Positions 1 through 64,000 of a stretch of 64,000 nt of DNA are shown here, piece by piece. Numbering within the stretch: position 1 is the first letter of the stretch; each line of letters begins with the position of its first letter. Below the pieces are notes generated by a model. The model searched no databases. It saw nothing but the letters and a program-made list of their open reading frames with translations, and had not been told where the DNA came from. The stretch is from an uncultured Eubacteriales bacterium (lineage in GTDB: Bacteria; Acidobacteriota; Aminicenantia; Aminicenantales; Aminicenantaceae): NCBI GenBank assembly GCA_964505785.1, contig CAZDJZ010000003.1, positions 99,186 through 163,185 on the forward strand. Reading direction: 5' to 3'. The position numbers and the translations under genes are program-made.

Positions 1-69
1 TACGCTTCATATTCAGAAAGCGATTATGGTATTATTAGTAAAAATGAAGAATAAAATGAAGAAATAACA

Positions 70-2319
70 ATGGTTAGAGGAAGCGAACACACACAAATTA
101 CAAAGGATGATATCAGTTTTATCATTGATGAGTTGTCAAAAAACCACAACGCCCCTTCTCTGCAGGAACTGGTAAAGAAAGTCGCCTTTAAAAAGAATGC
201 CAATCAATTGGATCAGGAAGTAAAGTTATATGATCCCGCCTGCAAATACGAAATAGGTGACCTTATCTGCAAAGAATATGATGAGCCTCTTATGGTTAGC
301 AGCAAGGGAAAGGAGCCCTTTAAAGGAAAAATTGTTCTTGAAGTTGTAAACAAGATACCATTCGACAGTTTCAACTGCGAAATGCTGGAAGTGGACTATA
401 CCGGCGGCGGGACGTTCCGGCGCCACATCGATTATATGAAAAAAACGAAAACCCAGGTCATGCTTCCCTCTGCAGAGGGAGAAAAAGAGTGTACTCCGAA
501 AATTCTCAAACGGGAAGATGATCCCCGTTTGCACGATTTATCCATGACAGACAAGGACCTGCGCCAACTGGGAAAAAATCTTGAAGCCGGCCTTTCAGAA
601 TCCGGCAAGTTTTTTTCGTGGAACAACCACTGGCAGCTGATTAAAAAACAAATAAAAATCACCAAAAAAACAATGGATAAGATTGAATCCGATTTTAACA
701 AAAAAAAACAATCCGCATCCACAGAAGAATTGGTGACAGCCCATTTCAATATCAAGCCCGGCAGTGAGAAGATGGATTTGCACTGCATAAGTCTTAATCA
801 TGCTTTAGCTAATTCACGAAAACGCAATTTTTTATTTGTCTCTCCGGAAGGCTGGGGACGCTGGTTTCTCCGCGATATTCTTCAATCATTTATCAAAAAC
901 AACCCTCTCTCTGTTCCTAGGATTGCGGTTCCGGAGCTGCAGGACCAAGCTTCACAAAAAGCTCCGGATAAAAAATTTCCTCTTAAAGTTTATCTTTCAT
1001 GGAGAGAGGTGCTCGGTGGAGGAATCACCGTTCCTCAAGGATTGAAAAGAGAACTCTCAAGTGCCCGTGAATATCGCTTTTTTGATGTTGAAAATGAAAA
1101 AGAATATACCGTATATTATTATCCCAATCTCCATATTTTCCTGGGATTGGATGATTATTATAAGGAACATAAGGTAACTCAGGGAGCCAGTGTTACAATA
1201 GCCAAGGAAGACACAAACCGTTTCCGTTTTTGGCTGAAAAAAGCTAAAAAGAAAATTTCTTTGCCTTTGTTGAAATATAATCCGAAAAACGATTCTTTTG
1301 CGGAAACCGGAAAAGAGATATCTACGTATGCTCACCCTAACAAAATTATTTTTTTAGCCCACGGCACATTAAAAAACATCCTGACCTTGTATAACCAAAG
1401 GGAGGGAAAAGATCTTCGTGAACTTCTTGTGCTGGTTTTCCGTCATTTTGGATTGGAAGGCGAAGCCCTGACTCTTCATTATCAAAGAGCTTTTCATCTC
1501 GTCAATATGCTCACACATACAACCACCGCAGATGTTTATGAAACGTTAATACTGGCACCTGAATTCATTCCGTCGGAAAAGAAAAAGGGTCTCTTTCTGT
1601 ACCATGAAAAATTAAAAAAAGAATCCGAAGTCGAAAAAGAAGCGGAGGATGATATCGAAGAGGGGGAAGAGATTTGGGAAGAAGAGATCGAAGAAGATTA
1701 TTCCGAGGAAGGGCTCCCGGAAATAGGAACAGTGGGTGAAGTCGTATCTCCAGAAGTGGTTCTTGAAGAAAAAAAAGAAATAGAGCTCCCCGAAGAAGAA
1801 AAGCCCGCACTTCCTGAAGAACACCCTGAAGAAGCAGCGGTGCCGGAACCTGAAGCTGAATTTGAGGATGAAGCCGAACTTGAAGCGGTTATGGTGGAGA
1901 AAGAGACCTTAGAAGAGGACCTAGAAGAAGAGGAAGAAGAAGAAAAGGAAAGCATTAGAAAGAAAATTGAGCAGGAACGAAAACCCCGTCATGCTAAAGG
2001 TGGAAAACGTTATATTGAAGAACGAATTGAACAGGAAGAATCTGAACTGGAAGCTTTCTATGCTCTGAAAGCCGAAGAAGAATTTGAGGAAGAAAAGCTG
2101 GAAGATCTCCCCTTAACAAAAAAAGAAGAAAAAGAAAAATCATACGCCAAGACGGAAGAAGAGGAGAAACCCCTGTCCGGATTATTCGGAGAAAAGTTGA
2201 AATCCGCTTTAGGGCAAAAAGAGCAAAAAAGTGAGTCCGGAAAGAAAAAAAACGGTGATAAAAAACCAGCTCAAAAAAAATCAGACGGAAACAAATCTCC
2301 AAAAAAGACAAAAAAGTAA
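70..2319 (+). CDS. hypothetical protein; globular N-terminal ~500 aa, then a Glu-rich acidic tract and a Lys-rich C-terminal tail
   Basis: 749-aa ORF with no competing frame. From about aa 510 to 700 the sequence is dominated by E (EEEIEEDYSEEG, EEDLEEEEEEEKE). The last ~50 aa are K-rich (KKKNGDKKPAQKKSDGNKSPKKTKK). No family recognised by eye. Confidence 0.6.
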   Translation: MVRGSEHTQITKDDISFIIDELSKNHNAPSLQELVKKVAFKKNANQLDQEVKLYDPACKYEIGDLICKEYDEPLMVSSKGKEPFKGKIVLEVVNKIPFDSFNCEMLEVDYTGGGTFRRHIDYMKKTKTQVMLPSAEGEKECTPKILKREDDPRLHDLSMTDKDLRQLGKNLEAGLSESGKFFSWNNHWQLIKKQIKITKKTMDKIESDFNKKKQSASTEELVTAHFNIKPGSEKMDLHCISLNHALANSRKRNFLFVSPEGWGRWFLRDILQSFIKNNPLSVPRIAVPELQDQASQKAPDKKFPLKVYLSWREVLGGGITVPQGLKRELSSAREYRFFDVENEKEYTVYYYPNLHIFLGLDDYYKEHKVTQGASVTIAKEDTNRFRFWLKKAKKKISLPLLKYNPKNDSFAETGKEISTYAHPNKIIFLAHGTLKNILTLYNQREGKDLRELLVLVFRHFGLEGEALTLHYQRAFHLVNMLTHTTTADVYETLILAPEFIPSEKKKGLFLYHEKLKKESEVEKEAEDDIEEGEEIWEEEIEEDYSEEGLPEIGTVGEVVSPEVVLEEKKEIELPEEEKPALPEEHPEEAAVPEPEAEFEDEAELEAVMVEKETLEEDLEEEEEEEKESIRKKIEQERKPRHAKGGKRYIEERIEQEESELEAFYALKAEEEFEEEKLEDLPLTKKEEKEKSYAKTEEEEKPLSGLFGEKLKSALGQKEQKSESGKKKNGDKKPAQKKSDGNKSPKKTKK

Positions 2320-2456
2320 CTATTTTTTGACGTAAATTATACAAAATCCGCAATTTTTGTCAGTTTTATTCTTGCATAAACCTATATTTTCATTTTTTTC
2401 TGTAACATAGAAATGGCATAAATTTTGCATTATTTTTTCATGGGAATAATAACTAA

Positions 2457-2847
2457 CCTGTATTATTCACGGGCCTGGATTGCCGCAGACGGCGACAATA
2501 CGTTCATTCATTGTCGTCCTGAGGAGCATAGCGACGAAGGATCTTAGACGGCGCTTGCACGAGAAGACGATTACTCTTTATTCGGCAAAGAAGTCTAAGA
2601 TCCTCACGGCCTGCCGGCGCAGGCCTCAGGATGACATTGATTCAATCAAGGTCGTCACTTCACTACGACGAGCTGCAAGCCGGAAGATGCGGTGAGATTC
2701 GGCCTGCCCGAAGGGGTGAAAATTTGCGAGTAATATATAAATGTGCAAATGAAAAACTTTCCATTTGAACTTTCAATAAAAATCATGTTAATCGCTGATA
2801 AAAAAGAAATTGCAAAAATATCGCAATTTTTTTATGAATAATTCAGG
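2457..2847. mobile_element. MITE-like non-coding element (copy A of a modular repeat family) with 13-nt terminal inverted repeats
   Basis: The left end is CCTGTATTATTCA (2457-2469). The right end TGAATAATTCAGG (2835-2847) is the reverse complement CCTGAATTATTCA, a 12/13 match. CTAA is present on both flanks (2453-2456 and 2848-2851). The interior carries modules that are repeated elsewhere in the window. Confidence 0.5.
2513..2635. repeat. long imperfect inverted repeat inside element A (two opposed copies of the GTCRTCCTGAGG...GGATCTTAGAC module)
   Basis: 2513-2549 is gtcgtcctgagg...ggatcttagac. The reverse complement of 2593-2635 is gtcatcctgagg...ggatcttagac, so the outer 12 nt (1 mismatch) and inner 11 nt (perfect) can pair. 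The right arm also contains a GC hairpin, GGCCTGC-cggc-GCAGGCC (2608-2625). Confidence 0.7.
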
Positions 2848-2868
2848 CTAAAAGAAAAGGATGATCGC

Positions 2869-3036
2869 ATGAAAAAAATATGTCAACGCCATCATAAAAC
2901 TTTTGGTTTATCCGGCCTCATAGGAGCCTGGGCCGTTATCGGAATGGTATGGGCTGGGATGAACACCCTTCCGCTTATCACTTCATTGATTGCAGGAGGA
3001 TTAATCGGCCTGACTCTCTTTGGGGTAAAAGCATAG
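2869..3036 (+). CDS. possible small (55 aa) two-helix membrane protein
   Basis: This ORF is not in the supplied track because it is under 60 aa: ATG at 2869, TAG at 3034-3036. Translation: MKKICQRHHKTFGLSGLIGAWAVIGMVWAGMNTLPLITSLIAGGLIGLTLFGVKA. It has two hydrophobic Gly-rich stretches and an AAGGA-like RBS (aaaaggatgatcgcATG). No homology evidence. Confidence 0.25.
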   Translation: MKKICQRHHKTFGLSGLIGAWAVIGMVWAGMNTLPLITSLIAGGLIGLTLFGVKA

Positions 3037-3043
3037 CTTAGGA

Positions 3044-3808
3044 CTATAAAATGATTCGTGAAGACCCCTGCTTACGGGTTACTCCGGTTTGGTCCAATAA
3101 TTCGAGAAGAGGTATCGCGAATTTTCTGGTTAAGCCGGTCGCTTCTTTAAATTCAGCTACGGTAAACAAATTTTTCCCTGCGTTTGTCAATGAATCAATA
3201 ATTCCATCAAGCCATTGAGAATGAAAAAGAATTCCTTCCCGGCTGTGAATAACTCTCTTCCTTTTCAACAATGCTTCCAGAAGGCGGTCAAAGGTTTGAG
3301 TCGATACCTTAATCTGATGCTGAATCTCCGCGATAGTCATCCGGCGAAATTCCCCCAGCTCAAACATTGTTTCCAATTCGGAAAGCAAATGCACCTCTTC
3401 TGGTGTCAAGGCCGGTTCCCGCCTGACAGCGAACAAAATACCATGTTCATCACGCAGTTTGCCGGAACGGATCATTCTCTGGAGCACCCATTCAATGACC
3501 CGGGGCGGAAGAGAGGAAATGATAAAAAGATTTTCTTTTTTTATCCCTTCGGATTGGGAAGTCCGTTCCTGTTCGCGCTGAATCAGAGAAAAAAATGCAT
3601 TTTCAATCTCATCCAGAGCTGATTTTTCCATGACTAAAAGAGGAGAAAAAACCAGTATCCGCAAGCAGCCTTCCTCCTCCAGGCACTGGCATTGTTTACG
3701 GATTTCATCCAATGTCAGTCCGGTCGCATTTTGAATTTCTTTTCCGGCTAATCCTTTTGGGCCTTTTTCTCTTGCCAGTTCCAGAATTTTTCCCTTTTTA
3801 TTCGGCAT
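3044..3808 (-). CDS. stand-alone SelB C-terminal (winged-helix, SECIS-binding domain IV)-like protein
   Basis: The C-terminus GLTRKFAIPLLELLDQTGVTRKQGSSRIIL matches the last winged helix of SelB (E. coli GVGRKLAIQILEYFDRIGFTRRRGN, recalled from memory). At 254 aa it is about the size of the four-WH domain IV. No EF-Tu-like GTPase part is present. Its start lies 4 nt after the rnr stop. Confidence 0.7.
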   Translation of the reverse strand: MPNKKGKILELAREKGPKGLAGKEIQNATGLTLDEIRKQCQCLEEEGCLRILVFSPLLVMEKSALDEIENAFFSLIQREQERTSQSEGIKKENLFIISSLPPRVIEWVLQRMIRSGKLRDEHGILFAVRREPALTPEEVHLLSELETMFELGEFRRMTIAEIQHQIKVSTQTFDRLLEALLKRKRVIHSREGILFHSQWLDGIIDSLTNAGKNLFTVAEFKEATGLTRKFAIPLLELLDQTGVTRKQGSSRIIL

Positions 3809-3812
3809 GGCA

Positions 3813-5852
3813 TCACCCTTCAGGTTTAAGACTCATCCGCCCTAACTCAGGATTTACAGCAAGCAGCTGGACATCCAATCGATCTCCCAGTTCATAGGTT
3901 TTCCCTGTTCGGCGTCCTCTCAGGGTTTTTTCACTCTTGCGAAAATAATAATCATGATCCAGGTCTTGATACAAAATGATTCCGGATACAAAATAGTCAT
4001 CCAATTCGACGACAACACCAGCGCCGATAATGTCAACAATAAACCCTGTAAAGATATCCCCCACTTTTGTTTTCAACAAGCGGTATATTCTCCAATTGAT
4101 CACTTCCTTTTCCGCCTCATCCGCTCTTCTTTCCGTCTCTGAGCATTGAGCCGAGATTTTCGGTAGAGATGCAGCCTTTATCTCTTCCTTTTTCAGAACG
4201 GATTTCAAAATACGGTGAACGACAAGATCCGGATACCTTCGTATCGGTGATGTAAAATGGGTATAATGTTCTTTCCCAAGCCCATAATGGCCCATATTTT
4301 CCTCGGAATATACCGCAAGTTTCAGGCTCCTTAGGACTTGAATCGTAACAAACTTTTCTTCTTCGCGTCCCTCAAAATGATCAATGACTTTTTGAAGGTC
4401 GTTGCGGTTTGTTTTTTGAGCGGGAGGCAGCGAGAGACCGAAATGCTTTAAAATTTCTCTGAGTTTTTCCATATCCTTAGGATCCGGGGGCGGATGAATC
4501 CGGAAAATGAGCGGCTGCGGACTATTATCCAAATATACCGCAACAGCCTGATTTGCTGCCAGCATAAATTCTTCAATCAATTGATGTGCTTCATTCTGAA
4601 AAAAGGGAACCACTTTATGCAAGACCCCCTTGCGGTAGATCAACTCCGGTTGGGGATGATCAAAGTCCAAACTCCCGGAAGACATTCGATTCCGGCGCAG
4701 CAGGGAAGCCAATTTCCGCATATCAAACAATCCGGAAATCAGTTCGGAATATTTTTCCTGTGCTTTTTTTTCTTTCTGAAATATTTTATAAACTTCCGTG
4801 TATGTCATCCTGGCTTTAGTCCGGATAATTGATGGAAAAAAAACCGTATCCTGAAGCACACCTTCCTCATCGAAATTCATCATAACCGACATGGTTAATT
4901 TTTCTTCATCAGGCCTCAGGCTGCATATTTTATTGGACAGTTTTTCCGGAAGCATGGGAATGACGGAATCCGGGAAATATACACTGGTTCCACGGCTGTA
5001 AGCTTCTTTATCCAAAAAAGTTCCTGGTCTAACGTAATGAGACACATCTGCAATGTGAACTCCAAGTGAAAACCCCCTGTCTTTATTGCGTTTTATACTG
5101 ACCGCGTCATCAAAATCCCGCGCGCTTTCCCCGTCAATCGTCAGCGTCGTCCAATTGCGTAAATCCCGCCGTCCTTGCCTATCCTGTTCCTTTAAGGCTT
5201 CGGGAATGGACTGAACTTCAGCTAAGACGCCTTCAGGGAATTCCCGGGGGAGCCCATGCTTTCTGGTTATAACTTCAACATCAACCCCGGGATCATCCGG
5301 AAGTCCCAGCACGTCAACAATCTGCCCTCTTTCCCTGTCTACCTCAATAATCATCCCGGAATTCAAGTCATTCCCCCCGGTTTTGACCGGAATGTCTTCC
5401 AGAGACGGGCTTTCAAAAGGCATGTAAAATGACCGGCCCTTAAGCTCTTTATAAATTCCCAAAACTGTTTTTTTTCGCTTTTTCACTATTCGGATTATCC
5501 GGCCCTCAGGTTTGTCTCCCTTTTTCAAATACACAACTTCAACAATATCTCCCTGGATTGATCCTTCGGAAAAACGCGCCGGAATAAAGATATCTCTGAG
5601 GCCGGCCGTTTTCGGCTTAACAAACCCGAAGCCCTTGAGCACCGTAATTAATTCCCCCCGGACGGTATGTTTTTCTCCGGGCAGAACATACTTTTTTCCA
5701 ACCTGCGTAATGATGCCTTTTTTGAGAAGATCTTTGAGGTTCTTTTTAAACTTGGTTTTTTCTTTCGGTCGCAAATGCAGCTTAGCCGCTATTTTTGCAT
5801 AACTCAACCCTTTCCGGTTTTTTTGCAGTAACTGCAGTATCTGTTCAATCAT
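3813..5852 (-). CDS. rnr: ribonuclease R (HTH + cold-shock + RNB + S1)
   Basis: RNB motifs ARDFDDAVSI, GVHIADVSHYV and HFTSPIRRYPDLVVHR, plus a C-terminal S1-like region. I chose the start at MIEQILQ (5852, GGTGAG upstream). The track ORF extends to 5984, but that extension runs through an intergenic repeat copy. Confidence 0.9.
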   Translation of the reverse strand: MIEQILQLLQKNRKGLSYAKIAAKLHLRPKEKTKFKKNLKDLLKKGIITQVGKKYVLPGEKHTVRGELITVLKGFGFVKPKTAGLRDIFIPARFSEGSIQGDIVEVVYLKKGDKPEGRIIRIVKKRKKTVLGIYKELKGRSFYMPFESPSLEDIPVKTGGNDLNSGMIIEVDRERGQIVDVLGLPDDPGVDVEVITRKHGLPREFPEGVLAEVQSIPEALKEQDRQGRRDLRNWTTLTIDGESARDFDDAVSIKRNKDRGFSLGVHIADVSHYVRPGTFLDKEAYSRGTSVYFPDSVIPMLPEKLSNKICSLRPDEEKLTMSVMMNFDEEGVLQDTVFFPSIIRTKARMTYTEVYKIFQKEKKAQEKYSELISGLFDMRKLASLLRRNRMSSGSLDFDHPQPELIYRKGVLHKVVPFFQNEAHQLIEEFMLAANQAVAVYLDNSPQPLIFRIHPPPDPKDMEKLREILKHFGLSLPPAQKTNRNDLQKVIDHFEGREEEKFVTIQVLRSLKLAVYSEENMGHYGLGKEHYTHFTSPIRRYPDLVVHRILKSVLKKEEIKAASLPKISAQCSETERRADEAEKEVINWRIYRLLKTKVGDIFTGFIVDIIGAGVVVELDDYFVSGIILYQDLDHDYYFRKSEKTLRGRRTGKTYELGDRLDVQLLAVNPELGRMSLKPEG

Positions 5853-5911
5853 TATAATTATCTCACCATTTCTTTTCCTATTGTAACAATTATCGAATAA
5901 ATCTACTAACC

Positions 5912-6167
5912 GGGATTTTTCACGGGCCGGGATGGCCGCATATATTGGCGCCCCCCGCCGCCGCGCTTCCCCCTGTATTTTCATTATCCTCTGTTTCGGA
6001 TATCAAAAATGATATAATGAACGGGTATAATTCACAAGCTGAGATCGCCGCATATGCAAGGCGCAGGATATTGAGCTGATCGAAATTTATTTAATGATTT
6101 AACCATGCGTATAATTCATCAGCTGACAATATGTGTTCTTTCTGCACTGCTGCAAGGCCTGAGAGCC
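5912..6167. repeat. three successive copies of the ATTATTCAC-GGCC-GGATTGCCGCA type repeat module
   Basis: Copy 1 (5912-5951): gggatttttcacgggccgggatggccgcatatattggcgc. Copy 2 (6023-6064): gggtataattcacaagctgagatcgccgcatatgcaaggcgc. Copy 3 (6108-6167): cgtataattcatcagctgacaat...gcaaggcctgagagcc. They are related to 2461-2496 and 48884-48918. Confidence 0.6.
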
Positions 6168-6212
6168 ATATAATGATGATTTTCAGAGCAATAATTTAAA
6201 TTATAAACCGCC

Positions 6213-6854
6213 ATGAAAAATGATAACGGCAACCAGGAACAATACTATCAAGCCATTGCCAGGCGTCTATTTCAATTGCGGGGAGCTCCTTTTGTCATAT
6301 CCCCTCGGGAAAATGAAACTATAAAATCATGGGAAAGGATGCGGATCCCCTTGAGAATTATTCTTGAGGGAATCGAAAGCGCTTTTGAATTCTGCTCTCC
6401 AGGAATGAAAAAAAAATTGTCCTTGAACAGCTGCCATTTGTCCGTTTTGCGCCGCTTTAAGCAGCACCGGGACCGCCGGGTGGGAAACCGCCGTCCTAAC
6501 GCCTCTGTCACTACGGATACAGACAAAAAGGTCCTTATTCAAAAAGAAATACGAATATTTCTGAGCAAAATGCCCGTTGAAGCCTCTTTTTTGGCACCGG
6601 TCTTTAACAAGGTTTCACGCCGGGTGCTTCCCGGCGGCGGAGAAGAAGCCGAACTGGAAAAATGGGATCAAAAAATAGACGATCTGATTTTTGAGAACAT
6701 ACCTCCGGCTGAAAAAGAAAAAATAAGGAAGGAAATGGAAAAAGAGTATGGCTTATTCAAGAGCCGGGACCTGGAACGCATGGTCCGGATATTCGGTATT
6801 AAAAAATTCCGTGAAAAAAATCAGGTTCCGTATCTCTCTCCTTATTACTATTGA
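6213..6854 (+). CDS. hypothetical protein (213 aa)
   Basis: Clean ORF in an otherwise empty region with charged, protein-like composition. No motif recognised. Confidence 0.5.
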   Translation: MKNDNGNQEQYYQAIARRLFQLRGAPFVISPRENETIKSWERMRIPLRIILEGIESAFEFCSPGMKKKLSLNSCHLSVLRRFKQHRDRRVGNRRPNASVTTDTDKKVLIQKEIRIFLSKMPVEASFLAPVFNKVSRRVLPGGGEEAELEKWDQKIDDLIFENIPPAEKEKIRKEMEKEYGLFKSRDLERMVRIFGIKKFREKNQVPYLSPYYY

Positions 6855-6888
6855 TCTGAACGGGGCACAAGCCGGACCTGAATGCCGC

Positions 6889-7662
6889 TTATCCGGTTCG
6901 CCGGTTTTTTTCAAAAATAAGCCGCAATCCCTCTAAAACCAAATGCGGTTCATAGGCATCAATCTCTTCGATATCATCAAAGATCAAAGAGGCAGCTCCT
7001 CCGGTCGCAATAACTTTTGTATCGCTTCCCAGCTCCTGCTTAATCTCATGTATGATGTTTTTTACCAATCCGACGTAACCGAAATAGAGACCGGAATGCA
7101 TGCTGGCATTCGTGTTTTTTCCTATCACGTGCTGGGCTTTTCTTAATTCAATCCAGGGGAGCTTAGCGGTTTTCAGATAAAGCGCTTCTGCCGATATGTG
7201 TATTCCCGGGGCGATGGCTCCTCCCAAATAATCTCCGGAAGAAGAAACGGCATCAAAGGTTGTAGCCGTTCCAAAATCCAGAATGATGCAGGGTGTACCG
7301 TATTTTTCCCGGGCTCCCACTGCGGAAACAATCCTATCCGCACCGACTTCTTGAGGATTATCGTACAGAACTGCAATCCCCGTTTTTAGACCCGGGCCCA
7401 CAACCAAAGCACGTATATTGAAAATTTCACGAGTGATCTTCTGAAACACCGGGGTCAGCGGAGGAACCACACTGGAAATGATCACATCTTCAATGTCAAT
7501 TTTTTTTAAATGAGCCAGGGAAAACAAATTGAGCAGCAAGGCTTTATACTCATCGCAGGTGCTTTTGCGGTCAGCCTTAATCTTCCAGTTCCGCATGAGC
7601 TTTTTTCCCCTGAAAACCCCGATGGCTATACTGGTGTTCCCGATGTCAATCCCCAGCAGCAT
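6889..7662 (-). CDS. coaX: type III pantothenate kinase
   Basis: MLLGIDIGNTSIAIGVF, VGADRIVSAVGA and ILDFGTATTFD are typical ASKHA-fold CoaX/Baf motifs. Length is 257 aa. Confidence 0.9.
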   Translation of the reverse strand: MLLGIDIGNTSIAIGVFRGKKLMRNWKIKADRKSTCDEYKALLLNLFSLAHLKKIDIEDVIISSVVPPLTPVFQKITREIFNIRALVVGPGLKTGIAVLYDNPQEVGADRIVSAVGAREKYGTPCIILDFGTATTFDAVSSSGDYLGGAIAPGIHISAEALYLKTAKLPWIELRKAQHVIGKNTNASMHSGLYFGYVGLVKNIIHEIKQELGSDTKVIATGGAASLIFDDIEEIDAYEPHLVLEGLRLIFEKNRRTG

Positions 7663-8068
7663 GATTGTCCTCCCTTGAAAAGTTAATGATCCGCGCAGAA
7701 AACAAAACTTTCCGGCTGTTCTGCTGCTCCAGAATCAACCCGCCCAGTTTTTTTCTCTTCCGTATCAAATCGGTGGGCCGTTTTAATGAAATAGAAAACC
7801 GGCAGTACCGGAATATCGCCTCCCTGCAGGCAAATCCCCCGATGATAGGAAGTAAAGATACGTCCGGACGGCCGGGATTAAGTAAAAGCGAAACATACAA
7901 ACTTTTGTCCAGAGGCAATATCCAATTCCGGTTTTGCATGCCGCAGCCCCGGCTATGCTCCCGCGCCGCTACAGCCGTATAAGGGGGAGTCCCGTTTTCA
8001 GCCAGTTTCTTCAATATATCATTGGCTGAAGGACAAGAATCAATCCATCGCACTTCACTCATATTCAT
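7646..8068 (-). CDS. biotin-protein ligase (BirA)-like protein, truncated and motif-degenerate; possible gene relic
   Basis: The usual birA-coaX neighbourhood is present. REHSRGCGMQNRNW sits where the GRGRxGRxW biotin loop is expected. LKRPTDLI sits where KWPND is expected, and LGGLILE where GIGIN/GILxE is expected. Only ~140 aa from MNMSEV (8068), and the ORF ends by overlapping the coaX start. Confidence 0.5.
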   Translation of the reverse strand: MNMSEVRWIDSCPSANDILKKLAENGTPPYTAVAAREHSRGCGMQNRNWILPLDKSLYVSLLLNPGRPDVSLLPIIGGFACREAIFRYCRFSISLKRPTDLIRKRKKLGGLILEQQNSRKVLFSARIINFSREDNHAAGD

Positions 8069-8075
8069 ACAGTCT

Positions 8076-8636
8076 TTATTCACTATCTTCCTGTTTTTCT
8101 TTAGAAAAAATTTCGGAGCGCAAACGGGCTGACAGCCTTTTTTCAAGCTCCCGTTCCGCTTCCAAAACCTCCTCTTTTACTAACCGTGCAATGATTTCCC
8201 GGACATTCTTTTCTTTTTCCGCGGCATCCAAAGATTCGGGCTCTTCCGGTAAAAACGCAGGGGCTGTATTCTCTTCCAGGATTCGCTTGACCCGCAAAGC
8301 CAATGCTTCCGAATCAAAGGGGGTCCGAACCAGTTCTTCAAATACCAGCCCGGACAGCTTCTCTTTGCTGACATTTTCGAGGGCTCCTGTCATAAAAAAC
8401 AGGGGGATTTGCCTGAAACGGTTCTGGCTTCTTAACCGCCGCCCCACAGAATATCCATCCTCTCCCGGTAATGACGTTCCCAAGAGGATAACATCAGGCT
8501 CAATCTCCTGCGCCAATTCCACCACATCTTTTCCGTTCTGCGTGGTGAAGACATCGAATCCGGCGGTTTGGAAAGCGATTTTTATCATTTCCAAGAGAGA
8601 TACTCCCGTGTCAGCCGCTAATACCCTCTTTTTCAT
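8076..8636 (-). CDS. receiver-domain protein with atypical (pseudo-receiver) active site and charged coiled-coil-like C-terminus
   Basis: CheY-like layout, but PDVILLGTSLPGEDG has Gly where the phospho-acceptor Asp is expected, and LVRTPFD has Thr where the conserved Lys (KPF) is expected. The start at MKKRVLAAD (8636) is preceded by AGGAGG 7 nt upstream. Confidence 0.7.
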   Translation of the reverse strand: MKKRVLAADTGVSLLEMIKIAFQTAGFDVFTTQNGKDVVELAQEIEPDVILLGTSLPGEDGYSVGRRLRSQNRFRQIPLFFMTGALENVSKEKLSGLVFEELVRTPFDSEALALRVKRILEENTAPAFLPEEPESLDAAEKEKNVREIIARLVKEEVLEAERELEKRLSARLRSEIFSKEKQEDSE

Positions 8637-8689
8637 TCTATATCCTCCTGCGGAACCCTCCCGCAGCCATGGTCCTTCTGCCATTCCGG

Positions 8690-11600
8690 CTAATATTCCA
8701 GGTAAACACTTTTTTCTCCCAAGATATCCTCAAGGCGCTGTGTTAAATCCCGGGAAGGCTTGACCGCCTGGATTTCCACGGATTGGGCTATGACCCGGTC
8801 TCCGTTTCCGCTTTCGAGAGCAAAAACAACCGGGCAATCTCCGGGAAACTCTTCCAATAACGACTTGAGTTTAAGATAAATATCTTTCTCCAGTCCCGTT
8901 AAACGGATGCGCAGCAATATCCGCTTGGCTAACCGTTCCAAGGCCAGCTCCAGGGGATAAACCGATGTCATAATGATCCGTGGCGAATCTTCGCCTCCTT
9001 GAACCTGGCCGGCAATGAACACCAGATTATCTTCTTTGATGACATCATAATATTTTTGATAGGAATCAGGAAATGCCACAACCTCCACCCGTCCGTTCCT
9101 ATCCTCCAGGATAAATGTGGCCATTCTTTCATCCCGCCGGGTTTTTAGCGACCGGATCGACATAACGATTCCAGCCAGCTTAACTTCACCCCGGATCAGT
9201 GACTTCTGTTCCAAATCACTTATGGAATGCGTGACCAAATTCCGGATTCGCTTTTCGAATTGGGTTAGGGGGTGATCTGTAAAATAAAAGCCCAGCGCTT
9301 CCTTTTCATATGCCAAGAGCTCCGCTTTTTCCCATTCCGGCATATGTTTGATTTCATTGGGAAGCACAGGAGGCTTCATGTGCCCCGACCCGAACAAAGT
9401 CGCCTGGCCGGAATTTCTCATTGAAGAAAAATCATGTGTATATTCTATCATCAAATCAATACATTGAAAGCAATGCGACCGCTTCCATCCGAGGGAATCC
9501 AGTGCACCTGATTTGATCAAACTTTCTATAACCTTCCGGTTAAAGGCTTTTGGTTCAATTTCCCGGCATATTTCGAAAGGGGATGAAAACTTTCCTTTGC
9601 GGTTCCGGATCTTAATAATTTCCCGGACCGGACCTTCTCCAAGGTTTTTAATTGCGGCCAGCCCGAAACGAATGGATTCATTTTCCACCAGAAAATTCAA
9701 CCCGCTGGCATTAATATCCGGAGAGAGGACCGGGATCCCCATTTCCCGGCATTCATTGATATATTTAACCACTTGAGAGGTCGCTCCCCGTTCCGCCTCC
9801 GATGTCATCAAAGCCGCCATATAATGGAGAGGAAAATGAGCTTTCAGATATGCCGTTTGAAAAGCCAAATATGCATATGCGGCACTATGGGATTTATTGA
9901 ATCCATATCCTGCGAAATAATCGATTTTTTCAAATATTTTTTGGGCATCCGCTCTGGAAAAACCCTTTTTTTGCGCCCGGTCCATGAACCGTTTCTTCAT
10001 GGACTTCATCACGGATTTTTTCTTTTTACCCATTGCTTTTCGTAAAAGGTCGGCCTCTGCCAAAGAAAAGTCAGCGATGTCCGTGGCGATCCGCATAACC
10101 TGTTCCTGATAGATGATCAACCCGTTGGTTTCCTCCAAAATGGATTCCAATTCAGGCAAATCATATTGAATCATGGCGGGATCGGATTTTCGTTTGATAA
10201 AATCCTCTGTCATTCCGCTCTGAAGCGGACCGGGCCGGTACAATGCATTTAACGCGATTAAATCCCGGAAATGTTCCGGTTTATAACGTCGAAGAAGATC
10301 TTTCATCCCAGAACTTTCAAACTGAAAAACCCCGTCCGTATTTCCTTTTTGAAAAACAGCAAACGACTTTTTGTCATCAAGAGGGACCGTATCCAAATCA
10401 ATGTCTTGTCCGGTATCCTGTTTAACCTGATTGATCGTGTCCTGGATAACGGTCAGGTTCCTCAACCCCAGAATATCCATTTTCAGAAGCCCGATGGCCT
10501 CGACATCCTGCATTGGAAACTGGGTGGTCACTTCCTGACGTGTGGATTGATACAAAGGCGCAAATTCCACAAGAGGACGGGGGGTAATGACAATCCCTGC
10601 AGCGTGGATAGACGGATGACGGACGTGGCCCTCCAAGCGCTGGGCGACTGTGAGCAATTCTTTGATTCTAGGATCATTTTCAGCCCACTCTTTGAGCTGG
10701 GGGATCTTTTTTGAAGCGGCTGCAATAGACGAATCCTCTCCCATTGCAGGGATCATCTTGGCAAGCTTATCCACCTCGGACAACGGAACTTCCAAAGCCC
10801 TGCCGACATCCCGAACCGCCTGGCGCGCCGCCATGGTCCCAAAGGTGATGATTTGACAAACATTTTCCTGCCCGTACTTTTTCTTAACATAGGCAATCAC
10901 TTCATCGCGCCGGCGTCCGCAAAAATCAATATCAATATCCGGCAGGCTTATCCTTTCGGGATTTAAAAACCGTTCAAAAAGTAAATCATATTCCAAGGGA
11001 TCCAACGCCGTAATCCCCAGACTAAAGGCCAGTAAACTCCCCGCAGCTGAACCTCTTCCGGGTCCCACCGGAATCCCGCGGTCCCGGGCTTCGCGGATGA
11101 GATCCCATACGATCATAAAATACCCTTCGAACTCCATTTCCCGGACAAGCTTCATTTCCCTCTCCAGCCGGGCTTGATATTCCTCAACGCGGGGAAGCTC
11201 GCCCTGTTCAATCCGGGGCTTCAGAATTTCCATTTTCCTGCGGAATCCATCCTGTACGACTTGTTCAAAATAGCTGCTTAAGGGGATTCCGCCGGGCGGT
11301 TCAAAATTCGGCAGGAAATACTGACTGGAAGACAGATCAAACTCACACCGCTCAGCGATATCCAGAGAATTCCGTAAAGCATCCGGAACATTATGAAAAA
11401 TCTCTTCCATCTCCTCCGCGGTTTTAAAATAAAATTCCTGGGATCCAAACCGAATTCTGTCTTTATCTTTGACTTTTTTATTGGTTTGAATGCACAAAAG
11501 CACATCATGGCTTTCGGCGTCTTTTTTCTCCAAATAGTGGACATCGTTGGTCGCGATTAAGGGAATGTCCAGTTTCCTGGCTAATTGAATCAACCTGGGA

Positions 11601-12166
11601 TTGATTCTTTGCTGGGGTTCCAGGCCGTGGTCTTGAATCTCTATATAAAAATCTCCCTCAGAAAAGATCGCCTTATACTCCCGGGCCGCCTCCTCGGCCA
11701 ATTCATCTTGATCGTGGACCAGATGGTCGCTGACTTCTCCTTTGAGGCATCCGGATAAGGCTATCAGGCCCTGGTTATACTGGGTCAGCAATTTCTTGTC
11801 CACCCGCGGCCGGTAGTAAAATCCATCCCGGTAGCTGCGGGTAATGAGTTGGCAAAGGTTCCGATATCCGTTTTCATCCCTGACCAAAAGAACAAGGTGA
11901 TAATGGTTGATTCCCTGCGGACCCGGCTTTTTCACCTTGTGCCCGCGCGGCGCTACATAGACTTCACAACCGAGGATCGGCTTGATGTTGCGGCCTCTGG
12001 CTTTTTGGAAAAACTGGACAGCGCCGAAAATATTGCCGTGGTCGGTCATAGCCACCGCCGGCATCCCCAAATTTTCCGCTGTATCCAGCAACTCATCCAG
12101 ATTCAATGCTCCATCCAGAACGCTGAATTCTGTGTGATTATGCAAATGAATAAAATTTGAAGCCAT
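8690..12166 (-). CDS. dnaE: DNA polymerase III alpha subunit
   Basis: PHP domain FIHLHNHTEFSVLDG, GPGRGSAAGSLLAFSLGIT and a C-terminal OB region, ~1158 aa. I chose the start at MASNF (12166). The track ORF begins at a TTG at 12184, which is possible. Confidence 0.95.
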   Translation of the reverse strand: MASNFIHLHNHTEFSVLDGALNLDELLDTAENLGMPAVAMTDHGNIFGAVQFFQKARGRNIKPILGCEVYVAPRGHKVKKPGPQGINHYHLVLLVRDENGYRNLCQLITRSYRDGFYYRPRVDKKLLTQYNQGLIALSGCLKGEVSDHLVHDQDELAEEAAREYKAIFSEGDFYIEIQDHGLEPQQRINPRLIQLARKLDIPLIATNDVHYLEKKDAESHDVLLCIQTNKKVKDKDRIRFGSQEFYFKTAEEMEEIFHNVPDALRNSLDIAERCEFDLSSSQYFLPNFEPPGGIPLSSYFEQVVQDGFRRKMEILKPRIEQGELPRVEEYQARLEREMKLVREMEFEGYFMIVWDLIREARDRGIPVGPGRGSAAGSLLAFSLGITALDPLEYDLLFERFLNPERISLPDIDIDFCGRRRDEVIAYVKKKYGQENVCQIITFGTMAARQAVRDVGRALEVPLSEVDKLAKMIPAMGEDSSIAAASKKIPQLKEWAENDPRIKELLTVAQRLEGHVRHPSIHAAGIVITPRPLVEFAPLYQSTRQEVTTQFPMQDVEAIGLLKMDILGLRNLTVIQDTINQVKQDTGQDIDLDTVPLDDKKSFAVFQKGNTDGVFQFESSGMKDLLRRYKPEHFRDLIALNALYRPGPLQSGMTEDFIKRKSDPAMIQYDLPELESILEETNGLIIYQEQVMRIATDIADFSLAEADLLRKAMGKKKKSVMKSMKKRFMDRAQKKGFSRADAQKIFEKIDYFAGYGFNKSHSAAYAYLAFQTAYLKAHFPLHYMAALMTSEAERGATSQVVKYINECREMGIPVLSPDINASGLNFLVENESIRFGLAAIKNLGEGPVREIIKIRNRKGKFSSPFEICREIEPKAFNRKVIESLIKSGALDSLGWKRSHCFQCIDLMIEYTHDFSSMRNSGQATLFGSGHMKPPVLPNEIKHMPEWEKAELLAYEKEALGFYFTDHPLTQFEKRIRNLVTHSISDLEQKSLIRGEVKLAGIVMSIRSLKTRRDERMATFILEDRNGRVEVVAFPDSYQKYYDVIKEDNLVFIAGQVQGGEDSPRIIMTSVYPLELALERLAKRILLRIRLTGLEKDIYLKLKSLLEEFPGDCPVVFALESGNGDRVIAQSVEIQAVKPSRDLTQRLEDILGEKSVYLEY

Positions 12167-12205
12167 TTTATCTTTACCCATCAAGTTCGTTCAGAAGCCG
12201 TTCTA

Positions 12206-13738
12206 TTACTCCCACTCAATCGTTCCGGGAGGCTTGGAAGTAATATCATAAACCACTCTATTCACATTTTCGACTTCATTGACAATCCGGTTGGATATGC
12301 GGGTCAAAAGCATCGGGTCTGAATGAAACCAGTCCGCTGTCATTCCATCCAGACTTTGGACCAGGCGAACCGCAACCACCCAATGATATGTCCGTTTATC
12401 CCCCATAACTCCTACGGTTTTAACCGGTAATAAAATTGCAAAGGCCTGCCATAACTCATCATACAAACCCGCTTTTCTGACCTCGTCAACAACAATCTCG
12501 TCCGCAGCTTTGACGGTTCGGATACGCTGTGCCGTAACTTCTCCAAGGATACGGACCGCCAACCCGGGACCGGGAAAGGGATGCTGTTTAATAAAATCTT
12601 CATCCACCTCCATCTCCCGCCCCAGTTTTCTGACTTCATCTTTGAACAGCTCGCGTAAAGGTTCAACCAATTGGAAATTCAGCCTATCCGGAAGGCCGCC
12701 CACATTATGGTGGGATTTAATGCTGGCAGAGGGCCCTTTAACCGGATTGCTTTCAATGACATCAGGATAAATCGTACCCTGGGCCAGAAAGTCGACTTCC
12801 CCCAGTTTCCAGGCTTCCTGTTCAAATATACGGATAAATTCTTTTCCGATTATTTTCCGTTTTCTTTCCGGAGATGTCACGCCTTTTAAGTTATTTAGAA
12901 ATTGAGATGAGGCATCCACTGCATCAACACGTAATCCAAACCGGGTTCTGAATTTTTCCAGATATTCCGAATATTCACCTTTTCTTAACAGGCCGTTGTC
13001 GACAAAAATACAAACCAGCCGGTCTCCGACAGCTTTATTTACTAAAACCGCCGTTACCAGCGAATCGACCCCGCCGCTTAGGCCGCAGATGATTTTATGC
13101 TTCCCAACTTTTTTCCTGATATCCTTTACTTTCTTCTCTATAAAAGATTCCATATCCCAGTCCGGTTTCAGCCCGGCTATATCAAAAAGAAAATTGGATA
13201 GGATTTTATGGCCGTAATCGGTATGAATAACTTCCGGATGAAACTGGACCCCGAAAAATTTTTTTTTCCTGTTTTCAATGACTGCCGTATCGCAATTTTC
13301 TGTGAAGGCGGTCACACTGAAACCCCCAGGCGTTTTTTCAACCCTGTCGCCGTGACTCATCCAAACCCGCGAACGGTCTTTCATTCCTTTTAACAGGCCC
13401 TCATTCGTTTTTATCTCCAAAGAGGCAAATCCGTACTCCCTTTTGCTTGATGAGGCAACATTTCCTCCCAAAACATGCGCCATGAGCTGCAATCCATAAC
13501 AAATTCCCAGAACTGGTACGTTCAAAGAAAAAATCTCCCTGTCTATCCCGGGAGCATCTGCATCATAAACACTGCCCGGACCGCCGGAAAGGACAATCCC
13601 GCCGGGGCTTTGCTTTTTTAACACCTCGACCGGAACATGAAAAGGCAAAATTTCAGAATAAACCCCCAGTTCTCTTATTTTTCTTGCAATAAGCTGTGTG
13701 TATTGGGAACCAAAATCGAGGACAAGTACTTTATTCAT
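12206..13738 (-). CDS. guaA: GMP synthase (glutamine-hydrolysing)
   Basis: GATase GICYGLQLM, PP-loop GLSGGVDSLV and a C-terminal dimerisation end ...PPGTIEWE. Length is 510 aa. Confidence 0.95.
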   Translation of the reverse strand: MNKVLVLDFGSQYTQLIARKIRELGVYSEILPFHVPVEVLKKQSPGGIVLSGGPGSVYDADAPGIDREIFSLNVPVLGICYGLQLMAHVLGGNVASSSKREYGFASLEIKTNEGLLKGMKDRSRVWMSHGDRVEKTPGGFSVTAFTENCDTAVIENRKKKFFGVQFHPEVIHTDYGHKILSNFLFDIAGLKPDWDMESFIEKKVKDIRKKVGKHKIICGLSGGVDSLVTAVLVNKAVGDRLVCIFVDNGLLRKGEYSEYLEKFRTRFGLRVDAVDASSQFLNNLKGVTSPERKRKIIGKEFIRIFEQEAWKLGEVDFLAQGTIYPDVIESNPVKGPSASIKSHHNVGGLPDRLNFQLVEPLRELFKDEVRKLGREMEVDEDFIKQHPFPGPGLAVRILGEVTAQRIRTVKAADEIVVDEVRKAGLYDELWQAFAILLPVKTVGVMGDKRTYHWVVAVRLVQSLDGMTADWFHSDPMLLTRISNRIVNEVENVNRVVYDITSKPPGTIEWE

Positions 13739-13896
13739 GTTTCGATTTTAACAAAGGGGGAGTCGATTGGTAAAGTTATTTTCCGTTTGATTCCAACAGG
13801 CCTTCTTTCGCATCCATTCCTGCAGGACTAAATCAAATTCATCACGCTGCCTCCCGATTGACTTCTACCTCGTATTTCTTTACTATTAATTCTATT

Positions 13897-15105
13897 ATGA
13901 AACATGAAGAAATCATTCAAGACTTGACTGTCGATACCGATTCGAAAATTATTCTTTTGGTTCTGGATGGTTTGGGAGGCCTGCCGGAAAAAGGAAAAAC
14001 AACCCTTGAGGCGGCCCATACCCCCAATCTTGATGCCTTGGCGGAAAAAGGCGAATGCGGATTATCCGAACCGATATTTATGGGAATAACTCCGGGCAGC
14101 GGACCTTCACACATGGCGCTGTTTGGATATGATCCCATCCAATATTTCCTGGGGAGAGGAATTCTGGAAGCCTTGGGAATTGACGTGGACGTGGGAAAGG
14201 GAGATCTTGTTGCCCGGGGAAATTTCGCCACTCAAAAAAATGATACCATCATTGACCGCAGAGCCGGCCGGATTTCCACAAAAAAAAATGAAGACCTATG
14301 CGTTCGCTTAAATCAATCCATGGATGAAGTGGAGAGAGTCAAAATCCGTTTTTTCCCCGGAAAAGAACACCGTTTTGTTATCAAGCTATCCGCACCAGGC
14401 CTTTCGGATGCTTTGAGTGATGCGGACCCTCAAAAAGAGGGTAAACCGAAGATGGCAGCTAAACCACTGGACCAATCAGATGAAGCCCGGAAAACCGCGG
14501 ATACCGTCAATGAAATCATTGGCCGGATTTCGGAAATACTCAAAGGCGAACCCAAAGCCAACACTGTCCTTCTCCGGGGGTTTTCCAAACATCCGACTAT
14601 TCCATCCATGCAGGATTTATTTAAATTGAACCCAGCCGCCATCGCCAATTATCCGATGTACCGCGGTTTAGCTAAAATCGTTGGGATGAACGTTTTGGAC
14701 GCAGGAACCGAAATGGAGGATTTGTTTGATGTTTTGGAAAAGCAGTATCAAAACTTCAATTTTTTCTATGTCCACATAAAAAAAACCGATTCCTACGGAG
14801 AAGACGGAAATTATCCAGACAAAAAAAGGATTATTGAAGAAACAGACAGATTCCTTCCCCGCATTCAAAAACTAGATCCTGACGTTTTGGCGGTGACCGG
14901 AGACCATTCCACTCCATGTATATTGAAATCGCATTCCTGGCATCCCAATCCTTTTCTTCTCATCTCCCGGTATGTGATGCCGGATAAAGCCGCACATTTT
15001 TCTGAAAAAGAATGCAGTCAGGGTTACCTGGGGCGTTTTCCCGCCCTTCATGCGGTTCCGCTTATGCTGGCACACGCCTTGAAAATGAAAAAATACGGGG
15101 CATAA
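13897..15105 (+). CDS. apgM: cofactor-independent phosphoglycerate mutase, archaeal-type (ApgM)
   Basis: ILLVLDGLGGLP and VTGDHSTPC are metalloenzyme-superfamily motifs. About 400 aa. I chose the start at MKHEE (13897); the track start at 13858 is a TTG. Confidence 0.85.
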   Translation: MKHEEIIQDLTVDTDSKIILLVLDGLGGLPEKGKTTLEAAHTPNLDALAEKGECGLSEPIFMGITPGSGPSHMALFGYDPIQYFLGRGILEALGIDVDVGKGDLVARGNFATQKNDTIIDRRAGRISTKKNEDLCVRLNQSMDEVERVKIRFFPGKEHRFVIKLSAPGLSDALSDADPQKEGKPKMAAKPLDQSDEARKTADTVNEIIGRISEILKGEPKANTVLLRGFSKHPTIPSMQDLFKLNPAAIANYPMYRGLAKIVGMNVLDAGTEMEDLFDVLEKQYQNFNFFYVHIKKTDSYGEDGNYPDKKRIIEETDRFLPRIQKLDPDVLAVTGDHSTPCILKSHSWHPNPFLLISRYVMPDKAAHFSEKECSQGYLGRFPALHAVPLMLAHALKMKKYGA

Positions 15106-15120
15106 AAAGGCGGGGCTCGA

Positions 15121-15149
15121 TTGACACCCTTTGACTTATTATATAGAAT
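15121..15149 (+). promoter_or_regulatory. candidate sigma-70 promoter for the amidase gene
   Basis: TTGACA (15121-15126), a 17-nt spacer, then TAGAAT (15144-15149), 15 nt upstream of the ATG at 15165. Confidence 0.4.
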
Positions 15150-15164
15150 TTGTAGAGTTGTACC

Positions 15165-16322
15165 ATGAATAAAATACCGGGCGTGCTCATGATTATTATC
15201 GCCGGCTTTCTGTTTATCAACACCGGGACCGCCCTCCAAAAAGATAACCGTATCGAAATCCATAATCTCCGGCATCATACCCATCCAAAATTCACCCGGA
15301 TCGTTTTGGATATCGGAGAAGTCCGCGAATATGTCCACAACAAACTGGTCGGCCCGGACCGCATTTATGTGGATGTTTTTCAGGCCAAATTGAATCCCAT
15401 TCTCCATGGGACCGCCATTCCGATTGAAAATAATTATCTTCAGCGCATCCGCGTCGCCCAAAAAAATCCAGCCACTGTCCGCATGGCTGTGGATCTGGAT
15501 TATCAGCGTATTGACCATTATCGGGTTTTTCATCTCCCCGATCCATTTAGAATCGTCATCGACATCTATCCATCGAAAGAAAGCACAGTCCACCCCCCAG
15601 AACCAACGGAAACCGGATACACTATGGCCAGGCAGCTTGGATTGGGCATTAAACGGGTTGTCATCGATCCGGGACATGGAGGAAAGGACCCGGGATGCAT
15701 AGGGAAAAAAGGCCTTCTCGAAAAAGAGGTGGTTCTGGATGTTGCTCAGCGACTAAAAAAAATATTAACCAGTCAACTTGATTTGGATGTCGTTATGACT
15801 CGTGAATCTGATATTTTTATCCCGGTGGAAACCCGTCCCGTCGTGGCAAATCAGAAAAAGGCGGACCTTTTCATTTCAATTCATGCCAATTCCAATCCCA
15901 GTAAAAGCCATACCGGGATTGAGACCTTTTTTCTCAATTTCAGCCTGGATCCATCCGTTAATGCCATCGCCGCAAGGGAAAATGCCACCTCGACAAAGAA
16001 TTTAGGGGAAATGAAAGATATCATCACAAAAATTGCTCAAAACAGCAAAATAGCCGAATCCAAGGTTCTGGCCGAAAAAGTCCAAACAGAACTGGTGAAT
16101 CATTTAAACCATTCTTTTAAAGACATCAGAAATCTTGGAGTCAAAGGGGGTCCGTTTTGGGTTCTAATCGGAGGAGATATGCCTTCGGTTCTGGTTGAAA
16201 TCTCTCATCTCAGCAATATTAAAGAAGAAAACCGGCTCAGCACTAATAAATACAAGCAAGATATCGCCGAAGGAATTTATCAGGGAGTCCTGAAATATAT
16301 TCAATCACTAGGAAAAGGATAG
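15165..16322 (+). CDS. amiC: N-acetylmuramoyl-L-alanine amidase (AMIN domain + Amidase_3)
   Basis: VVIDPGHGGKDPG and FISIHANS are zinc-amidase motifs. There is an N-terminal signal/TM segment and an AMIN-like domain. Confidence 0.85.
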   Translation: MNKIPGVLMIIIAGFLFINTGTALQKDNRIEIHNLRHHTHPKFTRIVLDIGEVREYVHNKLVGPDRIYVDVFQAKLNPILHGTAIPIENNYLQRIRVAQKNPATVRMAVDLDYQRIDHYRVFHLPDPFRIVIDIYPSKESTVHPPEPTETGYTMARQLGLGIKRVVIDPGHGGKDPGCIGKKGLLEKEVVLDVAQRLKKILTSQLDLDVVMTRESDIFIPVETRPVVANQKKADLFISIHANSNPSKSHTGIETFFLNFSLDPSVNAIAARENATSTKNLGEMKDIITKIAQNSKIAESKVLAEKVQTELVNHLNHSFKDIRNLGVKGGPFWVLIGGDMPSVLVEISHLSNIKEENRLSTNKYKQDIAEGIYQGVLKYIQSLGKG

Positions 16323-16326
16323 ACGT

Positions 16327-17214
16327 ATGAAAAGACGAAACTTTTTAAAAGACATCGCCCTGGGGAGTATGGTGTTGAATGTACGTCCCGGTTTGTTTGC
16401 CCAGGGATCAAACATCCCGGACATGGCTGTTATTAAGGGGGATGATCCCTCCGCCATCACTAAAGCAGCGGTTGCAGGTGTTGGAGGAATGAAGCGGTTT
16501 GTTGCAAAAGGAGACAAGGTCTTGATCAAACCGAATATCGGATGGGACCGTAAACCGGAGCAGGCTGCTTGTACCAATCCGGATGTGGTTAAAACCCTGG
16601 TTGAGCTTACTTTAGAGGCAGGCGCGGATAAAGTTGTGGTCATGGATCATCCCTGCAATCCCGCCCGGAGAACCTATGTCCGTTCCGGAATCGCGGATGC
16701 CGCAAAAAACGCAGGGGCTGATGTTCCTTATCCTAATGATCACAAACTAAAGAAAGTTGCAATTAACGGCGCTTCATTGAAGGAGTGGGAAGTCTACCGC
16801 GATTTCCTTGAAGTGGACAAGATTATCAATGTCCCGATTGCCAAGCATCACAGTCTTTCCCGTTTGACATTGGGCATGAAAAATTGGCTGGGAGCCTTGG
16901 GCGGCAACCGTAATCAACTCCATCAGGGCCTGGATCAGGCTATGGTGGATTTAGCCGCATATTTCAAACCTGTTTTGACAATTCTGGATGCTTACCGGAT
17001 TCTTTACCGTAACGGTCCTCAAGGTGGCCGACTCTCTGATGTTAAAATGCAAAATACTATTGTAGCGGGAGTCGATTGGGTGGCTGTCGATGCCATAGGG
17101 GCTTCTTTTTTTGAGCTGACACCCTCAGACCTGCCTTTTTTACAAATTGCGCATGAGCGTGGATTCGGTGAAATCAATCTGGAGAAATTGAACATTGAAA
17201 AAAGAGCGATCTAA
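16327..17214 (+). CDS. DUF362 domain protein with twin-arginine signal
   Basis: MKRRNFLKD carries the RRxFLK TAT motif. KVLIKPNIGW...TNPDVVKTLVE...VVVMD is typical of DUF362. Confidence 0.75.
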   Translation: MKRRNFLKDIALGSMVLNVRPGLFAQGSNIPDMAVIKGDDPSAITKAAVAGVGGMKRFVAKGDKVLIKPNIGWDRKPEQAACTNPDVVKTLVELTLEAGADKVVVMDHPCNPARRTYVRSGIADAAKNAGADVPYPNDHKLKKVAINGASLKEWEVYRDFLEVDKIINVPIAKHHSLSRLTLGMKNWLGALGGNRNQLHQGLDQAMVDLAAYFKPVLTILDAYRILYRNGPQGGRLSDVKMQNTIVAGVDWVAVDAIGASFFELTPSDLPFLQIAHERGFGEINLEKLNIEKRAI

Positions 17215-18790
17215 AAAGTACCGGATAGTCCACTTCTTAAGAGTCATAAGCCAGGCCTTTTTTTTCGGACTTTTTTTCTATTTGCTGATGGGAACTCATT
17301 TTCCGGGTCAGGATTACATCGGGCGAGTGGAAATATTTTTCCACTTTGATCCCCTGCTTGCACTCACCACCATCATCGCCGCCCGGGTGCTTCTTGCCTC
17401 TTTTGCATTTGCAGCTATCACCCTGCTGGCTACTCTGGTTTTCGGCCGTTTTTTTTGTGGATGGTTTTGTCCCCTGGGATCTTTACACCAGTTTTTTTCC
17501 TTTGTCTTTAAAAAAACTAAACTGCATCGTCCTAAAATCCTCAAAAACAACCATACTCTTTGGAAATACTATATTCTTATATTCATTATTATCGCAACCT
17601 TCTTTTCCCTCAATTTAGTTGGTATTTTGGATCCCTTTTCTTTGCTTTACCGGTCTTTTGCCGTCAGCGTTCTGCCGGCGGTCAATCATTCTTTTCAAAG
17701 CTTGATTGGAATTCTATATGATGTTGAATTTTATTCTGCTGGAGATACGCTTGTTCAATTTTTTTCCAATCTGGACATCAATTCAGTATTCATACAAGGC
17801 TTTTTTATCGGAGGCCTCTTTATCATGCTGGTTCTTCTGAATATGCACCGCGAGCGATTTTGGTGCCGTTATCTTTGTCCGCTAGGGGCCTTTTTGGGGG
17901 TTGCAGCCCGCTGGAATATTCTCAAGTTGAAGATCGATCCGGAAAAATGCATCGAGTGCGGATTGTGTACCCGCCATTGTGAAACCCAAGCCGACCCGTA
18001 TCCCAATGATAAATGGAAAAACTCGGAATGCATATACTGCTTTACCTGCAGTTCAATCTGTCCGACAGCGGCAATCCGCTTCCCAGCCAAAGTCAAACCG
18101 GAATCCGCCGCTTCGATAAATCTCTCACGCAGAAAAGTTTTATTTACATCTTTTTTGGGAGCCTTTGCGGTTCCGTTTTTCCGGCTGTCGCCCGCTGATT
18201 CCCGGGCATCCGAAAAACTTATCCGCCCTCCGGGAGCGCTTGCAGAAAAACAATTTCTCCAGAAATGCATTAAATGCGGAGAATGCATGAAAGTATGCCC
18301 CACCAATGCCATTCAACCGGTATTGCTTGAGGCAGGGCCCAATGGCATATGGACGCCCAAGCTGGTCCCGGAAATCGGTTACTGTGAATATTATTGTTCA
18401 TTATGCACACAGGTTTGCCCTACCGGGGCAATTCAAGAGTTAACGATTGAGCAAAAAACCGAAGTTAAAATCGGGACATCCTGGATCAATAGGAATCGAT
18501 GCATTCCTTGGAAATTCGGGGACCCCTGTATTGTCTGTGAAGAACACTGTCCGGTTTCGCCTAAAGCCATCAAGCTGATCGAAACAGAAATCGAGACCCC
18601 GGAAGGAGAAATTAAGCGGCCTTTAGCCCCGGTGATTGATACGGAACTCTGCATAGGCTGCGGCATATGTGAAAACAAATGCCCTGTCGTGGATCAACCG
18701 GCGATTTATGTTACCAGCGTGGGAGAAAGCCGTTCCGACAAAAATCAGCTGCTGCTTGATGTAATTTCCGGCGGAGGAGGAATTTATTAG
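17195..18790 (+). CDS. membrane-anchored polyferredoxin (NapH/MauN-like CxxCP helices plus about six 4Fe-4S motifs)
   Basis: Membrane CGWFCPLGS and WCRYLCPLGA motifs. Ferredoxin motifs CIECGLCTRHC, CIYCFTCSSICP, CIKCGECMKVCP, CSLCTQVCP, CIVCEEHCP and CIGCGICENKCP. Overlaps the DUF362 gene by 20 nt. TTG start. Confidence 0.8.
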   Translation: MKKERSKKYRIVHFLRVISQAFFFGLFFYLLMGTHFPGQDYIGRVEIFFHFDPLLALTTIIAARVLLASFAFAAITLLATLVFGRFFCGWFCPLGSLHQFFSFVFKKTKLHRPKILKNNHTLWKYYILIFIIIATFFSLNLVGILDPFSLLYRSFAVSVLPAVNHSFQSLIGILYDVEFYSAGDTLVQFFSNLDINSVFIQGFFIGGLFIMLVLLNMHRERFWCRYLCPLGAFLGVAARWNILKLKIDPEKCIECGLCTRHCETQADPYPNDKWKNSECIYCFTCSSICPTAAIRFPAKVKPESAASINLSRRKVLFTSFLGAFAVPFFRLSPADSRASEKLIRPPGALAEKQFLQKCIKCGECMKVCPTNAIQPVLLEAGPNGIWTPKLVPEIGYCEYYCSLCTQVCPTGAIQELTIEQKTEVKIGTSWINRNRCIPWKFGDPCIVCEEHCPVSPKAIKLIETEIETPEGEIKRPLAPVIDTELCIGCGICENKCPVVDQPAIYVTSVGESRSDKNQLLLDVISGGGGIY

Positions 18791-18796
18791 CCTATA

Positions 18797-19204
18797 ATGA
18801 ATCATCTTATTATAAGTGTGCTATCGACATGGACGGTGGTTAATATCCTGAAGCCGATCATCATCTTGATAAAAGAAGGCCGGATCAACCGGGACACGGT
18901 CATCCGTAACGGCGGCATGCCTTCAGGACATACAGCCTTGGTTTCCTCTCTGAGTATGGCTCTCTTTCTGGAGACAGGATTGTCAGCCTTGTTTCTAATC
19001 GCTGTGGTTCTCACTTTTGTCGTAATATATGACGCGGTGAGCATCCGGATGATCATCGAGCGGCAATCCAAAATCATCAATCAACTGACACAAAACAAAA
19101 AAGACTTCCCCCGCTTGGTGGAAAGTGTGGGGCATACCCCATTGGAAGTTGGGGTAAGCCTGGTTTTAAGTGTGATTATCCCCTGGATCGTCTACCATAT
19201 ATGA
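18797..19204 (+). CDS. divergent PAP2 / DUF212 family membrane protein
   Basis: GGMPSGHTA and VGHTPLEV motifs, 135 aa, hydrophobic. Confidence 0.75.
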   Translation: MNHLIISVLSTWTVVNILKPIIILIKEGRINRDTVIRNGGMPSGHTALVSSLSMALFLETGLSALFLIAVVLTFVVIYDAVSIRMIIERQSKIINQLTQNKKDFPRLVESVGHTPLEVGVSLVLSVIIPWIVYHI

Positions 19205-19219
19205 TATTTTTCTGACAGT

Positions 19220-20194
19220 TTATTCGTCACTGATTTTTTTCAATTCCGTTTTTAAATGCGGAATCACCTCAAACAGGTCTCCAACCACCCCGAAATCAGC
19301 GACTTTGAATATCGGGGCTTCCGGGTCTTTATTGACCGCCACGATAAATTTGGACGAAGACATTCCGGCCAGATGCTGGATCGCTCCTGAGATACCGAAA
19401 GCCATATATAAATTCGGAGAAACGGTCTTTCCCGTCTGCCCAACCTGGTGCTGATGGTCGACCCATCCGGAATCCACTGCAGAGCGGGAACTTCCCATTG
19501 CGGCATGCGGAAGCACTTGGATTAAATCACGAAGCAGATCGAAATTCTCAGGTCCTTTCATTCCCCGTCCTCCTGAGACGATGATTTCCGCTTCAGTAAT
19601 ATCTAATTCCGATCCCTCTTCATGGGAAACGTCGGTGACCGGATCTTTAACCTGATTCTCAGAAAGGGCGTATTCTTTTTTTATGGCGGTCCCTTCGGTC
19701 TTTGACTCTTCCAAAGGAAAAACATTAGGCCGCAGACTGGCAATGGCCAAGGGGGATGTAAAGCCGAACGTCGCCAGGGCCTTACCGGCAAAAACAGGAC
19801 GCGTAACCTGAAGTTTTCCATCCGCGGCCGAAGTCGCGATGCAGTCTGAAGCCAGGCCGGATTCCATCAAACCGGCGAAACACGGCGCTAAATCGCGCCC
19901 CATGGATGTTGCGGGAAAAAAGACGGCAGCGGGTTTGATTTCTTCTGTTAATTGTTTCAAGCCCTCGGCATACGCAGACGAAGAATAACGGCTCAGTAAA
20001 GGATTATCAATGAGGTAAACCTTATCCGCCCCATATGTAAAAGCCTGGCCGGCTAATTCATCCAATTCGTGCCCGGCTAGAACAGCCGCGGTTTCCATAT
20101 TCAAATCCAGGCTGCGGCGTTTGGCTTCACTGAGTATTTCCCAAGACGATTTTTTTATTTTATTATCTCTGACTTCCAAGAACGTGAGTATCAT
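19220..20194 (-). CDS. etfA: electron transfer flavoprotein alpha subunit
   Basis: C-terminal FAD-binding signature LYMAFGISGAIQHLAGM. 324 aa. Directly follows etfB. Confidence 0.9.
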   Translation of the reverse strand: MILTFLEVRDNKIKKSSWEILSEAKRRSLDLNMETAAVLAGHELDELAGQAFTYGADKVYLIDNPLLSRYSSSAYAEGLKQLTEEIKPAAVFFPATSMGRDLAPCFAGLMESGLASDCIATSAADGKLQVTRPVFAGKALATFGFTSPLAIASLRPNVFPLEESKTEGTAIKKEYALSENQVKDPVTDVSHEEGSELDITEAEIIVSGGRGMKGPENFDLLRDLIQVLPHAAMGSSRSAVDSGWVDHQHQVGQTGKTVSPNLYMAFGISGAIQHLAGMSSSKFIVAVNKDPEAPIFKVADFGVVGDLFEVIPHLKTELKKISDE

Positions 20195-20205
20195 TTTGCC
20201 TCCTC

Positions 20206-20988
20206 CTATATTATTTTAGCCTCATCATGAAGAAATTGAACCAGTTGGCGGGCTGCTTCCTTGGGTTCTTCTTCTATCTTTTTGCCGGCTTCCCTCTCGG
20301 GAGGAGATTCCATTTTTATCAATTCCAAAGCCGGTTTCAAATCCGCCGGATTCAAACCCAGGTCTTCCAAGGTTACTGCAGGAACCTGTTTCCGTTTAGC
20401 CATCATAATTCCCTTTAATGTTTCATACCGCGGCTCATTCAATCCCTTTTGTGCACTGATGACCGCCGGCAGGGTAAATTCAATCTTTTCCGCCGCACCT
20501 TCAATTTCCCGCCGTGCTGTGCCTTTGCGTCCGTTCCATTCCAGTTTCGTAACCACGCTGACCTGGGGAAGATCCATCATCGCGGCAACCATTCCAGGAA
20601 CTTGGGCATTATCATCTCCAATAGACTGTTTCCCGAATAACAGCAGGTCATATTCCTGATATTTTGTTTTCAATGCCTGCGTAATGATGCGTGCGATCCT
20701 TAACCCGTCATATTGTTCGGGGGTTTCGTCCTTAATAAGAACGGCCTCATCCACTCCCATTGCCAGCGCTTTCTTGAGGGTGGAAACGGTCTCATCCGGC
20801 CCGATGGAAAAGGCGGTTATTGTCCCGCCCTGGGCTTCCTTAATCTGAAGGGCTTCTTCCACGGCGAACTCGTCATAAGGATTGAGTATATAATTCAAAT
20901 CATCGTCCTTGATCCGGTTTTCTCCTTGGTCAATAAGAATTTTGGATTCTGAATCAGGAACTCTTTTTACAAAAACATAAATATTCAC
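20206..20988 (-). CDS. etfB: electron transfer flavoprotein beta subunit
   Basis: The N-terminus (V)NIYVFVKRVPDSE is typical of EtfB. The GTG at 20988 is preceded by GAGGAGG; the track start at 21015 is less likely. Confidence 0.9.
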   Translation of the reverse strand: MNIYVFVKRVPDSESKILIDQGENRIKDDDLNYILNPYDEFAVEEALQIKEAQGGTITAFSIGPDETVSTLKKALAMGVDEAVLIKDETPEQYDGLRIARIITQALKTKYQEYDLLLFGKQSIGDDNAQVPGMVAAMMDLPQVSVVTKLEWNGRKGTARREIEGAAEKIEFTLPAVISAQKGLNEPRYETLKGIMMAKRKQVPAVTLEDLGLNPADLKPALELIKMESPPEREAGKKIEEEPKEAARQLVQFLHDEAKII

Positions 20989-21080
20989 GCCAAACCTCCT
21001 CTTTACCGGCACCACCGCCAGGAGTCATCTTGACTCGCTGGCAATCCGGAGCGCTGTTGGATTAAAAATTATATGCTTGA

Positions 21081-21109
21081 ATGATATAAAAGCGAGGGAA
21101 AAAGGTCAA
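21081..21109 (-). promoter_or_regulatory. candidate sigma-70 promoter for etfBA
   Basis: On the minus strand: TTGACC (21109-21104), a 17-nt spacer, then TATCAT (21086-21081). This leaves a ~90-nt leader before the GTG at 20988. Confidence 0.35.
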
Positions 21110-21259
21110 ATCGATTCCTGTGACTATTTATCCAGCCTGCCTCACGGACGGGGGAAATTGTGCAGCCGCCGAAAACCCCGACGAAAAACGATAATAAAAA
21201 TCTGAATGGAGCAAAAGCCGGACGTGAATGTCACATATGAATTAAGGAATGAATTTTCA

Positions 21260-22534
21260 TTACTGATCGAAGCGCTTGAGAACAAGACAGCCGTTTGTTC
21301 CTCCGAAACCGAAAGAATTGGACAAGGCGTAAACGATTTCCGCCGGACGCATTTTATTCGGAACGTAATCCAAGTCGCACTCCGGATCAGGATTTTCATA
21401 ATTCATGGTCGGAGGAATGATTTGATTCCTTAAAGCCAGGGCTGTGATCCCGGTTTCCAATCCGCCTGCTGCACCCAACAGATGTCCACTCATCGATTTG
21501 GTCGAATTCACGGCCAGTTTCGGTGCATATTCTTGAAATACCCGTTTTATGGCAAGAGTTTCAATCTTATCATTCCAGGGGGTGGAAGTCCCATGGGCAT
21601 TGATATACTGCACTTGCTCCGGAACCACCCCTGCATCCGCCAGGGCATTCTTCATCACACGGCAAGCGCCGTCTCCGTCAGGACAGGGCGCCGAAACATG
21701 ATAGGCATCACCGTTCATGAAATATCCGATAATCTCCGCATAGATAGGCGCGTTCCGGCGCAGCGCCGATCCAAGTTCCTCAAGAAGAAGAACTCCGGCG
21801 CCTTCGCTTACGATAAACCCGTCTCTCTCTTTGTCAAATGGCCGGGACGCTTTCTCCGGAGCATCATTCCGGGTGGATAAAGCCCGCATGGCGCAGAAAC
21901 CAGCCACTCCAAGCGGGGTAACCGGAGCTTCCGCGCCGCCTGCCAGCATCCTGTCGGCGTCCCCCCGTGCAATGATACGGTACGAATCTCCTATGGAATG
22001 TGTTCCCGTGGTACAAGCTGTGGCATTCGCCATATTAGGGCCGCTCGACTTTGTCCGAATGGAAATTTGTCCGGAAGCTTCATTGATGATGGTAGAAACC
22101 AGGAAAAAAGGGGAAACCCTTCCCGGGCCTTTTTGGAGCAATGTTCTCACGGTGTCTTCGATTCCGCCGATTCCGCCGATTCCGGAACCGACATAGACAC
22201 CGGTCCGTTCCCCTTCCAGCAAAGACCGGTCAATTTGCGCATCCTGAACTGCATATTCCGCAGCGGCAACGGCATATTGGATAAACGGGTCCATTTTCCG
22301 GGCTTCTTTTTTTTCAATAAAATCTTCCGCATTAAAATCCTTGATTTCTCCGGCGATTTTACTGGCGAATCCTTCCGTGTCAAAACGGGAAATCAGACCA
22401 ATCCCCGATTTCCCGTTTTGCACGGCATCCCAATTGGCCGAAACCCCTAATCCCAGGGGCGACACCAATCCTATTCCGGTTATAACAACGCGGCGCTGCA
22501 GAATTCGTCTTTCTGATCTTGCAGATTGATCCAT
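21260..22534 (-). CDS. fabF: 3-oxoacyl-ACP synthase II
   Basis: Active-site NATACTTGTHSIG, INAHGTSTPWND and SMSGHLLGAAG. 424 aa. Confidence 0.95.
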   Translation of the reverse strand: MDQSARSERRILQRRVVITGIGLVSPLGLGVSANWDAVQNGKSGIGLISRFDTEGFASKIAGEIKDFNAEDFIEKKEARKMDPFIQYAVAAAEYAVQDAQIDRSLLEGERTGVYVGSGIGGIGGIEDTVRTLLQKGPGRVSPFFLVSTIINEASGQISIRTKSSGPNMANATACTTGTHSIGDSYRIIARGDADRMLAGGAEAPVTPLGVAGFCAMRALSTRNDAPEKASRPFDKERDGFIVSEGAGVLLLEELGSALRRNAPIYAEIIGYFMNGDAYHVSAPCPDGDGACRVMKNALADAGVVPEQVQYINAHGTSTPWNDKIETLAIKRVFQEYAPKLAVNSTKSMSGHLLGAAGGLETGITALALRNQIIPPTMNYENPDPECDLDYVPNKMRPAEIVYALSNSFGFGGTNGCLVLKRFDQ

Positions 22535-22554
22535 CTGTTTGATTGAGGTGAGGT

Positions 22555-22800
22555 TCAGCTGATATTTTCCATAACATAATCCATGGCTTTGCCCACAGTG
22601 GTCAACTTTTCAGCTTCTTCATCCGGAATGTCCAGATCAAATTCATCTTCCAGAGCCATGACTAATTCAACTGTGTCCAAGGAATCCGCTCCAAGGTCAT
22701 CAATAAAAGACGCGTCTTCGGTAACCTGATCTTCACTGATACTCAATTTGTCCGAAACAATAGTTTTGATTTTTTTCAGAAGTTCATCTCTCTCCATCAT
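22555..22800 (-). CDS. acpP: acyl carrier protein
   Basis: [16 protein letters not shown] phosphopantetheine site. 81 aa. Confidence 0.95.
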
Positions 22801-22830
22801 TTCCTCCTGTTATATTTTATTTCAAATCAC

Positions 22831-23574
22831 TTACATATACATTCCGCCGTTGATTCCAACTACCTGGCCGGTCACATAAGCCGCTTCGTCCGATAAAAGA
22901 AATTGAATAACAGATGCCACCTCTTCCGGCTTGCCGAATCTTTTCATGGGAATGATCTGAATAAAATCATTCTTCACTGATTCCGGAAGATTTTGAGTCA
23001 TATCGGTCGCGATGTATCCGGGAGCTACCGCATTTACAGTTATCCCCCGGGAAGCCACTTCTCTGGCCAGGGATTTCGTAAAACCGATGACCCCGGCTTT
23101 GGAAGCGGAATAATTGGCTTGACCGGCATTTCCCATCTGGCCGACAACGGAAGAGACATTAACGATCCGTCCGTAACGGTTCCCAGCCAAATGCCGGATA
23201 AGAGCCTTTGTCAAATTAAAGACACCTTTCAAATTGACACTCAGCACCTTATCCCAATCTTCTTCTTTCATTCGCATCAATAACCCGTCACGGGTAATCC
23301 CGGCATTATTAACCAAACCGTGAATAGTCTCGTGCCGGCTGATCATTTGTTTCAGCATATCCGTAACCTGATCCATACGCGAAACATCGGCTTCATATGC
23401 TGCAGCTTTTCCGTTCCTGCCGTTGATTTCGTCCGCAACTTTATCCAGTTTTTCTTTTTGAATGTCTACCAGGAGAATTTGCGCCTTCCGTTCCGCCAAA
23501 GCCAAGGCCGCGGATTTCCCGATTCCCTGAGATGCACCGGTAATGATATATGTCTTGTCTTTAAAATCCATCAA
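22831..23574 (-). CDS. fabG: 3-oxoacyl-ACP reductase
   Basis: SDR motifs ITGASQGIGKS and NYSASKAGV. 247 aa. Lies immediately upstream of acpP. Confidence 0.9.
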   Translation of the reverse strand: MMDFKDKTYIITGASQGIGKSAALALAERKAQILLVDIQKEKLDKVADEINGRNGKAAAYEADVSRMDQVTDMLKQMISRHETIHGLVNNAGITRDGLLMRMKEEDWDKVLSVNLKGVFNLTKALIRHLAGNRYGRIVNVSSVVGQMGNAGQANYSASKAGVIGFTKSLAREVASRGITVNAVAPGYIATDMTQNLPESVKNDFIQIIPMKRFGKPEEVASVIQFLLSDEAAYVTGQVVGINGGMYM

Positions 23575-24596
23575 GCTTTTGCTCCATTCAGGGCTTCCGG
23601 GCTCCGCTCCAATCTTTTTTTAATATTTTCCTGGACCTTACCTTTAACATAATCCTGAGCCAGCCGTATGGCATTTTTGACCGCAACCGGGTTAGACCTT
23701 CCGTGCCCTACGATACAAACCCCGTTTATTCCCAAAAGATGGGCGCCTCCGTATTCAGAGTAATCCACTCTCTTGTACAATTTTTTCAAATGGCGTTTCA
23801 TCAGCAGAAAACCAAGTTTGACGAAAATGTTTTTCATCATCTCGTTTTTCACCATATTGGCAAAGGTCTCAATCACGCCTTCACTGGTTTTTAGAGCGAT
23901 ATTCCCAGTAAAACCATCTGTGACGATGACATCCGCTTTCCCGGAATAAATATCTTTGCCCTCGATGTTGCCCACAAAATTCAGAGAAGAAGCCGTCAGC
24001 CGTTCATAAACCTCTTTTGTCAAATTATTGCCTTTAATATCTTCCTCTCCAATACTCATCAATGCAATCCGCGGCCGCTTGATTCCCAGCACACTTTCCA
24101 TGAAAATCTCACCCATAACCGCGAACTGCTCCAAATGTTCAGGTGTACAGTTAACATTCGCCCCTACATCTGTAAGGAGAGTCAGCCCCTTCAGCGTTGG
24201 AACAAGGAGGGCCAGCGCCGGGCGCTCAACTCCCTCAAGTGCTCCCAGAACTTTTTTGGATATGTATACAACCGCGCCGGTATTTCCCATACTGACAAAC
24301 GCATCGGCCTGCTTATCTTTGACTAATTGTGTTCCGACAAGGATGGAGGACCGTTTTTTTCTGCGGAAGGATAAGAGGCCTTCACTCATACCGATCGATT
24401 CAGCGGCATTGACAACATCAACCCGGGCTTCTTTCCGGTCTTGAGCTGCGAGCTCCTTTAGGATGAGTTCTTCTACGCCTACCAATAAGATTTCAATATC
24501 GAATTCGCGGGCGGCGCTTAAAGCTCCGGCGACAGAAACAACCGGGCCGTAATCCCCTCCCATAGCATCGACCGCGATCTTCATTCTTTCTTCCAA
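23571..24596 (-). CDS. plsX: phosphate acyltransferase PlsX
   Basis: IAVDAMGGDYGP at the N-terminus. 341 aa. Canonical rpmF-plsX linkage. Confidence 0.9.
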   Translation of the reverse strand: MEERMKIAVDAMGGDYGPVVSVAGALSAAREFDIEILLVGVEELILKELAAQDRKEARVDVVNAAESIGMSEGLLSFRRKKRSSILVGTQLVKDKQADAFVSMGNTGAVVYISKKVLGALEGVERPALALLVPTLKGLTLLTDVGANVNCTPEHLEQFAVMGEIFMESVLGIKRPRIALMSIGEEDIKGNNLTKEVYERLTASSLNFVGNIEGKDIYSGKADVIVTDGFTGNIALKTSEGVIETFANMVKNEMMKNIFVKLGFLLMKRHLKKLYKRVDYSEYGGAHLLGINGVCIVGHGRSNPVAVKNAIRLAQDYVKGKVQENIKKRLERSPEALNGAKA

Positions 24597-24779
24597 TCAG
24601 TCTTCCGCACCCTCAATGACCTGCCTGTCCTTGTAATAACCGCATTCAGGGCAAGCCCGGTGGGGGAGCTTGGGATGACCGCAATTGGAGCACAAAGAAA
24701 GAGAAGGAACGTCTAACGCCTGGTGAGCCCGTCTCTTGTTTTTTCTTGAATGTGAATGTCTTCTCTTTGGATTAGCCAT
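24597..24779 (-). CDS. rpmF: 50S ribosomal protein L32
   Basis: MANPKRRHSHSRKNKRRAH plus zinc ribbon CSNCGHPKLPHRACPECGYY. 60 aa. Confidence 0.9.
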   Translation of the reverse strand: MANPKRRHSHSRKNKRRAHQALDVPSLSLCSNCGHPKLPHRACPECGYYKDRQVIEGAED

Positions 24780-24780
24780 T

Positions 24781-25299
24781 TTATCTTTTATCTTTCAAAA
24801 AATTTTTTAATTTTTCCAGCCGCGGGTCCGAGTGGGTGACCGAGCAGGTACAATGTCCTTCGTCTATAATCTGACCGCAAACAGGACAAATTCCCTGGCA
24901 GTCATCCGAACAAAGCGGGCGGACAGGAAAAGTCAAGTTCAATTGTTCCAGCACGACATCTTTTAAATCAATTTTCCGGCTGTAATAGTATTGTCTGGTT
25001 AAATCTTTCTCTTCCAGTTGTTCTTTCGCTTCCTCCAGTTCTTCCGGAAGGTAAACCAGATCAAACGCCGAATTTACGCGGAATTCATAGGGAGACAGGC
25101 ACCGGCAGCAGATAAAGCTGACTTTTGTTTGAATACGGCCTGTGATCAAGAGTTCTTCACCCAGTCGTTTTACAGAAACTTCCGCCTGCACCGGTTCGAT
25201 AAAAACGGCATCCTCCTCAACCAGCTCGGAATTGAAGAACTCAAAATCCCTTTTAATAATGAGGCCTTCCTGGGGTAATCTGTCAATATCTATAATCAT
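24781..25299 (-). CDS. yceD: YceD / DUF177 family protein
   Basis: 172 aa, directly upstream of rpmF. Has the C-terminal Cys cluster CSDDCQGICPVCGQ typical of DUF177. Confidence 0.8.
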   Translation of the reverse strand: MIIDIDRLPQEGLIIKRDFEFFNSELVEEDAVFIEPVQAEVSVKRLGEELLITGRIQTKVSFICCRCLSPYEFRVNSAFDLVYLPEELEEAKEQLEEKDLTRQYYYSRKIDLKDVVLEQLNLTFPVRPLCSDDCQGICPVCGQIIDEGHCTCSVTHSDPRLEKLKNFLKDKR

Positions 25300-25346
25300 T
25301 TTATTTCTCTATCTATCTTAAAAAAAAGTTACCCTATTATAACACT

Positions 25347-25709
25347 TTGCTTTTCTTTGTCAATCAAAGGGCCGCAGATGGAAATATTCCGGAATTATAT
25401 GAAATGTTTGAATTTATAAGTAAAATAGTTATAATAAATTCATCTTTCGGGATTCACATGGCAGGACTTACAAGCACCATCTATCGTAATCAGGTTGAAT
25501 ACAATGTGCAGACAGAAGATAAAGGTCCGGGCAGTTATTATATTGAGAGTGTCATTTACCGTTCCGGCAAGGTTCTTGCCTCAAAAAAATTGGCCTATAC
25601 TTCGTTCTTAAATGATCCCGGCTTAAAGCAAAAGCTCGATTCCCTTCTTAAGAAACAGCATTCAGAGTGCGTAAGGGAAATTCAGGAAGGAAAATACAGT
25701 TCTGATTGA
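25347..25709 (+). CDS. hypothetical small protein (start uncertain; may begin at MAGLTS, 25458)
   Basis: ORF in the gap between yceD and polA. No motif recognised and no clear RBS. Confidence 0.35.
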   Translation: MLFFVNQRAADGNIPELYEMFEFISKIVIINSSFGIHMAGLTSTIYRNQVEYNVQTEDKGPGSYYIESVIYRSGKVLASKKLAYTSFLNDPGLKQKLDSLLKKQHSECVREIQEGKYSSD

Positions 25710-25765
25710 TTCCGCCTTCTAACAGCAGTCCAAAGGGAATCATGAATTATCAGTCAATTTATAAT

Positions 25766-25813
25766 CCTGGATTATTCATAAAAATATCGCGATTTATTTA
25801 TGAATAATCCAGG
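25766..25813. repeat. 48-bp palindromic mini-element made of two opposed repeat-family termini
   Basis: CCTGGATTATTCATAAA (25766-25782), a 14-nt spacer, then TTTATGAATAATCCAGG (25797-25813). The 17-bp arms are perfect. Confidence 0.85.
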
Positions 25814-25848
25814 ATATTTCAAATACGACAAGGCAGGAATAAAGAAAA

Positions 25849-28527
25849 ATGTCTAAAAAAAGATTATTTTTGATTGACGGCAATTCAATTCTTTACCGTT
25901 CTTATTACGCTATTCGGAATTTAACCAACGCTCAAGGGTTTCCTACCAATGCAATTTATGGTTTTTTATCGACATTGAGGAAAATTTTAAAAGAAGAAAA
26001 TCCCCATTACTTGGGAATTGTATTTGATACGAAGGGACCGACAACCCGGCATGAGTTATTCAAAGAGTATAAAGCCCAACGCAAACCCATGCCGGAAGAC
26101 CTGGTCCCTCAGGTTCCTAAGCTGAAGCAGATTCTTCAGGCTATGAATATCCCTCTTTATGAAAAACCAGGGTATGAAGGCGATGATCTCCTGGGCAGCT
26201 TATCCCAAAAGGCGGCAGCGCATCGTATCCCTACGGTTATCCTTACCAACGACAAAGACCTGTTCCAGCTGGTGAATGACAACATCGTGATTTACCACGT
26301 GACTAAAGACAGATATCTTGACAAGGGCGCGGTTAAAGAGGAGTTCGGCGTTGATCCGGGGCAGGTGGAGGATGTTTTAGCCTTATGGGGAGATCCCTCG
26401 GATAATATTCCCGGTGTGCGGGGGGTGGGGGAAAAAACAGCAAAAAAATTGATTCAAAAGTATGGTTCATTAGATTCTCTGCTTGAAAATCTGGAAAAAG
26501 TTAAAAACGCCCGTGCAAAAAACAATATCATCCGGCAACTGGATCAGCTGGCTTTAAGTCGGCAGCTTGTGAATATCGCACGGGATCTTCCTCTGGATTT
26601 CAAACTGGAGGATTTCGAAATTTCAGAACCCGACTATGAGCTGCTCTTGCCGCTTCTTCAGGAAATGGATTTTACCTCGCTCTTATCCGAATACCTGGAG
26701 AAAAAAGGCTCCGGCCAAAAAAAAAAATACCAGCTGATTCTGGATGAAAAAGACCTGAACTGTCTGATTGCAGACATTAAACAGGCCGGCCGCGTATCTG
26801 TAGATACGGAAACGGACAGCCTCTTCCCTACCCGTGCCCGATTGGTCGGCATGTCTTTTTCTGTTCAGCCTCATGCTGCCTGGTATCTTCCCCTGCGGCA
26901 TGATTATCTAGGTGCTCCCCGTCAAATCCCGGTAGACACGGCTCTCTCGCGCCTTAATACGGTTCTGTCCAATCCGGAGATAAAAAAAATCGGTCAAAAT
27001 ATTAAATATGACTCCATTGTTCTCAGACGTGAAAAAATTTTGCTTGCCGGCATTGAACTTGACTCCATGGTGCTGTCCTATTTAGCGGACCCGAACCGGG
27101 GCAAGCACAACCTGGATTCCCTTGCCATAGAACTTCTAAATGTCAAACCAATATCTTACAAGGAAGTCGCCGGTACCGGGAAAAGCGCCCGCACCATGAA
27201 TGCCATTGATATCGAAGAAGTCGGTCCGTATGCATGTGAAGACGCTGACTATGCTCTTCAGCTCAGTGAACGGCTGTGGACCCGTGTCCAAAAGGACAAC
27301 CTGGCTCCGCTTTACCATCAGATCGAAAAACCGTTGATACGCGTTTTGGCGGACATGGAAGTTTGGGGGATTAAGATTCACCCTGAGAGCCTTAACAGAT
27401 TATCCTGCGAATTGGAACAGAACATGAAAGTCCTGGAGGAAAAAATTCATGACAACGCCGGGGAAACCTTCAACATCAATTCACCTCAGCAGTTATCCCG
27501 GATCTTATTTGAAAAATTAAAACTGCCGGCCTCAAAAAAAACTCAAAAAACCGGCAGTTATTCCACCGGATTCAGTGTCCTTAATGATCTTGCGGAATCC
27601 TACCCCATCGCCAGCTTCACCCTTGAATACCGTCAGCTCGCTAAGCTGAAATCAGGATACGCCGACACCCTTCCTTTACTCATCAACCCGGAAACCGGAC
27701 GCGTCCACACCTCTTACAACCAGACTGTAGCCGCCACCGGACGCTTATCCAGCAGCGACCCGAATCTGCAGAACATCCCTGCCCGCGGAGAATGGGGCCG
27801 GCGCTTCCGGTCGGCGTTCATTCCTGAAAAGGGACATCTGTTCCTCTGCGCCGACTACTCTCAAATCGAACTCCGCATTCTGGCCCATCTATCCGGGGAC
27901 ACGCGCTTGATCGAAACTTTCCGGCAGAGGCGGGATATTCACCTGGAAACAGCGATACAGGTTTTCGGTGAAAGGTCTGATCTCAGCCCGAATGAAGCCA
28001 GGCGGCGGGCCAAAATCATCAACTTCAGCATTATCTACGGAACATCTGCCTTTTCTTTGGCGAAAGAATTGGGGACCAGCACAGGGGAGGCCCAAAATTT
28101 TATCGACCGCTATTTTGAAAAACACCACGGAGTCCGGGATTATTTGGATGCCTGCGTTGAATCTGCACAGGAGAAGGGATATTCCGAAACCATGCTGGGG
28201 CGGCGCAGGGCGATTCCCGAATTGCAGCAATCAAATAAAATGGTGCAGCAGGCGGGGCGCCGGATTGCCCTTAACACCCCAATCCAAGGAACCGCCGCCG
28301 ATCTGATCAAAACCGCCATGATCCAGATATGGAAGGATATCCGGGCGCAAAATCTCTCCACCCGAATGGTTCTTCAGGTGCATGACGAATTGGTCTTTGA
28401 AGTGCCCGACGCAGAAAAGGACAAAGCGGAAGCTCTGGTCAAAAAGCGGATGGAACATGTGTATGACTTGACTGTGCCGCTCGACGTCCACCTGGGGTGG
28501 GGAGTCAACTGGTGGGAAGCCAAATGA
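25849..28527 (+). CDS. polA: DNA polymerase I
   Basis: 892 aa with a 5'-nuclease N-terminus, a 3'-5' exo-like middle and family-A polymerase motifs CADYSQIELRILAHLSGD and LQVHDELVFEV. Confidence 0.95.
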   Translation: MSKKRLFLIDGNSILYRSYYAIRNLTNAQGFPTNAIYGFLSTLRKILKEENPHYLGIVFDTKGPTTRHELFKEYKAQRKPMPEDLVPQVPKLKQILQAMNIPLYEKPGYEGDDLLGSLSQKAAAHRIPTVILTNDKDLFQLVNDNIVIYHVTKDRYLDKGAVKEEFGVDPGQVEDVLALWGDPSDNIPGVRGVGEKTAKKLIQKYGSLDSLLENLEKVKNARAKNNIIRQLDQLALSRQLVNIARDLPLDFKLEDFEISEPDYELLLPLLQEMDFTSLLSEYLEKKGSGQKKKYQLILDEKDLNCLIADIKQAGRVSVDTETDSLFPTRARLVGMSFSVQPHAAWYLPLRHDYLGAPRQIPVDTALSRLNTVLSNPEIKKIGQNIKYDSIVLRREKILLAGIELDSMVLSYLADPNRGKHNLDSLAIELLNVKPISYKEVAGTGKSARTMNAIDIEEVGPYACEDADYALQLSERLWTRVQKDNLAPLYHQIEKPLIRVLADMEVWGIKIHPESLNRLSCELEQNMKVLEEKIHDNAGETFNINSPQQLSRILFEKLKLPASKKTQKTGSYSTGFSVLNDLAESYPIASFTLEYRQLAKLKSGYADTLPLLINPETGRVHTSYNQTVAATGRLSSSDPNLQNIPARGEWGRRFRSAFIPEKGHLFLCADYSQIELRILAHLSGDTRLIETFRQRRDIHLETAIQVFGERSDLSPNEARRRAKIINFSIIYGTSAFSLAKELGTSTGEAQNFIDRYFEKHHGVRDYLDACVESAQEKGYSETMLGRRRAIPELQQSNKMVQQAGRRIALNTPIQGTAADLIKTAMIQIWKDIRAQNLSTRMVLQVHDELVFEVPDAEKDKAEALVKKRMEHVYDLTVPLDVHLGWGVNWWEAK

Positions 28528-28532
28528 CCCGT

Positions 28533-28824
28533 CTGGATTATTCATAAACAAATTGCGGTGTTTATCCTTTTTTTCTTTTTTTCGATTATTCACGCCACCC
28601 GTAAAAGTCCAATCCATCTGTTTTGTTCTTCTTAAAATGATTATATTTTAATCGCAATTTTTTTACCCCTCGGGCGGGCCTATCTCACTGCAGATTTTGG
28701 TTTGTTTTTGATTTTTGATATTTGATTTTTAATTTAGAAAAAATAACTTTTCACTTTTCACTGATTTACTCTTTACTAAACGAAGCCGTATGGGATCCTT
28801 CGTCGCTTCGCTCATCAGGATGAC
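28533..28824 (+). repeat. copy B of the modular repeat family
   Basis: Same module order as the reverse complement of copy A. It runs CTGGATTATTCATAAACAAATTGCG (28533-28557), GATTATTCACGCC (28583-28595), TCGCAATTTTTTTACCCCTCGGGCGGGCCTATCTCAC (28652-28688), a T-rich tract, then GGGATCCTTCGTCGCTTCGCTCATCAGGATGAC (28792-28824). Confidence 0.6.
28544..28582 (+). terminator. possible intrinsic terminator of polA, formed by the first repeat module
   Basis: Stem ATAAACA (28544-28550), loop aattgcgg, stem TGTTTAT (28559-28565), followed by ccTTTTTTTcTTTTTTT. The stem is short and AT-rich. Confidence 0.35.
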
Positions 28825-28857
28825 TTTGAACTAAGGAAGGCCGTCAATTTGAGATAA

Positions 28858-29982
28858 CTAAAGGTTTTTCTGATAAACCCGGAACCGCTTGTAAATTTCT
28901 CCGCCCATGCGCTCCATCTCAGCCCGCACTTTGACATTGGTTTCCATTTCGTTATGCGTATCCAGGACTTCCATGCCGGCATCCCGCGCACTTTTCAACA
29001 TCGCTACACCCATCAAGACATCCAATCCCCGGCCGCGGTATGATTCTTTTATGGCACCCAAAAGCAAATCCAGCTGCTTGGTTTTTTTTGCTTCCCGCAT
29101 AATCTTAAATATGCCAAAGGGGAAAAGCCGTCCTTTCGCTTTCCGGATTCCTTCCGCCAGATTCGGCATACCCACAACAAACGCCACCAGCTCATCCTCA
29201 TGTTTAACCACTTTGACAAAACGGGGGTCCAAAAGAGGAAGGTACCGTTTCCCCAAAGCGGCCATTTCATCTTCTTCCAGCGGGGTATAACCATAAATCT
29301 GACTGCCGGAATAGCACTCATTCATTAACTGCAATACCGGTACAATCAGGGATTTCAGCTGTTTTCTTTTGGTAAACTCCAATACCTCAAAATGACCTTT
29401 CCGCTTGGCACGCTCAAAAATCTTGATATAAAACTCAGGCAATTCCTCCGGGACATCGATTTTATAAACCACATAATCAATGTCTTTGACATATCCCATC
29501 TTTTTTACCATTTCCGGCATCCACTCAAAATTATAATATCCGGGGATGGTAACGGGACTGTCAAAGCCTTCGACCATAAATCCTTCCGGATCCTGATCGG
29601 TGAATCCATAGGGTCCGATAATCCGCTGCATTCCTTTTTCCCGCGCCCAGGCCTCAACACGGGTTAATAATGTCCGGACCACATCTTCTTCATTCCAGGC
29701 TTCCAGATAACCGAACCGGGCCGCTTTTTCTCCGCTGAACTCATTATATCGGTGGTTGATGATACCCATAATCCGGCCTGCCGGTTTTTTGCCGCGGCAG
29801 GCTAAGAACATAACGGCATCACTATAGGAAAACGCACGGTTTTTTTGGGGATTAAAATATTTCCAATCATCCATATAGATGGGAGGAACCCAGCCGGAGT
29901 GACCGGCATGAATCTTTTCGGGAAGGTAAATAAAAGTTTTTAGGTCCTTGCGGTCCTGAACTTCCTTGACTGTTACTTTCAT
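28858..29982 (-). CDS. GNAT-like acyltransferase family protein (374 aa)
   Basis: The C-terminal region has an acetyl-CoA-binding-type motif YRGRGLDVLMG. The N-terminal FIYLPEKIHAGHSGWVPP is typical of a long GNAT-like family. Function unknown. Confidence 0.6.
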   Translation of the reverse strand: MKVTVKEVQDRKDLKTFIYLPEKIHAGHSGWVPPIYMDDWKYFNPQKNRAFSYSDAVMFLACRGKKPAGRIMGIINHRYNEFSGEKAARFGYLEAWNEEDVVRTLLTRVEAWAREKGMQRIIGPYGFTDQDPEGFMVEGFDSPVTIPGYYNFEWMPEMVKKMGYVKDIDYVVYKIDVPEELPEFYIKIFERAKRKGHFEVLEFTKRKQLKSLIVPVLQLMNECYSGSQIYGYTPLEEDEMAALGKRYLPLLDPRFVKVVKHEDELVAFVVGMPNLAEGIRKAKGRLFPFGIFKIMREAKKTKQLDLLLGAIKESYRGRGLDVLMGVAMLKSARDAGMEVLDTHNEMETNVKVRAEMERMGGEIYKRFRVYQKNL

Positions 29983-30103
29983 CCTTCTCCTTCTTCTTTT
30001 TCCTGTCCGGATTTTGCTTATTCTAATCGCTTCTATATTACATCACAGTCATGGAAAAGGCAAAACCTAAAGCTCGCTTAAAAGACAAAAAATAAAATAG
30101 GTA

Positions 30104-30124
30104 TTGACAACACCATGATAGAAT
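30104..30124 (+). promoter_or_regulatory. candidate extended -10 promoter for the rnf operon
   Basis: TGaTAGAAT (30116-30124) 40 nt upstream of the rnfC ATG. TTGACA (30104-30109) is too close to act as the -35 of this -10 element. Confidence 0.3.
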
Positions 30125-30163
30125 TAATACACTTTAAAATCATTTTTATGGACTATTATTATC

Positions 30164-31486
30164 ATGAAACTAAAGACTTTTCCACACGGCATTCATCCTC
30201 CGGAATACAAAGAATTGACCAAGGACCAGCCTTTGGAACCGCTTACCCCACCTAAAAAAGTCTTCATCCCTCTTTCTCAGCATTTCGGCAAACCCGCCCA
30301 ACCTGTCGTCAAAAAGGGAGACGAAGTTCTTTTAGGTCAAAAAATCGGAGAAAGCCAAGGCTTGTTTTCAGCATGTATTCATGCAAGTGTTTCCGGAAAG
30401 GTAACCAAAATTGAAGATTATCCCCATCCCCTGGGGCGGCCCGTCCCGGCCATCATCATCACCAATGATGGAGAGGACAAGCTCCATCCGGATTTAAAAG
30501 GCAGTAAGGATCCCTTTTCCCTTACACCCGAAGAAATCCGGGAGCGGGTAAAAGAGGCGGGAATCGTCGGGATGGGAGGAGCTGCCTTTCCCACCGCAGT
30601 CAAGCTGGGCCCTCCTAAGGATAAGCCTATTGACGCCGTCATTATCAACGGCTGTGAATGTGAGCCTGTTCTTACCTCGGATTACCGGATCATGCTTGAA
30701 CACACTGAAGATGTCCTGAAGGGGGCGGAATTGGTGCGGAAAGCGGCCGGAGCCAAAAAACTCTATATCGGAATCGAAGACAACAAAAAAGAGCTCTATG
30801 ACATCTTCACCGAAAAAAGAAAGGATATTTCCTGCGAAATCATTCTGCTGAAGACTAAATATCCTCAAGGTGCGGAAAAAAACCTCATCCAGGCCGTACT
30901 GGGCCGAAAGGTCCCCAGAGGGGGGCTTCCCTTTGACGTCGGCGTGGTTGTCCAAAACGTCGGAACCGCCAAGGCGGTTTGGGATGCAGCAGCGAGCGGC
31001 ACCCCGCTTTTCCAGCGGGCAGTGACGGTTTCGGGGTGGGGAATTCAAGAACCGAAGAACCTTATGATTCGAATCGGAACTCCTTTTCAACACGCCATTG
31101 AATTTTGCGGCGGCCTCAAAGAAGACAGCAACATGCTGGTTATGGGCGGCCCCATGATGGGGCTGACTCAATGGACCGCCGATGTCCCGGTGATAAAGGG
31201 CACATCCGGTATTTTATCCTGGCGGGAAGCAGATGTTCCGCAAGAATACACCTGCATCAGGTGCGGACGATGCGTGGAGCACTGCCCCATGAAACTGGCA
31301 CCGACTCAATTAATGAGATACACCCAATATGACCTGATGAGCGAAGCCGAAGAATGGGGGATTATGGATTGCGTGGAATGTGGATGCTGCCAATATATAT
31401 GTCCGGCTCATATTCCTCTGGTGCATTGGATGCGCCTGGGAAAGAATATCATTGCAAGCAAAAAACGAAAAAAGAGTTCCTCATGA
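30164..31486 (+). CDS. rnfC: Rnf electron transport complex subunit C
   Basis: GMGGAAFPT NADH/FMN site plus CIRCGRCVEHCP and CVECGCCQYICP. 440 aa. Confidence 0.9.
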   Translation: MKLKTFPHGIHPPEYKELTKDQPLEPLTPPKKVFIPLSQHFGKPAQPVVKKGDEVLLGQKIGESQGLFSACIHASVSGKVTKIEDYPHPLGRPVPAIIITNDGEDKLHPDLKGSKDPFSLTPEEIRERVKEAGIVGMGGAAFPTAVKLGPPKDKPIDAVIINGCECEPVLTSDYRIMLEHTEDVLKGAELVRKAAGAKKLYIGIEDNKKELYDIFTEKRKDISCEIILLKTKYPQGAEKNLIQAVLGRKVPRGGLPFDVGVVVQNVGTAKAVWDAAASGTPLFQRAVTVSGWGIQEPKNLMIRIGTPFQHAIEFCGGLKEDSNMLVMGGPMMGLTQWTADVPVIKGTSGILSWREADVPQEYTCIRCGRCVEHCPMKLAPTQLMRYTQYDLMSEAEEWGIMDCVECGCCQYICPAHIPLVHWMRLGKNIIASKKRKKSSS

Positions 31487-32457
31487 GCAATAACATTTTT
31501 ATTATCAAATCATCTCCGCATTTTCGTGACCGGGATTCCATCCCGAAAATTATGTATGCCGTAGTCCTGAGCCTGCTCCCGGCTGTTATAGCTTCCCTTT
31601 ATTTTTTCCGGCTCCGCGCACTGGTTATTTATCTCATCTGCGTAGCAACATGTCTGGTGACGGAAACCCTGTTTTTAAAGGTCAGGAAAAAACCCATATC
31701 AGCCCTGCTGGATGGATCTGCGGTTATCACCGGTTTATTATTGGCTATGACTCTCCCCCCCGGGCTGTCTTATGAGCTGGTTGTTATTGGGGCGGTCGCA
31801 GCCATGGCCCTCGGCAAACAGGTCTTCGGAGGCCTTGGTTATAATATTTTTAATCCCGCGCTGGTCGGCCGGGCTTTTCTCCAGATTGCTTTTCCAGTAG
31901 CCATGACCACCTGGATGCCGCCCGCCACCCTATCCGTCGATACGGCCACGTTTGCAACACCGCTGGGGAATCTTAAATTTGAAAACGCCCTCTCTGAAGG
32001 GACCCTTACCCCGCTGACCGACTTATTCTGGGGCAATACCGGAGGATGCATCGGAGAAACATCTGCGGCCGCGCTGCTGCTGGGCGCCGCTTTTCTTTTA
32101 TTCAGAAAAACCATTGACTGGCGCATCCCCCTGGGCATTATAGGTATATTAACCATTTTTACCGGCATTTTTTGGTTGGCGGACCCCTCCCGATTCGCAT
32201 CTCCGCTTTTCCATATTTTAGCAGGCGGCTTGTTAATCGGAGCGTTTTTTATGGCCACTGACATGGTAACCTCTCCTTTTGCCCCCGGTGCCACCTGGAT
32301 ATATGCATTGGGAATCGGCCTGATGATCGGTTTGATTCGATTATTCGGCGGCTTTCCGGAAGGAGTTATGTTTTCCATCCTGTTCATGAATACATTTGTC
32401 CCCCTTCTTAACCGGTATGTCCGGCCCAAGATTTTGGGTGAAAGGAGGGGGCAATGA
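31483..32457 (+). CDS. rnfD: Rnf complex subunit D
   Basis: Polytopic membrane protein with FFMATDMVTSP (NqrB/RnfD FMN-attachment region). The start MSNNIF overlaps the rnfC stop as ATGA. The track ORF start at 31354 lies inside rnfC. Confidence 0.9.
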   Translation: MSNNIFIIKSSPHFRDRDSIPKIMYAVVLSLLPAVIASLYFFRLRALVIYLICVATCLVTETLFLKVRKKPISALLDGSAVITGLLLAMTLPPGLSYELVVIGAVAAMALGKQVFGGLGYNIFNPALVGRAFLQIAFPVAMTTWMPPATLSVDTATFATPLGNLKFENALSEGTLTPLTDLFWGNTGGCIGETSAAALLLGAAFLLFRKTIDWRIPLGIIGILTIFTGIFWLADPSRFASPLFHILAGGLLIGAFFMATDMVTSPFAPGATWIYALGIGLMIGLIRLFGGFPEGVMFSILFMNTFVPLLNRYVRPKILGERRGQ

Positions 32458-33047
32458 ATCTTACCGCCAGAATGATTATTGTTCTCACCGTAGTGGGATT
32501 AGTGTCCGGATCCTTTCTCGCGGTTGTAGGGATGCTGACCGAGGAACGTATTGAACAGAACCGGCTTGAAGAAATCAATAGGGCGATCACCGAAGTTGTT
32601 CCGGGCGCTGCTTCCGGAGAAATTGTTTATGAGGGAGACAGCATGACCGTTTATGCCGGACAGGACCGGGAAGGAAATCAAGTTGGTTACGCCCTGTATA
32701 CATCCGGAACCGGTTTTCAGGATATCATCACTTTGATGGTGGGTGTTGACCCCTTAGTCACGGAAATTCATGATTTGACGATTTTAGAGCAAACGGAAAC
32801 ACCGGGGCTGGGAGCGAAAATCACTTCTGATAAAGAATATCTTCGTTTCTGGAAAGACCGCACCGCTGAAAAAAACCTGAAGCTTCGGAAACCGGCCGTG
32901 GATTCTCCTGAACAGTTGGATACGCATGAAGTCAATACTATTACCGGCGCCACTATTTCCGCCCAGAAAGTCGTGGATATTGTTAATCGCGCCTTGGAAA
33001 AAATGAAATCACTTAAGCAGGAAGGACAACTGGGAGGCAAAGATTAA
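32454..33047 (+). CDS. rnfG: Rnf complex subunit G (FMN_bind)
   Basis: N-terminal TM segment, with NTITGATISAQ as the covalent-FMN (S/T)GAT motif. Confidence 0.85.
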   Translation: MNLTARMIIVLTVVGLVSGSFLAVVGMLTEERIEQNRLEEINRAITEVVPGAASGEIVYEGDSMTVYAGQDREGNQVGYALYTSGTGFQDIITLMVGVDPLVTEIHDLTILEQTETPGLGAKITSDKEYLRFWKDRTAEKNLKLRKPAVDSPEQLDTHEVNTITGATISAQKVVDIVNRALEKMKSLKQEGQLGGKD

Positions 33048-33048
33048 A

Positions 33049-33663
33049 ATGGCGAAAAAAAGCATAACCTCCGAATATTTAAAAGGTCTATGGGATGAAA
33101 ACCCGGTATTTCGCCAACTTCTGGGCATGTGTCCCGTCTTAGCGGTAACAAACGCGCTTATCAACGGAATCGCTATGGGCTTGGCAGCATCCTTCGTTCT
33201 CATTATGAGCTCTCTTGTTGTCTCTTCCATAAAAAAACTGATCCCCAGCCAAGTCCGGATTGCCAGTTACATCGTTATTATCGCTTCTTTCGTGACCATC
33301 GCCGACCGGGTCCTGGCTGCGTATTTTCCTCCGATCTCCAAAGCATTAGGGCCGTATGTCCCGCTGATTGTGGTTAATTGCGTTATTCTCGGCCGGCAGG
33401 AAGCTTTCGCTTCTAAAAATTCCGTAGGGCGTGCAGTTATTGACGCCCTAGGAATGGGAACCGGATTCACATTAGCCCTGATGGTACTGAGCTCCATCCG
33501 GGAATTGCTGGGTACCGGAACCATTTTAGGGTACCAAGTGATGGGCAGCTGGTTCAAGCCATGGATCATCATGATTCTGCCCGCCGGAGCTTTCATTACC
33601 CTCGGCATCCTGCTGGGATTGGTCATGTTGATCGAGACTAAGACAAAAACCGGGAGCGCATGA
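33049..33663 (+). CDS. rnfE: Rnf complex subunit E
   Basis: NqrD/RnfE-type membrane protein with GMCPVLAVT. 204 aa. Confidence 0.85.
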   Translation: MAKKSITSEYLKGLWDENPVFRQLLGMCPVLAVTNALINGIAMGLAASFVLIMSSLVVSSIKKLIPSQVRIASYIVIIASFVTIADRVLAAYFPPISKALGPYVPLIVVNCVILGRQEAFASKNSVGRAVIDALGMGTGFTLALMVLSSIRELLGTGTILGYQVMGSWFKPWIIMILPAGAFITLGILLGLVMLIETKTKTGSA

Positions 33664-34238
33664 TGGATCTTTTTACCATATTAATACTGGCAGTTTTTGT
33701 TAACAATTTTGTTTTATATTATTTCTTGGGCATTTGTCCTTTTCTTGGAGTCAGCAAGAAGATCGACTCTGCTTTTTCCATGGGAATGGCAGTGACCTTT
33801 GTCATGACCATCACAGCAGTTGTGTCCTGGATGATCAATCACTGGATTCTTATTCCCAATAACTTGAGTTATCTTCAGATTGTCACCTTCATCCTGGTTA
33901 TAGCTTCCTTGGTCCAGCTGGTGGAAATGTTCATTCGCAAAATGAGCCCCCCCTTGTACCAAGCATTAGGGATTTATCTGCCTCTCATCACAACCAACTG
34001 CGCGATAATGGGTTTGGCCCTTCTGGCCGCCTTGAAGGAATATGACTTTATCACCACCGTCGTCTTCGGAGTCGGTTCCGGACTTGGCTTCACCCTGGCT
34101 ATTGTCCTGATGGCCGGTATCAGGGAACAATTGGATATGGCGGATGTCCCCGAACCACTCAAAGGTGCAGGAATCGCATTAATCGTCGCCGGAATTATGG
34201 CCTTGGCCTTTACCGGCTTTTCAGGGATGATTCAATAA
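33660..34238 (+). CDS. rnfA: Rnf complex subunit A
   Basis: NqrE/RnfA-type membrane protein with LGICPFLGVS. 192 aa. Confidence 0.85.
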   Translation: MMDLFTILILAVFVNNFVLYYFLGICPFLGVSKKIDSAFSMGMAVTFVMTITAVVSWMINHWILIPNNLSYLQIVTFILVIASLVQLVEMFIRKMSPPLYQALGIYLPLITTNCAIMGLALLAALKEYDFITTVVFGVGSGLGFTLAIVLMAGIREQLDMADVPEPLKGAGIALIVAGIMALAFTGFSGMIQ

Positions 34239-35044
34239 TGGATATGTTAATACCGATTATAACCATGGGAGCGCTGGGCTTCCTTTTTTCAGTGGGTCTG
34301 GCTGTTGCCTACCAAAAATTAAAGGTTGAAGAAGACCCAAAGGTTGAAAAAATATCAGAAATTCTTCCTCAGGCCAATTGCGGCGCTTGCGGATATTCCG
34401 GCTGTCATGCCTTTGCCCAAGCCGTCGCCGCCGGAAAAGCAGAGCCGGCCGGATGCCCGGTGGGGGGAAGTGAAATTTCAGAAAAAATCGCCGGCATTCT
34501 GGGGGTGGAGTCTACGGAAACGGTTAAAAAAATCGCCCGGCTTCACTGCCGAGGAACGAATGACGCTGCTAAATCCAGAGGGCAATATATAGGGATTACC
34601 ACATGTGAAGCGGGCCACTTAGTCGGAGGCAACAAACAATGCGTCTACGGCTGCCTCGGCTTTGGTGATTGTGTCCGGTCCTGCCCGTTTGACGCCATCA
34701 AAATGGGAACAGACGGCTTGCCGGTCGTCGATGAAAACAAATGCACCGCCTGCGGAAAATGTGTGGACGCCTGTCCCCGCAACCTTTTGGAGCTTCATCC
34801 TCTTTCTCAAAATATACTGGTTTTCTGCCGTTCCCGGGACCGCGGCCCTTCCGCAAAAAAAGCCTGTAAAAACGCGTGTATCGCCTGCGGAATATGCGCT
34901 AAGGCCAGTCCCGACGCCATTGTGGTGGAGGACAATCTTGCTGTCATAAAAGATTCCAAGAAAATTGAACCGGACCATATCGAAAAAATCGAAAAATGTC
35001 CGACCGGTGCTATCGGCCGGCTTAGAAAAGATAATGAAGGATGA
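34238..35044 (+). CDS. rnfB: Rnf complex subunit B
   Basis: N-terminal TM segment, CGACGYSGCHAFA cluster, and ferredoxin motifs including CTACGKCVDACP. Confidence 0.85.
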   Translation: MDMLIPIITMGALGFLFSVGLAVAYQKLKVEEDPKVEKISEILPQANCGACGYSGCHAFAQAVAAGKAEPAGCPVGGSEISEKIAGILGVESTETVKKIARLHCRGTNDAAKSRGQYIGITTCEAGHLVGGNKQCVYGCLGFGDCVRSCPFDAIKMGTDGLPVVDENKCTACGKCVDACPRNLLELHPLSQNILVFCRSRDRGPSAKKACKNACIACGICAKASPDAIVVEDNLAVIKDSKKIEPDHIEKIEKCPTGAIGRLRKDNEG

Positions 35045-35474
35045 AGGCATCGTGATTTCCACACAGGGAGAAATGGCTGAAGTGGAAGTGTCCTGCCTTG
35101 AGGGATGCCATGACTGTTCCGCCCGGAGCCTATGCGGTGTCGATACCCAAAAAAAAGGCTCCTTGAAGGCTTTGAATTCAGCGGGAGCTCACTCCGGCGA
35201 TACGGTCAGTCTTGATATTCCCGATTCCACTTACAACCGTCATTTAATCAGGCTGTTCGGCGGTCTTCTCGCCGGCGCCGTCACCGGTGCTTTCATGGGT
35301 TATATTCTGTCCCGGTATATTCCCATATCTGCAGATTTTTCAGCATTTCTCGGGCTCTTCCTGGGAGGAGGAGTCTCCGGATGGATGCTTTTTCATCAAT
35401 TGCGCAGGGATTCCCGGAGTATATATCCCGTCATAACCGGCATTATCCCGCAAAAAGGAGAATCAAATGGATAG
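35034..35474 (+). CDS. RseC/MucC (SoxR-reducing system)-like small membrane protein
   Basis: Has the N-terminal beta-rich part GIVISTQGEMAEVEV..C..C, followed by two TM helices. This is the usual position after rnfB. Start at MKDEG (35034). Confidence 0.6.
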   Translation: MKDEGIVISTQGEMAEVEVSCLEGCHDCSARSLCGVDTQKKGSLKALNSAGAHSGDTVSLDIPDSTYNRHLIRLFGGLLAGAVTGAFMGYILSRYIPISADFSAFLGLFLGGGVSGWMLFHQLRRDSRSIYPVITGIIPQKGESNG

Positions 35475-36186
35475 AAGAAACTTTTTACAGACGTTATTGA
35501 CTGCACCGTTGTTAGCCCAATATATTCAAGCCTCGCAGAGCAATGCCCGCCAGCAAGAATACTACCTGATTTCCGATACCCCTGACCAATGGCTGGATTT
35601 TTTATTCATGGAAGCCGGCACTCAGCAATCTTCCGGACGTTTTGCTTTCTTGAACCAGCACCCGCAAAAAAAACATATTCAGCGGCACTTGATTAAATCA
35701 GAATGGAAACCGGTAGATAAGCCGGCTAAAGCCAATCTCTGCATTTCCGGAAGCCGCCTGCAATCGCCGGCTTCGCCATCCTTCACCTTGGTTGAAAAAG
35801 GCCGGATCCGTGACATTCGATCTGACCGCCTCTATCCCTTATGGAAAAATTTCCAAACCCAGGCTCCTTCAAGACAGTTGACCACGCTTTCCTTTATGCC
35901 GCAAAAAGCCGGCCGCGGAAAAACCGCTGTTGTTTACCATCACGGCCGAAAAGTCGCGGTTTTTCCTTTAAACCAAAAACACACCAGGTTTTTCACAACC
36001 GGTTCCGGACGCATCACCGTCAAAGTTGATCAGGGAAAAGCCTGGGTAGAAGACTCTCCCTGCGCTCAAAAAATCTGCCGTCATGCCGCCCCCATTTTCT
36101 TGGCCGGAGAACGGATTATCTGCGCTCCCAACCGCTTTCTTCTCGAAATAGAAGGCGGCAGGGGAGTTGATACCGTACTGGGCTGA
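35467..36186 (+). CDS. TAT-signal protein with C-terminal NusG_II (DUF1312) domain
   Basis: MDRRNFLQTLL is a twin-arginine motif. The C-terminal CAQKICRHAAPIFLAGERIICAPNRFLLEIEG resembles the NusG domain-II family signature (C-x2-C ... C-x-P-N). The N-terminal ~170 aa are unrecognised. Confidence 0.55.
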   Translation: MDRRNFLQTLLTAPLLAQYIQASQSNARQQEYYLISDTPDQWLDFLFMEAGTQQSSGRFAFLNQHPQKKHIQRHLIKSEWKPVDKPAKANLCISGSRLQSPASPSFTLVEKGRIRDIRSDRLYPLWKNFQTQAPSRQLTTLSFMPQKAGRGKTAVVYHHGRKVAVFPLNQKHTRFFTTGSGRITVKVDQGKAWVEDSPCAQKICRHAAPIFLAGERIICAPNRFLLEIEGGRGVDTVLG

Positions 36187-36199
36187 ACTTCGCGGGACA

Positions 36200-37765
36200 A
36201 TGCCACTTTTTGCCGGATTGGATGTTTCAACCCAAAGCTGCAAGCTGGTCGTGATTGATCCCGGCAAGGGAGCCGTCGTTCATATCGATTTCATCCAGTA
36301 TGACAAAGACCTTCCTGAATACAAAACCACTCTCGGAGTCATCTCCGGCCTTCCGGAGGGCTGCTCTGAATCAGACCCGAACATGTGGATTGATGCTGTT
36401 AACCGGGTCTTTGAAAACCTGCTCTCCTCTCCTGTTAACACCAAAGATATCCGCTGTATTTCTGTATCCGGACAAATGCACGGACTTGTGGCCCTGGATA
36501 AACATGACCGGTTAACCCGTCCCCGCAGTAAATTATGGAACGATTATTCTACGGCGGAAGAATGCCGTATCCTGACAGAGGCCGTTGGTGGGAAAAAAGC
36601 GATGATCCGTCACGTCGGCAATACACAGCGGCCGGGATATACCGCGCCGAAAATCCTGCATATGAAAAGGCATGAGCCGGAGTTTTATCATAAAACCAAT
36701 GTTTTTCTGGTGGTACACAATTATATCAATTGGTATCTTTCCGGCGGGATTAAAATTATGGAACCCGGGGATGCATCCGGGACCGCGCTCTGGAACCCCA
36801 AAACCCGCGATTGGTCCCATAGGGTCATCTCCGCAATTGAACCCGGACTGCAGGATAAACTTCCTGCGGTTTGTCCTTCCCAAAGCATTATCGGGCCTAT
36901 TTCCCCGCATCTGGTTAAAAAATTCGCCTTTTCCCCGGAATGTCAAATCGACGCCGGAAGCGGGGACAATATGTATGGAGCGGTAGGAACCGGCAATATC
37001 AATCCTGGAATGGTGACCGTCAGTTTGGGGACAAGCGGAACCGCTGCCACTGTTTTAACCGAGCCTTTTATAGACCCCGCTGGAGAAATCGCATCTTTTT
37101 GTGACAGTACCGGTCAATACATGCCCCTGTTATGTGTATCTAATCTCGCCAATGGTTATAACCAATTTCTTCACCAATTTCAGCTGTCACATGAGGAATT
37201 CAGCCGTACCGTTTCTCAGACCCAGCCAGGAAACAGGGGAAGGGTTCTGATTCCCTGGTACTGCGGGGAAAGAACCCCTGACCTGCCGTTGGCGGCGCCG
37301 CTTTATTTTGGATTCAAGCCCGGAGATTTCAATCCGGCCGTCCTCTGCCGTGCGGTACTTGAGGGGCATATCCTTAACCTTTATGAAGGGTTCCGACGGC
37401 TTCCTGTCGAACCCAAGGAGATCCGTCTGACCGGAGGGCTGTCCCAATCGGAAGCCTGGGTTCAGGCCATAGCCGATATTTTCGACACGGAAACTGTCCC
37501 CGTCGAAGGAGAAGGGGCCGCTTTGGGAGCGGCCTTGCATGCCGCATGGGTCTGGCAAAAAAACAAAACCTCCGATTCCAGGCTGAATGATCTGGTGCGG
37601 GAATTTGTAACCACTTCTCCCTCACGCCGCCGGACACCCCGCGCACATTACAAGGCCCGCAACCGGGTACTTAAGCGGCTCTTTAAAGCCCTTAACTCCC
37701 GCCTGCGCGGAATTCCCAGCGATGACGATCCCTTTGTTCTTCACCGCAGGCTCTCGACAGAATAA
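36200..37765 (+). CDS. FGGY-family carbohydrate kinase (xylulokinase-like)
   Basis: FAGLDVSTQSCKLVVID and GSGDNMYGAVGTG motifs. About 520 aa. Start at MPLFAG (36200). Confidence 0.8.
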   Translation: MPLFAGLDVSTQSCKLVVIDPGKGAVVHIDFIQYDKDLPEYKTTLGVISGLPEGCSESDPNMWIDAVNRVFENLLSSPVNTKDIRCISVSGQMHGLVALDKHDRLTRPRSKLWNDYSTAEECRILTEAVGGKKAMIRHVGNTQRPGYTAPKILHMKRHEPEFYHKTNVFLVVHNYINWYLSGGIKIMEPGDASGTALWNPKTRDWSHRVISAIEPGLQDKLPAVCPSQSIIGPISPHLVKKFAFSPECQIDAGSGDNMYGAVGTGNINPGMVTVSLGTSGTAATVLTEPFIDPAGEIASFCDSTGQYMPLLCVSNLANGYNQFLHQFQLSHEEFSRTVSQTQPGNRGRVLIPWYCGERTPDLPLAAPLYFGFKPGDFNPAVLCRAVLEGHILNLYEGFRRLPVEPKEIRLTGGLSQSEAWVQAIADIFDTETVPVEGEGAALGAALHAAWVWQKNKTSDSRLNDLVREFVTTSPSRRRTPRAHYKARNRVLKRLFKALNSRLRGIPSDDDPFVLHRRLSTE

Positions 37766-37818
37766 CTCCTCACATTCCCTTTGCCCTAATTATTAGTTCG
37801 AAAATGGCCTGGCCTATT

Positions 37819-37932
37819 CCTTAGAAAATGACAGCACCGCTGTCATCCTGAGGGCACATTAGCGCCCAAAGGATCTCAAGCTGCCTCGCCCCCCCCTTCG
37901 TCATACTTGGCAAAGCGAAGCGAAGGATCTCC
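37819..37932 (+). repeat. two tandem copies of the hairpin + GTCATCCTGAGG...AAGGATCTC module
   Basis: CCTTAGAAA is followed by the hairpin ATGACAGC-acc-GCTGTCAT (37828-37846). This runs into GTCATCCTGAGGGCACATTAGCGCCCAAAGGATCTC (37842-37877). A second partial unit, ...GCAAAGCGAAGCGAAGGATCTCC, ends at 37932. Confidence 0.65.
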
Positions 37933-38194
37933 TTCTGCCCCGCCGGATCAAATATCAGCTTCCTCATATAAAAACCGTTTTCACATGGCAATAGATAAGG
38001 GCCATATCCCGCCGCCGCGCGTCTGTCCCCAGCGAGGACATCCGCTCCGATTCCGGCCTCGCTCTCCCCTCCTGCGGAGAGGAACCGTGCCCGCTCGGCC
38101 TCCATACGGGCCGGCTTGGACATGACCCTTATCCATTGCGGCCGTTCACTTTGAGACTTTCATCGTTCCGGGTTCCGGGTGAATTATATACATG

Positions 38195-38343
38195 CTTCAT
38201 TCATAAAAAATTGCGCTGTTTTTGCAATCTCGGCCCGTAAAAAAGCCTTGCACGTTATTTTCAATCCATGCGGGTGGCAAGACTGTCATGTGCAGTACCT
38301 TAGAAAATGACAAGTCCTTGTCATCCTGATGAGCGAAGCGAAC
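38195..38343 (+). repeat. copy D of the modular repeat family
   Basis: The copy opens with CTTCATTCATAAAAAATTGCGCTGTTTTTGCAATCTCGGCCCG (38195-38237). It then has CCTTAGAAA, the hairpin ATGACAA-gtcc-TTGTCAT (38307-38324) and GTCATCCTGATGAGCGAAGCGAAC (38320-38343). Confidence 0.65.
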
Positions 38344-38365
38344 AGACTGAACAGACCGAATAGAC

Positions 38366-39121
38366 TTAGATAGACTTAGCCTGTGTTTCTTCCCGCAATC
38401 CGCGAAAAATGGTTTCATAGTCTTCAATCAAACCCTCATCGGCAAAGCTGAAGTATCGGTTGTTCCCGATAATAATGTGATCAAGAACTTTAATCTGCAT
38501 CACTCCGGCGGAAAACACCAGGTCTTTGGTGATTTCGCGGTCGCATTGGGATGGGGCCGGGTCTCCAGAAGGATGATTATGAACAAAAATCAGAGAGATT
38601 GCATTGAATTTCAAAGCAGCCCGGATGATTTCGCGGGGGTAAACAACGCTTGAATCCACCGTGCCCTCAAAAATGGTCTTTTCTTCGATAATCCTGTTCT
38701 TGGCATCCAGAAACAGCACTTTGAATTTTTCCCGCGAGGATTCCCGCATAGTATGATACAGGTAATCAAAAACTTCCCGGGATGAGTTGCAGGCCCGGCG
38801 GCTCATCATACGGTCTTTTAAGAAACGCCGGGACACTTCCCGAATGAGTTTTATCCCAAAAATATTATGCGGCCCCACTCCTGGTATTTCCTGAAGATCC
38901 TCTTCTTCTGCCTCCAATACCGCACTCAGGGTTTTAAAGCGTTCCAGAGCCTTTTTTGCCGGGCCTTTACAGTCTTTTCGCGGAGTGCCCAAAGTAAGAA
39001 GAAGTTCAATAATTTCATAATCAAGAAATCCGGCAAGCCCGCCTTGCAGAAATTTTTTCTGCAAACGGCGGCGGTGGCCGCCCGCACCGGGCTTTTCATA
39101 TCCAGACATGTTCAGTTCCAT
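38366..39121 (-). CDS. radC: RadC-family JAB-domain protein
   Basis: FVHNHPSGDPAPS JAMM motif with an N-terminal HhH-like region. 251 aa (start could be MSGYEK at 39109). Confidence 0.9.
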   Translation of the reverse strand: MELNMSGYEKPGAGGHRRRLQKKFLQGGLAGFLDYEIIELLLTLGTPRKDCKGPAKKALERFKTLSAVLEAEEEDLQEIPGVGPHNIFGIKLIREVSRRFLKDRMMSRRACNSSREVFDYLYHTMRESSREKFKVLFLDAKNRIIEEKTIFEGTVDSSVVYPREIIRAALKFNAISLIFVHNHPSGDPAPSQCDREITKDLVFSAGVMQIKVLDHIIIGNNRYFSFADEGLIEDYETIFRGLREETQAKSI

Positions 39122-39315
39122 CCTTCTACTTCAATAGACGGATCGCAATGTTTCAAATCTCAATTGGATGGACTGTTTATAATTCAATGTCAACTTGAGA
39201 ATCGCAGCAGCGAAAGGACCTCAAGGGCTGCGCTTCATTATGGGGAAAGAGTGAGGGTTGCCATTCTGTCACCTTGATGCCTGCGAAGGAGAAGGGAGAG
39301 CTTGTGCGTTTTGCG

Positions 39316-40704
39316 TTAAGACAAATATTCATGAATGCTTTTAGCAGCCTTGCGGCCGTCGCCTAAGGCCAGGATAACTGTCGCATTACCGCGGACAGCA
39401 TCTCCGCCGGCGAACACGCCGGGTATATTTGCAGCCAGATGTTCATCTACCTGGATCTGGCCCCAGCGATTGACTTCGAGCTCCTTGGCCCGGCTTAGGA
39501 AAAGACGGTTGGGTGTGCTTCCCAACGCTTCGACCAGTGTCTCGCAATCCAAACTGTATTCGCTTCCTTCGATTTTCACAGGCCGCGGGCGCCCGCTTTC
39601 ATCCGGCTCAGATAATTCCATCTTAAACATCTCCACTTCTTTTAACCAGCCATCATCATCTCCGGTAAGCTTCTTAGGTGAAACCAATTCCTGGAAGATC
39701 ACTCCTTCCTCCAAAGCATGCTGGACTTCCTCATCTCTGGCCGGCGCTTCTTTTTTTGTGCGCCGGTAAAGAATATAAACCTTCTCTACTCCCAGCCGCA
39801 GAGCGCAGCGGGCGGCATCCATGGCCACATTCCCGGCCCCGATGATACCGATTGTCTTTCCGCATTCAATCGGCGTATCATAATCCGTAAATTTATAAGC
39901 CTTCATCAAATTGACTCTGATAAGAAATTCATTGGCGGAATAAACTCCTTTTAAATTTTCTCCCGGAATTTTCATGAAAAGCGGAGCTCCTGCCCCTGTC
40001 CCAAGAAAAACGGCCTGGTAATTTTTCAGGAGCTCGTCAAAACTCAGGTTTTGACCGACAAAAAAATTCAGCTTGATATCCACTCCGATTTCATTCAAAA
40101 AATTTATCTCATAATCAACAATTTCTGTTGGAAGCCGAAAAGCGGGTATCCCGTACTGAAGCACACCACCGGCCTTGTGGAGGGCCTCGAACATTGTTAC
40201 CTGGTAGCCCTGTCTGCGTAAATCCACGGCGCAGCTGATCCCCGCAGGACCGGACCCGACCACGGCCACTTTTTCCGGCCGTTCCCGGATATGAAATTCC
40301 TCCTTGATGCCTCTTTTCCTTGCCCAATCCGCGACAAAAGCTTCCAATTTGCCAATATTGATTCCATTTTCACGGTGATAGAGCGGGCACACCCCTTCAC
40401 ACTGGGTTTCCTGCGGGCACACTCTTCCGGTTATGGCAGGAATAGGGTTATCCCGTTTCATAATAAAAAACGCACTCCGGAAACGCCCCCAGGAAACATT
40501 CCGGATCATCGCCAGTATCTTCATATTGATGGGACAGTCACTTTCACAGGGAACTCCGCTGCATTGAATACACCGGCGGGCTTCCCGGACAACTTCGTCT
40601 TCATTGTATCCATGGGGAACAGAAAAAAAATTATGGATTCTTTTATTTGGATCCTGTTCCCGCATCGGAACCCTTGTCCCTCCCAGCTTAATCATGATCG
40701 ACAC
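39316..40704 (-). CDS. nfnB: NfnB / GltD / SudA-like NADPH-dependent FAD Fe-S oxidoreductase (large subunit)
   Basis: N-terminal PMREQDPNKRIHNF...CIQCSGVPCESDCP, and dinucleotide fold VAVVGSGPAGISCA. 462 aa. Overlaps the preceding gene. Confidence 0.85.
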   Translation of the reverse strand: MSIMIKLGGTRVPMREQDPNKRIHNFFSVPHGYNEDEVVREARRCIQCSGVPCESDCPINMKILAMIRNVSWGRFRSAFFIMKRDNPIPAITGRVCPQETQCEGVCPLYHRENGINIGKLEAFVADWARKRGIKEEFHIRERPEKVAVVGSGPAGISCAVDLRRQGYQVTMFEALHKAGGVLQYGIPAFRLPTEIVDYEINFLNEIGVDIKLNFFVGQNLSFDELLKNYQAVFLGTGAGAPLFMKIPGENLKGVYSANEFLIRVNLMKAYKFTDYDTPIECGKTIGIIGAGNVAMDAARCALRLGVEKVYILYRRTKKEAPARDEEVQHALEEGVIFQELVSPKKLTGDDDGWLKEVEMFKMELSEPDESGRPRPVKIEGSEYSLDCETLVEALGSTPNRLFLSRAKELEVNRWGQIQVDEHLAANIPGVFAGGDAVRGNATVILALGDGRKAAKSIHEYLS

Positions 40705-41548
40705 CTATTTTCCGGCGATAATCCTGTTCCGCTTTTATTTCCTTTTTTTTAAACATTTCCAGCCGGCTGATCACGTCATCGAAATCGATTTTATGCGCAT
40801 CAAATTCAGGACCGTCAATACAGGCCAGTTTCATCCTGCCGTCAATGTACGCCCGGCATCCCCCGCACATTCCTGTCCCGTCCACCATAATTGTGTTTAA
40901 ACTGGCAATTGTAGTAATATTTTTATCCTTTGTTACACGGGCAGCCTCCCTCATCATAGCCGGTGGGCCAATGGTGATCACACGGTCGACTCCAGGACCT
41001 TGGAAGCAGCTTGATTCGTCGATAACCTTTTGCAGGACATCCGTCACAAATCCCTTATGCCCACGGGATCCGTCATCCGTCGCCACCAATACATTTTGAC
41101 TGCAATCCCGCAATTCTTTTTCCAGAATCAGCATTGAGACTGTCCTGGCTCCTATAATGGTGGTTACCGTGTTGCCGGCCTGAGACAATGCTCTGACAAT
41201 AGGGTAAATGCAGGCAATCCCGGTTCCTCCTCCTACACATATCACCCGGCCGAACCGTTTTATCTCGGTTGGATTTCCCAAGGGTCCCACGCAATTCAGA
41301 ATTTGATCGCCCTCCTTCCAGGTGCTGAGTTCTAAAGTGGATTTCCCAACCACTTGGAAAATCAACGTAATCGATCCTGCGCGCACATTCACATCCGCAA
41401 CGGTTAGAGGAATCCGTTCACTTCGTTCATGCATGCGGATGATAACGAATTGTCCGGCTTGAAATCTGTCGGCCACATGAAACGCATCCAGTTCAATCAA
41501 AAATATTTCCGGGTTAAGCATCCGTTTGTGAATAATCCTGTGACTCAT
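40688..41548 (-). CDS. nfnA: NfnA / SudB-like FAD/NAD(P)-binding [2Fe-2S] subunit (PyrK-like)
   Basis: RIPLTVADV and MVDGTGMCGGCR...ACIDGPEF motifs. 286 aa. Its ATG overlaps the ferredoxin TGA (ATGA at 41545-41548). Confidence 0.85.
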   Translation of the reverse strand: MSHRIIHKRMLNPEIFLIELDAFHVADRFQAGQFVIIRMHERSERIPLTVADVNVRAGSITLIFQVVGKSTLELSTWKEGDQILNCVGPLGNPTEIKRFGRVICVGGGTGIACIYPIVRALSQAGNTVTTIIGARTVSMLILEKELRDCSQNVLVATDDGSRGHKGFVTDVLQKVIDESSCFQGPGVDRVITIGPPAMMREAARVTKDKNITTIASLNTIMVDGTGMCGGCRAYIDGRMKLACIDGPEFDAHKIDFDDVISRLEMFKKKEIKAEQDYRRKIGVDHD

Positions 41549-41772
41549 GATGCCGCCTCATTCAACTCCTCAGCCACCCAAATAGCAAAGTCGGGGCAAA
41601 ACATCTCACACAGGCCGCAATTGAGACACTTTTCCGGTTTAACAACCACAGGGGTACAGACACCGCGGCTGTTTTTGTTTTTGCCCAATTCCAAAACGCC
41701 TGTTTGGCAAACCGCCGCACATATCCCGCATCCTTTACAGCGGTCCTGAATAACGACAACTTCAACTTTCAT
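41545..41772 (-). CDS. 2x[4Fe-4S] ferredoxin (OFOR delta-subunit-like, 75 aa)
   Basis: CKGCGICAAVC and CLNCGLCEMFCP. I chose the start at MKVEVVV (41772). The track ORF start at 41853 lies inside the upstream gene. Confidence 0.8.
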   Translation of the reverse strand: MKVEVVVIQDRCKGCGICAAVCQTGVLELGKNKNSRGVCTPVVVKPEKCLNCGLCEMFCPDFAIWVAEELNEAAS

Positions 41773-42577
41773 GATGATTGAGTTCCTTGTCTCCGGCAGC
41801 AGGCGTAAACCGGCCCAAAATAATGGGGCCGGGACAACGCAAGTCCATTTCACTCGAGGGTTCCTGATAACGCATCTCAGAAAAACGATTGAGAAAAGAC
41901 ATTCTTTCCACCGGGTTCAAAATTTCTCTGTTTTCAGCCCGGAATATCACACAGGGCGAGACCATCTCAACAACAGACAACCCATCCGCCGACAGGGCAT
42001 CAATCAAGGTATGCCGCATCCATCCTGCTCTGAGAGGATTCCAGCGGGCAATCAATCCGGCGCCAGCCTTGTAAGAAAAATAGGGAATATTAAAGGGCAA
42101 ATCACTTTCTCCGTCTATGCTGGAACGCATGAAAGGCGTCAACGGATAGGCCCTGTCCCGGCTCAAGGTATAGATTATATTATTGATGATGATCAAAACC
42201 AGGTCATCCTGATTTTTTCCCGCGTCCAGAATATCTTGCCCCCCGGTTAAAAGCATATCGGAGTTGTTAATCACAGCAACCGCTTTTGTCTGCAGCTTTT
42301 TTCTTTTCCACTCCGCAGCGGCGGCAACAACAAATCCATTGTCAGCCGAATGCGCAGACACACTCAAACAATCAGAGACTCTTCCCGTGCATCCGGTTCC
42401 GCTGAATACACTGAGTTGAGATTGAATGCCCATTTCCTTAGCCGCTTCAAACAAAGCATAGAGAGCGGTTCCGATTCCGCAGCCGGAGCACCAAACTGTA
42501 GGAAAAGCATCCAGATTCAGGAAATCATCCTTGGGATGAGTTCGGTCATCTGCATTATTCTTTACATCTGGAATCAT
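41762..42577 (-). CDS. 2-oxoacid:ferredoxin oxidoreductase beta-subunit-like protein, paralog 2 (non-canonical ThDP motif)
   Basis: WCSGCGIG, SGTGCTG and SPC cysteines are placed as in KorB/PorB. The ThDP/Mg region reads VAVINNSDMLLTGGQDILDAGKNQDDLVLIIINNIIY, where GDGD...NN is expected. Confidence 0.7.
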   Translation of the reverse strand: MIPDVKNNADDRTHPKDDFLNLDAFPTVWCSGCGIGTALYALFEAAKEMGIQSQLSVFSGTGCTGRVSDCLSVSAHSADNGFVVAAAAEWKRKKLQTKAVAVINNSDMLLTGGQDILDAGKNQDDLVLIIINNIIYTLSRDRAYPLTPFMRSSIDGESDLPFNIPYFSYKAGAGLIARWNPLRAGWMRHTLIDALSADGLSVVEMVSPCVIFRAENREILNPVERMSFLNRFSEMRYQEPSSEMDLRCPGPIILGRFTPAAGDKELNHHES

Positions 42578-43350
42578 TTTTTTTCCGAAAAATGGCCGAC
42601 ATAAAATTCATTGAGGTCCCGAAGTTCCAGTTCTTCCCAGGCAGCTTGATGATTAATACAAGCATTGTTTAAAAACAGCTTCATTCTATCCAGGTTTCCC
42701 GAAGGGTTTTCCGCCCCGGCATAGTACATGAGACAGGGGGATACGATTTCCAAGAATGAAAATCCTGGCTTTAGCAAGGCCGCACGCAAGGAGGACATTA
42801 GGCGGCGGCAATGCAATGGAGTCCAGCGGGCAATCACCGAAGCTCCGCTTCGATTGGCAAATGCGGGCAGATTGAAAAGAACCTCCGGCTTCGACAGATT
42901 CCGGCATCTTTTTTGAAGACTGAGAACATGGAAGATAAAACTATTGAAATAAACAACGATCACATTTCGGCCGGAATGACAGGCCTTGACCATTCCTTCC
43001 AGGCCGTGAACCATAATATCAGAATCCTGAATAAAAATAATGGTTTTCGTGCCCGGCCTTATTTCCCTGCTGTTTAGAGCGGTTAAGAAAGGATCTTTCC
43101 CTTGAGCATGAATTGTATTTAATTTAACATACCCGATTATTTTCCCTGTACAGCCCAGTCCGCTTGAAACCAGCCGGATCTTTTCAAGAGGTAAAGAATT
43201 TTTTTTCAGGGATTGGATAAACGTATTAACGACTATTCCAATGCCGCATCCGGAACACCAAACAGAAGGCATCGCATCAAATTTCAAAAAGAGCGCATCC
43301 GGATGCTCTTCCCTAATTGCCATAACCAGAAATTTTGGCGTATCAATCAC
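42574..43350 (-). CDS. 2-oxoacid:ferredoxin oxidoreductase beta-subunit-like protein, paralog 1 (non-canonical ThDP motif)
   Basis: WCSGCGIG, SGLGCTG and SPC cysteines. The ThDP/Mg region reads IIFIQDSDIMVHGLEGMVKACHSGRNVIVVYFNSFIF. GTG start with no obvious RBS. Overlaps paralog 2 by 4 nt. Confidence 0.65.
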   Translation of the reverse strand: MIDTPKFLVMAIREEHPDALFLKFDAMPSVWCSGCGIGIVVNTFIQSLKKNSLPLEKIRLVSSGLGCTGKIIGYVKLNTIHAQGKDPFLTALNSREIRPGTKTIIFIQDSDIMVHGLEGMVKACHSGRNVIVVYFNSFIFHVLSLQKRCRNLSKPEVLFNLPAFANRSGASVIARWTPLHCRRLMSSLRAALLKPGFSFLEIVSPCLMYYAGAENPSGNLDRMKLFLNNACINHQAAWEELELRDLNEFYVGHFSEKK

Positions 43351-43479
43351 AAGTTGTCAAGCCAAAAGCAGTTTGGGGTTTGCATTAGACGCCTTTATTG
43401 CTGTCATAATATCCATCATGCCTCTCGGGTTTTTTCGTGAATCGCTTCGTGGTTTTGCGCATTTTTAAGTTTATGGATT

Positions 43480-44841
43480 TCATTCAATATTGTAATTTTT
43501 CATCTTATAACTCAACATTCTTTCCGTCAGCCCCAAAGCACGGGCTGTCCGGGCTTTAATTCCCCCATTTTCCCGCAGAGCCCTTTTTATTTCCCTGGTT
43601 TCCAGCCGTTTGATTTTTTCCGGCAGGGAAAGGTCTTCAGTACAGAGGTCTCCTTCCTTCTTTTCTTCTAAAAATACCGGAAGGTCGCTTCTGACGATAT
43701 CCTCTTCTTCGGCAAAAACCACAGCCCGTTCAATAATATTTTCCAGCTCCCGTATATTCCCGGGAAAAGAATAATTCATAAGCTGGTTCATGGCTTCCCT
43801 TGATACTCCCCGGATTTCCTTCTTCTCCCTCCGGCTGTATTTCCGGATAAAATGATCGGTAAGAGCCGGGATGTCTTCTTTCCTTTCCCGCAACGGCGGG
43901 ACATGGATTCGAACCACATTCAGCCGGAAATACAAGTCTTGACGGAATTGATTTTGCCGCATCAGATCTTCAAGGTCCCGGTTCGTCGCGGCCATGATCC
44001 GGACATCAGCCTGAATGGGCTTTGAAGAACCCAGCCGGAAAAAATTCCGGTCCTGGAGAAAGCGCAGCAATTTCACCTGACTTGAAAGCGGCATATCTCC
44101 AATTTCATCCAGAAAAAGCGTCCCCCCTCCGGCTCCTTCAAATTTCCCTGTTTTGCGTTCATGAGCGCCTGTGAACGCACCCTTTTCCGATCCGAATAAT
44201 TCACTCTCTAATAGAGTTTCAGGAAAAGACGGAATATTTACCGCCATAAAGGGGCCTTCTTTTCTCCGGGAAGAATAATGAATGCTGCGAGCGACCAGGT
44301 CTTTTCCGGTTCCGGTTTCCCCGGATATCAAAACCGTGGCTTCGCTTTCGGACGCTTTGACCATAAGATGCACAACTCTCTCCATTGCAGCGGATTGAAA
44401 AACAAAATTTTTTGCACTGAATTTTTGTTCCAGTGAACGGCGCAGCTGCTTCACTTCCCTTCGCAGCTTTTGACGCTCCAGCGCCCGGGAAATAACCAAT
44501 AAAAAATTATCAAAATCAATGGGCTTCGGGATAAAATCATAAACACCTTTTTTCATGGCTTCAACCGCGGTTTCGACATTGCCGTAGGCTGTTACCATAA
44601 TGATGGTTATAAGAGGATTCGAAAATAGAATCTTTCGTGTAACATCCAGCCCTGTTTCTTTTTCCAGTCGAAAGTCAACTACAGCGAGATCCACTTGTTG
44701 ATTCTCTAAAATCTGAAGGGCACCCCGGCTTCCGGCTGCTTCAAAGACCTGGTAATTCTCGCCTTCTAGATTCTCCCTGATCAATTCGCGCTGCATGGCA
44801 TCGTCTTCAATGATTAGAATATTCGCTCGGCTCATTTTCAT
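43480..44841 (-). CDS. sigma-54-dependent response regulator (NtrC family: receiver + AAA+ + Fis-type HTH)
   Basis: Receiver with DLAVVDFRLE. AAA+ Walker A SGETGTGKDLVA and the sigma-54 contact loop GSEKGAFTGA. C-terminal HTH ...ARALGLTERMLSYKMK. Confidence 0.9.
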   Translation of the reverse strand: MKMSRANILIIEDDAMQRELIRENLEGENYQVFEAAGSRGALQILENQQVDLAVVDFRLEKETGLDVTRKILFSNPLITIIMVTAYGNVETAVEAMKKGVYDFIPKPIDFDNFLLVISRALERQKLRREVKQLRRSLEQKFSAKNFVFQSAAMERVVHLMVKASESEATVLISGETGTGKDLVARSIHYSSRRKEGPFMAVNIPSFPETLLESELFGSEKGAFTGAHERKTGKFEGAGGGTLFLDEIGDMPLSSQVKLLRFLQDRNFFRLGSSKPIQADVRIMAATNRDLEDLMRQNQFRQDLYFRLNVVRIHVPPLRERKEDIPALTDHFIRKYSRREKKEIRGVSREAMNQLMNYSFPGNIRELENIIERAVVFAEEEDIVRSDLPVFLEEKKEGDLCTEDLSLPEKIKRLETREIKRALRENGGIKARTARALGLTERMLSYKMKNYNIE

Positions 44842-46073
44842 TCTCCAGGTAATATGATGGTGAAAGTCGTCCCTTTTTCCGGTGACGAAAAAAGCCGGGT
44901 GCTGCCGCCGTGAGCTTCAATGATTTTTCGGGTAAGAAATAAACCCACTCCCATTCCCTTGTTTTTCCGGCTGAAAAAAGGTTCGAAAATATGCTCGGCA
45001 TCTTCCGGATCAATTCCCGGACCCGTATCCCGGACAGTGATCCGAATCCCCGGTCTTTCATTGGCAGCCCTCATCATGACTTTATTTCCCCCGGCAGCCT
45101 CCACCGCGTTTTCTATTACATTATAGAGAGCCTGCCGCATGAGGTTGCGGTCTCCCTTAAATGACACCTTGTTTTCCAGTGAGAACTTTATATTCGAATC
45201 TGGATACCGGTTGTTTAATGAAAGAATGACCTCTTCCGCCAGGTCTTTGAAGTTAAAGGTTTCACGCTTGATCCGCAGGGGTTTGAGTGCGGCGGAAAAA
45301 CGGTCGATAATCTCAGCGATGATTTTAACTTCTGCTTTCCCTTTTGATGTCAGGGCCGTGACCGAATCATTTCCTTTTTTCTGCATCAACTCCATAAGCA
45401 AGGACAAGCGGTTCAGAGGATTTTTGATTTCATGCGCGACCCCGGAGGTGAAAGCCGATATTTCCCGGAAGCGTTCTTTCTGCCGAACCTGCTCATCCAA
45501 TTCACGGACTTTTTGCACGTAACGGTTTTGGATTTGGAAAAGCCCAATGTAGAATAGAATCCCGGCACCCCCTATAGCTCCCAATAAAATCCAGAACAAG
45601 CGCTCTGACCTGGCCAGCATTCCCTCCAAGTTCTCCAGGGAATAGCCCAGATAAAGATAATAAGTTTGTCCCTGTCCGGTTTTTACAGAAGAAAGCAGGT
45701 TGAAAATTTTCCCGATAGGTGAATCAATAATCCATGAGTCCCGGCCCTTGTTTTCCTGAGAAGCCAATGGAAGATAACCTTCGAACCGTGTTCTCCAATC
45801 CAGCGGCGCTAATGTATTATCTAAAAGGGCCATAAAATGGATCGTCTCCGCCTGGTCATAACGATCTAGAATTTCCCTTGGTGCCGTCTCCCTTTCCAAT
45901 GCCCGCAAAATATCCGCTTTTAAAATATCGGCTTGTGCACGAAGCTGATCCTCCACTAAATGCTCGACCCGGTCGCGAATCAGGCTTCGGTTGATGGAAG
46001 AAAAAATAAAAAACAAAACAATAAAGCCCAAAAACGGCATATAAAAAAACAGCAGAAAATGTCTTTTTTTCAA
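44838..46073 (-). CDS. sensor histidine kinase (two TM helices, periplasmic loop, HisKA + HATPase_c)
   Basis: H-box SGVAHEIKNPLN, with G-boxes VRDTGPGI and GMGVGL. I chose the start at TTG 46073 (MKKRHFLLFF, AGGA upstream). The track start is a TTG at 46115, overlapping the upstream gene by 28 nt. Confidence 0.85.
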   Translation of the reverse strand: MKKRHFLLFFYMPFLGFIVLFFIFSSINRSLIRDRVEHLVEDQLRAQADILKADILRALERETAPREILDRYDQAETIHFMALLDNTLAPLDWRTRFEGYLPLASQENKGRDSWIIDSPIGKIFNLLSSVKTGQGQTYYLYLGYSLENLEGMLARSERLFWILLGAIGGAGILFYIGLFQIQNRYVQKVRELDEQVRQKERFREISAFTSGVAHEIKNPLNRLSLLMELMQKKGNDSVTALTSKGKAEVKIIAEIIDRFSAALKPLRIKRETFNFKDLAEEVILSLNNRYPDSNIKFSLENKVSFKGDRNLMRQALYNVIENAVEAAGGNKVMMRAANERPGIRITVRDTGPGIDPEDAEHIFEPFFSRKNKGMGVGLFLTRKIIEAHGGSTRLFSSPEKGTTFTIILPGE

Positions 46074-46087
46074 TCCTGCTTTTTCCT

Positions 46088-46510
46088 TCAGCGCCGCCGG
46101 TGCCTGCCCCGCCAATTGGGAAATCCGTATTTATCCCTGAGTTCTTTGATTCGGTCCTCAAATGTGATCTTGCGGGCGATAATATGACGCAATTCCCCTC
46201 CCCTCCGGGTAACAGAGCCGGTTATTTTGACTTGTTGTCCCGGCTGCAAATCCCAGTCTAAAAACCATTCAGGACAAAGTTCAACGCTGAATATTTCCCC
46301 AGCAGCCTTATCTTTAATATGGATAATCAGGAATTGGGCCCGTCCCCGGTACCTCGGCTCCTCCTCGGAATGCTGGATAGTCCCTTCCAGGATTATTTCC
46401 CTGTCAGAATGATAAAAATATTTATTCGGCTGGCTCATAGCGGGAGAAACCATCAAAAAAAATAAGATCCCCCCCCAAATGATAGTTGTGCTCTTTATAA
46501 ATACGTTCAT
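46088..46510 (-). CDS. small secreted/periplasmic protein of unknown function, first gene of the two-component block
   Basis: Signal-like N-terminus MNVFIKSTTIIWGGILFFLMVSPAMSQ, a beta-rich core and a C-terminal ...LRDKYGFPNWRGRHRRR. GAGG lies upstream of the ATG at 46510. Confidence 0.55.
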   Translation of the reverse strand: MNVFIKSTTIIWGGILFFLMVSPAMSQPNKYFYHSDREIILEGTIQHSEEEPRYRGRAQFLIIHIKDKAAGEIFSVELCPEWFLDWDLQPGQQVKITGSVTRRGGELRHIIARKITFEDRIKELRDKYGFPNWRGRHRRR

Positions 46511-46533
46511 CACGCTACCTCAATCCAAAAGTA

Positions 46534-46551
46534 GTGCCAAAAGCATGCCAA
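46534..46551 (-). promoter_or_regulatory. candidate sigma-54 (-24/-12) promoter
   Basis: The minus strand reads TGGCATGctttTGGCA against the consensus TGGCACG-N4-TTGCW, with GG and GC correctly spaced. The GC is 26 nt upstream of the ATG at 46510. A second, weaker overlapping motif is TGGCACtacttTTGGA. Confidence 0.45.
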
Positions 46552-46625
46552 CCTCGGCATTTTTCTGCCATCAGGCTATTTTTCAACGCCTGCATTTTTT
46601 ATCATAACAAAAATGTTACAAATAC

Positions 46626-46637
46626 GACAATATTGTC
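46626..46637. promoter_or_regulatory. perfect 12-bp palindrome, possible activator binding site (UAS)
   Basis: GACAATATTGTC lies 75-87 nt upstream of the candidate -24 element, within the divergent intergenic region. Confidence 0.25.
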
Positions 46638-46716
46638 ACAAAAAATCGATCCCTCGCGGCATTTTGGCCCGGCATGCGCTCCCTTTAGATTTCACCGCTC
46701 CTAGTTAAAATAAAAT

Positions 46717-46744
46717 GGAAGAAGTCAATCTAATCGTTCGTCAA
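46717..46744 (+). promoter_or_regulatory. candidate ECF-sigma-type promoter for the small secreted protein gene
   Basis: aatGGAAGaa (GGAAG at 46717-46721), a 17-nt spacer, then ttCGTCAA (CGTCAA at 46739-46744), 18 nt before the ATG at 46763. Nearly the same motif precedes the ECF sigma gene. Confidence 0.4.
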
Positions 46745-46762
46745 AATATATTTGGAGGTAAA

Positions 46763-47128
46763 ATGAAAAAAATATCATTTTTAAGCCTTTTTTTGTTAAT
46801 ATCTGTTCTTTTCTTCGCGGATACCGTTACGGATGTAAGCGGAGAATGGGAACTCACTGTGCAAACACAGCGGGGTGATATGACTCAGAGCATGAACATT
46901 CAGCAGGATGGAGAATCCATCACTGTCACAATGAAGGGAATGCGGGGAGGTGAATTCACCGGAGAGGGGACCATTAAAGGGACAGCCATTGAATGGACTG
47001 TCCAGCGCTCAACCCAGCGGGGTGAATTCACCATGGCCTATACCGGAACTGTAGAAAGTAATGCCATGTCCGGTGAAGCTGCCGTCATGAACCGGACAGT
47101 TGAATGGAGCGCTGTGCGCAAACAATAG
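46763..47128 (+). CDS. small secreted protein (121 aa) with internal duplication
   Basis: GGAGG lies 5 nt upstream of the ATG at 46763. Signal peptide MKKISFLSLFLLISVLFFA. Repeated EWELTVQTQRGDMTQ / EWTVQRSTQRGEFTM segments. Confidence 0.55.
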   Translation: MKKISFLSLFLLISVLFFADTVTDVSGEWELTVQTQRGDMTQSMNIQQDGESITVTMKGMRGGEFTGEGTIKGTAIEWTVQRSTQRGEFTMAYTGTVESNAMSGEAAVMNRTVEWSAVRKQ

Positions 47129-47293
47129 TCACCATGACCACTGGTCATCAGCCGGATTGCGGTGGTTCACTGTGAAGCTTTCATCGGTCGGAGTGTATTC
47201 CATCACACGGGCAATCAGTTCGACAGCCAAGCGAATTTTCCGGAACTTGCATCTCTTTTAATATAAATAAATAATAAGCCAAATAACCTGAAT

Positions 47294-47320
47294 GGAAGAA
47301 TTTACTGAACCCTTCGTCTA
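47294..47320 (+). promoter_or_regulatory. candidate autoregulated ECF-sigma-type promoter
   Basis: aatGGAAGaa (GGAAG at 47294-47298), a 16-nt spacer, then ttCGTCTA (CGTCTA at 47315-47320), 38 nt upstream of the ECF sigma ATG, with GGAGGA as RBS. Confidence 0.4.
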
Positions 47321-47358
47321 ATGTAATGAGACGGAGGATTTGAAAAGTTTGAAAATTA

Positions 47359-47922
47359 ATGAACGAACACAACCTGGTTCAGGAAGCACAGAAAGGAAAT
47401 GAAGAAGCCTTTACCGAACTGGTAAGAGAATATATGAATAAAATGATTAATCTTGCATACATCTTCACACGCAACCATGAAACTGCGGAAGATTTGGCCC
47501 AGGAAACTTTTTTTAAAGCCTTCAACGCTCTATCCCGGTTCAAATTTAATTCCTCTTTTGGAACCTGGCTTTACCGGATTGCTGTCAATACAGCCAAAGA
47601 TTATTTACGAAAAGCAGACCACATCCGGGAAGAATCACTGAATAATCACGAATATAAATATCCGGAAAACACCACAACCCGTCCTGACCGCAAAACCGAT
47701 CAGAAAGAATTATCACGGATTATTCATAAGGTGATGGAGGGTTTACCCGCCAAACACCGCATTATCATAACTTTACGGGATTTGCAGGGTTTATCCTATG
47801 CAGAAATCGCCCGCATTTTGAAAATTTCTGAAGGGACGGTTGATTCCCGGCTTTTCCGGGCCCGAAAATCCCTGCGTGAAAAAATTGGTCCCTATCTTTA
47901 TCCGGACAGGAGGAAAACATGA
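47359..47922 (+). CDS. ECF-type RNA polymerase sigma factor
   Basis: Sigma-70 region 2 (AEDLAQETFFKAF...FGTWLYRIAVN) and region 4 (LSYAEIARILKISEGTVDSRLFRARKSL). 187 aa. Confidence 0.9.
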   Translation: MNEHNLVQEAQKGNEEAFTELVREYMNKMINLAYIFTRNHETAEDLAQETFFKAFNALSRFKFNSSFGTWLYRIAVNTAKDYLRKADHIREESLNNHEYKYPENTTTRPDRKTDQKELSRIIHKVMEGLPAKHRIIITLRDLQGLSYAEIARILKISEGTVDSRLFRARKSLREKIGPYLYPDRRKT

Positions 47923-48407
47923 GGTGCAAAAAAGCGGAACAGTATCTTTCCCTTTTTTTAGACGGAAGATTGGAGCCTGAACAATCAGCCGCATTGGACC
48001 TGCATTTAGAAATTTGTCCGGAATGCCGCCGGAAAAATAAAGAATATCAAGCTATGCTGAGCTGTATGAAAAACCAGGAGTTTCCAGCAGCCTCGCCCTA
48101 TTTTATCACCCGGCTGAAATCCCGGCTTACCCAAGGATATCAACCGGAAACAGTATGGAAAAGATGGGCTTTGCGTGCCATGCCGGTTTCTCTGTTAACC
48201 ATTGTTCTCTTGGCTGCCGTTATTGTCTTCATTCCGCCTGCTTCCACCCCTGAATTCAGTCAATCCGAAATTCTTCTGCATAATCAAAATCCTTTTGAAG
48301 AAACCTGGCCCTTGATGGAGGAGGAATTAGGAGCTGAATCCGCCAATATGCGGATAATTTTCACCGCCTGGAGCGAATATCCTGGGCTGAGGAGGCCCTT
48401 TCCATGA
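47919..48407 (+). CDS. anti-sigma factor (zf-HC2, single TM)
   Basis: HLEICPECRR zinc-finger motif near the N-terminus and a central TM helix (MPVSLLTIVLLAAVIVFI). Overlaps the sigma gene by 4 nt. Confidence 0.75.
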   Translation: MRCKKAEQYLSLFLDGRLEPEQSAALDLHLEICPECRRKNKEYQAMLSCMKNQEFPAASPYFITRLKSRLTQGYQPETVWKRWALRAMPVSLLTIVLLAAVIVFIPPASTPEFSQSEILLHNQNPFEETWPLMEEELGAESANMRIIFTAWSEYPGLRRPFP

Positions 48408-48847
48408 GAAATTCATATAAATTTTGGATCATCATCTCTTTTATTCTGGTGTTTACAGCCGGAATTCTCGGCGGAATTCTCCTGGAGCGAAACCTATTGA
48501 ACACTGAGAAACAACAAAAGCGTGACCGTCGCGAACGGGTTCACTTTCCTACAATGGAAGAAATGGCGCAGACCCTGCAGCTGAGTGAAAAGCAGCAGGA
48601 AGCGATTCGTGATGTCTTTGAGCAAAATGAGAGCCGTTTGAAAGAATTGCAAAGAGAAATCCACAAACAATTCAGCTCTCTCCGCAGCCATCTGCTCGAT
48701 GACATCAGGCAAGTTCTCAACGATGAGCAAAAAATAAAATTTGATGCGATGATTGAAAACTACCGCAAGCTGCGGCGGGAGGAATGGGAAAAAAGAGAAA
48801 AGGACAAACAAAGAGAAGACCCCTCTAGAAAAAATCCCAAAGAATGA
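48404..48847 (+). CDS. Spy/CpxP-family (LTxxQ-type) periplasmic protein
   Basis: N-terminal TM/signal segment, with LTxxQ-like repeats LQLSEKQQEAIRDVF and LNDEQKIKFDAMIE. Helical and charged. Confidence 0.6.
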   Translation: MRNSYKFWIIISFILVFTAGILGGILLERNLLNTEKQQKRDRRERVHFPTMEEMAQTLQLSEKQQEAIRDVFEQNESRLKELQREIHKQFSSLRSHLLDDIRQVLNDEQKIKFDAMIENYRKLRREEWEKREKDKQREDPSRKNPKE

Positions 48848-48883
48848 AGAAAAGAATTATTTTTACAAGTATTATTCTATTAG

Positions 48884-48930
48884 GCTGGATTATTCACTGG
48901 CCGCGATTGCCGCTGCACGATGAATCAGGC
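48884..48930. repeat. 47-bp mini-element of the repeat family
   Basis: GCTGGATTATTCACTGGCCGCGATTGCCGCTGCAC followed by the inverted, degenerate terminus GATGAATCAGGC. The interior matches 2466-2487. Confidence 0.6.
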
Positions 48931-49029
48931 CCTGGAGAGACGATTTAATTTGCTCTTGATAACAAATAGCGAAACCAATCGTATAGATATATGGTTAAAA
49001 AAACATATGACATCATTTTGGAGGTTCAC

Positions 49030-50592
49030 ATGACAATCCGAACATTAATCGTGAGTTTGCTTCTTTTCATATTCACGCTCACTCCTCTATTCGCTCAGGA
49101 GCAAGAAATGCAGCTCTCCTTGGAGGACAGTATTTTAAAGGCGCTTAAGAATAATCTTGGGATCCAAATTGAGATCCTTAACCCGGAACTGGCGGCTATT
49201 TCCGTAAACCAGGCGCAGGAAAAATTCATCCCCACCCTTTCACTGGGGTTCAGCCAAAGAGAACAAAATTCAGCTTCGTATTCATTTTTAGATGCTGCGG
49301 ATAAGGTCTCAACACAGAATTCGAACTATGACTTTTCCATCACCCAGCAGCTTCCCACCGGCGGGAATTTATCTGCTCAAATGTCCGGTTATAAATTTGA
49401 TACCAACCGGAATTTCCAAACCATTAATCCCAGGTACGGCGCTGAGCTGAGTTTTTCGCTTCAACAGCCGCTGCTGCAAAACTTCGGCCTGAAGATGGGA
49501 CGACGGGAAATACTGATCGCCGGCAACAGTCTGGCTGCTACAGAGGAATCCTTCAAAAAATCCGTTCAAGACCTGGTATATCAAGTTGAGGATACATATT
49601 GGAATCTGGTTTATTATATTCAGGACCTGGAAGTCAAAAAACAGTCTCTTAAACAAGCCGAGCAGCTTTTAGAGAAAAACCGGCGGGCGGTTGAAGTGGG
49701 GACCATGGCTCCTATGGAAGTGATCAACGCCCAAACCAGTGTCGCCCAGCGCGAAGCGGACATTCTGGCCGCCGAAACACAAGTGAAGAACCAGGAAGAC
49801 CGGTTGAAGACATTGCTCAACCTGAAAACAGAAAATATCCAAGCGGAAATGATCCACCTCGTTCCTTCTGATGCCCCGGATTACGAATCGACGGAAATAT
49901 CCTTGGAAGAAGCATTGGCCACTGCAATGGATAAACGGCCGGATCTTAATGCCAGCCGGATCAACCTGAAAAACACCGAGCTGGACCTCAGCTATGCCAA
50001 GAACCAAATGCTTCCGGATTTAAGCTTGAACGCCCAATATTACAGCCCCGGCGTTTCCGGAGACCAGCTCGTCTATCTGAATAATAATCCTCTGACGGGC
50101 GTTATTATTGACCGCATCCCCGGAGGGTTTTCAGATTCACTGGAAGACGCCTTCGGTTTCAAATACAAAAACTGGACGCTGGGGTTAACCCTGGACCTGC
50201 CCCTCAATGATGTATTTTCACGGGCCCAGTTGGCCCAGGCTCAGGTCAATCTAGGACAAGCCCGCATGCAGATTGAAAACCAGCAGCAGCAGCTGTTCCG
50301 CGATATTAAAATCGCGGTACGCAATGTAGAGAGCAATTTCAAACGCATCCGGGCTTATAAAACCGCCCGGGAGTTTGCGGAGAAGCAGCTGGCCGCGGAG
50401 GAAGAAAAACTCAAAGTGGGGTTGTCCACTAATTTTTTAGTGCTGCAGTACCAAACCGATTTAGCGAACGCCCGCAGCAGTGAATTGCGGGCAATCATCG
50501 ATTATAAGCTTTCTTTGGCTCAGCTTTTTCGCGATATAGGAACCAATTTGAGTGAACACGACATTAGTATGAATCAGATGTACGGCAAGTAG
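49030..50592 (+). CDS. TolC-family outer membrane efflux protein
   Basis: Signal peptide MTIRTLIVSLLLFIFTLTPLFAQE, with GGAGG upstream of the ATG at 49030. About 520 aa with the two-repeat OEP architecture. Confidence 0.8.
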   Translation: MTIRTLIVSLLLFIFTLTPLFAQEQEMQLSLEDSILKALKNNLGIQIEILNPELAAISVNQAQEKFIPTLSLGFSQREQNSASYSFLDAADKVSTQNSNYDFSITQQLPTGGNLSAQMSGYKFDTNRNFQTINPRYGAELSFSLQQPLLQNFGLKMGRREILIAGNSLAATEESFKKSVQDLVYQVEDTYWNLVYYIQDLEVKKQSLKQAEQLLEKNRRAVEVGTMAPMEVINAQTSVAQREADILAAETQVKNQEDRLKTLLNLKTENIQAEMIHLVPSDAPDYESTEISLEEALATAMDKRPDLNASRINLKNTELDLSYAKNQMLPDLSLNAQYYSPGVSGDQLVYLNNNPLTGVIIDRIPGGFSDSLEDAFGFKYKNWTLGLTLDLPLNDVFSRAQLAQAQVNLGQARMQIENQQQQLFRDIKIAVRNVESNFKRIRAYKTAREFAEKQLAAEEEKLKVGLSTNFLVLQYQTDLANARSSELRAIIDYKLSLAQLFRDIGTNLSEHDISMNQMYGK

Positions 50593-50619
50593 ACATTTTC
50601 CGGAAATAGTATTAGTATA

Positions 50620-50647
50620 CCTGTTTTATTCATCATTAAAATTCAGG
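50620..50647. repeat. degenerate 28-bp relic of the repeat-family termini
   Basis: CCTGTTTTATTCAtcattaAAATTCAGG. The left end resembles CCTGKATTATTCA and the right end resembles ...AATTCAGG. Confidence 0.4.
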
Positions 50648-50717
50648 AATTACGTTATCCCGGCGCTTAATCATGAAGCATTGAATAAGCCGGGTTATGC
50701 TTCGAGGACATTCGTTT

Positions 50718-52892
50718 ATGAAAAAGTTGCATTTAATGCTGGCAGGCTTACTCTTATGTATTCTCCCTGCTCCATCGGCATCCGGCAGCGGTAATTTTGT
50801 CGTCAATGCTGCTGAAAATTCCCCCCCACCAAAAATTGACGGCTTCCTGGATGACCCCTTTTGGGAAAAGGCTTCGGTTTTAGATCAATTCACCCAGTAT
50901 GAACCGGTGGAAGGCGGCAAGCCATCCGAAGAAACCGTGGTTTATATCGGCTATGACAGTCAAAACCTCTATGTCGGGGCCCGCGCCTATGATTCCAATC
51001 CCGGCGCCATCCGGGCCTGCCTGACAAAGCGGGACGAAGTTATGGGCGACGATGAGATCTCCATCTATTTCGATACTTTCAATGATAAAAAGCAGGCCTT
51101 TGTCTTTAAGGTAAATCCCTGCGGGGTTCAGTCTGACGGAATGTATTTGGAAAACCGCCGGCGGCGTCCGGGCGGCGGTTTTGACGGGATTGACAAATCC
51201 TGGGATACATATTTTCTGACCGGAGCCGAAATGGATGCCCAGGGATACACAGTAGAAATTCAAATTCCCTTTAAAAGCTTACGGTTTCCCAATGCCCCCA
51301 CTCAGACATGGGGGCTTCAGGTAAGAAGAAATATCCAGCGTAAAAATGAAGATATTTACTGGGCTCCGCGTTCCCGCGACGTCAACGGTTTTCTGATTCA
51401 GGCCGGGACATTGAAAATTGAGGGTCCGCTTGAGAAAGGCCGCAATTTTGAAGTGATGCCCGTGCTCACCGGGATCCAATCCGCCCATGAAAAATTCAAC
51501 CCCCAACCCAGCCTCAATCTTAAATATGGGATTACCTCCGACTTGACCGCAGACCTGACAGTCAATCCTGATTTCAGCCAGATCGAAGCGGATATGCCTC
51601 AAGTTAATGTCAATCAAAGATATCCGCTGTATTTTCCGGAACGGCGTCCCTTTTTCCTGGAAGGACGGGATATTTTTGATACTCCCATCGAATTGATTTA
51701 TACCCGCAGTATCACTAATCCCGCATGGGGGACCAAGCTGACAGGAAAAACCGGCAAGACCACTTTAGGATTTCTCAGCGCCTATGATGAAACGCCCACA
51801 TACATCAATATCCCTGCTCCTGCCGGCACGGACATAGAGGCCCTGCAGGAGAACACCAGGGGCCTGATCAATATCTTTCGCCTTAAACAAGATCTCTATC
51901 CGGAATCCTATATCGGATTTGTTTTCACCGACAAGGAAACCGGGCAGGGCTGGGATACCCTAACCGATAACCATAACCGGGTGGGCGGCGTGGACGGCCA
52001 CTTTAAATTTGATGACTATACCCGGCTCTCCTTTCAGATCGTCGGGTCCCACAGCCAGGTTGGCGGAGAAAACACCGGCTGGGTCCCCGCTATGAGCTTC
52101 AATCTCAGCCGGCAATCCCGTCACTGGAGCCTGTCCGCGGATTATAATTACCTGCCGGAAGATTTTGAAGCATCGCTCGGATTCCTCCGAAGAAAAGATA
52201 TCAAATCATTTCACACCCGGCTTGGTTATAATATCCTTCCTCAAAATGATATTATTGTCGACATCCGGCCTTCCATTGAATACCGCCGGAACTATGATTT
52301 CAACAACAACCTGACGGATGAAGAAATCCAAATCGGAGGATTTATCAGCGGTTGGCGGGGGACTTTTCTTTTCGCGCGCTTCACCTCTGAATTGGAGCGG
52401 TATGAAGACATAGACTTTTATAAAAACTCCGTGCGGATGCACTTGAATTCCGATCCCTTGTCCTGGTTTTCCGGAAACCTGTCCTTTTCCATGGGCGACG
52501 GCATTTATTACGATGAAAATCCCTATCTCGGATACTTAATATCCTATGGATTTCGAGCCACCTTTAAACCACTGGCAAATTTCCGGATTTTTTACAATTT
52601 CAGTAATAATACTTTTTATGATAAGAAAGGCGGCGACCAGATATACCGTATCAATATCATAAGCCAGAGGATCAACTACCAGTTATCCCGGTCTCTGTCT
52701 CTTCGCCTTATAACCGATTACAATGATTACTACGGCGATTTTTACGGCAGCCTGCTGCTGAGTTATGAGTACCGTCCCGGAACTGTCTTCTATCTCGGAA
52801 TGGATAACAGCCAGATAAAAGATGATTTGGGCATTTTCAGGGAAGAAAGCCGGTATTATTTCATCAAATTTTCCTACTGGTGGCGAATCTGA
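50718..52892 (+). CDS. CBM9-like / DUF5916 family outer-membrane-associated protein
   Basis: Signal peptide MKKLHLMLAGLLLCILPAPSASG and an N-terminal IDGFLDDPFWEKA motif. The C-terminal ~450 aa are beta-rich and end in an aromatic residue region (...YFIKFSYWWRI). Confidence 0.65.
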   Translation: MKKLHLMLAGLLLCILPAPSASGSGNFVVNAAENSPPPKIDGFLDDPFWEKASVLDQFTQYEPVEGGKPSEETVVYIGYDSQNLYVGARAYDSNPGAIRACLTKRDEVMGDDEISIYFDTFNDKKQAFVFKVNPCGVQSDGMYLENRRRRPGGGFDGIDKSWDTYFLTGAEMDAQGYTVEIQIPFKSLRFPNAPTQTWGLQVRRNIQRKNEDIYWAPRSRDVNGFLIQAGTLKIEGPLEKGRNFEVMPVLTGIQSAHEKFNPQPSLNLKYGITSDLTADLTVNPDFSQIEADMPQVNVNQRYPLYFPERRPFFLEGRDIFDTPIELIYTRSITNPAWGTKLTGKTGKTTLGFLSAYDETPTYINIPAPAGTDIEALQENTRGLINIFRLKQDLYPESYIGFVFTDKETGQGWDTLTDNHNRVGGVDGHFKFDDYTRLSFQIVGSHSQVGGENTGWVPAMSFNLSRQSRHWSLSADYNYLPEDFEASLGFLRRKDIKSFHTRLGYNILPQNDIIVDIRPSIEYRRNYDFNNNLTDEEIQIGGFISGWRGTFLFARFTSELERYEDIDFYKNSVRMHLNSDPLSWFSGNLSFSMGDGIYYDENPYLGYLISYGFRATFKPLANFRIFYNFSNNTFYDKKGGDQIYRINIISQRINYQLSRSLSLRLITDYNDYYGDFYGSLLLSYEYRPGTVFYLGMDNSQIKDDLGIFREESRYYFIKFSYWWRI

Positions 52893-52897
52893 CGCAC

Positions 52898-53105
52898 CCT
52901 GAATCATTCATAAAAAAATTGCGGTGTTATAGCTGTTTATTTTTCATTCCAACATATACCGGCTGCAAATTTCAGAATCTATGAAACGTTTGTTTTTTTC
53001 TTATTTTCATCTTAAGCGCAATTTTTTTCTTTTTGGGCGGGCCGAGATTGATCCAGGTTGTCCCGAGCAAAGCGAACGACGGGTTTATTATTTTCATCGA
53101 AACAG
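52898..53105 (+). repeat. copy C of the modular repeat family
   Basis: CCTGAATCATTCATAAAAAAATTGCGGTG (starts 6 nt after the stop codon), then GCGCAATTTTTTTCTTTTTGGGCGGGCCGAGATTGA (53016-53051), then GTCCCGAGCAAAGCGAACGACGGG (53059-53082). Confidence 0.55.
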
Positions 53106-53131
53106 GTAGAATGTTTTTTCTGGAATGAATA

Positions 53132-54385
53132 ATGAAAAGACAATCCTCACGGCTGCAGGGCATTTTTTCAGGATATCTGCTTATATCAAGCTTGTTTCCG
53201 CTTCTTCTTTATTCCCAATCACAACGTGAATTCAGCCTGAAAGAAATTCTGGAAATCGGCATCGCTAAAAATCCCCGTATAGCCGCTATTAATCACAAGG
53301 TCGAAGCAAAAAAAGCCGCCTTGCATCAATCCCGTTCGTATGCCAATCCCAGCCTTAGTTATCAGATTGGGGGTGCTGAAAATTTTGAAGGAACCATCCA
53401 CCGGACAACACAAGGGTTATCTTTGAATCAACCCTTTGAAAATCCTTTTAAGCGCCATTACCGCATTCAATCCTTTCAATCCGGCTGGCAGGCCGAAGAA
53501 TATCATTCCCATGCGTACAAGCTCCAAATTGAATATGAAATAAAGGAATTATTTTTCACAATCTTATGGCTTAAACGGGGAGAAGAGCTGACTGTTGAAA
53601 ATTTCCAATCTATTCGCGAGATTTATCATTTAATCGCGAAGAAAGCAGAACTGGGAGAAGTCAAAGAGCTGGAAGCCTTGAAGCTGGAAGTTGAATCCAT
53701 GCAGGCGGAAAATGAAGTCATACGTATCCGGACTGAGCTGCAGACGGCCCGCGAAAATCTCAATGCCAGCCTGGGCCGGGCCCTGCCCGAAGATTTTTTT
53801 CTGGCCGGGGAACTTGATTATCATCCGGTCAGCAAATCATTGGATACCTTGCTGGAAGCAGCTTTAAACAATCACCCCAGTCTTAAAAAAAAGGAGAAAG
53901 AAGTGGAACAGGCCGCAAATCTTTGGAATTTCAACCGCTGGCAGCGGCTACCTGACCTTGAGCTGTCCGCATTCACAGCCAAAGAACTGCATGGCCAAAA
54001 TAAAGGTTTGGGGGTTTCTCTGAATATTCCACTCTGGGATTTCAATTCCGGAGAAATCGCCCGAAGCCAAAGGCTGCTGGAATCTCATCAGCAGGAAATG
54101 ACTTCACTGGAGATTGAGCTGGCAGCAAATATCAGGACCCGTTATTCCCGGCTGCTGTTAGCGGAAAAAACCCTGGATCTTTTCCAAAAAGGGTTGCTGA
54201 AACAAGCCAGGGAAAGCGAAAGGATCGCGAGGTTCAGTTATCAGAATGGTGAAATATCGCTTATTGATTACCTCGATTCCAAAAGAATTTTCTTGCAGAT
54301 TCAAAAAGATTATGATCAGGCTCTCCTCACATGGAGCCTGGAAAAAGCCGGCTTGGAGATGGCGGCTGGAGAAACAATCAAATGA
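53132..54385 (+). CDS. outer membrane factor of the heavy-metal efflux system (CzcC/CusC-like, TolC family)
   Basis: 417 aa with a signal-like N-terminus and OEP repeats. Its stop overlaps the adaptor gene start (ATGA). Confidence 0.8.
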   Translation: MKRQSSRLQGIFSGYLLISSLFPLLLYSQSQREFSLKEILEIGIAKNPRIAAINHKVEAKKAALHQSRSYANPSLSYQIGGAENFEGTIHRTTQGLSLNQPFENPFKRHYRIQSFQSGWQAEEYHSHAYKLQIEYEIKELFFTILWLKRGEELTVENFQSIREIYHLIAKKAELGEVKELEALKLEVESMQAENEVIRIRTELQTARENLNASLGRALPEDFFLAGELDYHPVSKSLDTLLEAALNNHPSLKKKEKEVEQAANLWNFNRWQRLPDLELSAFTAKELHGQNKGLGVSLNIPLWDFNSGEIARSQRLLESHQQEMTSLEIELAANIRTRYSRLLLAEKTLDLFQKGLLKQARESERIARFSYQNGEISLIDYLDSKRIFLQIQKDYDQALLTWSLEKAGLEMAAGETIK

Positions 54386-55653
54386 AAGAATTGATCATTC
54401 CTTTAATCGCGATAATGTTCATTTTAACCGGATGCGGAACGAGTGCATCAGATAATCATACCAATGACGGCACATCCGAAAATCATCAGCATGAATCGGC
54501 ATCCTCCAGCGGGAATCACCATGAGCAGGCTGCGGAGCATACGCACGAATCCGGAGTTGAAACCTTGCATTTGTCTTCGGAAAAACAAAAAGAGTGGAAC
54601 ATTGAAACAATCCCTGTTGAAATGCGCGATCTGCAGGCAAAAATTCAACTTCCCGGGATTGTCGTCCTCAATCAAAACCGCACCGCTGATATTTCTTCTT
54701 ATGTGGCCGGAAAGGTTACCGGGATAAAAACCGACCTTGGCTCCCGGGTTCAAAAAGGAGACGCTCTCGCTGTTATCAATTCTCCGGAGTTCGCCCAGGC
54801 GCAGGCTGCCTTTTTGGAAGCCCGGTCCGTCTACATGCTCAGCCGCCTGGAGTATGACCGCGCCAAAATGCTTCTGGAAGAAAAAGCGATTGAAAAAAAG
54901 GAACACGACCGGCGGGAAGCGGCGTACCAGCAGGCTTCGACCAAATACGGTGCGCTGGGATCCGCACTTCATTCCTACGGCATTGATCATGCATACATTG
55001 AAGAAATGATCAAGAAATGTGAATTTGTTGAATCTCAGCCATATAAATGCGAAGTGGCCGACCCTTTTCTCCCTATCGTATCGCCTATTTCCGGAACCAT
55101 TGTTTTTCGGAATATTATTATCGGTGAACATATCAAACCTGAAAAGACCATTTTCACCATCACTGACCTCAACCGGCTATGGGTCCAGCTGGATGCGTAC
55201 GAGAAAGATCTCCCACACCTCAGCACGGACGGTGAAGTAAGAATCCAAACATCGGTTTACGGAGACGAAATTTTCCCCGGCCGGATAACTTATATAAGCG
55301 ATGTTATTGATGAACAGCTCCGGACAGTCACAGTTCGGGTTGAAGTGGAAAACAAGAGATTGAAATTAAAACCAAACATGTACGTCCGCGGGGTCATTCC
55401 AAGCCCCGCAGTCCACAAGCAGCTGGCTGTTCCTGAAAACGCCCTTCAAAGCCTGGGGGAAGAGAAAATCGTATTCATACAAACCGGGCCCGGTGTTTTC
55501 AGTATCCGTCGGGTTGAAATCCGGGATCATATCAACGGATGGGCTACAGTCAGATCCGGGCTTAAATCCGGCGAAACCATCGTTACGGAAGGGGCCTTTA
55601 CCTTGAAATCTGAATTAAGCAAGGGAACATTCGGCCATGCTCATGCCCATTAA
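54382..55653 (+). CDS. efflux RND periplasmic adaptor subunit (CzcB/CusB-like) with His-rich N-terminal region
   Basis: Lipobox MKELIIPLIAIMFILTGCGTS, a His-rich stretch (NHQHESASSSGNHHEQAAEHTHE), then HlyD-type barrel/lipoyl regions. Confidence 0.85.
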   Translation: MKELIIPLIAIMFILTGCGTSASDNHTNDGTSENHQHESASSSGNHHEQAAEHTHESGVETLHLSSEKQKEWNIETIPVEMRDLQAKIQLPGIVVLNQNRTADISSYVAGKVTGIKTDLGSRVQKGDALAVINSPEFAQAQAAFLEARSVYMLSRLEYDRAKMLLEEKAIEKKEHDRREAAYQQASTKYGALGSALHSYGIDHAYIEEMIKKCEFVESQPYKCEVADPFLPIVSPISGTIVFRNIIIGEHIKPEKTIFTITDLNRLWVQLDAYEKDLPHLSTDGEVRIQTSVYGDEIFPGRITYISDVIDEQLRTVTVRVEVENKRLKLKPNMYVRGVIPSPAVHKQLAVPENALQSLGEEKIVFIQTGPGVFSIRRVEIRDHINGWATVRSGLKSGETIVTEGAFTLKSELSKGTFGHAHAH

Positions 55654-55664
55654 GCGGGATCAGT

Positions 55665-58600
55665 ATGATTAAATCCATAATCCGTTTTTCAATCAAACAG
55701 AGAATTTTCATCATTTTCGCGGCTTTGATCGTTGCCGGACTCGGGATCATGTCCTATCGCGATCTAACTATTGACGTATTCCCCGATCCCTCGCCGCCTA
55801 TGGTCCAAATTTATACGGAAGCCCATGGGATGGCTCCGGAAGAAGTTGAGCGGCTGATATCCTACCCTATTGAATCTTCCATGTTCGGACTTCCGAAAAT
55901 TGAAAGAATCAGGTCTTTTTCTACCTTCGCTCTTTCCATGGTCAGTCTTTATTTTGAAGGAGGAACCGATATTTATTGGGCCCGGAACCTGGTTTCGCAG
56001 CGCTTATTGGAAGTCCGGGATCAAATCCCGGAACAAGCCCGCAATCCTGTTCTGGGACCGATCGCCACCGGCTTGGGAATGGTGTATCTGTATTATTTGG
56101 AGGGAGAGGGCTATTCTGCTATGGAGCTGCGCACCCTTCAAGACTGGCTGGTAAAATTTGAATTTAAATCCGTCCCCCAGGTCTCGCAGGTATTGAGTAT
56201 CGGCGGAGATATTAAGCAATATCAAATATTGATAAATCCCCAGACGCTTTTAAAATACGGGTTGACCATCTCCGATATAGCCGACAGAGTCAAACAAAAT
56301 AATCAGAATATCGGAGCCAGCTTCATCACCAAGGGAAAAGAAGAATATATCGTCCGCAGTACCGGCCTGATCGAATCCATCCTCGATCTGGAAAATATTC
56401 TCGTATCCGAACGAGGCGGGACGCCGCTATATCTTAAAGATGTGGCCAGGGTGGAAATCCTTCCGGCCATAAAAAGAGGGGCGGCCCTGGTTAATGGAAC
56501 AGGTGAAAAAGTTGTTGGTATGGTGCTGAAACTATTCGGCAGCAACACAGCCAGGGTTATAAAAGACCTGGAAACACGGATACTTGAGATCAACCGTTCT
56601 CTTCCCGCCGGAGTCCGGATTGTTCCTTTTTACAACCAGGCGGCTCTGGTTAATAAATGCTTTTCCACCGTTTCCATTAGTCTATTAGTCGGGATCGGTT
56701 TGGTGATTCTGGTCCTGTTTCTCTTTATGGGACATCTCCCCTCTGCATTCATTGTGGTCTTAACTCTGCCTTTTTCCATTTTATTCTCATTTATTATGAT
56801 GCAGCGAATGAATTTAGCTGCCGATTTGATGTCATTCGGCGGGCTGGCCATCGGGATCGGGCTTATCGCTGACGCCGCAATTATCCTGGTCGAAAATATC
56901 CATAGGCATCTTTCTCTTCCGGGCAGTGATAAAAGCGCAGCTATTATCGCCGCCGGCAAAGAAGTGGGCCGGCCGATTTTTTATGCTGTGACAATCATCA
57001 TTCTGGTTTTTCTGCCGATCTTCACTTTAACCGGAGTTGAGGGAATCATGTTTCGCCCCATGGGATTAACGATTTCATTTGCCCTTGCAGGCTCGCTGAT
57101 TTTCACATTATTTGTCATCCCGGCTCTATCCTATTACATGATTTCTCCCCGGCTGCAAGCGGCCCCGGAACCGTTTCTCACCCGGAGGTTCCGGAACATC
57201 TATATTCCCATATTTCAGTACTGCAGCCGCCACCGCAAACCGGTCTTTTTTCTAACTGCTGTCATTTTTCTCATCGGGGTGCTGCTCTTTCCCTTTTTGG
57301 GAAGAGAATACATTCCTTCTTTGGAAGAAGGCTCCCTGCATGTCCGGGCGGCCTTTGATCCCAATATCAGCCTTCAGGAAACCATCAATATTTCCTCCTC
57401 CATGGAAAAGGATCTGCTGGCGATCCCAGAGATTTCCGGAGTATTGACCCGTATCGGACGGGGAGAAGTGGGAAGCCATGCCCATTTCGTCAACGAGGCG
57501 CAAATGCTGCTGGATTTGAAACCTCAGGGAAAATGGAAAAATTTTCACAATAAAGATCAACTCATTCATGCGATTGAACTCAAGCTGCTGGAATATCCCG
57601 GTGTTACTTTGAATATTACACAGCCTATCGCTCATAATCTGGATGAACTTTTAACCGGAGTTAAAGCGCAGTTAGCGGTCAAATTGTATGGAGAAAACTT
57701 TGATGTGCTGGAAGAGAAATCCATCCAGATCAAGAATTTACTGGAATCGCTGGGCGGCGCCGCCGATGTACAGGTAGAGCAGTTTACTGGTCAAAATCAT
57801 ATTCAGATCATAGCTGACCGCAATCAACTCGCCCGTTACGGGATCAATTTACAGAAAGTCCAGGAAACCATCAAGACCGCAATCGGAGGCATAACCATCG
57901 GCCAGATTTATGAGGAACAAAAAAAATTCAATATTTTTCTCCGTTTCTCACCCGAATACAGAAACGACCTTCAACACATTGACCAATTATTGATTCGTCT
58001 TCCCGGAAAAGGGCAAATTCCCTTGGGACAGATCGCAGATATAAATAGAGTGCTCGGACCACGCATGATCTCAAGAGAAAACAATAAACGTTTTATCACC
58101 ATCCAGTGCAATATTCGCGGCCGCGACATCGGCGGTTTTGTGGCTGAAGCCAGAAAAAAAATGACCAAAACCGTAGATATCCCCCCGGAATATTTTGTTA
58201 AATGGGGGGGGCAATTTGAACTTCAGCAGCAGGCAAACCGCCGGTTGGCCCTAATCATGCCTGTCACATTGATTCTTGTGACGTTACTGCTTTTCACTAT
58301 TTTTTATTCCTTTCAAGAAGTACTGATCATTTTGATAAACATCCCGCTTGCCTTAACAGGCGGCATTATTGCACTGAAAATATCCGGTCTTTACCTCAGT
58401 GTTCCCGCATCGATTGGATTTATCGCTATTTTCGGCATCGCATTGGAAGACGGGTTGGTGCTTTTGTCAACCTTTCATCACCGCATCAAGGAAGGCCTCG
58501 CCATGGAAGACGCCGTCCTTGCCGGAGTCAGGACAAAAGTTCGACCGGTATTAATGACCACGTTCACAACCGTTTTCGGTATCATGCCGCTGCTGCTGGC

Positions 58601-58733
58601 AACCGGGTCCGGCGCTGAAATTCAGCGGCCCCTTGCTGTGGTCGTAACCGGAGGATTGGTCACTTCCACCCTGGTGACTCTTATCGTCCTGCCTTTGATT
58701 TTCCAGAGGCTGAAAACGTCAGCAGTGGATTAA
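55665..58733 (+). CDS. CusA/CzcA-family heavy-metal efflux RND permease
   Basis: 1022 aa with 12-TM RND architecture. The TM4 motif AIGIGLIADAAIILVENIHRH lacks the DFG...DGA of divalent Czc-type pumps and resembles the monovalent Cus-type A..DAA..EN (from memory). Confidence 0.9.
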   Translation: MIKSIIRFSIKQRIFIIFAALIVAGLGIMSYRDLTIDVFPDPSPPMVQIYTEAHGMAPEEVERLISYPIESSMFGLPKIERIRSFSTFALSMVSLYFEGGTDIYWARNLVSQRLLEVRDQIPEQARNPVLGPIATGLGMVYLYYLEGEGYSAMELRTLQDWLVKFEFKSVPQVSQVLSIGGDIKQYQILINPQTLLKYGLTISDIADRVKQNNQNIGASFITKGKEEYIVRSTGLIESILDLENILVSERGGTPLYLKDVARVEILPAIKRGAALVNGTGEKVVGMVLKLFGSNTARVIKDLETRILEINRSLPAGVRIVPFYNQAALVNKCFSTVSISLLVGIGLVILVLFLFMGHLPSAFIVVLTLPFSILFSFIMMQRMNLAADLMSFGGLAIGIGLIADAAIILVENIHRHLSLPGSDKSAAIIAAGKEVGRPIFYAVTIIILVFLPIFTLTGVEGIMFRPMGLTISFALAGSLIFTLFVIPALSYYMISPRLQAAPEPFLTRRFRNIYIPIFQYCSRHRKPVFFLTAVIFLIGVLLFPFLGREYIPSLEEGSLHVRAAFDPNISLQETINISSSMEKDLLAIPEISGVLTRIGRGEVGSHAHFVNEAQMLLDLKPQGKWKNFHNKDQLIHAIELKLLEYPGVTLNITQPIAHNLDELLTGVKAQLAVKLYGENFDVLEEKSIQIKNLLESLGGAADVQVEQFTGQNHIQIIADRNQLARYGINLQKVQETIKTAIGGITIGQIYEEQKKFNIFLRFSPEYRNDLQHIDQLLIRLPGKGQIPLGQIADINRVLGPRMISRENNKRFITIQCNIRGRDIGGFVAEARKKMTKTVDIPPEYFVKWGGQFELQQQANRRLALIMPVTLILVTLLLFTIFYSFQEVLIILINIPLALTGGIIALKISGLYLSVPASIGFIAIFGIALEDGLVLLSTFHHRIKEGLAMEDAVLAGVRTKVRPVLMTTFTTVFGIMPLLLATGSGAEIQRPLAVVVTGGLVTSTLVTLIVLPLIFQRLKTSAVD

Positions 58734-58756
58734 CCGGACAGCCCTAAAAAATAGTA

Positions 58757-58785
58757 TTGTAATAAACTAATTGTAATGATATAAT
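58757..58785 (+). promoter_or_regulatory. near-consensus sigma-70 promoter with extended -10
   Basis: TTGTAA (58757-58762), a 17-nt spacer, then TGaTATAAT (TATAAT at 58780-58785). It is embedded in ATTGTAAT direct and inverted repeats, ~54 nt upstream of the ATG at 58839. Confidence 0.5.
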
Positions 58786-58838
58786 TAATACAATTGCAAA
58801 TCTTCCTCAAAAGCAAAAAGCCCCTTGGAGAAAAAAGA

Positions 58839-59150
58839 ATGAACAGAAAACTCATTCGCCCTAATTTTTCCGATTTCAAAGAAAAATCCAGCCGCGAAGC
58901 CAAGAAAAAATCCCACCCTGAATTCGAAACCCATGCGGAGAATTATTATTATTTAAAACAAATGAATAAAAAAACTCCCATGGTTTTAGTCCTTACGGAT
59001 GGTGAAAATTTGGAAGGACAAATCGAATGGTATGACCGTTACTGCCTAAAGCTGACCAGGCAAGGTGTCCCTAATCTCTTGGTTTATAAAAGCAGCATAA
59101 AATACATGTATAAAACAAATACCAGGAAAAAACCGAAAGCACCCAAATAA
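58839..59150 (+). CDS. Hfq-like (Sm-fold) protein with basic N- and C-terminal extensions
   Basis: PMVLVLTDGENLEGQIEWYDRYCLKLTRQGVPNLLVYKSSIKYM aligns by eye to the Hfq Sm1/Sm2 region (V.I.L.NG..L.GQIE.FD.F..LL......VYKHAIS). Start at MNRK (58839), with GGAG upstream. Confidence 0.55.
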   Translation: MNRKLIRPNFSDFKEKSSREAKKKSHPEFETHAENYYYLKQMNKKTPMVLVLTDGENLEGQIEWYDRYCLKLTRQGVPNLLVYKSSIKYMYKTNTRKKPKAPK

Positions 59151-59171
59151 GAAAAAACCAGCCTCTTTCCC

Positions 59172-60146
59172 ATGATCCCTTCAATCGGAATAACCATAGG
59201 AGACCCGGGAGGGATCGGTCCGGAAGTTATTCTCAAAGCACTAACTCATATCCATCAACTTCCTGAAGCCCATTATATTCTCTTTGGACCAAGACACTTT
59301 TTTTGTTCTGAGATTGACAGATTAAACCTTGACTTAACTCTCGCAGATTTCATCAGGAATGAGTCCCACGCCAGGCTTCCAGATCTCTCTGTTTATAACC
59401 TGTCTTCCGGATTTAAACTTGAACACCGGGGTCAATCCTGCCCCGCAAACGGCAAGCTCTCTTTTTCCTGCTTTGAAACCGGCGTGCGCATGGCCCTAGC
59501 CGGAAAACTCCATGCCGTTGTGACGGCACCTATTTCCAAAGAATCCTGGCAGATGGCCGGATTGGACTATCCCGGGCACACCGCCTATCTCAATCAGAAA
59601 TACCCGCACGCCATTATGTCATTTTTTTCTTCCCGTTTGAATGTGGCTCTATTCTCACACCATGTGCCGATAAAAAAGGCCATAGAGAACGTTAATAAGA
59701 AGGCATTGCAGTCATTTTTCGAGAATTTACAAAAGAGCTTGGATAAAATCGGCCGGTTTAAATTCATTCTGGCCGGGCTTAATCCTCATGCTGGAGAAAA
59801 TGGGATGTTAGGCCGGGAAGAAATCAATGAAATTATACCTGCCATGGAATCCGCGCGGAAAGCCGGAATGGACATAAGAGGCCCTTGTCCTCCGGATACG
59901 GTTTGTCTTCAGGCTCTGGATCAACCAGATACCATTGTTATTTCTCTCTATCATGACCAGGGTTTGACTGCGTTCAAATTAATCGCTTTTAATTCCGGGG
60001 TAAATGTCACTTTAGGGCTCCCCTTTATCCGCACCTCGCCGGATCACGGAACCGCATTTGATATCGCCGGCAGCGGCCGGGCCGATTCCGGCAGTATGCT
60101 GCAGGCGATCCGGCTGGCTTCGGATTTTGCCCGCCGCCAATTTTGA
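59172..60146 (+). CDS. pdxA: 4-hydroxythreonine-4-phosphate dehydrogenase
   Basis: ITIGDPGGIGPEV, NPHAGENG and RTSPDHGTAFDIAG motifs. 324 aa. Confidence 0.9.
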   Translation: MIPSIGITIGDPGGIGPEVILKALTHIHQLPEAHYILFGPRHFFCSEIDRLNLDLTLADFIRNESHARLPDLSVYNLSSGFKLEHRGQSCPANGKLSFSCFETGVRMALAGKLHAVVTAPISKESWQMAGLDYPGHTAYLNQKYPHAIMSFFSSRLNVALFSHHVPIKKAIENVNKKALQSFFENLQKSLDKIGRFKFILAGLNPHAGENGMLGREEINEIIPAMESARKAGMDIRGPCPPDTVCLQALDQPDTIVISLYHDQGLTAFKLIAFNSGVNVTLGLPFIRTSPDHGTAFDIAGSGRADSGSMLQAIRLASDFARRQF

Positions 60147-60222
60147 TCAAAAATCCATCAAACCCGGATATGGATAGCGATTCCGTTCTGGGCTCAGTTC
60201 AAATTAATAATGAAGAAGCAGA

Positions 60223-61428
60223 TTAATAGTCACTGGTCATAATAAACAGCGGTTTATAATTGAAGCTTTTATAATGAGGCCTCAGTCGTTCCGTGTTGTA
60301 ATATTTGGCCACATCCACAACCTTTTTGGTGCTGGTAACAACTTCTATCGGCACATTGTCATATTGTCCATTCCGCAAGGAAACCATTCTCCCGGAAATA
60401 CCGTCTAGAATAAGATCCAAGGCCAAATTGCCGAACGCCATCGGAACAATCGAATCAATAGCATCCGGATCTCCGCACCGGACAAGATAGCTCAGTCTTT
60501 GATTGATGACATTGATACGGCGGCCGTTATTATACCTGGATGAAAGTTCCTTCAATTGATTGGATACCAGATCTCCCACCCCTCCCAATTTTTTATGGCC
60601 GAACATATCCTGTTCATCACTCTCAAAAACCATTTCACCGCCTTCGAATACAGTTCCTTCCGAAACCAAAACCACCGAATAGCGGCTGGGATTCGTATTG
60701 CGGTCTTTAGATAAAAGATCGCAAAGCTTTTCAATATTGAATTTATACTCCGGAATAACACAGCGGTTAGCGGCTCCCGCCATGGTCGGAATAAGAGCGG
60801 TGTATCCGGCGTAACGCCCGAAAACCTCAATAACAAGAAATCGCTCATGGGAGCCGGCTGTGGTGCGCAATGAATGAGTCAGACTGATAATCCGGGTCAC
60901 ACAAGTACTGAACCCTATACAGTAATCCGTTCCGGGTACATCGTTATCCATAGTTTTCGGCACTCCGATAACCTTGACTCCTTCTTTATGCAGGCGTGCA
61001 GCATAACTCAGCGTATCATCACCTCCAACGGGAATGAGATAATCCACCCCCAGGTAATCCAGATTTTTTAAAACCTCCGGTGTAAGATCATTGATGTCTT
61101 GGGCATAAGCATCTTGCAAGTGGTTAGGAACATTGACTTTCGGAATATGGCTCGGCCGCGTCCGCGATGTATGCAAAAACGTTCCGCCGGTGCGTCCGGC
61201 TTTATTCACATCTTCTTCAGAAAGAAGCTGGAAATGACCATGATTGTCATGGTCTTTATCCCGCATCATATCTACAAGACCGGCCCAACCCCGTCGGATG
61301 CCGATCACTTTATATCCTTCGCGCAGAGCCCGGATGGTGATGGCCCGGATCGCAGGATTCAATCCCGGAACATCACCGCCGCCTGTTAAAATCCCAATAA
61401 TTTTTTTTTTCGTTTTGATATTTGCCAT
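60223..61428 (-). CDS. pfp: pyrophosphate-dependent 6-phosphofructokinase
   Basis: PFK fold with VGGDDTLS (Asp at the E. coli Gly104 position) and GVPKTMDNDV (Lys at the Gly124 position). These are the residue pair associated with PPi rather than ATP use. Confidence 0.85.
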   Translation of the reverse strand: MANIKTKKKIIGILTGGGDVPGLNPAIRAITIRALREGYKVIGIRRGWAGLVDMMRDKDHDNHGHFQLLSEEDVNKAGRTGGTFLHTSRTRPSHIPKVNVPNHLQDAYAQDINDLTPEVLKNLDYLGVDYLIPVGGDDTLSYAARLHKEGVKVIGVPKTMDNDVPGTDYCIGFSTCVTRIISLTHSLRTTAGSHERFLVIEVFGRYAGYTALIPTMAGAANRCVIPEYKFNIEKLCDLLSKDRNTNPSRYSVVLVSEGTVFEGGEMVFESDEQDMFGHKKLGGVGDLVSNQLKELSSRYNNGRRINVINQRLSYLVRCGDPDAIDSIVPMAFGNLALDLILDGISGRMVSLRNGQYDNVPIEVVTSTKKVVDVAKYYNTERLRPHYKSFNYKPLFIMTSDY

Positions 61429-61640
61429 TGCAGTCTCTCCTTGTCCGTCTTTCTATATTATACCCTGAATTCCTCCATTACCCGCACCATTGCTTGAAAA
61501 ATCATAAAGCCTTTCCCTTGTCACCCGGGAAGAAGCCGCCGCTTGGCCAAGCCAATGGTTATCCCGCTTTTCGTTCCGTCCGCAAAGAGGATTCGCTGAC
61601 ATCCTTTTATTGTTCCGGAAAATCTCTTTGAATGAATTCT

Positions 61641-62093
61641 CTATTGCCGGTAGCGTTTGAGTTCGGCCTGCATATCCCGCTCCCTGTCTCGTTCCCGGAT
61701 TGCTTCACGCTTCTGATGAACTTTCTTTCCTTTAGCAAGAGCGACTTCCACTTTGATCCAGCCTCTATCTGTAATAAACATTTTTGTCGGAATCAGCGTG
61801 AAGCCTCTTTCTTTAATTTTCCCGGTTAAACGCTTTATTTCCCTGCGATGAAGCAGCAATTTTCTGTCCCGGACAGGTTCGTGATTGAGGCGGTTTGCCG
61901 GATCATACTGGCTGATATGGCAGCCGGTCAAATAGATTTCTCCATTCCGGAGATCCGCATAGCTTTCCTTTAGACTAACCCGTCCTTCCCGAACCGACTT
62001 GACTTCACTTCCGGCCAAAGAAATCCCAGCCTCATACGTTTCCTGTATGTCATAATTAAAATTGGCTTTTTTATTTTTCGCTATGATCTTCAT
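61641..62093 (-). CDS. smpB: SsrA-binding protein
   Basis: IAKNKKANFNYDI... and the basic C-terminal tail KGKKVHQKREAIRERD. Start at MKIIAK (62093). Confidence 0.9.
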   Translation of the reverse strand: MKIIAKNKKANFNYDIQETYEAGISLAGSEVKSVREGRVSLKESYADLRNGEIYLTGCHISQYDPANRLNHEPVRDRKLLLHRREIKRLTGKIKERGFTLIPTKMFITDRGWIKVEVALAKGKKVHQKREAIRERDRERDMQAELKRYRQ

Positions 62094-63348
62094 GAGGAGC
62101 CTTATTATCCGGCACACAAACCCGCAAGGAATAGATATGCCTTTTTTTCATTTTATTTACAAGAAAAGAAGAATCTTGATAACTCAGGCTGTCCCCTTCT
62201 TCCGGGATACGCCCGAATTCTTTAAGAAAAAATCCAGCTATGGTGGTATAATCTCCTTGATCCGGCAAGCGGATAGGGATTCTCTGATTGACATCTTTGA
62301 TGGAGGCATTTCCTCGAACCAAGTATTCGTTATCCTTGACTAAATGAATCAGCTTTTCCGCTTCCACATCATATTCATCCTGAATTTCTCCAATAATTTC
62401 CTCAATAATATCCTCAAGAGTCACGATGCCTTCCATGTTCCCGAATTCATCCACGACAAACACCAGATGGTTCACATTTTCAAGCATCTGCAGCAAAACT
62501 CTTTCCAGAGAAGCCGATTCGGGCACAAAGAAAGGAGTCCGCAGAAATTTCTTCAGGTTAAACTCATCCCCCCCTCCCAGGTGGGAAATAAGATCCTTCA
62601 CATGAATAACTCCTTCAATATTATCCATCCGTTCTCTGTAAACGGGAAAACGGGAAAATCCCTCACTATGCAAAAGGGACATGATTTTATCCAAAGAATC
62701 ATCAAGGTTGATCGCCTTGACCTGGGTTCTGGGAATCATGATTTCCCTTACCGAGCGGGTTCCGATATCCAGGACCCCCGCAATCATTTTTTTTCTCAAA
62801 GAGGACATCCCTTTGATTCCCATGGACAGCTGTAATTTCATTTCTTCTTCGTTTAAAGACCGGGACGCTTCCTTGTCCCTGCGCTTTTCAGGAAACACCA
62901 GCCGGGTTATAAACGTAAAAAACCGAACCAGAGGATAAAAGATCCACATGAAAATCTGAATAGGGCGGGCAAACAAAAAAGATACCTTAATGGGATTATA
63001 AGCGGCATAGGTTTTTGGATTAATTTCGGAAAAAATCAAAATGAGCAGGGTGGTCACCAGCGTGGAAAGCAGGACCGCCTCATTTTTATTCGGCATAAAT
63101 GAAACGAAAATATATGTACAGACCGAAGCCGCCGCTGCATTCACAAGCGTATTCCCTATGAGAATCGTAGCCAGGAGGTCATCCACTCTTCTCAGCATTT
63201 TTTTTATGAGCTGAGCAGGCTTGGATCCTTGGCGGCTAAGATAATCGATTTTATGGGAGTTTGCGCCGATAATGGCCGTTTCAGATGAAGAAAAGAGCGC
63301 ACTGAGCAGAAGAAAAAAAACAAATAAAAGAAGAGCGGGAACCAGCAT
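62071..63348 (-). CDS. hemolysin-family / CorC-like protein (DUF21 + CBS pair + CorC_HlyC)
   Basis: Four N-terminal TM helices, a CBS-pair region (REIMIPRTQVKAI..., GFSRFPVY) and a C-terminal transporter-associated domain. 425 aa. Confidence 0.85.
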   Translation of the reverse strand: MLVPALLLFVFFLLLSALFSSSETAIIGANSHKIDYLSRQGSKPAQLIKKMLRRVDDLLATILIGNTLVNAAAASVCTYIFVSFMPNKNEAVLLSTLVTTLLILIFSEINPKTYAAYNPIKVSFLFARPIQIFMWIFYPLVRFFTFITRLVFPEKRRDKEASRSLNEEEMKLQLSMGIKGMSSLRKKMIAGVLDIGTRSVREIMIPRTQVKAINLDDSLDKIMSLLHSEGFSRFPVYRERMDNIEGVIHVKDLISHLGGGDEFNLKKFLRTPFFVPESASLERVLLQMLENVNHLVFVVDEFGNMEGIVTLEDIIEEIIGEIQDEYDVEAEKLIHLVKDNEYLVRGNASIKDVNQRIPIRLPDQGDYTTIAGFFLKEFGRIPEEGDSLSYQDSSFLVNKMKKRHIYSLRVCVPDNKAPHEDHSEK

Positions 63349-63357
63349 TCCAAATAC

Positions 63358-63876
63358 TCAAGAATCCATTTGGTGCGTACTGTTTTCAAAGCACGCAGAC
63401 AACTTATCCTGAACCTGCTGTCTTATTTCTTCCGGACTGCAATCAGCGACTTCACAGATTTCCATAATCAGGAGTTCCTTGGCTTTCTCCATCATCTTTT
63501 TTTCTCTGAATGAAAGTGGTTTGACCATATCAAGATGATAAAGGCTTTTCAGAACCATGGCCACATCCAGAATAGATCCGGACTTCATTAATTCGACATG
63601 TTCTTTATACCGGCCTTTCCAATTTTTGGTTACGTTTACGATTCCATCTTCAAGAAAAAGGAATAACTGCTGCAGCTTTTCCTGAGAGATGAGCTTGCGT
63701 ATTCCCATTTCTTCGGCGCTTGCTGACGGAACCATAATCAAGGTGTCATTGGCAACGATTCTCAAATGATAAACCCGGGACTTCTCCCCATAGAAAGTTT
63801 CTTGCTGAATATCCTCAACAACAACGATACCCTGGTTCGGGTAAATGACTTTGTCCCCAACTGAAAAATTATTCAT
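63358..63876 (-). CDS. carD: CarD-family transcriptional regulator
   Basis: FSVGDKVIYPNQGIVVVEDI is the CarD/TRCF RNAP-interaction domain. The start at MNNFSV (63876) fits the promoter just upstream. The track start at 63900 is a TTG inside that promoter. Confidence 0.85.
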   Translation of the reverse strand: MNNFSVGDKVIYPNQGIVVVEDIQQETFYGEKSRVYHLRIVANDTLIMVPSASAEEMGIRKLISQEKLQQLFLFLEDGIVNVTKNWKGRYKEHVELMKSGSILDVAMVLKSLYHLDMVKPLSFREKKMMEKAKELLIMEICEVADCSPEEIRQQVQDKLSACFENSTHQMDS

Positions 63877-63889
63877 TTCTAGAATGTTT

Positions 63890-63918
63890 ATTATATTCAA
63901 AATTCCCTATATAGTCAA
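63890..63918 (-). promoter_or_regulatory. near-consensus sigma-70 promoter of carD
   Basis: On the minus strand: TTGACT (63918-63913), a 17-nt spacer, then TATAAT (63895-63890). Only 13 nt separate the -10 from the ATG at 63876. Confidence 0.55.
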
Positions 63919-64000
63919 ACATAATGTTCCCTGTTTAATCCTATTCGCTCCCTTTCAGCTTGACAGATAAAGCCAGGTTTATTAATATATTCATCCAAAC

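Follow-up and report, generated by a model that had tools for sequence, protein, structure and literature searches.

The locus and the anatomy of the element

The window, i.e., the whole 64,000-nt stretch of DNA that was analyzed, corresponds to positions 99186-163185 of contig C3 of the source genome (G000), a 3.13-Mb, 50-contig MAG that is ~90% complete. Close to its start, a 749-aa orphan gene and a 55-codon ORF (2869-3036) encoding a small hydrophobic peptide are separated by DNA in which a 391-bp element (2457-2847) with inverted termini is found, the ORF starting 21 nt past the right terminus of the element. A clear homologue of this ORF exists in the congeneric MAG G002 (contig C328), and none is seen in the orthologous gap of another congener, G001. 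The features of the element itself, and those of its relatives elsewhere in the window, are as follows:

2453-2456, no strand: left copy of the target-site duplication, CTAA, read in the sequence (the flanks of the family covary genome-wide)
2457-2489, plus strand: left end, consisting of the 13-nt terminal inverted repeat CCTGTATTATTCA (2457-2469) and the subterminal block CGGGCCTGGATTGCCGCAGA ("module A")
2512-2636, no strand: central 125-nt G+C-rich palindromic module (TGTCGTCCTGAGG...CCTCAGGATGACA), which marks the 391-bp subfamily
2685-2709, plus strand: internal repeat, in inverted orientation, of the left subterminal block (AGATGCGGTGAGATTCGGCCTGCCC), the most conserved part of the interior, pairing with 2470-2489 in the DNA fold
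2716-2828, plus strand: A+T-rich right arm (interior of "module C"), with 100-145 genomic matches
2829-2847, minus strand: right end, a 19-nt terminus TTTTTATGAATAATTCAGG whose outer 13 nt (2835-2847) are the terminal inverted repeat
2848-2851, no strand: right copy of the target-site duplication, CTAA, read in the sequence
25766-25813, no strand: 48-bp mini-element, two perfect termini back to back (CCTGGATTATTCATAAAAAT...ATTTATGAATAATCCAGG), without matching 4-bp flanks
28532-28703, minus strand: one-ended partial relative, right arm and terminus TCTGGATTATTCA (nhmmer E=5.7e-17, profile positions 225-395)
38190-38232, minus strand: short right-end-only fragment, the last ~44 nt (nhmmer E=4e-4, profile positions 353-396)
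52896-53045, minus strand: one-ended partial relative, right arm and terminus CCTGAATCATTCA (nhmmer E=1.5e-15, profile positions 247-397)

The original prediction had described 13-nt inverted termini pairing at 12 of 13 positions and a CTAA directly outside both ends, and the sequence bears this out, as the reverse complement (CCTGAATTATTCA) of TGAATAATTCAGG at 2835-2847 matches CCTGTATTATTCA at 12/13 positions, and CTAA is present at both 2453-2456 and 2848-2851. When folded as a single strand, the element has both of its ends paired (z = -5.85) and a palindrome-rich interior. Its subterminal sequence reads CCTGAATTATTCATAAAAAAATTGCG..., the module A block has ~120-140 matches in the genome when searched with the profile of full-length copies, and the best conserved interior block in the alignment of those copies is AGATGCGGTGAGATTCGG; the AGATGCGGTGAGATTCGGCCTGCCC block is likewise largely invariant in the nine full-length copies, diverged (70-74%) ones included. 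The right arm, judging from the copy alignment and the consensus, resembles the left end with ~125 A+T-rich nt inserted after ATTATTCA, and it carries, adjoining the terminus, an A/T-rich hairpin (AAATTGC..GCAATTT) bordered by runs of A and T, as well as a weak sigma-70-like, outward-facing TTGCAA-17-TATGAA, located immediately inside the right terminus and kept in the family consensus. No promoter or terminator was called inside the element by the scan performed, TTGCAA-17-TATGAA failing the criteria of the scanner; no Rfam match was found for the whole window at gathering thresholds, and a permissive scan of 2300-3000 returned only a chance-level match to the M23 sRNA (E=0.13). The interior had been claimed to lack a credible ORF, and no ORF is indeed conserved between the copies: the 71-, 45- and 43-codon frames are not retained, with the 71-codon TTG frame being present in just 3/9 of the full-length ones.

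Less straightforward was the claim that four sequence modules of the element recur, in the same relative order, in other intergenic gaps of the window. Recurrence as such holds at 28532-28703, 52896-53045, 38190-38232 and 28766-28849, but "four modules, same order" overstates it: what recurs on the minus strand is the right-hand part of the element (~170 nt at 28532-28703, which begins 6 nt past the stop codon of the upstream gene, and ~150 nt at 52896-53045), along with the short right-end fragment and, at 28766-28849, the central palindromic module. The relatives in the window are thus one-ended or decayed rather than full copies.

Copies in the source genome, subfamilies and a second repeat family

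A BLASTN search with 2453-2851 against its own genome gave 555 matches, 11 of which are at least 300 bp long, and an nhmmer profile built from the full-length copies gave 781, amounting to 2.2% of the genome. Alignment of nine full-length copies, together with 60-bp flanks, revealed similarity (70-92% identity) that is sharply delimited, running from CCTG to CAGG, with unrelated sequence on either side. The 13-nt terminus, with up to 2 mismatches allowed, occurs 557 times in the genome vs. 85 times in a shuffled version of it, and 64 pairs of adjacent termini face inward at a distance of 100-600 bp. These pairs cluster in size classes of ~253 bp (26 pairs) and ~391 bp (10 pairs). The search for other full-length copies bounded by the same termini, which had been proposed as a check of the original prediction, came out in its favor, with 26 copies of the 253-bp form and ~9 of the 391-bp one. 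Intergenic positions are occupied by 62/64 of the elements in a genome that is ~87% coding according to a crude ORF mask.

The 253-bp and 391-bp forms have in common their first 33 nt and all of the sequence that begins with ACTTCAC; between these parts lies a core of 28 nt in the former and of 166 nt in the latter. The long core includes the 125-nt palindromic unit (2512-2636) that is missing from the 253-bp subfamily; the 391-bp form is a subfamily whose core has a copy of a separate palindromic repeat instead of the 28-nt core. The profile positions of this central block draw 350-480 nhmmer matches.

The palindromic repeat is a family in its own right (TGTCATCCTGAGG..AAGGATCTTA...TAAGATCCT..CCTCAGGATGACA, ~125 nt), with at least 170 full stand-alone copies and several hundred partial ones; it has sharp ends of its own and no obvious target duplication, and is more abundant than the MITE (examples are window positions 2512-2636 and 28766-28849, C4:7508-7635 and C1:50280-50406). 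Many of the palindromic repeats are bordered by A-rich short periodic tracts (aaaacgcgaaacgcaaaa... and tttgatttttgatatttgattttt), e.g., at C18:26540-26610, at C27:29559-29600 and its paralogues, and at window positions 28700-28740, and these tracts constitute a further repeated module that has received MITE insertions.

Target-site duplication and empty sites

Identical 4-bp flanks were found in 28/64 of the terminus pairs, compared with a mean of 7.9 and a maximum of 16 when the right flanks were permuted 5000 times, and duplication lengths of 2, 3, 5, 6 or 8 bp did not fit. The flanks agree within a copy and vary between copies (CTAA/CTAA, TTAG/TTAG, TTAA/TTAA, TTCG/TTCG, TCAA/TCAA), which shows that the 4-mer has been duplicated and does not belong to the element. 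The length of the duplication is exactly 4 bp, and its preferred target is YTAR. The same pattern of 4-bp duplications is seen for copies from the congeneric MAGs G001 and G002. Duplications at other copies are what the original prediction had asked to be looked for, and they differ in sequence from one copy to the next. About half of the copies are without a perfect duplication, as would be expected from decay.

Paralogous empty sites were searched for by joining the flanks of each copy, with one 4-mer kept, and using the result to search the genome. Three copies (C18:26613-26864, C22:6169-6421 and C1:295694-295945) lie within other repeats that also exist uninterrupted, and removing the element plus one 4-mer restores the uninterrupted repeat at all three sites. 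At the first of these, all 5 aligned paralogues have a single 4-mer at the junction, being CTAA in C27:29559-29676 and C5:133892-133775 and TTAA in the three others. At the C1 site, the element interrupts the right arm of a second member of its own family, and a single TTAG is present in 2/3 of the aligned paralogues; at the C22 site, the paralogues span the junction at 82-84% identity, and the 4-mer has diverged. The element has thus been inserted into pre-existing sequence at these sites.

Orthologous sites in the congeners tell a similar story, even if none of the element-free gaps aligns base for base. In G001, the two genes that flank the window locus are ~50 nt apart, with neither the element nor the 55-codon ORF between them; the site is empty, and a base-for-base alignment is not possible. 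The G002 contig that covers the locus (C328) ends 14 nt upstream of the ATG of the ORF, and a copy on another G002 contig (C164), considered as a possible orthologue of the window copy, was rejected, its flanks being unrelated. Seven further loci were queried in the congeners via flanking coding sequence, five of which were evaluable: at three of them, the congener gaps are 30-100 nt long and the element is absent, one locus has a G002 gap of intermediate length, and at C8:69035-69415, G001 is empty and G002 has a terminus-like sequence at the same position, partly N-masked, so G002 may share an old insertion at this site. There (L148; G002:C103, ~7340-7350), a run of 10 Ns, either masking by the data provider or a scaffold gap, occupies exactly the expected position of the right terminus of the MITE, orthologous to G000 C8:69415. 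Most of the orthologous loci examined in the congeners are, therefore, without the element, which is the outcome the original prediction had anticipated for relatives.

Termini shared with IS1380-family insertion sequences

The right-hand terminus, TTTTTATGAATAATTCAGG, recurs without a difference at the ends of IS1380-family insertion sequences elsewhere. Scanning one genome per species with TTTTTATGAATAATYCAGG returned at least 118 stretches, and among the matches listed there are many Aminicenantes MAGs, Latescibacterota, Bacteroidales, Halalkalibacterium halodurans and others, most of the matches being YTAR-flanked. ORFs located just inside the terminus form, among the matches listed, one cluster of at least 14 ORFs, the longest being 440-470 aa, and the longest member of the cluster matches NF033539 (IS1380 family transposase; 1.5e-113) and PF13701 (1.8e-151). 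Complete 1.6-1.7-kb elements having both termini and exact 4-bp duplications were recovered with TTAG (L032, L054), CTAA (L114) and TTAA (L040). Elements of this size bounded by the terminus occur in Latescibacterota, Bacteroidales, sediment metagenomes and a genome of the same taxonomic family (G007), most of them with YTAR duplications, and the 17-19-nt ends of the MITE are identical or near-identical to the ends of such transposase-bearing elements. The G007 element is 1628 bp long, its ends are ACTGAATAATTCATAAAAA and TTTATGAATAGATCAGG, and its flanks, CTAG and CTAA, are one base different; in metagenome contigs, the same IS lineage has exact TTAA, CTAA or TTAG duplications. A metagenome scan with the transposase of this lineage yielded 16 loci with YTAR duplications, none of which showed similarity to the MITE beyond the termini.

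For IS1380-family elements, as for piggyBac, 4-bp duplications and 5'-CC..GG-3' termini are reported (PMC10045372), the two superfamilies having also been paired elsewhere (PMC5718144); with its 5'-CC...GG-3' termini and 4-bp duplication, the element fits the former description. The recovered insertion sequences and the MITE match in the terminal ~20 nt alone, and derivation of the subterminal sequence from a specific parent IS by internal deletion finds no support in this comparison.

A transposase gene flanked by the same termini, the search for which had been suggested along with the original prediction, thus exists in other genomes and was not found in this assembly: neither a six-frame HMM search (NF033539, PF13701) nor tblastn with eight IS1380 transposases detected an IS1380-family transposase in it, and none was found in the congeners G001 and G002 either. 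In a MAG that is ~90% complete, such an absence is weak evidence either way. As MAG bins often lose multi-copy ISs, it is not strong evidence of extinction.

Two other transposase-bearing candidates were considered as partners and rejected. The assembly has an IS1634-family transposase gene (NF033559, 9.3e-121; C11:90432-92049) that is cut by the end of contig C11 and is the only DDE_Tnp_1 (PF01609) match therein, and it is without these termini. The other is a 1.7-kb IS1380-family element from another genus of the family (L134; G008:C5:345-2062), whose inverted repeats (CCCAAATAATCGGA; CCCAAATAATCGGATAAG) differ from those of the MITE. The G008 genome itself contains ~38 exact CCTG-type termini and many diverged copies of the right arm at ~70% identity.

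Several distinct MITE families of other Aminicenantes (e.g., L022, L075, L027 and L038) have a common layout of terminus, A-run, stem, loop, stem, T-run and ACCCTTCGGGC, with stems that differ between the families yet are complementary (TGCCG/CGGCA, TTGTCGATAC/GTATCGACA, TTGCGAT/ATCGCAA), and this pattern hints at a conserved subterminal hairpin.

Distribution and spread

Of the genomes sampled from the same taxonomic family, 26/29 have the 17-nt terminus, each with as many as 68 exact matches, and it is present in 13/92 of the genomes from the other families of the order, mostly as 1-3 copies (two genomes have 11 and 28). A reversed control pattern had zero matches in all genomes. The consensus of the 253-bp form is 95.3% identical between G000 and G001, and the flanking coding sequences are 67-80% identical between these two and 67-83% identical between G000 and G002; three sampled G001 copies are 98% identical to their own consensus. 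The identity of the 253-bp consensus, set against that of the genes, points to recent or horizontal spread. Together with the mostly unshared insertion sites, it argues for amplification after speciation from very similar sources, by either horizontal spread or a constrained source copy.

Alternative explanations

The element was also weighed as a REP/BIME-type structural repeat that is not mobile, or as conserved intergenic DNA, with the termini and the CTAA being part of the repeated unit. The palindrome-rich interior and the CTAA-like 4-mers beside many copies would suit this, and from a single copy, a duplication and a conserved flank would look the same; flanks that covary within a copy and differ between copies, the single 4-mer at the paralogous empty sites and the empty orthologous sites in the congeners all contradict it. 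As far as sequence data allow, flank covariation and the paralogous empty sites refute such a reading, which is the least probable of those entertained. Only marginally better are the chances of the element being a MITE of the IS5 family instead of IS1380. Insertion sequences of the IS5 group, too, duplicate 4 bp at YTAR targets, and both the length of the duplication and the target seen here resemble those of that group. The transposase-bearing elements found with the terminus, however, form one similarity cluster, the tested member of which belongs to NF033539/PF13701 (IS1380), no IS5-type gene with these ends (CCTGRATTATTCA) was seen among them, and the 5'-CC..GG-3' termini are as described for IS1380 and piggyBac (PMC10045372), which makes an IS5 origin highly improbable.

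More can be said for the family having been co-opted by the host for regulation, in which case the right end would act as an outward promoter or a bidirectional terminator-like hairpin for neighboring genes, in the window for the 55-codon ORF, and conservation would reflect selection instead of recent movement. The promoter-like TTGCAA-17-TATGAA retained in the consensus and the A/T-rich hairpin with its A and T runs next to the terminus would both be in line with such a role, as would the excess of gene starts faced by the right end (72/117 vs. 68/134 for the left end; two-sided p ~0.02, normal approximation) and a 253-bp consensus that is 95% identical between species whose genes are 67-80% identical. 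The promoter-like site is, however, below the criteria of the scanner, the scan called no terminator, and the bias in orientation is slight. Insertion sites are mostly unshared between species, whereas conserved regulatory DNA would be expected to show the opposite. This explanation is, on balance, considered unlikely, if less so than the two above.

Discussion

The stretch at 2457-2847 is, with high confidence, a copy of a non-autonomous, non-coding MITE with IS1380-family ends, and the non-autonomous mobile element reading put forward in the original prediction is upheld by the copies, the covarying duplications and the paralogous as well as orthologous empty sites; the superfamily, IS1380, had not been named there. 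The element was cut-and-pasted, or copied, into a CTAA site between the 749-aa orphan gene and the 55-codon membrane-peptide gene, where the staggered cut of the target gave rise to the CTAA duplication. An IS1380-family DDE transposase, supplied in trans, would bind the 5'-CC...GG-3' termini and the subterminal blocks. Since no IS1380 transposase was found in the assembly or in the congeners, mobilization in trans is inferred. A broader and rather tentative conjecture is that the terminus-marked MITE superfamily is a hallmark of this Aminicenantes family, spreading horizontally between species and moved in trans by IS1380 transposases encoded outside the MITE-rich genomes, with some copies possibly recruited as promoters/terminators.

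Like IS1380-family insertion sequences (e.g., IS1380, IS1247 and ISEcp1; NF033539, PF13701), the MITE has 5'-CC...GG-3' termini and a 4-bp duplication, but those are ~1.6 kb long and carry a transposase gene, whereas the MITE is 391 bp long and does not; its interior is unrelated to the recovered ISs beyond ~20 nt, and its left end retains only 13-14 nt of the IS terminus. The eukaryotic piggyBac and its MITEs, from a superfamily paired with IS1380, also make 4-bp duplications and have CC..GG ends, with TTAA being one of the four YTAR variants used here; in contrast to them, the element described has a bacterial host and a target relaxed to YTAR, in which CTAA and TTAG are commoner than TTAA.

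Classical bacterial MITEs include Correia/CREE of Neisseria, ERIC/IRU, RUP and others, some of which have outward promoters or terminators. With these, the element shares being short, non-coding and intergenic, having terminal inverted repeats, a long-hairpin fold and tens to hundreds of copies, and it differs from them in the parent superfamily, the termini, the 4-bp YTAR duplication, the uncultured Aminicenantes host and its composite nature, as it includes a second, palindromic repeat family. A literature search found no paper on IS1380-derived MITEs or on any Aminicenantes MITEs. As an IS1380-type MITE that makes a 4-bp YTAR duplication, the element represents a new family within a well-known class; it is fairly ordinary mobile DNA that leaves the general picture of MITE function unchanged.

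What it does offer is a well-supported bacterial example of a MITE with IS1380/piggyBac-type ends and a defined YTAR target, and an explanation for some of the intergenic DNA, unusually long and filled with repeats in this lineage, as well as for many contig breaks of related MAGs. Annotators are also warned that the short ORFs and "conserved" motifs between genes are, in this DNA, debris of transposons. Across species, the similarity of the MITE does not match that of the genes, and this discrepancy, in turn, provides a handle on recent horizontal exchange in uncultured sediment bacteria.

Follow-up and report, generated by a model that had tools for sequence, protein, structure and literature searches.

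A recurrent five-gene operon joins NfnAB genes to OFOR beta paralogs with a putatively lost ThDP site and to a delta-type ferredoxin in uncultured bacteria and archaea

Results and Discussion

Five overlapping genes on the minus strand

Within the window, i.e., the whole 64-kb stretch of DNA that was analysed, five minus-strand genes run from 43350 to 39316 (Table 1), and all four of their junctions, as read from the sequence, overlap. Genes g1 and g2 have a common ATGA at 42577–42574, g2 and g3 overlap by 11 nt (with the ATG of g3 at 41772 and the TGA of g2 ending at 41762), g3 and g4 have a common ATGA at 41548–41545, and g4 and g5 overlap by 17 nt with the GTG start at 40704 or by 8 nt with the ATG start at 40695. 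The original prediction of five consecutive genes with overlapping stops and starts was thus confirmed in both coordinates and junctions. The starts of g1 and g5 are uncertain, as other gene callers use the ATG at 43323 for g1 (249 aa) and the ATG at 40695 for g5 (459 aa).

Table 1. Genes of the cassette and the regulatory genes upstream of it (window positions).
Feature	Position	Strand	Description
beta1 (g1)	42574..43350	-	divergent OFOR-beta (PP-domain) paralog, 258 aa
beta2 (g2)	41762..42577	-	second OFOR-beta paralog, 271 aa
delta (g3)	41545..41772	-	OorD/KorD-type 2x[4Fe-4S] ferredoxin-like subunit, 75 aa
NfnA/NfnS-type subunit (g4)	40688..41548	-	286 aa, FAD/NAD-binding, [2Fe-2S] site
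NfnB/NfnL-type subunit (g5)	39316..40704	-	462 aa, two [4Fe-4S], bifurcating FAD, NADPH site
sigma54-dependent response regulator	43480-44841	-	candidate regulator, directly upstream of cassette (Pfam domains)
histidine kinase	44838-46115	-	candidate regulator, upstream of cassette (Pfam domains)

The same histidine kinase–response regulator pair precedes the cassette at two related loci (L007 and L010) and is missing at three others (L008, L012, and L093), and no convincing sigma54 promoter was found in the 129-nt spacer between the response regulator and g1; control of the cassette by this pair can be put forward only as a candidate link. No obvious partner gene lies beside the window operon.

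NfnA, NfnB, and the delta ferredoxin

The expectation that g4 and g5 encode ordinary NfnA and NfnB was upheld, as both products exceeded the curated cut-offs, with 372 bits for g4 against PRK06222 (SudB/NfnA-like; cut-off 220) and 542 bits for g5 against TIGR01316 (NADPH-dependent GltA/NfnB-like; cut-off 472). Against the two subunits of P. furiosus NfnI, g4 scored 285 bits (5jca_S) and g5 533 bits (5jca_L), with 253 bits (4ylf_A) and 516 bits (4ylf_B) against a second structure. The [2Fe-2S] site of g4 is of the Asp plus three Cys type (VDGTGMCGGCR...ACIDGP), and g5 satisfies all published NfnB criteria (PMC12221290), i.e., an extended N-terminus, equivalents of Pf Arg333 (Arg323) and Pf Arg201 (Arg190), and an upstream nfnA. 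Judged by sequence, g4 and g5 are bona fide NfnA and NfnB of the standard electron-bifurcating type. They resemble the characterised enzyme in being full-length homologs with their cofactor motifs kept, and in their overlapping nfnA-nfnB order (PMC12221290). However, the characterised enzyme consists of two subunits that work with free ferredoxin, whereas the window operon translationally couples three additional, co-conserved Fe-S proteins upstream.

The third of these, encoded by g3, had been taken for a 2x[4Fe-4S] delta-type ferredoxin. Its eight Cys, read from the sequence, are arranged in two CxxCxxCxxxC motifs, it matches Fer4 families in Pfam, and NCBIfam matched it best to OGOR_delta at 61.8 bits and to OorD at 60.8 bits, neither of which reaches its cut-off; these features agree with that assignment. 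In related loci, delta always lies between beta and NfnA.

Cluster ligands are kept and ThDP-site residues lost in both beta paralogs

As predicted, g1 and g2 are paralogous (28% identity, E 1e-32), and OFOR-beta models and structures were the best matches for both. Profile searches did not place either protein in a characterised family, their scores of 51–101 bits falling under the curated OFOR-beta cut-offs of 262–438 bits. Against the NCBIfam OGOR-beta model (cut-off 364), g1 reached 88.9 bits and g2 101 bits; g1 had no Pfam match of any kind, and g2 only one to TPP_enzyme_C (22.7 bits). The closest solved relative of g1 was 8ys5_C (E 4.5e-19), which g2 matched with E 2.4e-20. In Foldseek searches, 8ys5_C was also the top match of the AF2 model of g1 (pLDDT 85.6; TM 0.73), and 6n2n_B and 8ys5_C were those of the g2 model (pLDDT 87.3). 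In these predicted models, both proteins carry the OFOR-beta fold.

Both proteins had originally been credited with the signature of an OFOR beta subunit, of which the Fe-S part and the fold hold, whereas the ThDP/Mg part is lost. The ligands of the proximal [4Fe-4S] cluster are retained as C32, C35, C67, and C206 in beta1 and as C30, C33, C63, and C209 in beta2, which align with the cluster ligands Cys19/22/53/202 of HpOorB (PMC12307629). When canonical OorB sequences (n = 74) were compared with three alpha-less groups (n = 27, 35, and 80), these four Cys were 98–100% conserved in all four groups. In contrast, G-D-G, IGGNH, ARR, MTGGQ, and T-G, which are 97–100% invariant in the 74 canonical sequences, were replaced in all three alpha-less groups, with a new E/F-H-K motif standing in place of MTGGQ; the canonical TSTG motif is also gone from g1 and g2. 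In StOFOR, Mg is bound by the GDG motif and Asn118b (PMC5020499). The GDG motif has become Q-D-S in beta1, where the Mg-ligand Asn is replaced by Ser (N136-S137), and N-N-S in beta2, where NN is kept (N132-N133). Moreover, the alpha subunit, which supplies the ThDP-activating Glu (PMC5020499), is missing at the window cassette. The ThDP site thus appears to have been lost from both beta1 and beta2.

Alpha and gamma genes are missing, and the module recurs across domains

In line with the original claim, neither alpha (PYR) nor gamma genes of an OFOR were detected anywhere in the 64 kb. POR_N, PFOR_II, and POR domains were absent from the 45 scanned window ORFs of at least 150 aa, and phmmer found neither subunit among all window ORFs of at least 50 aa, while the same reference-sequence screen recovers alpha and gamma in 72/73 canonical loci. 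Profile HMMs trained on 121 alpha and 115 gamma sequences and run over every six-frame segment of at least 40 aa yielded only noise (best E-values 0.66 and 0.18, respectively).

In a set of 174 sequences (173 fetched loci and the window), two competing HMMs cleanly separated the beta-like ORFs into an alpha-less (46) and a canonical (162) type; these classes were trained partly on the same sequences, but the training had no bearing on the neighbour counts. Canonical beta ORFs were accompanied by alpha (151/162) and gamma (153/162), and by NfnA or NfnB only once. In contrast, none of the 46 alpha-less ones, from about 20 distinct loci in several phyla, had alpha within 4 kb, and NfnA (38/46) and NfnB (41/46) were found near most of them, in bacterial as well as archaeal MAGs. 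Orthologous loci thus lack the alpha companion, and the beta-like genes are co-conserved with nfnAB; gamma occurred only in a distinct delta'-beta-gamma sub-type (3/46), and the alpha-less betas with no NfnA or NfnB nearby came from broken-off contigs or were the second beta of Hdr-embedded clusters.

The module of NfnAB and the OFOR remnant, i.e., beta1-beta2-delta-NfnAB, recurs in uncultured bacteria and archaea, being present in Aminicenantes, Acidobacteriota, WOR-3, and Thermoplasmatales-like MAGs; no published description of it was found. With about 30 clusters at 50% identity, the alpha-less family is small; it has no cultured member and is known entirely from MAG or metagenome sequences. 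The strict order beta-delta-NfnA-NfnB, with overlapping stops and starts, is kept from bacteria to archaea. In some lineages, the beta-delta-NfnAB core lies within HdrABC/MvhD clusters, several loci having HdrCB upstream and HdrA downstream; an Hdr-embedded variant has a single beta preceded by an NfnA-like-delta' unit.

A possible Fe-S wire on a bifurcating Nfn

We give roughly even chances to the reading that we favour, in which the five proteins form one soluble Fe-S flavoprotein assembly, where a normal NfnAB core (bifurcating, NfnSL-type) is joined by a three-protein module of delta, beta2, and beta1. This module would descend from an OorDABC-type 2-oxoglutarate:ferredoxin oxidoreductase, having lost the catalytic alpha (PYR), gamma, and its own ThDP/Mg site while keeping four [4Fe-4S] clusters, of which delta holds two and each beta one. 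Delta, a clostridial-type ferredoxin, would dock at the site of free ferredoxin, beside the distal cluster of NfnB, and electrons leaving the bifurcating FAD on its low-potential branch would pass from the NfnB clusters through delta and beta2 to beta1. Since this path would amount to the canonical OFOR wire working backwards and lacking ThDP at the end, the remnant could act as a built-in ferredoxin or adaptor joining Nfn to a specific partner. The original proposal that the beta fold is reused as an Fe-S wire or adaptor is supported by the nearly 100% conservation of the cluster Cys alongside the loss of the canonical OorB ThDP-site invariants in every alpha-less clade; the single five-protein complex we infer. 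No acceptor for the end of the wire was identified within the 64-kb window, and the position of the core inside HdrABC/MvhD clusters suggests that in those lineages the wire links Nfn to Hdr-type modules.

PYR and PP domains of ThDP enzymes have one common fold, as the Foldseek lists also reflect, and the beta1-beta2 heterodimer might accordingly be a new catalytic module. In this reading, the former ThDP pocket, where two PP-type domains meet, would accommodate some other ligand or substrate, or else ThDP itself bound non-canonically with beta1 in the place of PYR, and the complex would be an oxidoreductase that is linked to NAD(P)H and possibly bifurcating. We regard this as rather unlikely. 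The two paralogs degenerated in a complementary manner, beta1 having kept the Asp (88% of sequences) and lost the Asn and beta2 the reverse (NN in 100%), and N132 (100%) and D107 (at least 92%) are nearly invariant, so these residues of the former site may still hold a ligand. New clade-conserved motifs have also arisen, i.e., E/F-H-K, PLRAGW in beta2, and two additional clade-invariant Cys (C124 and C181) in beta1. The long-term retention of two distinct paralogs suggests more than a passive wire, and the sub-type with gamma has this CoA-binding domain III in the absence of alpha. However, both Gly of GDG, IGGNH, and MTGGQ, which line the canonical site, are all lost, no conserved new Glu able to activate ThDP was found, the locus neighbourhoods compared contain no conserved substrate-related genes around the cassette, and one beta is enough in the Hdr-embedded variant.

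An assembly with Nfn would be unnecessary if the genes were co-transcribed for separate products, i.e., an ordinary NfnAB and an independent beta1-beta2-delta carrier (a large dedicated ferredoxin) in transient electron exchange with Nfn and other enzymes. By the criteria applied, the NfnAB of the window is not distinguishable from free NfnAB, an equally similar NfnB (65% identical) occurs as a free NfnAB pair with no beta or delta, and no beta-Nfn or delta-Nfn fusion was seen among ten long proteins (Pfam) from the best 150 matches of an exhaustive profile search. Against such a division stand the gene order and overlapping codons conserved from bacteria to archaea, which are typical of stoichiometric complexes, and the canonical OFOR delta, which is a tightly bound subunit and not a free carrier (PMC12307629). 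In a neighbour-joining tree, 29/29 cassette-linked NfnBs grouped separately from the free Methanothrix-type NfnB, which is no more than suggestive of a clade of their own. Separate products seem fairly improbable to us.

A conventional OFOR is very unlikely. In this reading, alpha and gamma encoded elsewhere would join beta1 and/or beta2 and delta, and NfnAB would re-oxidise the resulting enzyme, which would act on 2-oxoacids as an oxidoreductase or synthase linked to NAD(P). In its favour, the window covers only 64 kb of the genome, canonical alpha-beta-gamma-delta genes directly precede NfnB/HdrA-type genes at four loci (L064, L075, L087, and L088), and a canonical alpha lies about 7 kb downstream of the archaeal cassette in L005. 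However, alpha is consistently absent within 4 kb of the alpha-less betas, the ThDP/Mg and active-site motifs found invariably in betas partnered by alpha are gone, beta scores are far under every curated OFOR-beta cut-off, and the L005 alpha is separated from the cassette by HdrA, a gene for a Fer4 protein, and an FrdA-like gene and is probably the first gene of a separate OFOR operon.

Comparison with known systems

In both sequence and structure, beta1, beta2, and delta are closest to OorDABC (H. pylori 8YS5; M. marinus OGOR 6N2N), with which they have in common the four proximal-cluster Cys ligands and the two-cluster layout of delta (PMC12307629). Unlike OorDABC, the window cassette is without OorA (PYR and domain II) and OorC (gamma), has lost GDG, IGGNH, and MTGGQ, contains two beta paralogs instead of one, and is ordered beta-beta-delta rather than delta-alpha-beta-gamma.

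Cofactor-less scaffold relics have been described in FhcB and in the Mo/W-pterin-free, FdhA-like "Molybdop" protein of HdrABC-MvhD-FdhB clusters (PMC12054007). As with these relics, the cassette betas correspond to a catalytic subunit minus its cofactor ligands that is conserved in an electron-bifurcating cluster; the Molybdop protein is a molybdopterin oxidoreductase whereas the betas have a ThDP fold, so the likeness is one of analogy and not of homology.

Finally, the nearest canonical relatives of the cassette betas are those of L064, L075, L087, and L088, where OFOR-type Fe-S subunits likewise adjoin NfnB, HdrA, MvhD, or HdrBC genes. Unlike the cassette, these four loci have alpha, gamma, and intact ThDP motifs, and therefore presumably encode real 2-oxoacid enzymes.

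An operon of five overlapping genes

The five minus-strand ORFs originally predicted (g1 to g5, encoding beta1, beta2, delta, NfnA and NfnB, respectively) were all present as described, and every junction between them overlaps when read directly from the sequence. The g1/g2 (AAAATGATT) and g3/g4 (CATCATGAGT) junctions are both ATGA overlaps, the g2/g3 overlap is 11 nt, and g4 and g5 overlap by 17 or 8 nt, depending on whether the GTG or the ATG start of g5 is taken (other gene callers place alternative starts in both g1 and g5). Purifying selection is clear in both beta clades, with many invariant positions. A decayed operon or pseudogenes could be rejected, since the five ORFs are intact and the arrangement recurs in ~20 distinct loci, and so could recent horizontal acquisition, since the GC content (0.46–0.49) and skew of the operon match those of the remaining window.

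A sigma70-like element (TTGACA-17 nt-CAAAAT) overlaps the GTG start of g1 and, if real, would make the downstream ATG the true start of g1 and leave the mRNA nearly leaderless. In the spacer between a sigma54-dependent regulator and g1, no match to the sigma54 consensus (TGGCAY-N5-TTGCW) was found at ≤2 mismatches; matches across the window numbered 41, vs. 57 expected by chance, and the sole perfect one (TGGCATAAATTTTGCA, an exact –24/–12 consensus) is at 2414–2429. The adjacent two-component system may control the cassette (i.e., the beta-beta-delta-NfnA-NfnB block), and this regulatory pair is absent at several orthologous loci.

Coordinates of the features discussed (window positions, unless a locus is named)
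Feature	Position	Strand	Remark
Operon g1–g5	39316–43350	–	
g1 (beta1)	42574–43350	–	GTG start at 43350
g1, alternative start	43323	–	ATG; 249 aa
g5, GTG start	40704	–	
g5, alternative start	40695	–	ATG; 459 aa
Sigma70-like element	43332–43360	–	
Perfect sigma54 match	2414–2429	+	
SelB-like ORF	3044–3808	–	254 aa
DUF362 protein and polyferredoxin	16327–18790	+	polyferredoxin of 531 aa
ETF beta and alpha	19220–21015	–	
Rnf cluster and RseC/MucC-like gene	30164–35474	+	order RnfC, D, G, E, A, B
delta'-beta-gamma triad, L089	7732–9375		delta' of 87 aa
delta'-beta-gamma triad, L090	7735–9382		delta' of 87 aa
delta'-beta-gamma triad, L092	6780–8427		delta' of 87 aa
Truncated NfnB (CP070724), L003	9861–10542		227–271 aa
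Truncated NfnB (CP070724), L011	11819–12634		227–271 aa

Beta1 and beta2 keep the cluster ligands and have lost the ThDP motif

The proposed paralogy of g1 and g2 was confirmed (28% identity), and the closest solved relative of both is OorB from the Helicobacter pylori OorDABC complex (8YS5; hereafter HpOorB). Nevertheless, neither protein reached the curated cut-off of an OFOR-beta family (PorB/KorB/OorB; TIGR02177, NF007207) in the profile search: the OFOR-beta models yielded 51–101 bits vs. cut-offs of 262–438, with best family scores of 88.9 (g1) and 101.2 bits (g2) vs. a cut-off of 364, and TIGR02177 scores of 51 and 70.5 bits vs. 261.9. In Pfam, g1 had no match and g2 matched TPP_enzyme_C at only 22.7 bits. 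Foldseek searches with the confident AlphaFold (AF2) models (pLDDT of 85.6 for g1 and 87.3 for g2) retrieved OFOR betas first (8ys5_C and 6n2n_B, the latter from the M. marinus OGOR; TM 0.66–0.73) and PP domains of other ThDP enzymes next, and the modelled fold is that of the PP domain of an OFOR beta.

Clustering of 231 beta-like sequences distinguished canonical OorB (n = 74) from a beta1 clade (n = 27), a beta2 clade (n = 35) and a mixed clade (n = 80) that takes in the archaeal copies; the last three make up the divergent class to which g1 and g2 belong, referred to as alpha-less. The ligands of the proximal [4Fe-4S] cluster of HpOorB (Cys19/22/53/202; PMC12307629) align with C32/C35/C67/C206 of g1 and C30/C33/C63/C209 of g2 (in CxxC, GC and SPC motifs), and these four Cys are 98–100% conserved across all four groups. 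In StOFOR, Mg-ThDP is bound by GDG and the second Asn of NN, while alpha contributes the activating Glu (PMC5020499). GDG is found in 98–100% of the 74 canonical sequences vs. 0/142 alpha-less ones, and further motifs that are 97–100% conserved in canonical betas (S-G-D-G-D, I-G-G-N-H, A-R-R, N-N-x-I-Y-x-M-T-G-G-Q and T-G) are replaced in all alpha-less groups. Where the motif would read G-D-G ... N-N, g1 has Q-D-S ... N-S and g2 has N-N-S ... N-N; correspondingly, the beta1 clade carries Q/N/S-D-S instead of GDG and Ser or Gly instead of the canonical Asn, and the beta2 clade carries N-N-A/S but keeps the Asn. The predicted OFOR-beta signature thus stands for the four cluster Cys and the PP fold, but not for the Mg-ThDP motif or the family scores. 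Judged from sequence, an intact ThDP site is present in neither beta1 nor beta2, and a PYR partner is lacking.

Two further Cys of beta1 (C124 and C181) are 100% conserved within the clade at positions where canonical OorB has Ala and Val, and could constitute a further metal site or a redox-active pair.

Delta, NfnA and NfnB

The g3 product, described as a 75-aa 2x[4Fe-4S] delta-type ferredoxin, indeed has 75 aa with eight Cys in two CxxCxxCxxxC motifs and adjoins a beta gene. Its top families were OGOR_delta (61.8 bits, cut-off 125) and OorD (60.8, cut-off 93), each below the curated cut-off, as was TIGR02179 (40.2, cut-off 60.05).

The view of g4 and g5 as ordinary NfnA and NfnB was borne out, with both above curated cut-offs (g4 vs. 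PRK06222, 372 bits, cut-off 220; g5 vs. TIGR01316, 542 bits, cut-off 472, with the domains Fer4_20 and Pyr_redox_2) and all tested NfnB features present. Their nearest solved structures are P. furiosus NfnI (PfNfnI; 285 and 533 bits for g4 and g5) and T. maritima NfnAB (253 and 516 bits). True bifurcating NfnB is distinguished from the look-alike Fnor by an extended N-terminus, Arg333 and an nfnA gene directly upstream, and Arg201 (P. furiosus numbering) is also taken as a criterion (PMC12221290, 2025). The N-terminus of g5 is extended (first Cys pair at 45/48, or at 42/45 if the ATG is taken as the start), its Arg323 and Arg190 align with Arg333 and Arg201, and g4 lies directly upstream and overlaps it. 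Moreover, the [2Fe-2S] motif of g4 (Asp plus three Cys; VDGTGMCGGCR...ACIDGP) aligns with that of the PfNfnI small subunit. The Nfn part is, in sequence, ordinary.

At least 28 of the 120 closest NfnB homologs agree exactly with a beta match in the length of their longest contig. A Methanothrix-type archaeal NfnB with 65% identity sits in a plain NfnA-NfnB pair, and in a neighbor-joining tree this free form is basal to all 29 cassette-linked NfnBs; the tree, which carries no support values, is suggestive of cassette NfnBs standing apart from free NfnB. The OFOR-derived part appears to be an add-on travelling with Nfn.

The alpha-less betas are linked to Nfn and not to alpha

The predicted absence of alpha and gamma genes from the 64 kb held in three screens. 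Pfam revealed no POR_N, PFOR_II or POR domain in the five operon proteins and 40 other window ORFs of ≥150 aa, and reference sequences of alpha and gamma likewise brought up neither subunit in the window with phmmer (the same screen recovered both in 72/73 canonical loci). Finally, profile HMMs from 121 alpha and 115 gamma sequences, run with filters off on every six-frame segment of the window, yielded best E-values of 0.66 and 0.18, respectively, i.e., noise.

Two competing HMMs (alpha-less vs. canonical) were run over 173 fetched loci plus the window, and split the beta-like ORFs with zero ambiguous cases. The anticipated synteny with nfnAB was recovered for most alpha-less ORFs, and alpha accompanied none of them. 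Where an alpha-less ORF had no Nfn gene nearby, its contig was truncated or the ORF was the second beta in an Hdr-embedded cluster. At one archaeal locus a canonical alpha is situated ~7 kb downstream, past HdrA and two other genes, and probably belongs to a separate OFOR operon.

Genes within range of beta-like ORFs in the fetched loci and the window
Neighbour	Alpha-less (46 ORFs)	Canonical (162 ORFs)
alpha	0/46	151/162
gamma	3/46	153/162
NfnA	38/46	1/162
NfnB	41/46	1/162

The exact window proteins also occur on two Logan contigs with identical layout. Among more distant homologs, the beta-beta-delta-NfnA-NfnB block recurs in a Thermoplasmatales MAG chromosome and related contigs, with HdrC/HdrB-like genes upstream and ferredoxin and HdrA downstream; one scaffold has an inserted FlpD/ferredoxin gene, with HdrA/MvhD following. 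It was also found in Aminicenantes, Acidobacteriota, 'Eubacteriales'-labelled and WOR-3 MAGs (GTDB species set) and on further metagenome contigs. Only one beta is present in a second architecture (order NfnA-like, delta', beta, delta, NfnA, NfnB, HdrA), which lies near a delta'-beta(-gamma) set and HdrCB; this leaves beta-delta-NfnA-NfnB as the invariant core.

In three loci (L089, L090 and L092), alpha-less delta'-beta-gamma triads adjoin two-component regulators and HdrCB; here the beta-like protein keeps gamma (domain III) and is without alpha. In the Thermoplasmatales MAG chromosome (CP070724), the cassette NfnB is truncated and a DDE transposase lies ~2.5 kb downstream; the truncation may reflect decay or an assembly artefact.

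When 1.84 billion cluster representatives were searched exhaustively by profile, 152 proteins came up at E ≤ 1e-30 and ~30 above 200 bits, which makes the alpha-less beta family a small one. All its known members are from uncultured organisms. Pfam scanning of ten longer proteins from the best 150 matches revealed mostly canonical beta-gamma, domain II-beta and delta-beta fusions with strong TPP_enzyme_C scores (two of the ten showed a single recognised domain type). An Nfn or Hdr domain was seen in none of these ten candidates for a Rosetta-stone fusion.

A proposed Fe-S carrier recycled from OFOR

The best-supported reading, to which we give an even chance, is that of the original prediction: what remains of the OFOR would carry four [4Fe-4S] clusters and no ThDP. 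In canonical OFOR, electrons pass from ThDP via the beta cluster and two delta clusters to ferredoxin (PMC12307629). On the low-potential branch of NfnAB, the remnant would extend the site for ferredoxin or take its place, with the canonical wire run from its other end, and in several lineages it probably makes the connection to Hdr-type modules. From the sequences we infer that the five proteins would form one ThDP-free complex, and the identity of its terminal partner is predicted likewise.

It is rather unlikely that the two PP-type domains instead form a new active site. Former ThDP positions of the alpha-less betas are still conserved (N132 in 100%, D107 in ≥92%) and new clade-specific motifs have appeared (E/F-H-K replacing MTGGQ; PLRAGW in beta2), so that a residual ligand site is possible and may be retained. 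A related proposal, which we likewise consider doubtful, holds that alpha-less betas form a class of subunit, not recognised before, that serves flavin-based electron bifurcation as connector or catalyst, acting either through a new PP-PP redox site (in the beta1-beta2 pair, or in beta-delta' or beta-gamma in other lineages) or by hard-wiring the Nfn and Hdr bifurcating flavins together at their low-potential outputs. If true, this would in both cases imply ferredoxin-independent supercomplexes whose substrate or coupling mode has yet to be described. Equally improbable is a separate multi-cluster carrier that is merely co-expressed with Nfn; the gene context argues for extra subunits beyond the two of Nfn. 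That alpha and gamma are supplied in trans to an otherwise conventional OFOR is very unlikely, because motifs invariant in every alpha-partnered beta have been lost.

Comparison with known systems

In our classification, the cassette encodes a putative bifurcating enzyme of the Nfn type, joined by an accessory module that derives from OFOR. Nfn is among the central valves by which anaerobes keep NADH, NADPH and ferredoxin in balance, and has so far been treated as a two-subunit enzyme using free ferredoxin. The closest conceptual precedent is a cofactor-less FdhA-like protein in Hdr clusters (PMC12054007). Whereas OorDABC and the nearest canonical OFORs have the order delta-alpha-beta(-gamma), the window cassette has beta-beta-delta, and whereas PorB, KorB and OorB have partner alpha/gamma genes alongside, g1 and g2 have neither. 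Alpha-less OFOR-beta paralogs and a five-subunit Nfn were undescribed in the full-text literature searched, outside which most subscription journals fall. Moreover, the arrangement is unmentioned in distribution surveys of Nfn and bifurcation, an HdrA gene-cluster survey, a deep-sea Chloroflexi single-cell genomics study, and the OorDABC and StOFOR structure papers.

If true, a five-subunit Nfn with a built-in four-cluster wire would change electron-flow models in the carrier lineages, among them Aminicenantes and further groups that are abundant in sediments and the subsurface and are known from metagenomes alone. It would also show clearly that a subunit of a ThDP enzyme can persist entirely, or for the most part, as a scaffold for Fe-S clusters, in parallel with the recycling of hydrogenase and formate-dehydrogenase parts by complex I. 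Automatic annotation currently labels such proteins '2-oxoglutarate ferredoxin oxidoreductase subunit beta' and 'glutamate synthase small chain'. When the metabolism of MAGs is reconstructed, such labels can wrongly make the TCA cycle or its reverse seem present.

A different operon type was seen among the canonical loci. In L064, L075 and L088, delta-alpha-beta-gamma OFOR operons are directly followed by a 1120-aa NfnB/HdrA fusion, MvhD and HdrBC, while L087 has the order Mdh, SucCD, HdrCB, OFOR, HdrA, MvhD, Fer4, FrdA-like, [NiFe] hydrogenase. In these four, 2-oxoacid synthases seem to be hard-wired both to bifurcating modules and to enzymes of the reverse TCA cycle, and no literature description of this operon type was found.

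Neighbouring genes in the window

A complete Rnf cluster, followed by an RseC/MucC-like gene, is convergent with the cassette at a distance of ~4 kb; Rnf was rejected as cassette partner, as its position next to the cassette is not conserved among orthologous loci. Further low-potential redox genes encode ETF beta and alpha, and a DUF362 protein with a polyferredoxin. Finally, one ORF contains only the SelB winged-helix 2 and 3 domains; it may represent the C-terminal part of a selenocysteine elongation factor that is split or mis-framed.

Follow-up and report, generated by a model that had tools for sequence, protein, structure and literature searches.

Paired OFOR beta-like iron-sulfur proteins with an altered ThDP/Mg site, encoded with an OorD-type ferredoxin and an NfnAB paralog

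Introduction

What might a pair of OFOR beta-like proteins do when the ThDP/Mg motif of both departs from the canonical pattern? This question is raised by two adjacent genes of an uncultured bacterium of the Aminicenantaceae (assembly GCA_964505785.1), located in a stretch of 64,000 nucleotides of contig CAZDJZ010000003.1 that was analyzed as a whole (the window). OFORs and NfnAB are central, well-studied enzymes that set the balance of ferredoxin, NADH, and NADPH in anaerobes.

Results and discussion

Five overlapping genes on the minus strand

Both paralog open reading frames were found intact on the minus strand, where a sequence-only reading of the window had placed them. The frame of paralog 1 spans 43350 to 42574, with GTG 43350 as an alternative start. 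Its match to a homolog that is 96% identical (P0040) indicates that the true start is likely ATG 43323. The two paralogs, beta1 and beta2, share 28% identity and belong to the following five-gene unit.

42574..43323, minus strand: beta1 (paralog 1), OorB/KorB-derived [4Fe-4S] protein without GDG, 249 amino acids from ATG 43323
41762..42577, minus strand: beta2 (paralog 2), second OorB/KorB-derived [4Fe-4S] protein, 271 amino acids
41545..41772, minus strand: delta, OorD-like 2x[4Fe-4S] ferredoxin, 75 amino acids, eight cysteines
40688..41548, minus strand: NfnA/NfnS-like FAD/[2Fe-2S] subunit
39316..40695, minus strand: NfnB/NfnL-like FAD/2x[4Fe-4S] NADPH subunit

All four junctions overlap, by 4 nt (beta1/beta2), 11 nt (beta2/delta), 4 nt (delta/nfnA), and 8 nt (nfnA/nfnB). 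The ATG of beta2 overlaps the stop codon of beta1 in an ATGA junction, and an ATGA overlap is also present between delta and NfnA. The 129-nt gap upstream of beta1 was searched for a sigma-54 promoter and contained no match to TGG-N8-TTGC; the nearest look-alike, TGGCTTGACAACTTGT, had the wrong spacing and lacked the GC.

Fold and ancestry of beta1 and beta2

Comparison with family models of OFOR beta subunits gave scores of about a quarter of the cut-offs. Beta1 and beta2 reached 88.9 and 101.2 bits, respectively, with PRK09628 (OorB; cut-off of 364) and 51.0 and 70.5 bits with TIGR02177 (PorB_KorB; cut-off of 261.9), so that neither protein was assigned to either family. The Pfam domain TPP_enzyme_C (PF02775) did not match beta1 and matched beta2 with 22.7 bits (gathering cut-off of 21.9); at an E value of 0.001 or lower, it matched 26 of 36 members of the beta1 family and all 24 members of the beta2 family. 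This match is a sign of the fold and not of cofactor competence. Structural models generated with AF2 had pLDDT values of 85.5 (beta1) and 82.5 (beta2). The best PDB match of the beta1 model was 8ys5_C (TM of 0.76), and those of the beta2 model were 6n2n_B and 8ys5_C. The top Foldseek matches were OFOR beta chains with TM values of 0.63 to 0.76, and both models have the PP-domain fold of OFOR beta subunits (domain VI).

In the phylogenetic tree, beta1 and beta2 together formed one clade with a support of 1.0 and a long stem, nested inside the OorB/KorB-type betas. The two proteins are ancient duplicates derived from an OorB/KorB beta (PP domain plus proximal [4Fe-4S] cluster) of a four-subunit OFOR, and the clade split early into beta1 and beta2. 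Neither E value nor bit score could distinguish the family from canonical OorB, which scored higher with the beta2 profile (about 260 bits) than beta1 did (221 bits). Motif columns, tandem arrangement, and the tree were used for this purpose instead. An apparent in-frame TGA in a beta1 homolog (G227), considered as a selenocysteine codon, proved to be a stop upstream of the start, and the open reading frame is intact.

The low scores with the family models could suggest that beta1 and beta2 are decaying duplicates, i.e., pseudogenes in the making. This explanation is barely conceivable, since the frames are intact, the genes are translationally coupled and are conserved in Bacteria as well as in an archaeon, and each family retains about 25 to 30 invariant columns despite pairwise identities of 35 to 45%; the conservation data already contradict it.

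The ligands of the proximal cluster are retained

The sequence-only reading had aligned both proteins by eye with the KorB/PorB pattern, and its register was reproduced by HMMER, MAFFT, and Foldseek alignments. Alignment with solved OFOR beta subunits, with OorB from H. pylori (8ys5_C) as the best match, revealed the following blocks.

OorB (reference): WCWGCG, SGIGCSGR, HTTHGRA, SGDGDGFAIGGNH, VNNFIYGLTNSQ, HSNC
Paralog 2: WCSGCG, SGTGCTGR, HSADNGF, INNSDMLLTGGQD, INNIIYTLSRDR, VSPC
Paralog 1: WCSGCG, SGLGCTGK, HAQGKDP, IQDSDIMVHGLEG, FNSFIFHVLSLQ, VSPC

As the earlier reading had proposed, all four cysteine ligands of the proximal [4Fe-4S] cluster are present in both paralogs. The ligands assigned by experiment in OorB, Cys19/22/53/202 (PMC12307629), aligned with C23/C26/C58/C197 of paralog 1 (249-aa numbering) and with C30/C33/C63/C209 of paralog 2. 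The four cysteines were 100% conserved in each of the two families.

43237..43260, minus strand: beta1 WCSGCGIG, C23 and C26, the first two cluster cysteines, aligned with OorB Cys19/Cys22
43150-43152, minus strand: beta1 C58, third cluster cysteine
42733..42741, minus strand: beta1 SPC, C197, fourth cluster cysteine
42470..42493, minus strand: beta2 WCSGCGIG, C30 and C33
42389-42391, minus strand: beta2 C63
41951..41959, minus strand: beta2 SPC, C209, fourth cluster cysteine

Most residues of the ThDP pocket have been lost

The alignments with OFOR beta subunits bore out the claim that the GDG...NN segment differs: GDGD is replaced by QDSD in paralog 1 and by NNSD in paralog 2, and NN is changed to NS in paralog 1 and stays NN in paralog 2. 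The HGRA-type segment is likewise gone from both paralogs, as had been noticed, with the whole HTTHGRA block missing. The IGGNH, RRN, and MTGGQ blocks are also missing. In total, both paralogs have lost 33 of the 57 columns that are invariant in canonical betas, among them G90 and G92 (both glycines of GDG), H63-R68, I97-H101, and M124-Q128, and the cysteine loops are kept. Both paralogs also have a 3-aa deletion and lack the C-terminal tail of canonical betas. The motif GDG-X(24-27)-NN is found in neither beta1 (QDS...NS) nor beta2 (NNS...NN), and both glycines are lost family-wide.

43018..43032, minus strand: beta1 IQDSD replacing SGDGD; retains the Asp that corresponds to the Mg ligand but neither glycine
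42940..42948, minus strand: beta1 FNS replacing VNN; Ser instead of the second Asn, which is a Mg ligand in StOFOR
42257..42271, minus strand: beta2 INNSD replacing SGDGD; Asn instead of the Mg-ligand Asp, a feature of 98% of the beta2 family
42179..42187, minus strand: beta2 INN; retains the NN pair, which does not vary within the beta2 family

In the OFOR from S. tokodaii (StOFOR), the Mg site is formed by GDG 89b-91b and Asn118b (PMC5020499). The corresponding residues are Q-D-S and Ser in paralog 1 and N-N-S and Asn in paralog 2. The motif pattern was conserved across about 140 homologs, which indicates that it is not the result of chance drift.

No alpha subunit accompanies the beta-like genes

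The gene order beta1-beta2-delta-nfnA-nfnB was found in the window and in all 13 classified loci; one of the 13 (L016) has a seemingly fragmented beta1 and contains an additional, inserted FlpD/Fer4 gene. No gene for an alpha subunit (POR_N/Pyr domain) was found beside beta1 and beta2 in the operon of the window or in the 13 related loci. In canonical loci from the same scan, alpha was encoded just upstream of a GDG-bearing beta in 68 of 73 cases, usually with delta before alpha. Elsewhere, the genome of the window encodes four canonical alpha/beta pairs and two fused forms, and no alpha is without a canonical beta of its own. In OFORs, the ThDP-activating Glu is located on the alpha subunit (PMC5020499). 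With no alpha partner and with most residues of the ThDP pocket lost, beta1 and beta2, as judged from their sequences, very probably neither bind nor activate ThDP and do not decarboxylate 2-oxoacids.

The alternative that they are still ThDP-dependent OFOR betas with an unusual motif, served by an alpha encoded elsewhere, is highly improbable. It can draw on the Asp kept in beta1, on the weak TPP_enzyme_C match in most family members, and on the several alpha subunits encoded in the genome. However, each of these alphas has an adjacent canonical beta, the loss of 33 of 57 invariant columns and of the C-terminal tail affects both paralogs, none of the examined loci contains an alpha, and 98% of the beta2 members carry Asn in place of the Mg-ligand Asp. 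An Asp-to-Asn exchange at the equivalent position of the pyruvate decarboxylase from Z. mobilis reportedly abolishes cofactor binding.

The neighbors of the bacterial five-gene unit vary (RadC, FTHFS, thiolase, ECF sigma, and a sigma-54 two-component system), and no constant extra catalytic partner was found among them. In the window, the sigma-54 two-component system is encoded upstream of the unit. In variant clusters, the same beta-like proteins are encoded with HdrA, HdrBC, and MvhD-type genes. A POR gamma-like gene adjoins one beta-like gene in some genomes.

The former Mg-ligand positions are conserved and paralog specific

The sequence-only reading had proposed a catalytic subunit converted to a redox scaffold, with the cluster site kept and the cofactor site altered. 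The fold, the cluster ligands, the lost columns, the missing alpha, and the electron-transfer partners agree with this proposal; the conservation at the former cofactor site does not. The former Mg-ligand positions 91, 93, 118, and 119 are at about the 88th to 91st percentile of conservation in each family, whereas the neighboring positions of the pocket rank close to the median or below it. The beta1 family has D (97%), D (97%), N (99%), and then N/S at these positions, and the beta2 family has N (98%), D (100%), N (100%), and N (100%), resulting in the signatures N-D-x-D ... N-N/S for beta1 and N-N-x-D ... N-N for beta2. It is these positions that separate beta1 from beta2. A pure scaffold would predict a degenerate site, so conserved and paralog-specific Mg positions suggest that the site was re-specified rather than abolished. 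What survives at the former Mg-ligand residues is either a small site, polar or metal binding, or a structural core of hydrogen bonds, and a small retained site in beta1 and beta2 is possible. The equivalent Mg site of the PFOR from D. africanus consists of Asp, Thr, and a backbone carbonyl, and the Ser of beta1 could therefore still ligate a metal. For beta1, with its Asp and Asn/Ser, a diphosphate-bearing ligand is possible.

The ThDP/Mg pocket might also have been rebuilt as a new site for a cofactor, metal, or substrate, in which case the beta1-beta2 pair would be reduced by low-potential electrons from the bifurcating FAD of NfnB and would be a catalytic end rather than a passive wire. 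We consider this a doubtful but serious candidate. Besides the conservation of the four positions and their systematic differences between the paralogs (D versus N; N/S versus N), the paralogs differ in HxRR versus RAGW and in xHK versus a variable segment, and the bacterial five-gene unit offers no alternative candidate for catalysis. In locus L101, gene conversion has made the two paralogs identical over their first ~95 residues, yet the differences at the Mg positions persist. On the other hand, the poor conservation of the pocket shell beyond the four positions argues against a defined large ligand, some lineages carry insertions of 40 to 85 aa between the two halves of the motif, new conserved clusters of Cys or His are absent, and D93 and N118, being invariant in canonical betas too, may be purely structural.

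Delta and NfnAB complete a putative electron-transfer complex

The delta protein contains eight cysteines in two motifs and matches Pfam Fer4 families; it scored 62 bits with OGOR_delta (cut-off of 125) and 61 bits with OorD (cut-off of 93). Both flavoprotein subunits scored above the cut-offs and are colinear with NfnI from P. furiosus: NfnA reached 372.3 bits with NF004862 (cut-off of 220) and 285 bits with the small subunit 5jca_S over its full length, and NfnB reached 541.7 bits with TIGR01316 (cut-off of 471.75) and 533 bits with 5jca_L, also over its full length. The NfnB of the module forms a clade of its own, whose members are 66 to 88% identical to the copy in the window. Close relatives encode this module-specific NfnB as well as a housekeeping NfnB, which is 47 to 51% identical to the NfnB of the window and falls outside the module clade; the genome of the window is 89.8% complete. 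The module-specific NfnB lineage travels with the beta-like genes across phyla.

Overall, we propose, with a probability of roughly 60%, that beta1 and beta2 function without ThDP as Fe-S subunits in the low-potential branch of an Nfn-type complex. Each is predicted to carry one [4Fe-4S] cluster, and together with the OorD-type ferredoxin, which would add two more, they would form a four-cluster electron-transfer module that appears to be co-translated with a dedicated NfnAB paralog. The module is most likely bound to this paralog, although operon linkage and the delta fusion do not prove binding. It would be located on the low-potential ferredoxin side of NfnB, the normal docking place of free ferredoxin; we infer both the direction and the role of electron flow in the five-gene complex.

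Alternatively, beta1-beta2-delta might be a free-standing, polyferredoxin-like carrier that is co-regulated with NfnAB and not stably bound to it, acting either as a redox partner dedicated to NfnAB or as an adaptor for other enzymes. The only fusion seen is that of beta2 with delta, in two lineages (G390/L104 and P0169), and none to NfnA or NfnB was found; in loci L101 to L103, the beta-like genes occur with their own 87-aa ferredoxin a few kilobases from nfnAB. Such a carrier is nevertheless unlikely in view of the strictly conserved gene order, the overlap at all junctions, and the module-specific NfnB lineage that accompanies the beta-like genes. Tentatively, beta1-beta2-delta-NfnAB could represent a new five-subunit class of flavin-based bifurcating enzymes, with an OFOR-derived PP:PP pseudo-heterodimer whose ThDP/Mg pocket would have become a new metal, cofactor, or substrate site that receives the very low-potential electron from the bifurcating FAD of NfnB, and with a beta-like module that other lineages would reuse with HdrA and HdrBC; this too we regard as doubtful.

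Significance

The literature search revealed no description of alpha-less or ThDP-less OFOR beta paralogs or of their link to Nfn, nor did the searched literature describe an Nfn paralog that is constantly accompanied by three additional Fe-S subunits. Assembly of the five proteins into a single complex would add to the architectures known for flavin-based electron bifurcation, and the locus would then be a clear-cut case from nature in which a subunit of a ThDP enzyme was reused as an Fe-S module. The current annotation of the beta-like proteins is "2-oxoglutarate ferredoxin oxidoreductase subunit beta" or "thiamine pyrophosphate-dependent enzyme," which inflates the number of OFORs counted when the metabolism of Aminicenantes, Acidobacteriota, WOR-3, and some archaea is reconstructed.

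Comparison with known systems

OorB of the OorDABC complex from H. pylori (PDB 8ys5; PMC12307629) is the best sequence and structure match of beta1 and beta2. It shares with them the PP-domain fold, the four Cys ligands, the FNxP, GA..ARW, and E..SPC blocks, and the association with an OorD-type ferredoxin. Unlike OorB, beta1 and beta2 lack GDG, HTTHGRA, IGGNH, RRN, MTGGQ, and the C-terminal tail, carry a 3-aa deletion, have no alpha or gamma partner, and occur as two diverged paralogs. The two-subunit StOFOR (5b46/5b48; PMC5020499) served as the reference for the CxGC loop, the Mg site, and the beta fold. In this enzyme, ThDP is held between alpha (Glu294a) and beta (PMC5020499), whereas the module is devoid of alpha, and each paralog carries a substitution at one Mg-ligand position.

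The two downstream genes encode full-length, colinear homologs of the known Nfn subunits, and the proposed complex would share their bifurcating flavoprotein core. Nfn as known so far consists of two subunits and works with free ferredoxin; here, in contrast, a separate NfnB lineage is always encoded together with three additional Fe-S proteins.

Coupling of an OFOR with a flavoprotein is represented by the 2-oxoglutarate:NADP+ oxidoreductase from Azoarcus evansii and, in our data, by locus L034, in which a canonical beta close to the beta1/beta2 clade is directly followed by nfnAB. As in the module, OFOR-derived Fe-S subunits are genetically linked in these couplings to an NAD(P)H flavoprotein of the NfnB/GltD type. 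The couplings keep the alpha subunit, the ThDP motifs, and 2-oxoacid chemistry, whereas the module appears to have lost all three.

A five-gene unit with two OFOR beta-like genes

ORF calling revealed five closely packed genes on the minus strand of the window, referred to here as the module:

43350/43323..42574, minus strand, beta1, 249 aa from the ATG at 43323
42577..41762, minus strand, beta2, 271 aa
41772..41545, minus strand, delta, an eight-cysteine ferredoxin of 75 aa
41548..40688, minus strand, NfnA-like protein
40695..39316, minus strand, NfnB-like protein

The genes overlap at all four junctions (by 4, 11, 4, and 8 nt), and beta1 and beta2 share 28% identity. A beta1 start at GTG 43350 is possible; the ATG at 43323 is favored by homologs and their lengths. 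The homolog P0040 (96% identity to beta1) likewise comprises 249 aa. The 129-nt gap upstream of beta1 contained nothing but a poor sigma-54 look-alike (TGGCTTGACAACTTGT). A gene encoding an NtrC-type activator ends at 43480, near this gap.

Cluster and cofactor sites of beta1 and beta2

A phmmer search with beta1 and beta2 against all PDB chains returned beta subunits of 2-oxoacid:ferredoxin oxidoreductases (OFOR), with Helicobacter pylori OorB (8ys5_C) as the top match (E ~1e-19 to 1e-20). The WCxGCG, GxGC, and SPC motifs were in register with the reference. The cluster ligands of OorB known from its cryo-EM structure, Cys19, Cys22, Cys53, and Cys202 (PMC12307629), correspond in the alignment to C23, C26, C58, and C197 of beta1 and to C30, C33, C63, and C209 of beta2. 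In the OFOR of Sulfolobus tokodaii (StOFOR), Mg2+ is bound by GDG (89b-91b) and Asn118b, and the N1'-activating Glu294 is located on the alpha subunit (PMC5020499). At the StOFOR Mg positions, beta1 has Q-D-S...N-S and beta2 has N-N-S...N-N in place of GDG...NN, and HTTHGRA is replaced by HAQGKDP (beta1) and HSADNGF (beta2). The sequence-only reading had described exactly this combination of four retained Fe-S cysteines, a non-canonical ThDP/Mg motif, and an unrecognizable HGRA-type segment in both paralogs; its by-eye register is that of the printed phmmer alignments, and the observation is confirmed.

The curated family models agree that neither protein is a canonical member. Beta1 and beta2 scored 89 and 101 bits with PRK09628 (cutoff, 364) and 51 and 70 bits with TIGR02177 (cutoff, 262), and Pfam TPP_enzyme_C gave no match to beta1 and a marginal match to beta2 (22.7 bits). 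AlphaFold2 models generated from the family alignments were confident (pLDDT of 85.5 for beta1 and 82.5 for beta2), and their top Foldseek matches were OFOR beta chains (TM 0.63 to 0.76). Beta1 and beta2 are OorB/KorB descendants and are predicted to resemble OorB/KorB in the way they work. Three features that define OorB/KorB are absent from both (a score above the HMM cutoff, the GDG-NN motif, and an alpha partner); their annotation as OFOR beta subunits is unwarranted.

Family and phylogeny

Relatives were gathered from a 5.8-billion-protein collection (39 for beta2 and 106 for beta1). In a joint alignment with canonical, GDG-bearing betas, all non-GDG sequences fit one of two patterns, x-N-D-x-D ... 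I-N-(N/S)-x-x-(Y/F) ... (E)-H-K ... H-x-R-R (beta1) or x-N-N-A-D ... I-N-N-x-I-Y ... T-P-F-x-R ... R-A-G-W (beta2). A maximum-likelihood tree placed both in one clade (support of 1.0) on a long stem, nested within the OorB/KorB-type betas and nearest to sequences from WOR-3, Stahlbacteria, and Zixibacteria; beta2 was monophyletic (support of 0.987). Classification of the best 150 matches of a full HMM search over 1.84 billion representatives yielded approximately 11 beta2-type and 28 beta1-type clusters (50% identity) versus 100 canonical ones, and the four cysteines were present in all full-length family members. The beta1/beta2 family is real, small, and coherent.

Comparison with 57 reference columns (conservation of 98% or more among 85 canonical betas) revealed 18 columns kept in both paralogs, namely, the four cysteines with their Gly-rich loops, D93, N118, GA..R, and E193. 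Three columns are kept in beta1 only and three in beta2 only (N119 among them). The remaining 33 are lost in both, including G90, G92, H63-R68, I97-H101, M124-Q128, and R107/N109. Both paralogs in addition have 3 residues deleted and lack the C-terminal tail (~25 residues).

Gene neighborhoods

A scan of GTDB species representatives yielded 80 loci, which were classed by ORF calling and BLAST. Non-GDG pairs were found at nine loci, seven from the scan and two fetched earlier, originating from Aminicenantes, Acidobacteriota, two MAGs labeled Eubacteriales, a Thermoplasmatales archaeon, WOR-3, and two metagenome contigs. The order beta1-beta2-delta-nfnA-nfnB is present at all nine, and ORF calling and BLAST detected an alpha gene at none of them. 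At canonical loci, alpha is positioned directly upstream of the GDG-bearing beta in 68 of 73 cases, mostly with delta before alpha. On other contigs, the window's own genome encodes four canonical alpha/beta pairs, a fused PFOR, and an IOR-like protein; its alphas are thus accounted for by canonical pairs or fused forms, leaving no orphan alpha.

The same five genes occur in three further genomes of the window's family; in a fourth, G390, the unit is divergent and beta2 is fused to delta (L104:6144-7340). This fusion is also found in a second lineage (representative P0169), and both fusions have a long insertion between the NNxD and NN halves (~40 and 85 aa). A profile search of a sample of 401 genomes of the phylum detected the tandem pair in four of the six genomes of the window's family (five with G390, found via its NfnB) and in no other family. 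The module is rare and patchily distributed.

The partners in variant arrangements all belong to the flavin-based electron-bifurcation toolkit. In Thermoplasmatales archaeon CP070724 (L001:5529-7194), HdrC-like and HdrB-like genes lie directly upstream of beta1. The HdrC-like protein has an N-terminal winged-helix domain, and the HdrB-like protein is a CCG protein. Possible damage to this archaeal copy is suggested by its NfnB, called at just 227 aa, and by a neighboring transposase. At one of the nine loci (L016), beta1 is apparently fragmented. This locus also has an additional, inserted FlpD/ferredoxin (Fer4) gene, with aldehyde dehydrogenase, HdrA, and MvhD following. Loci L101 to L103 have a beta2-type gene in the arrangement Fd(87 aa)-beta-delta-NfnA-NfnB-HdrA. 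After another 3 kb comes a beta1-type gene in the arrangement Fd(87 aa)-beta, and beyond it are HdrC, HdrB, and an HdrA/NuoF/GltD fusion of very large size. At two of these loci (L101:7767-8375 and L103:7786-8382), the gene directly after the beta1-type one is POR gamma-like (PF01558), with no alpha in the vicinity. Histidine kinase and response regulator genes also follow the POR gamma-like gene. At L101, sequence identity is complete between the two 87-aa ferredoxins and, over the first ~95 residues, between the two betas (L101:403-1442 and L101:6735-7774), as a result of segmental duplication or gene conversion; the C-terminal halves are distinct (SNNID and RAGW in beta2, SNDVD and HTRR in beta1).

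A mirror image of beta1 and beta2 was observed in WOR-3/Stahlbacteria (L025 to L030; e.g., L025:9328-10164), with the order delta-alpha-beta-alpha'-beta'. Here beta' has none of the four cluster cysteines (CxxC is absent, GIGC reads SDI, and SPC reads APG), has GD- for GDG, keeps HTxRGRA, GGNH, and RRN, and has its own alpha'.

The downstream NfnAB pair

By sequence, the two downstream genes belong to the NfnAB family: both proteins score above the NCBIfam cutoffs and align end to end with Pyrococcus furiosus NfnI (533 and 285 bits). Close relatives (G227, G315, G398, and G390) have two NfnB paralogs, with TIGR01316 scores of 600 to 640 bits for the housekeeping copy versus 537 to 553 bits for the copy beside the beta-like genes. 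In a tree, the module-associated NfnBs of all lineages form one clade (66 to 88% identity to the window's NfnB), distinct from a second clade of the housekeeping NfnBs that those genomes also encode (47 to 51%). That the module has an Nfn lineage of its own speaks for a dedicated partnership. The window's own genome, in an assembly that is 89.8% complete, shows the module NfnB only (39316-40695); a housekeeping NfnB may have escaped assembly, or the genome may truly have lost it.

Proposed function and relation to known systems

Beta1 and beta2 are probably (roughly 60%) ThDP-free Fe-S subunits, with beta1-beta2-delta placed on the low-potential branch of NfnB in a five-subunit complex; we infer both the absence of ThDP and the assembly with NfnAB. 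The former is suggested by the lack of a Pyr domain for cofactor activation, by the loss of both GDG glycines and of the canonical pocket-lining blocks, and by the change of the Mg-ligand Asp to Asn in 98% of beta2 family members. The equivalent change in Zymomonas mobilis pyruvate decarboxylase reportedly abolishes cofactor binding. The cluster site, delta, the delta-beta2 fusion, the gene overlaps, and the module's own NfnAB lineage point to the five-subunit complex, in which beta1-beta2-delta would contribute four [4Fe-4S] clusters and extend the low-potential branch.

The sequence-only reading had proposed a catalytic subunit converted to a redox scaffold, which the data support in part. 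ThDP-free Fe-S subunits fit best, but more than plain degeneration is seen at the cofactor site: conservation at positions 91, 93, 118, and 119 is near the 90th percentile in each family, and the other positions of the former pocket reach the median at most. Beta1 keeps Asp together with Asn or Ser at the former Mg site. The PFOR of Desulfovibrio africanus has Thr at the second of these positions, so the Ser of beta1 would be compatible with a metal. The difference between beta1 and beta2 sits exactly at the four positions and resists the gene conversion at L101. These data leave room for a small retained metal or polar site. The same strong, paralog-specific conservation, unaffected at L101, could reflect a pocket repurposed as a catalytic site; this is unlikely, as the variable shell residues and the insertions of 40 to 85 residues between the motif halves in some lineages argue against a defined large ligand.

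As an OFOR beta-derived Fe-S pair within a five-gene Nfn-type module, beta1 and beta2 represent a variant on known kinds of protein. The literature searched contained no description of an alpha-less beta pair or of its link to Nfn. In known OFOR-flavoprotein couplings, the OFOR is intact, unlike in the module. At a Stahlbacteria locus (L034:1473-5284), a canonical GDG-bearing beta, a tree neighbor of the beta1/beta2 clade, has housekeeping-type nfnA and nfnB directly after it. This adjacency suggests a route by which the module may have originated and offers a possible model of the ancestral OFOR-Nfn linkage.
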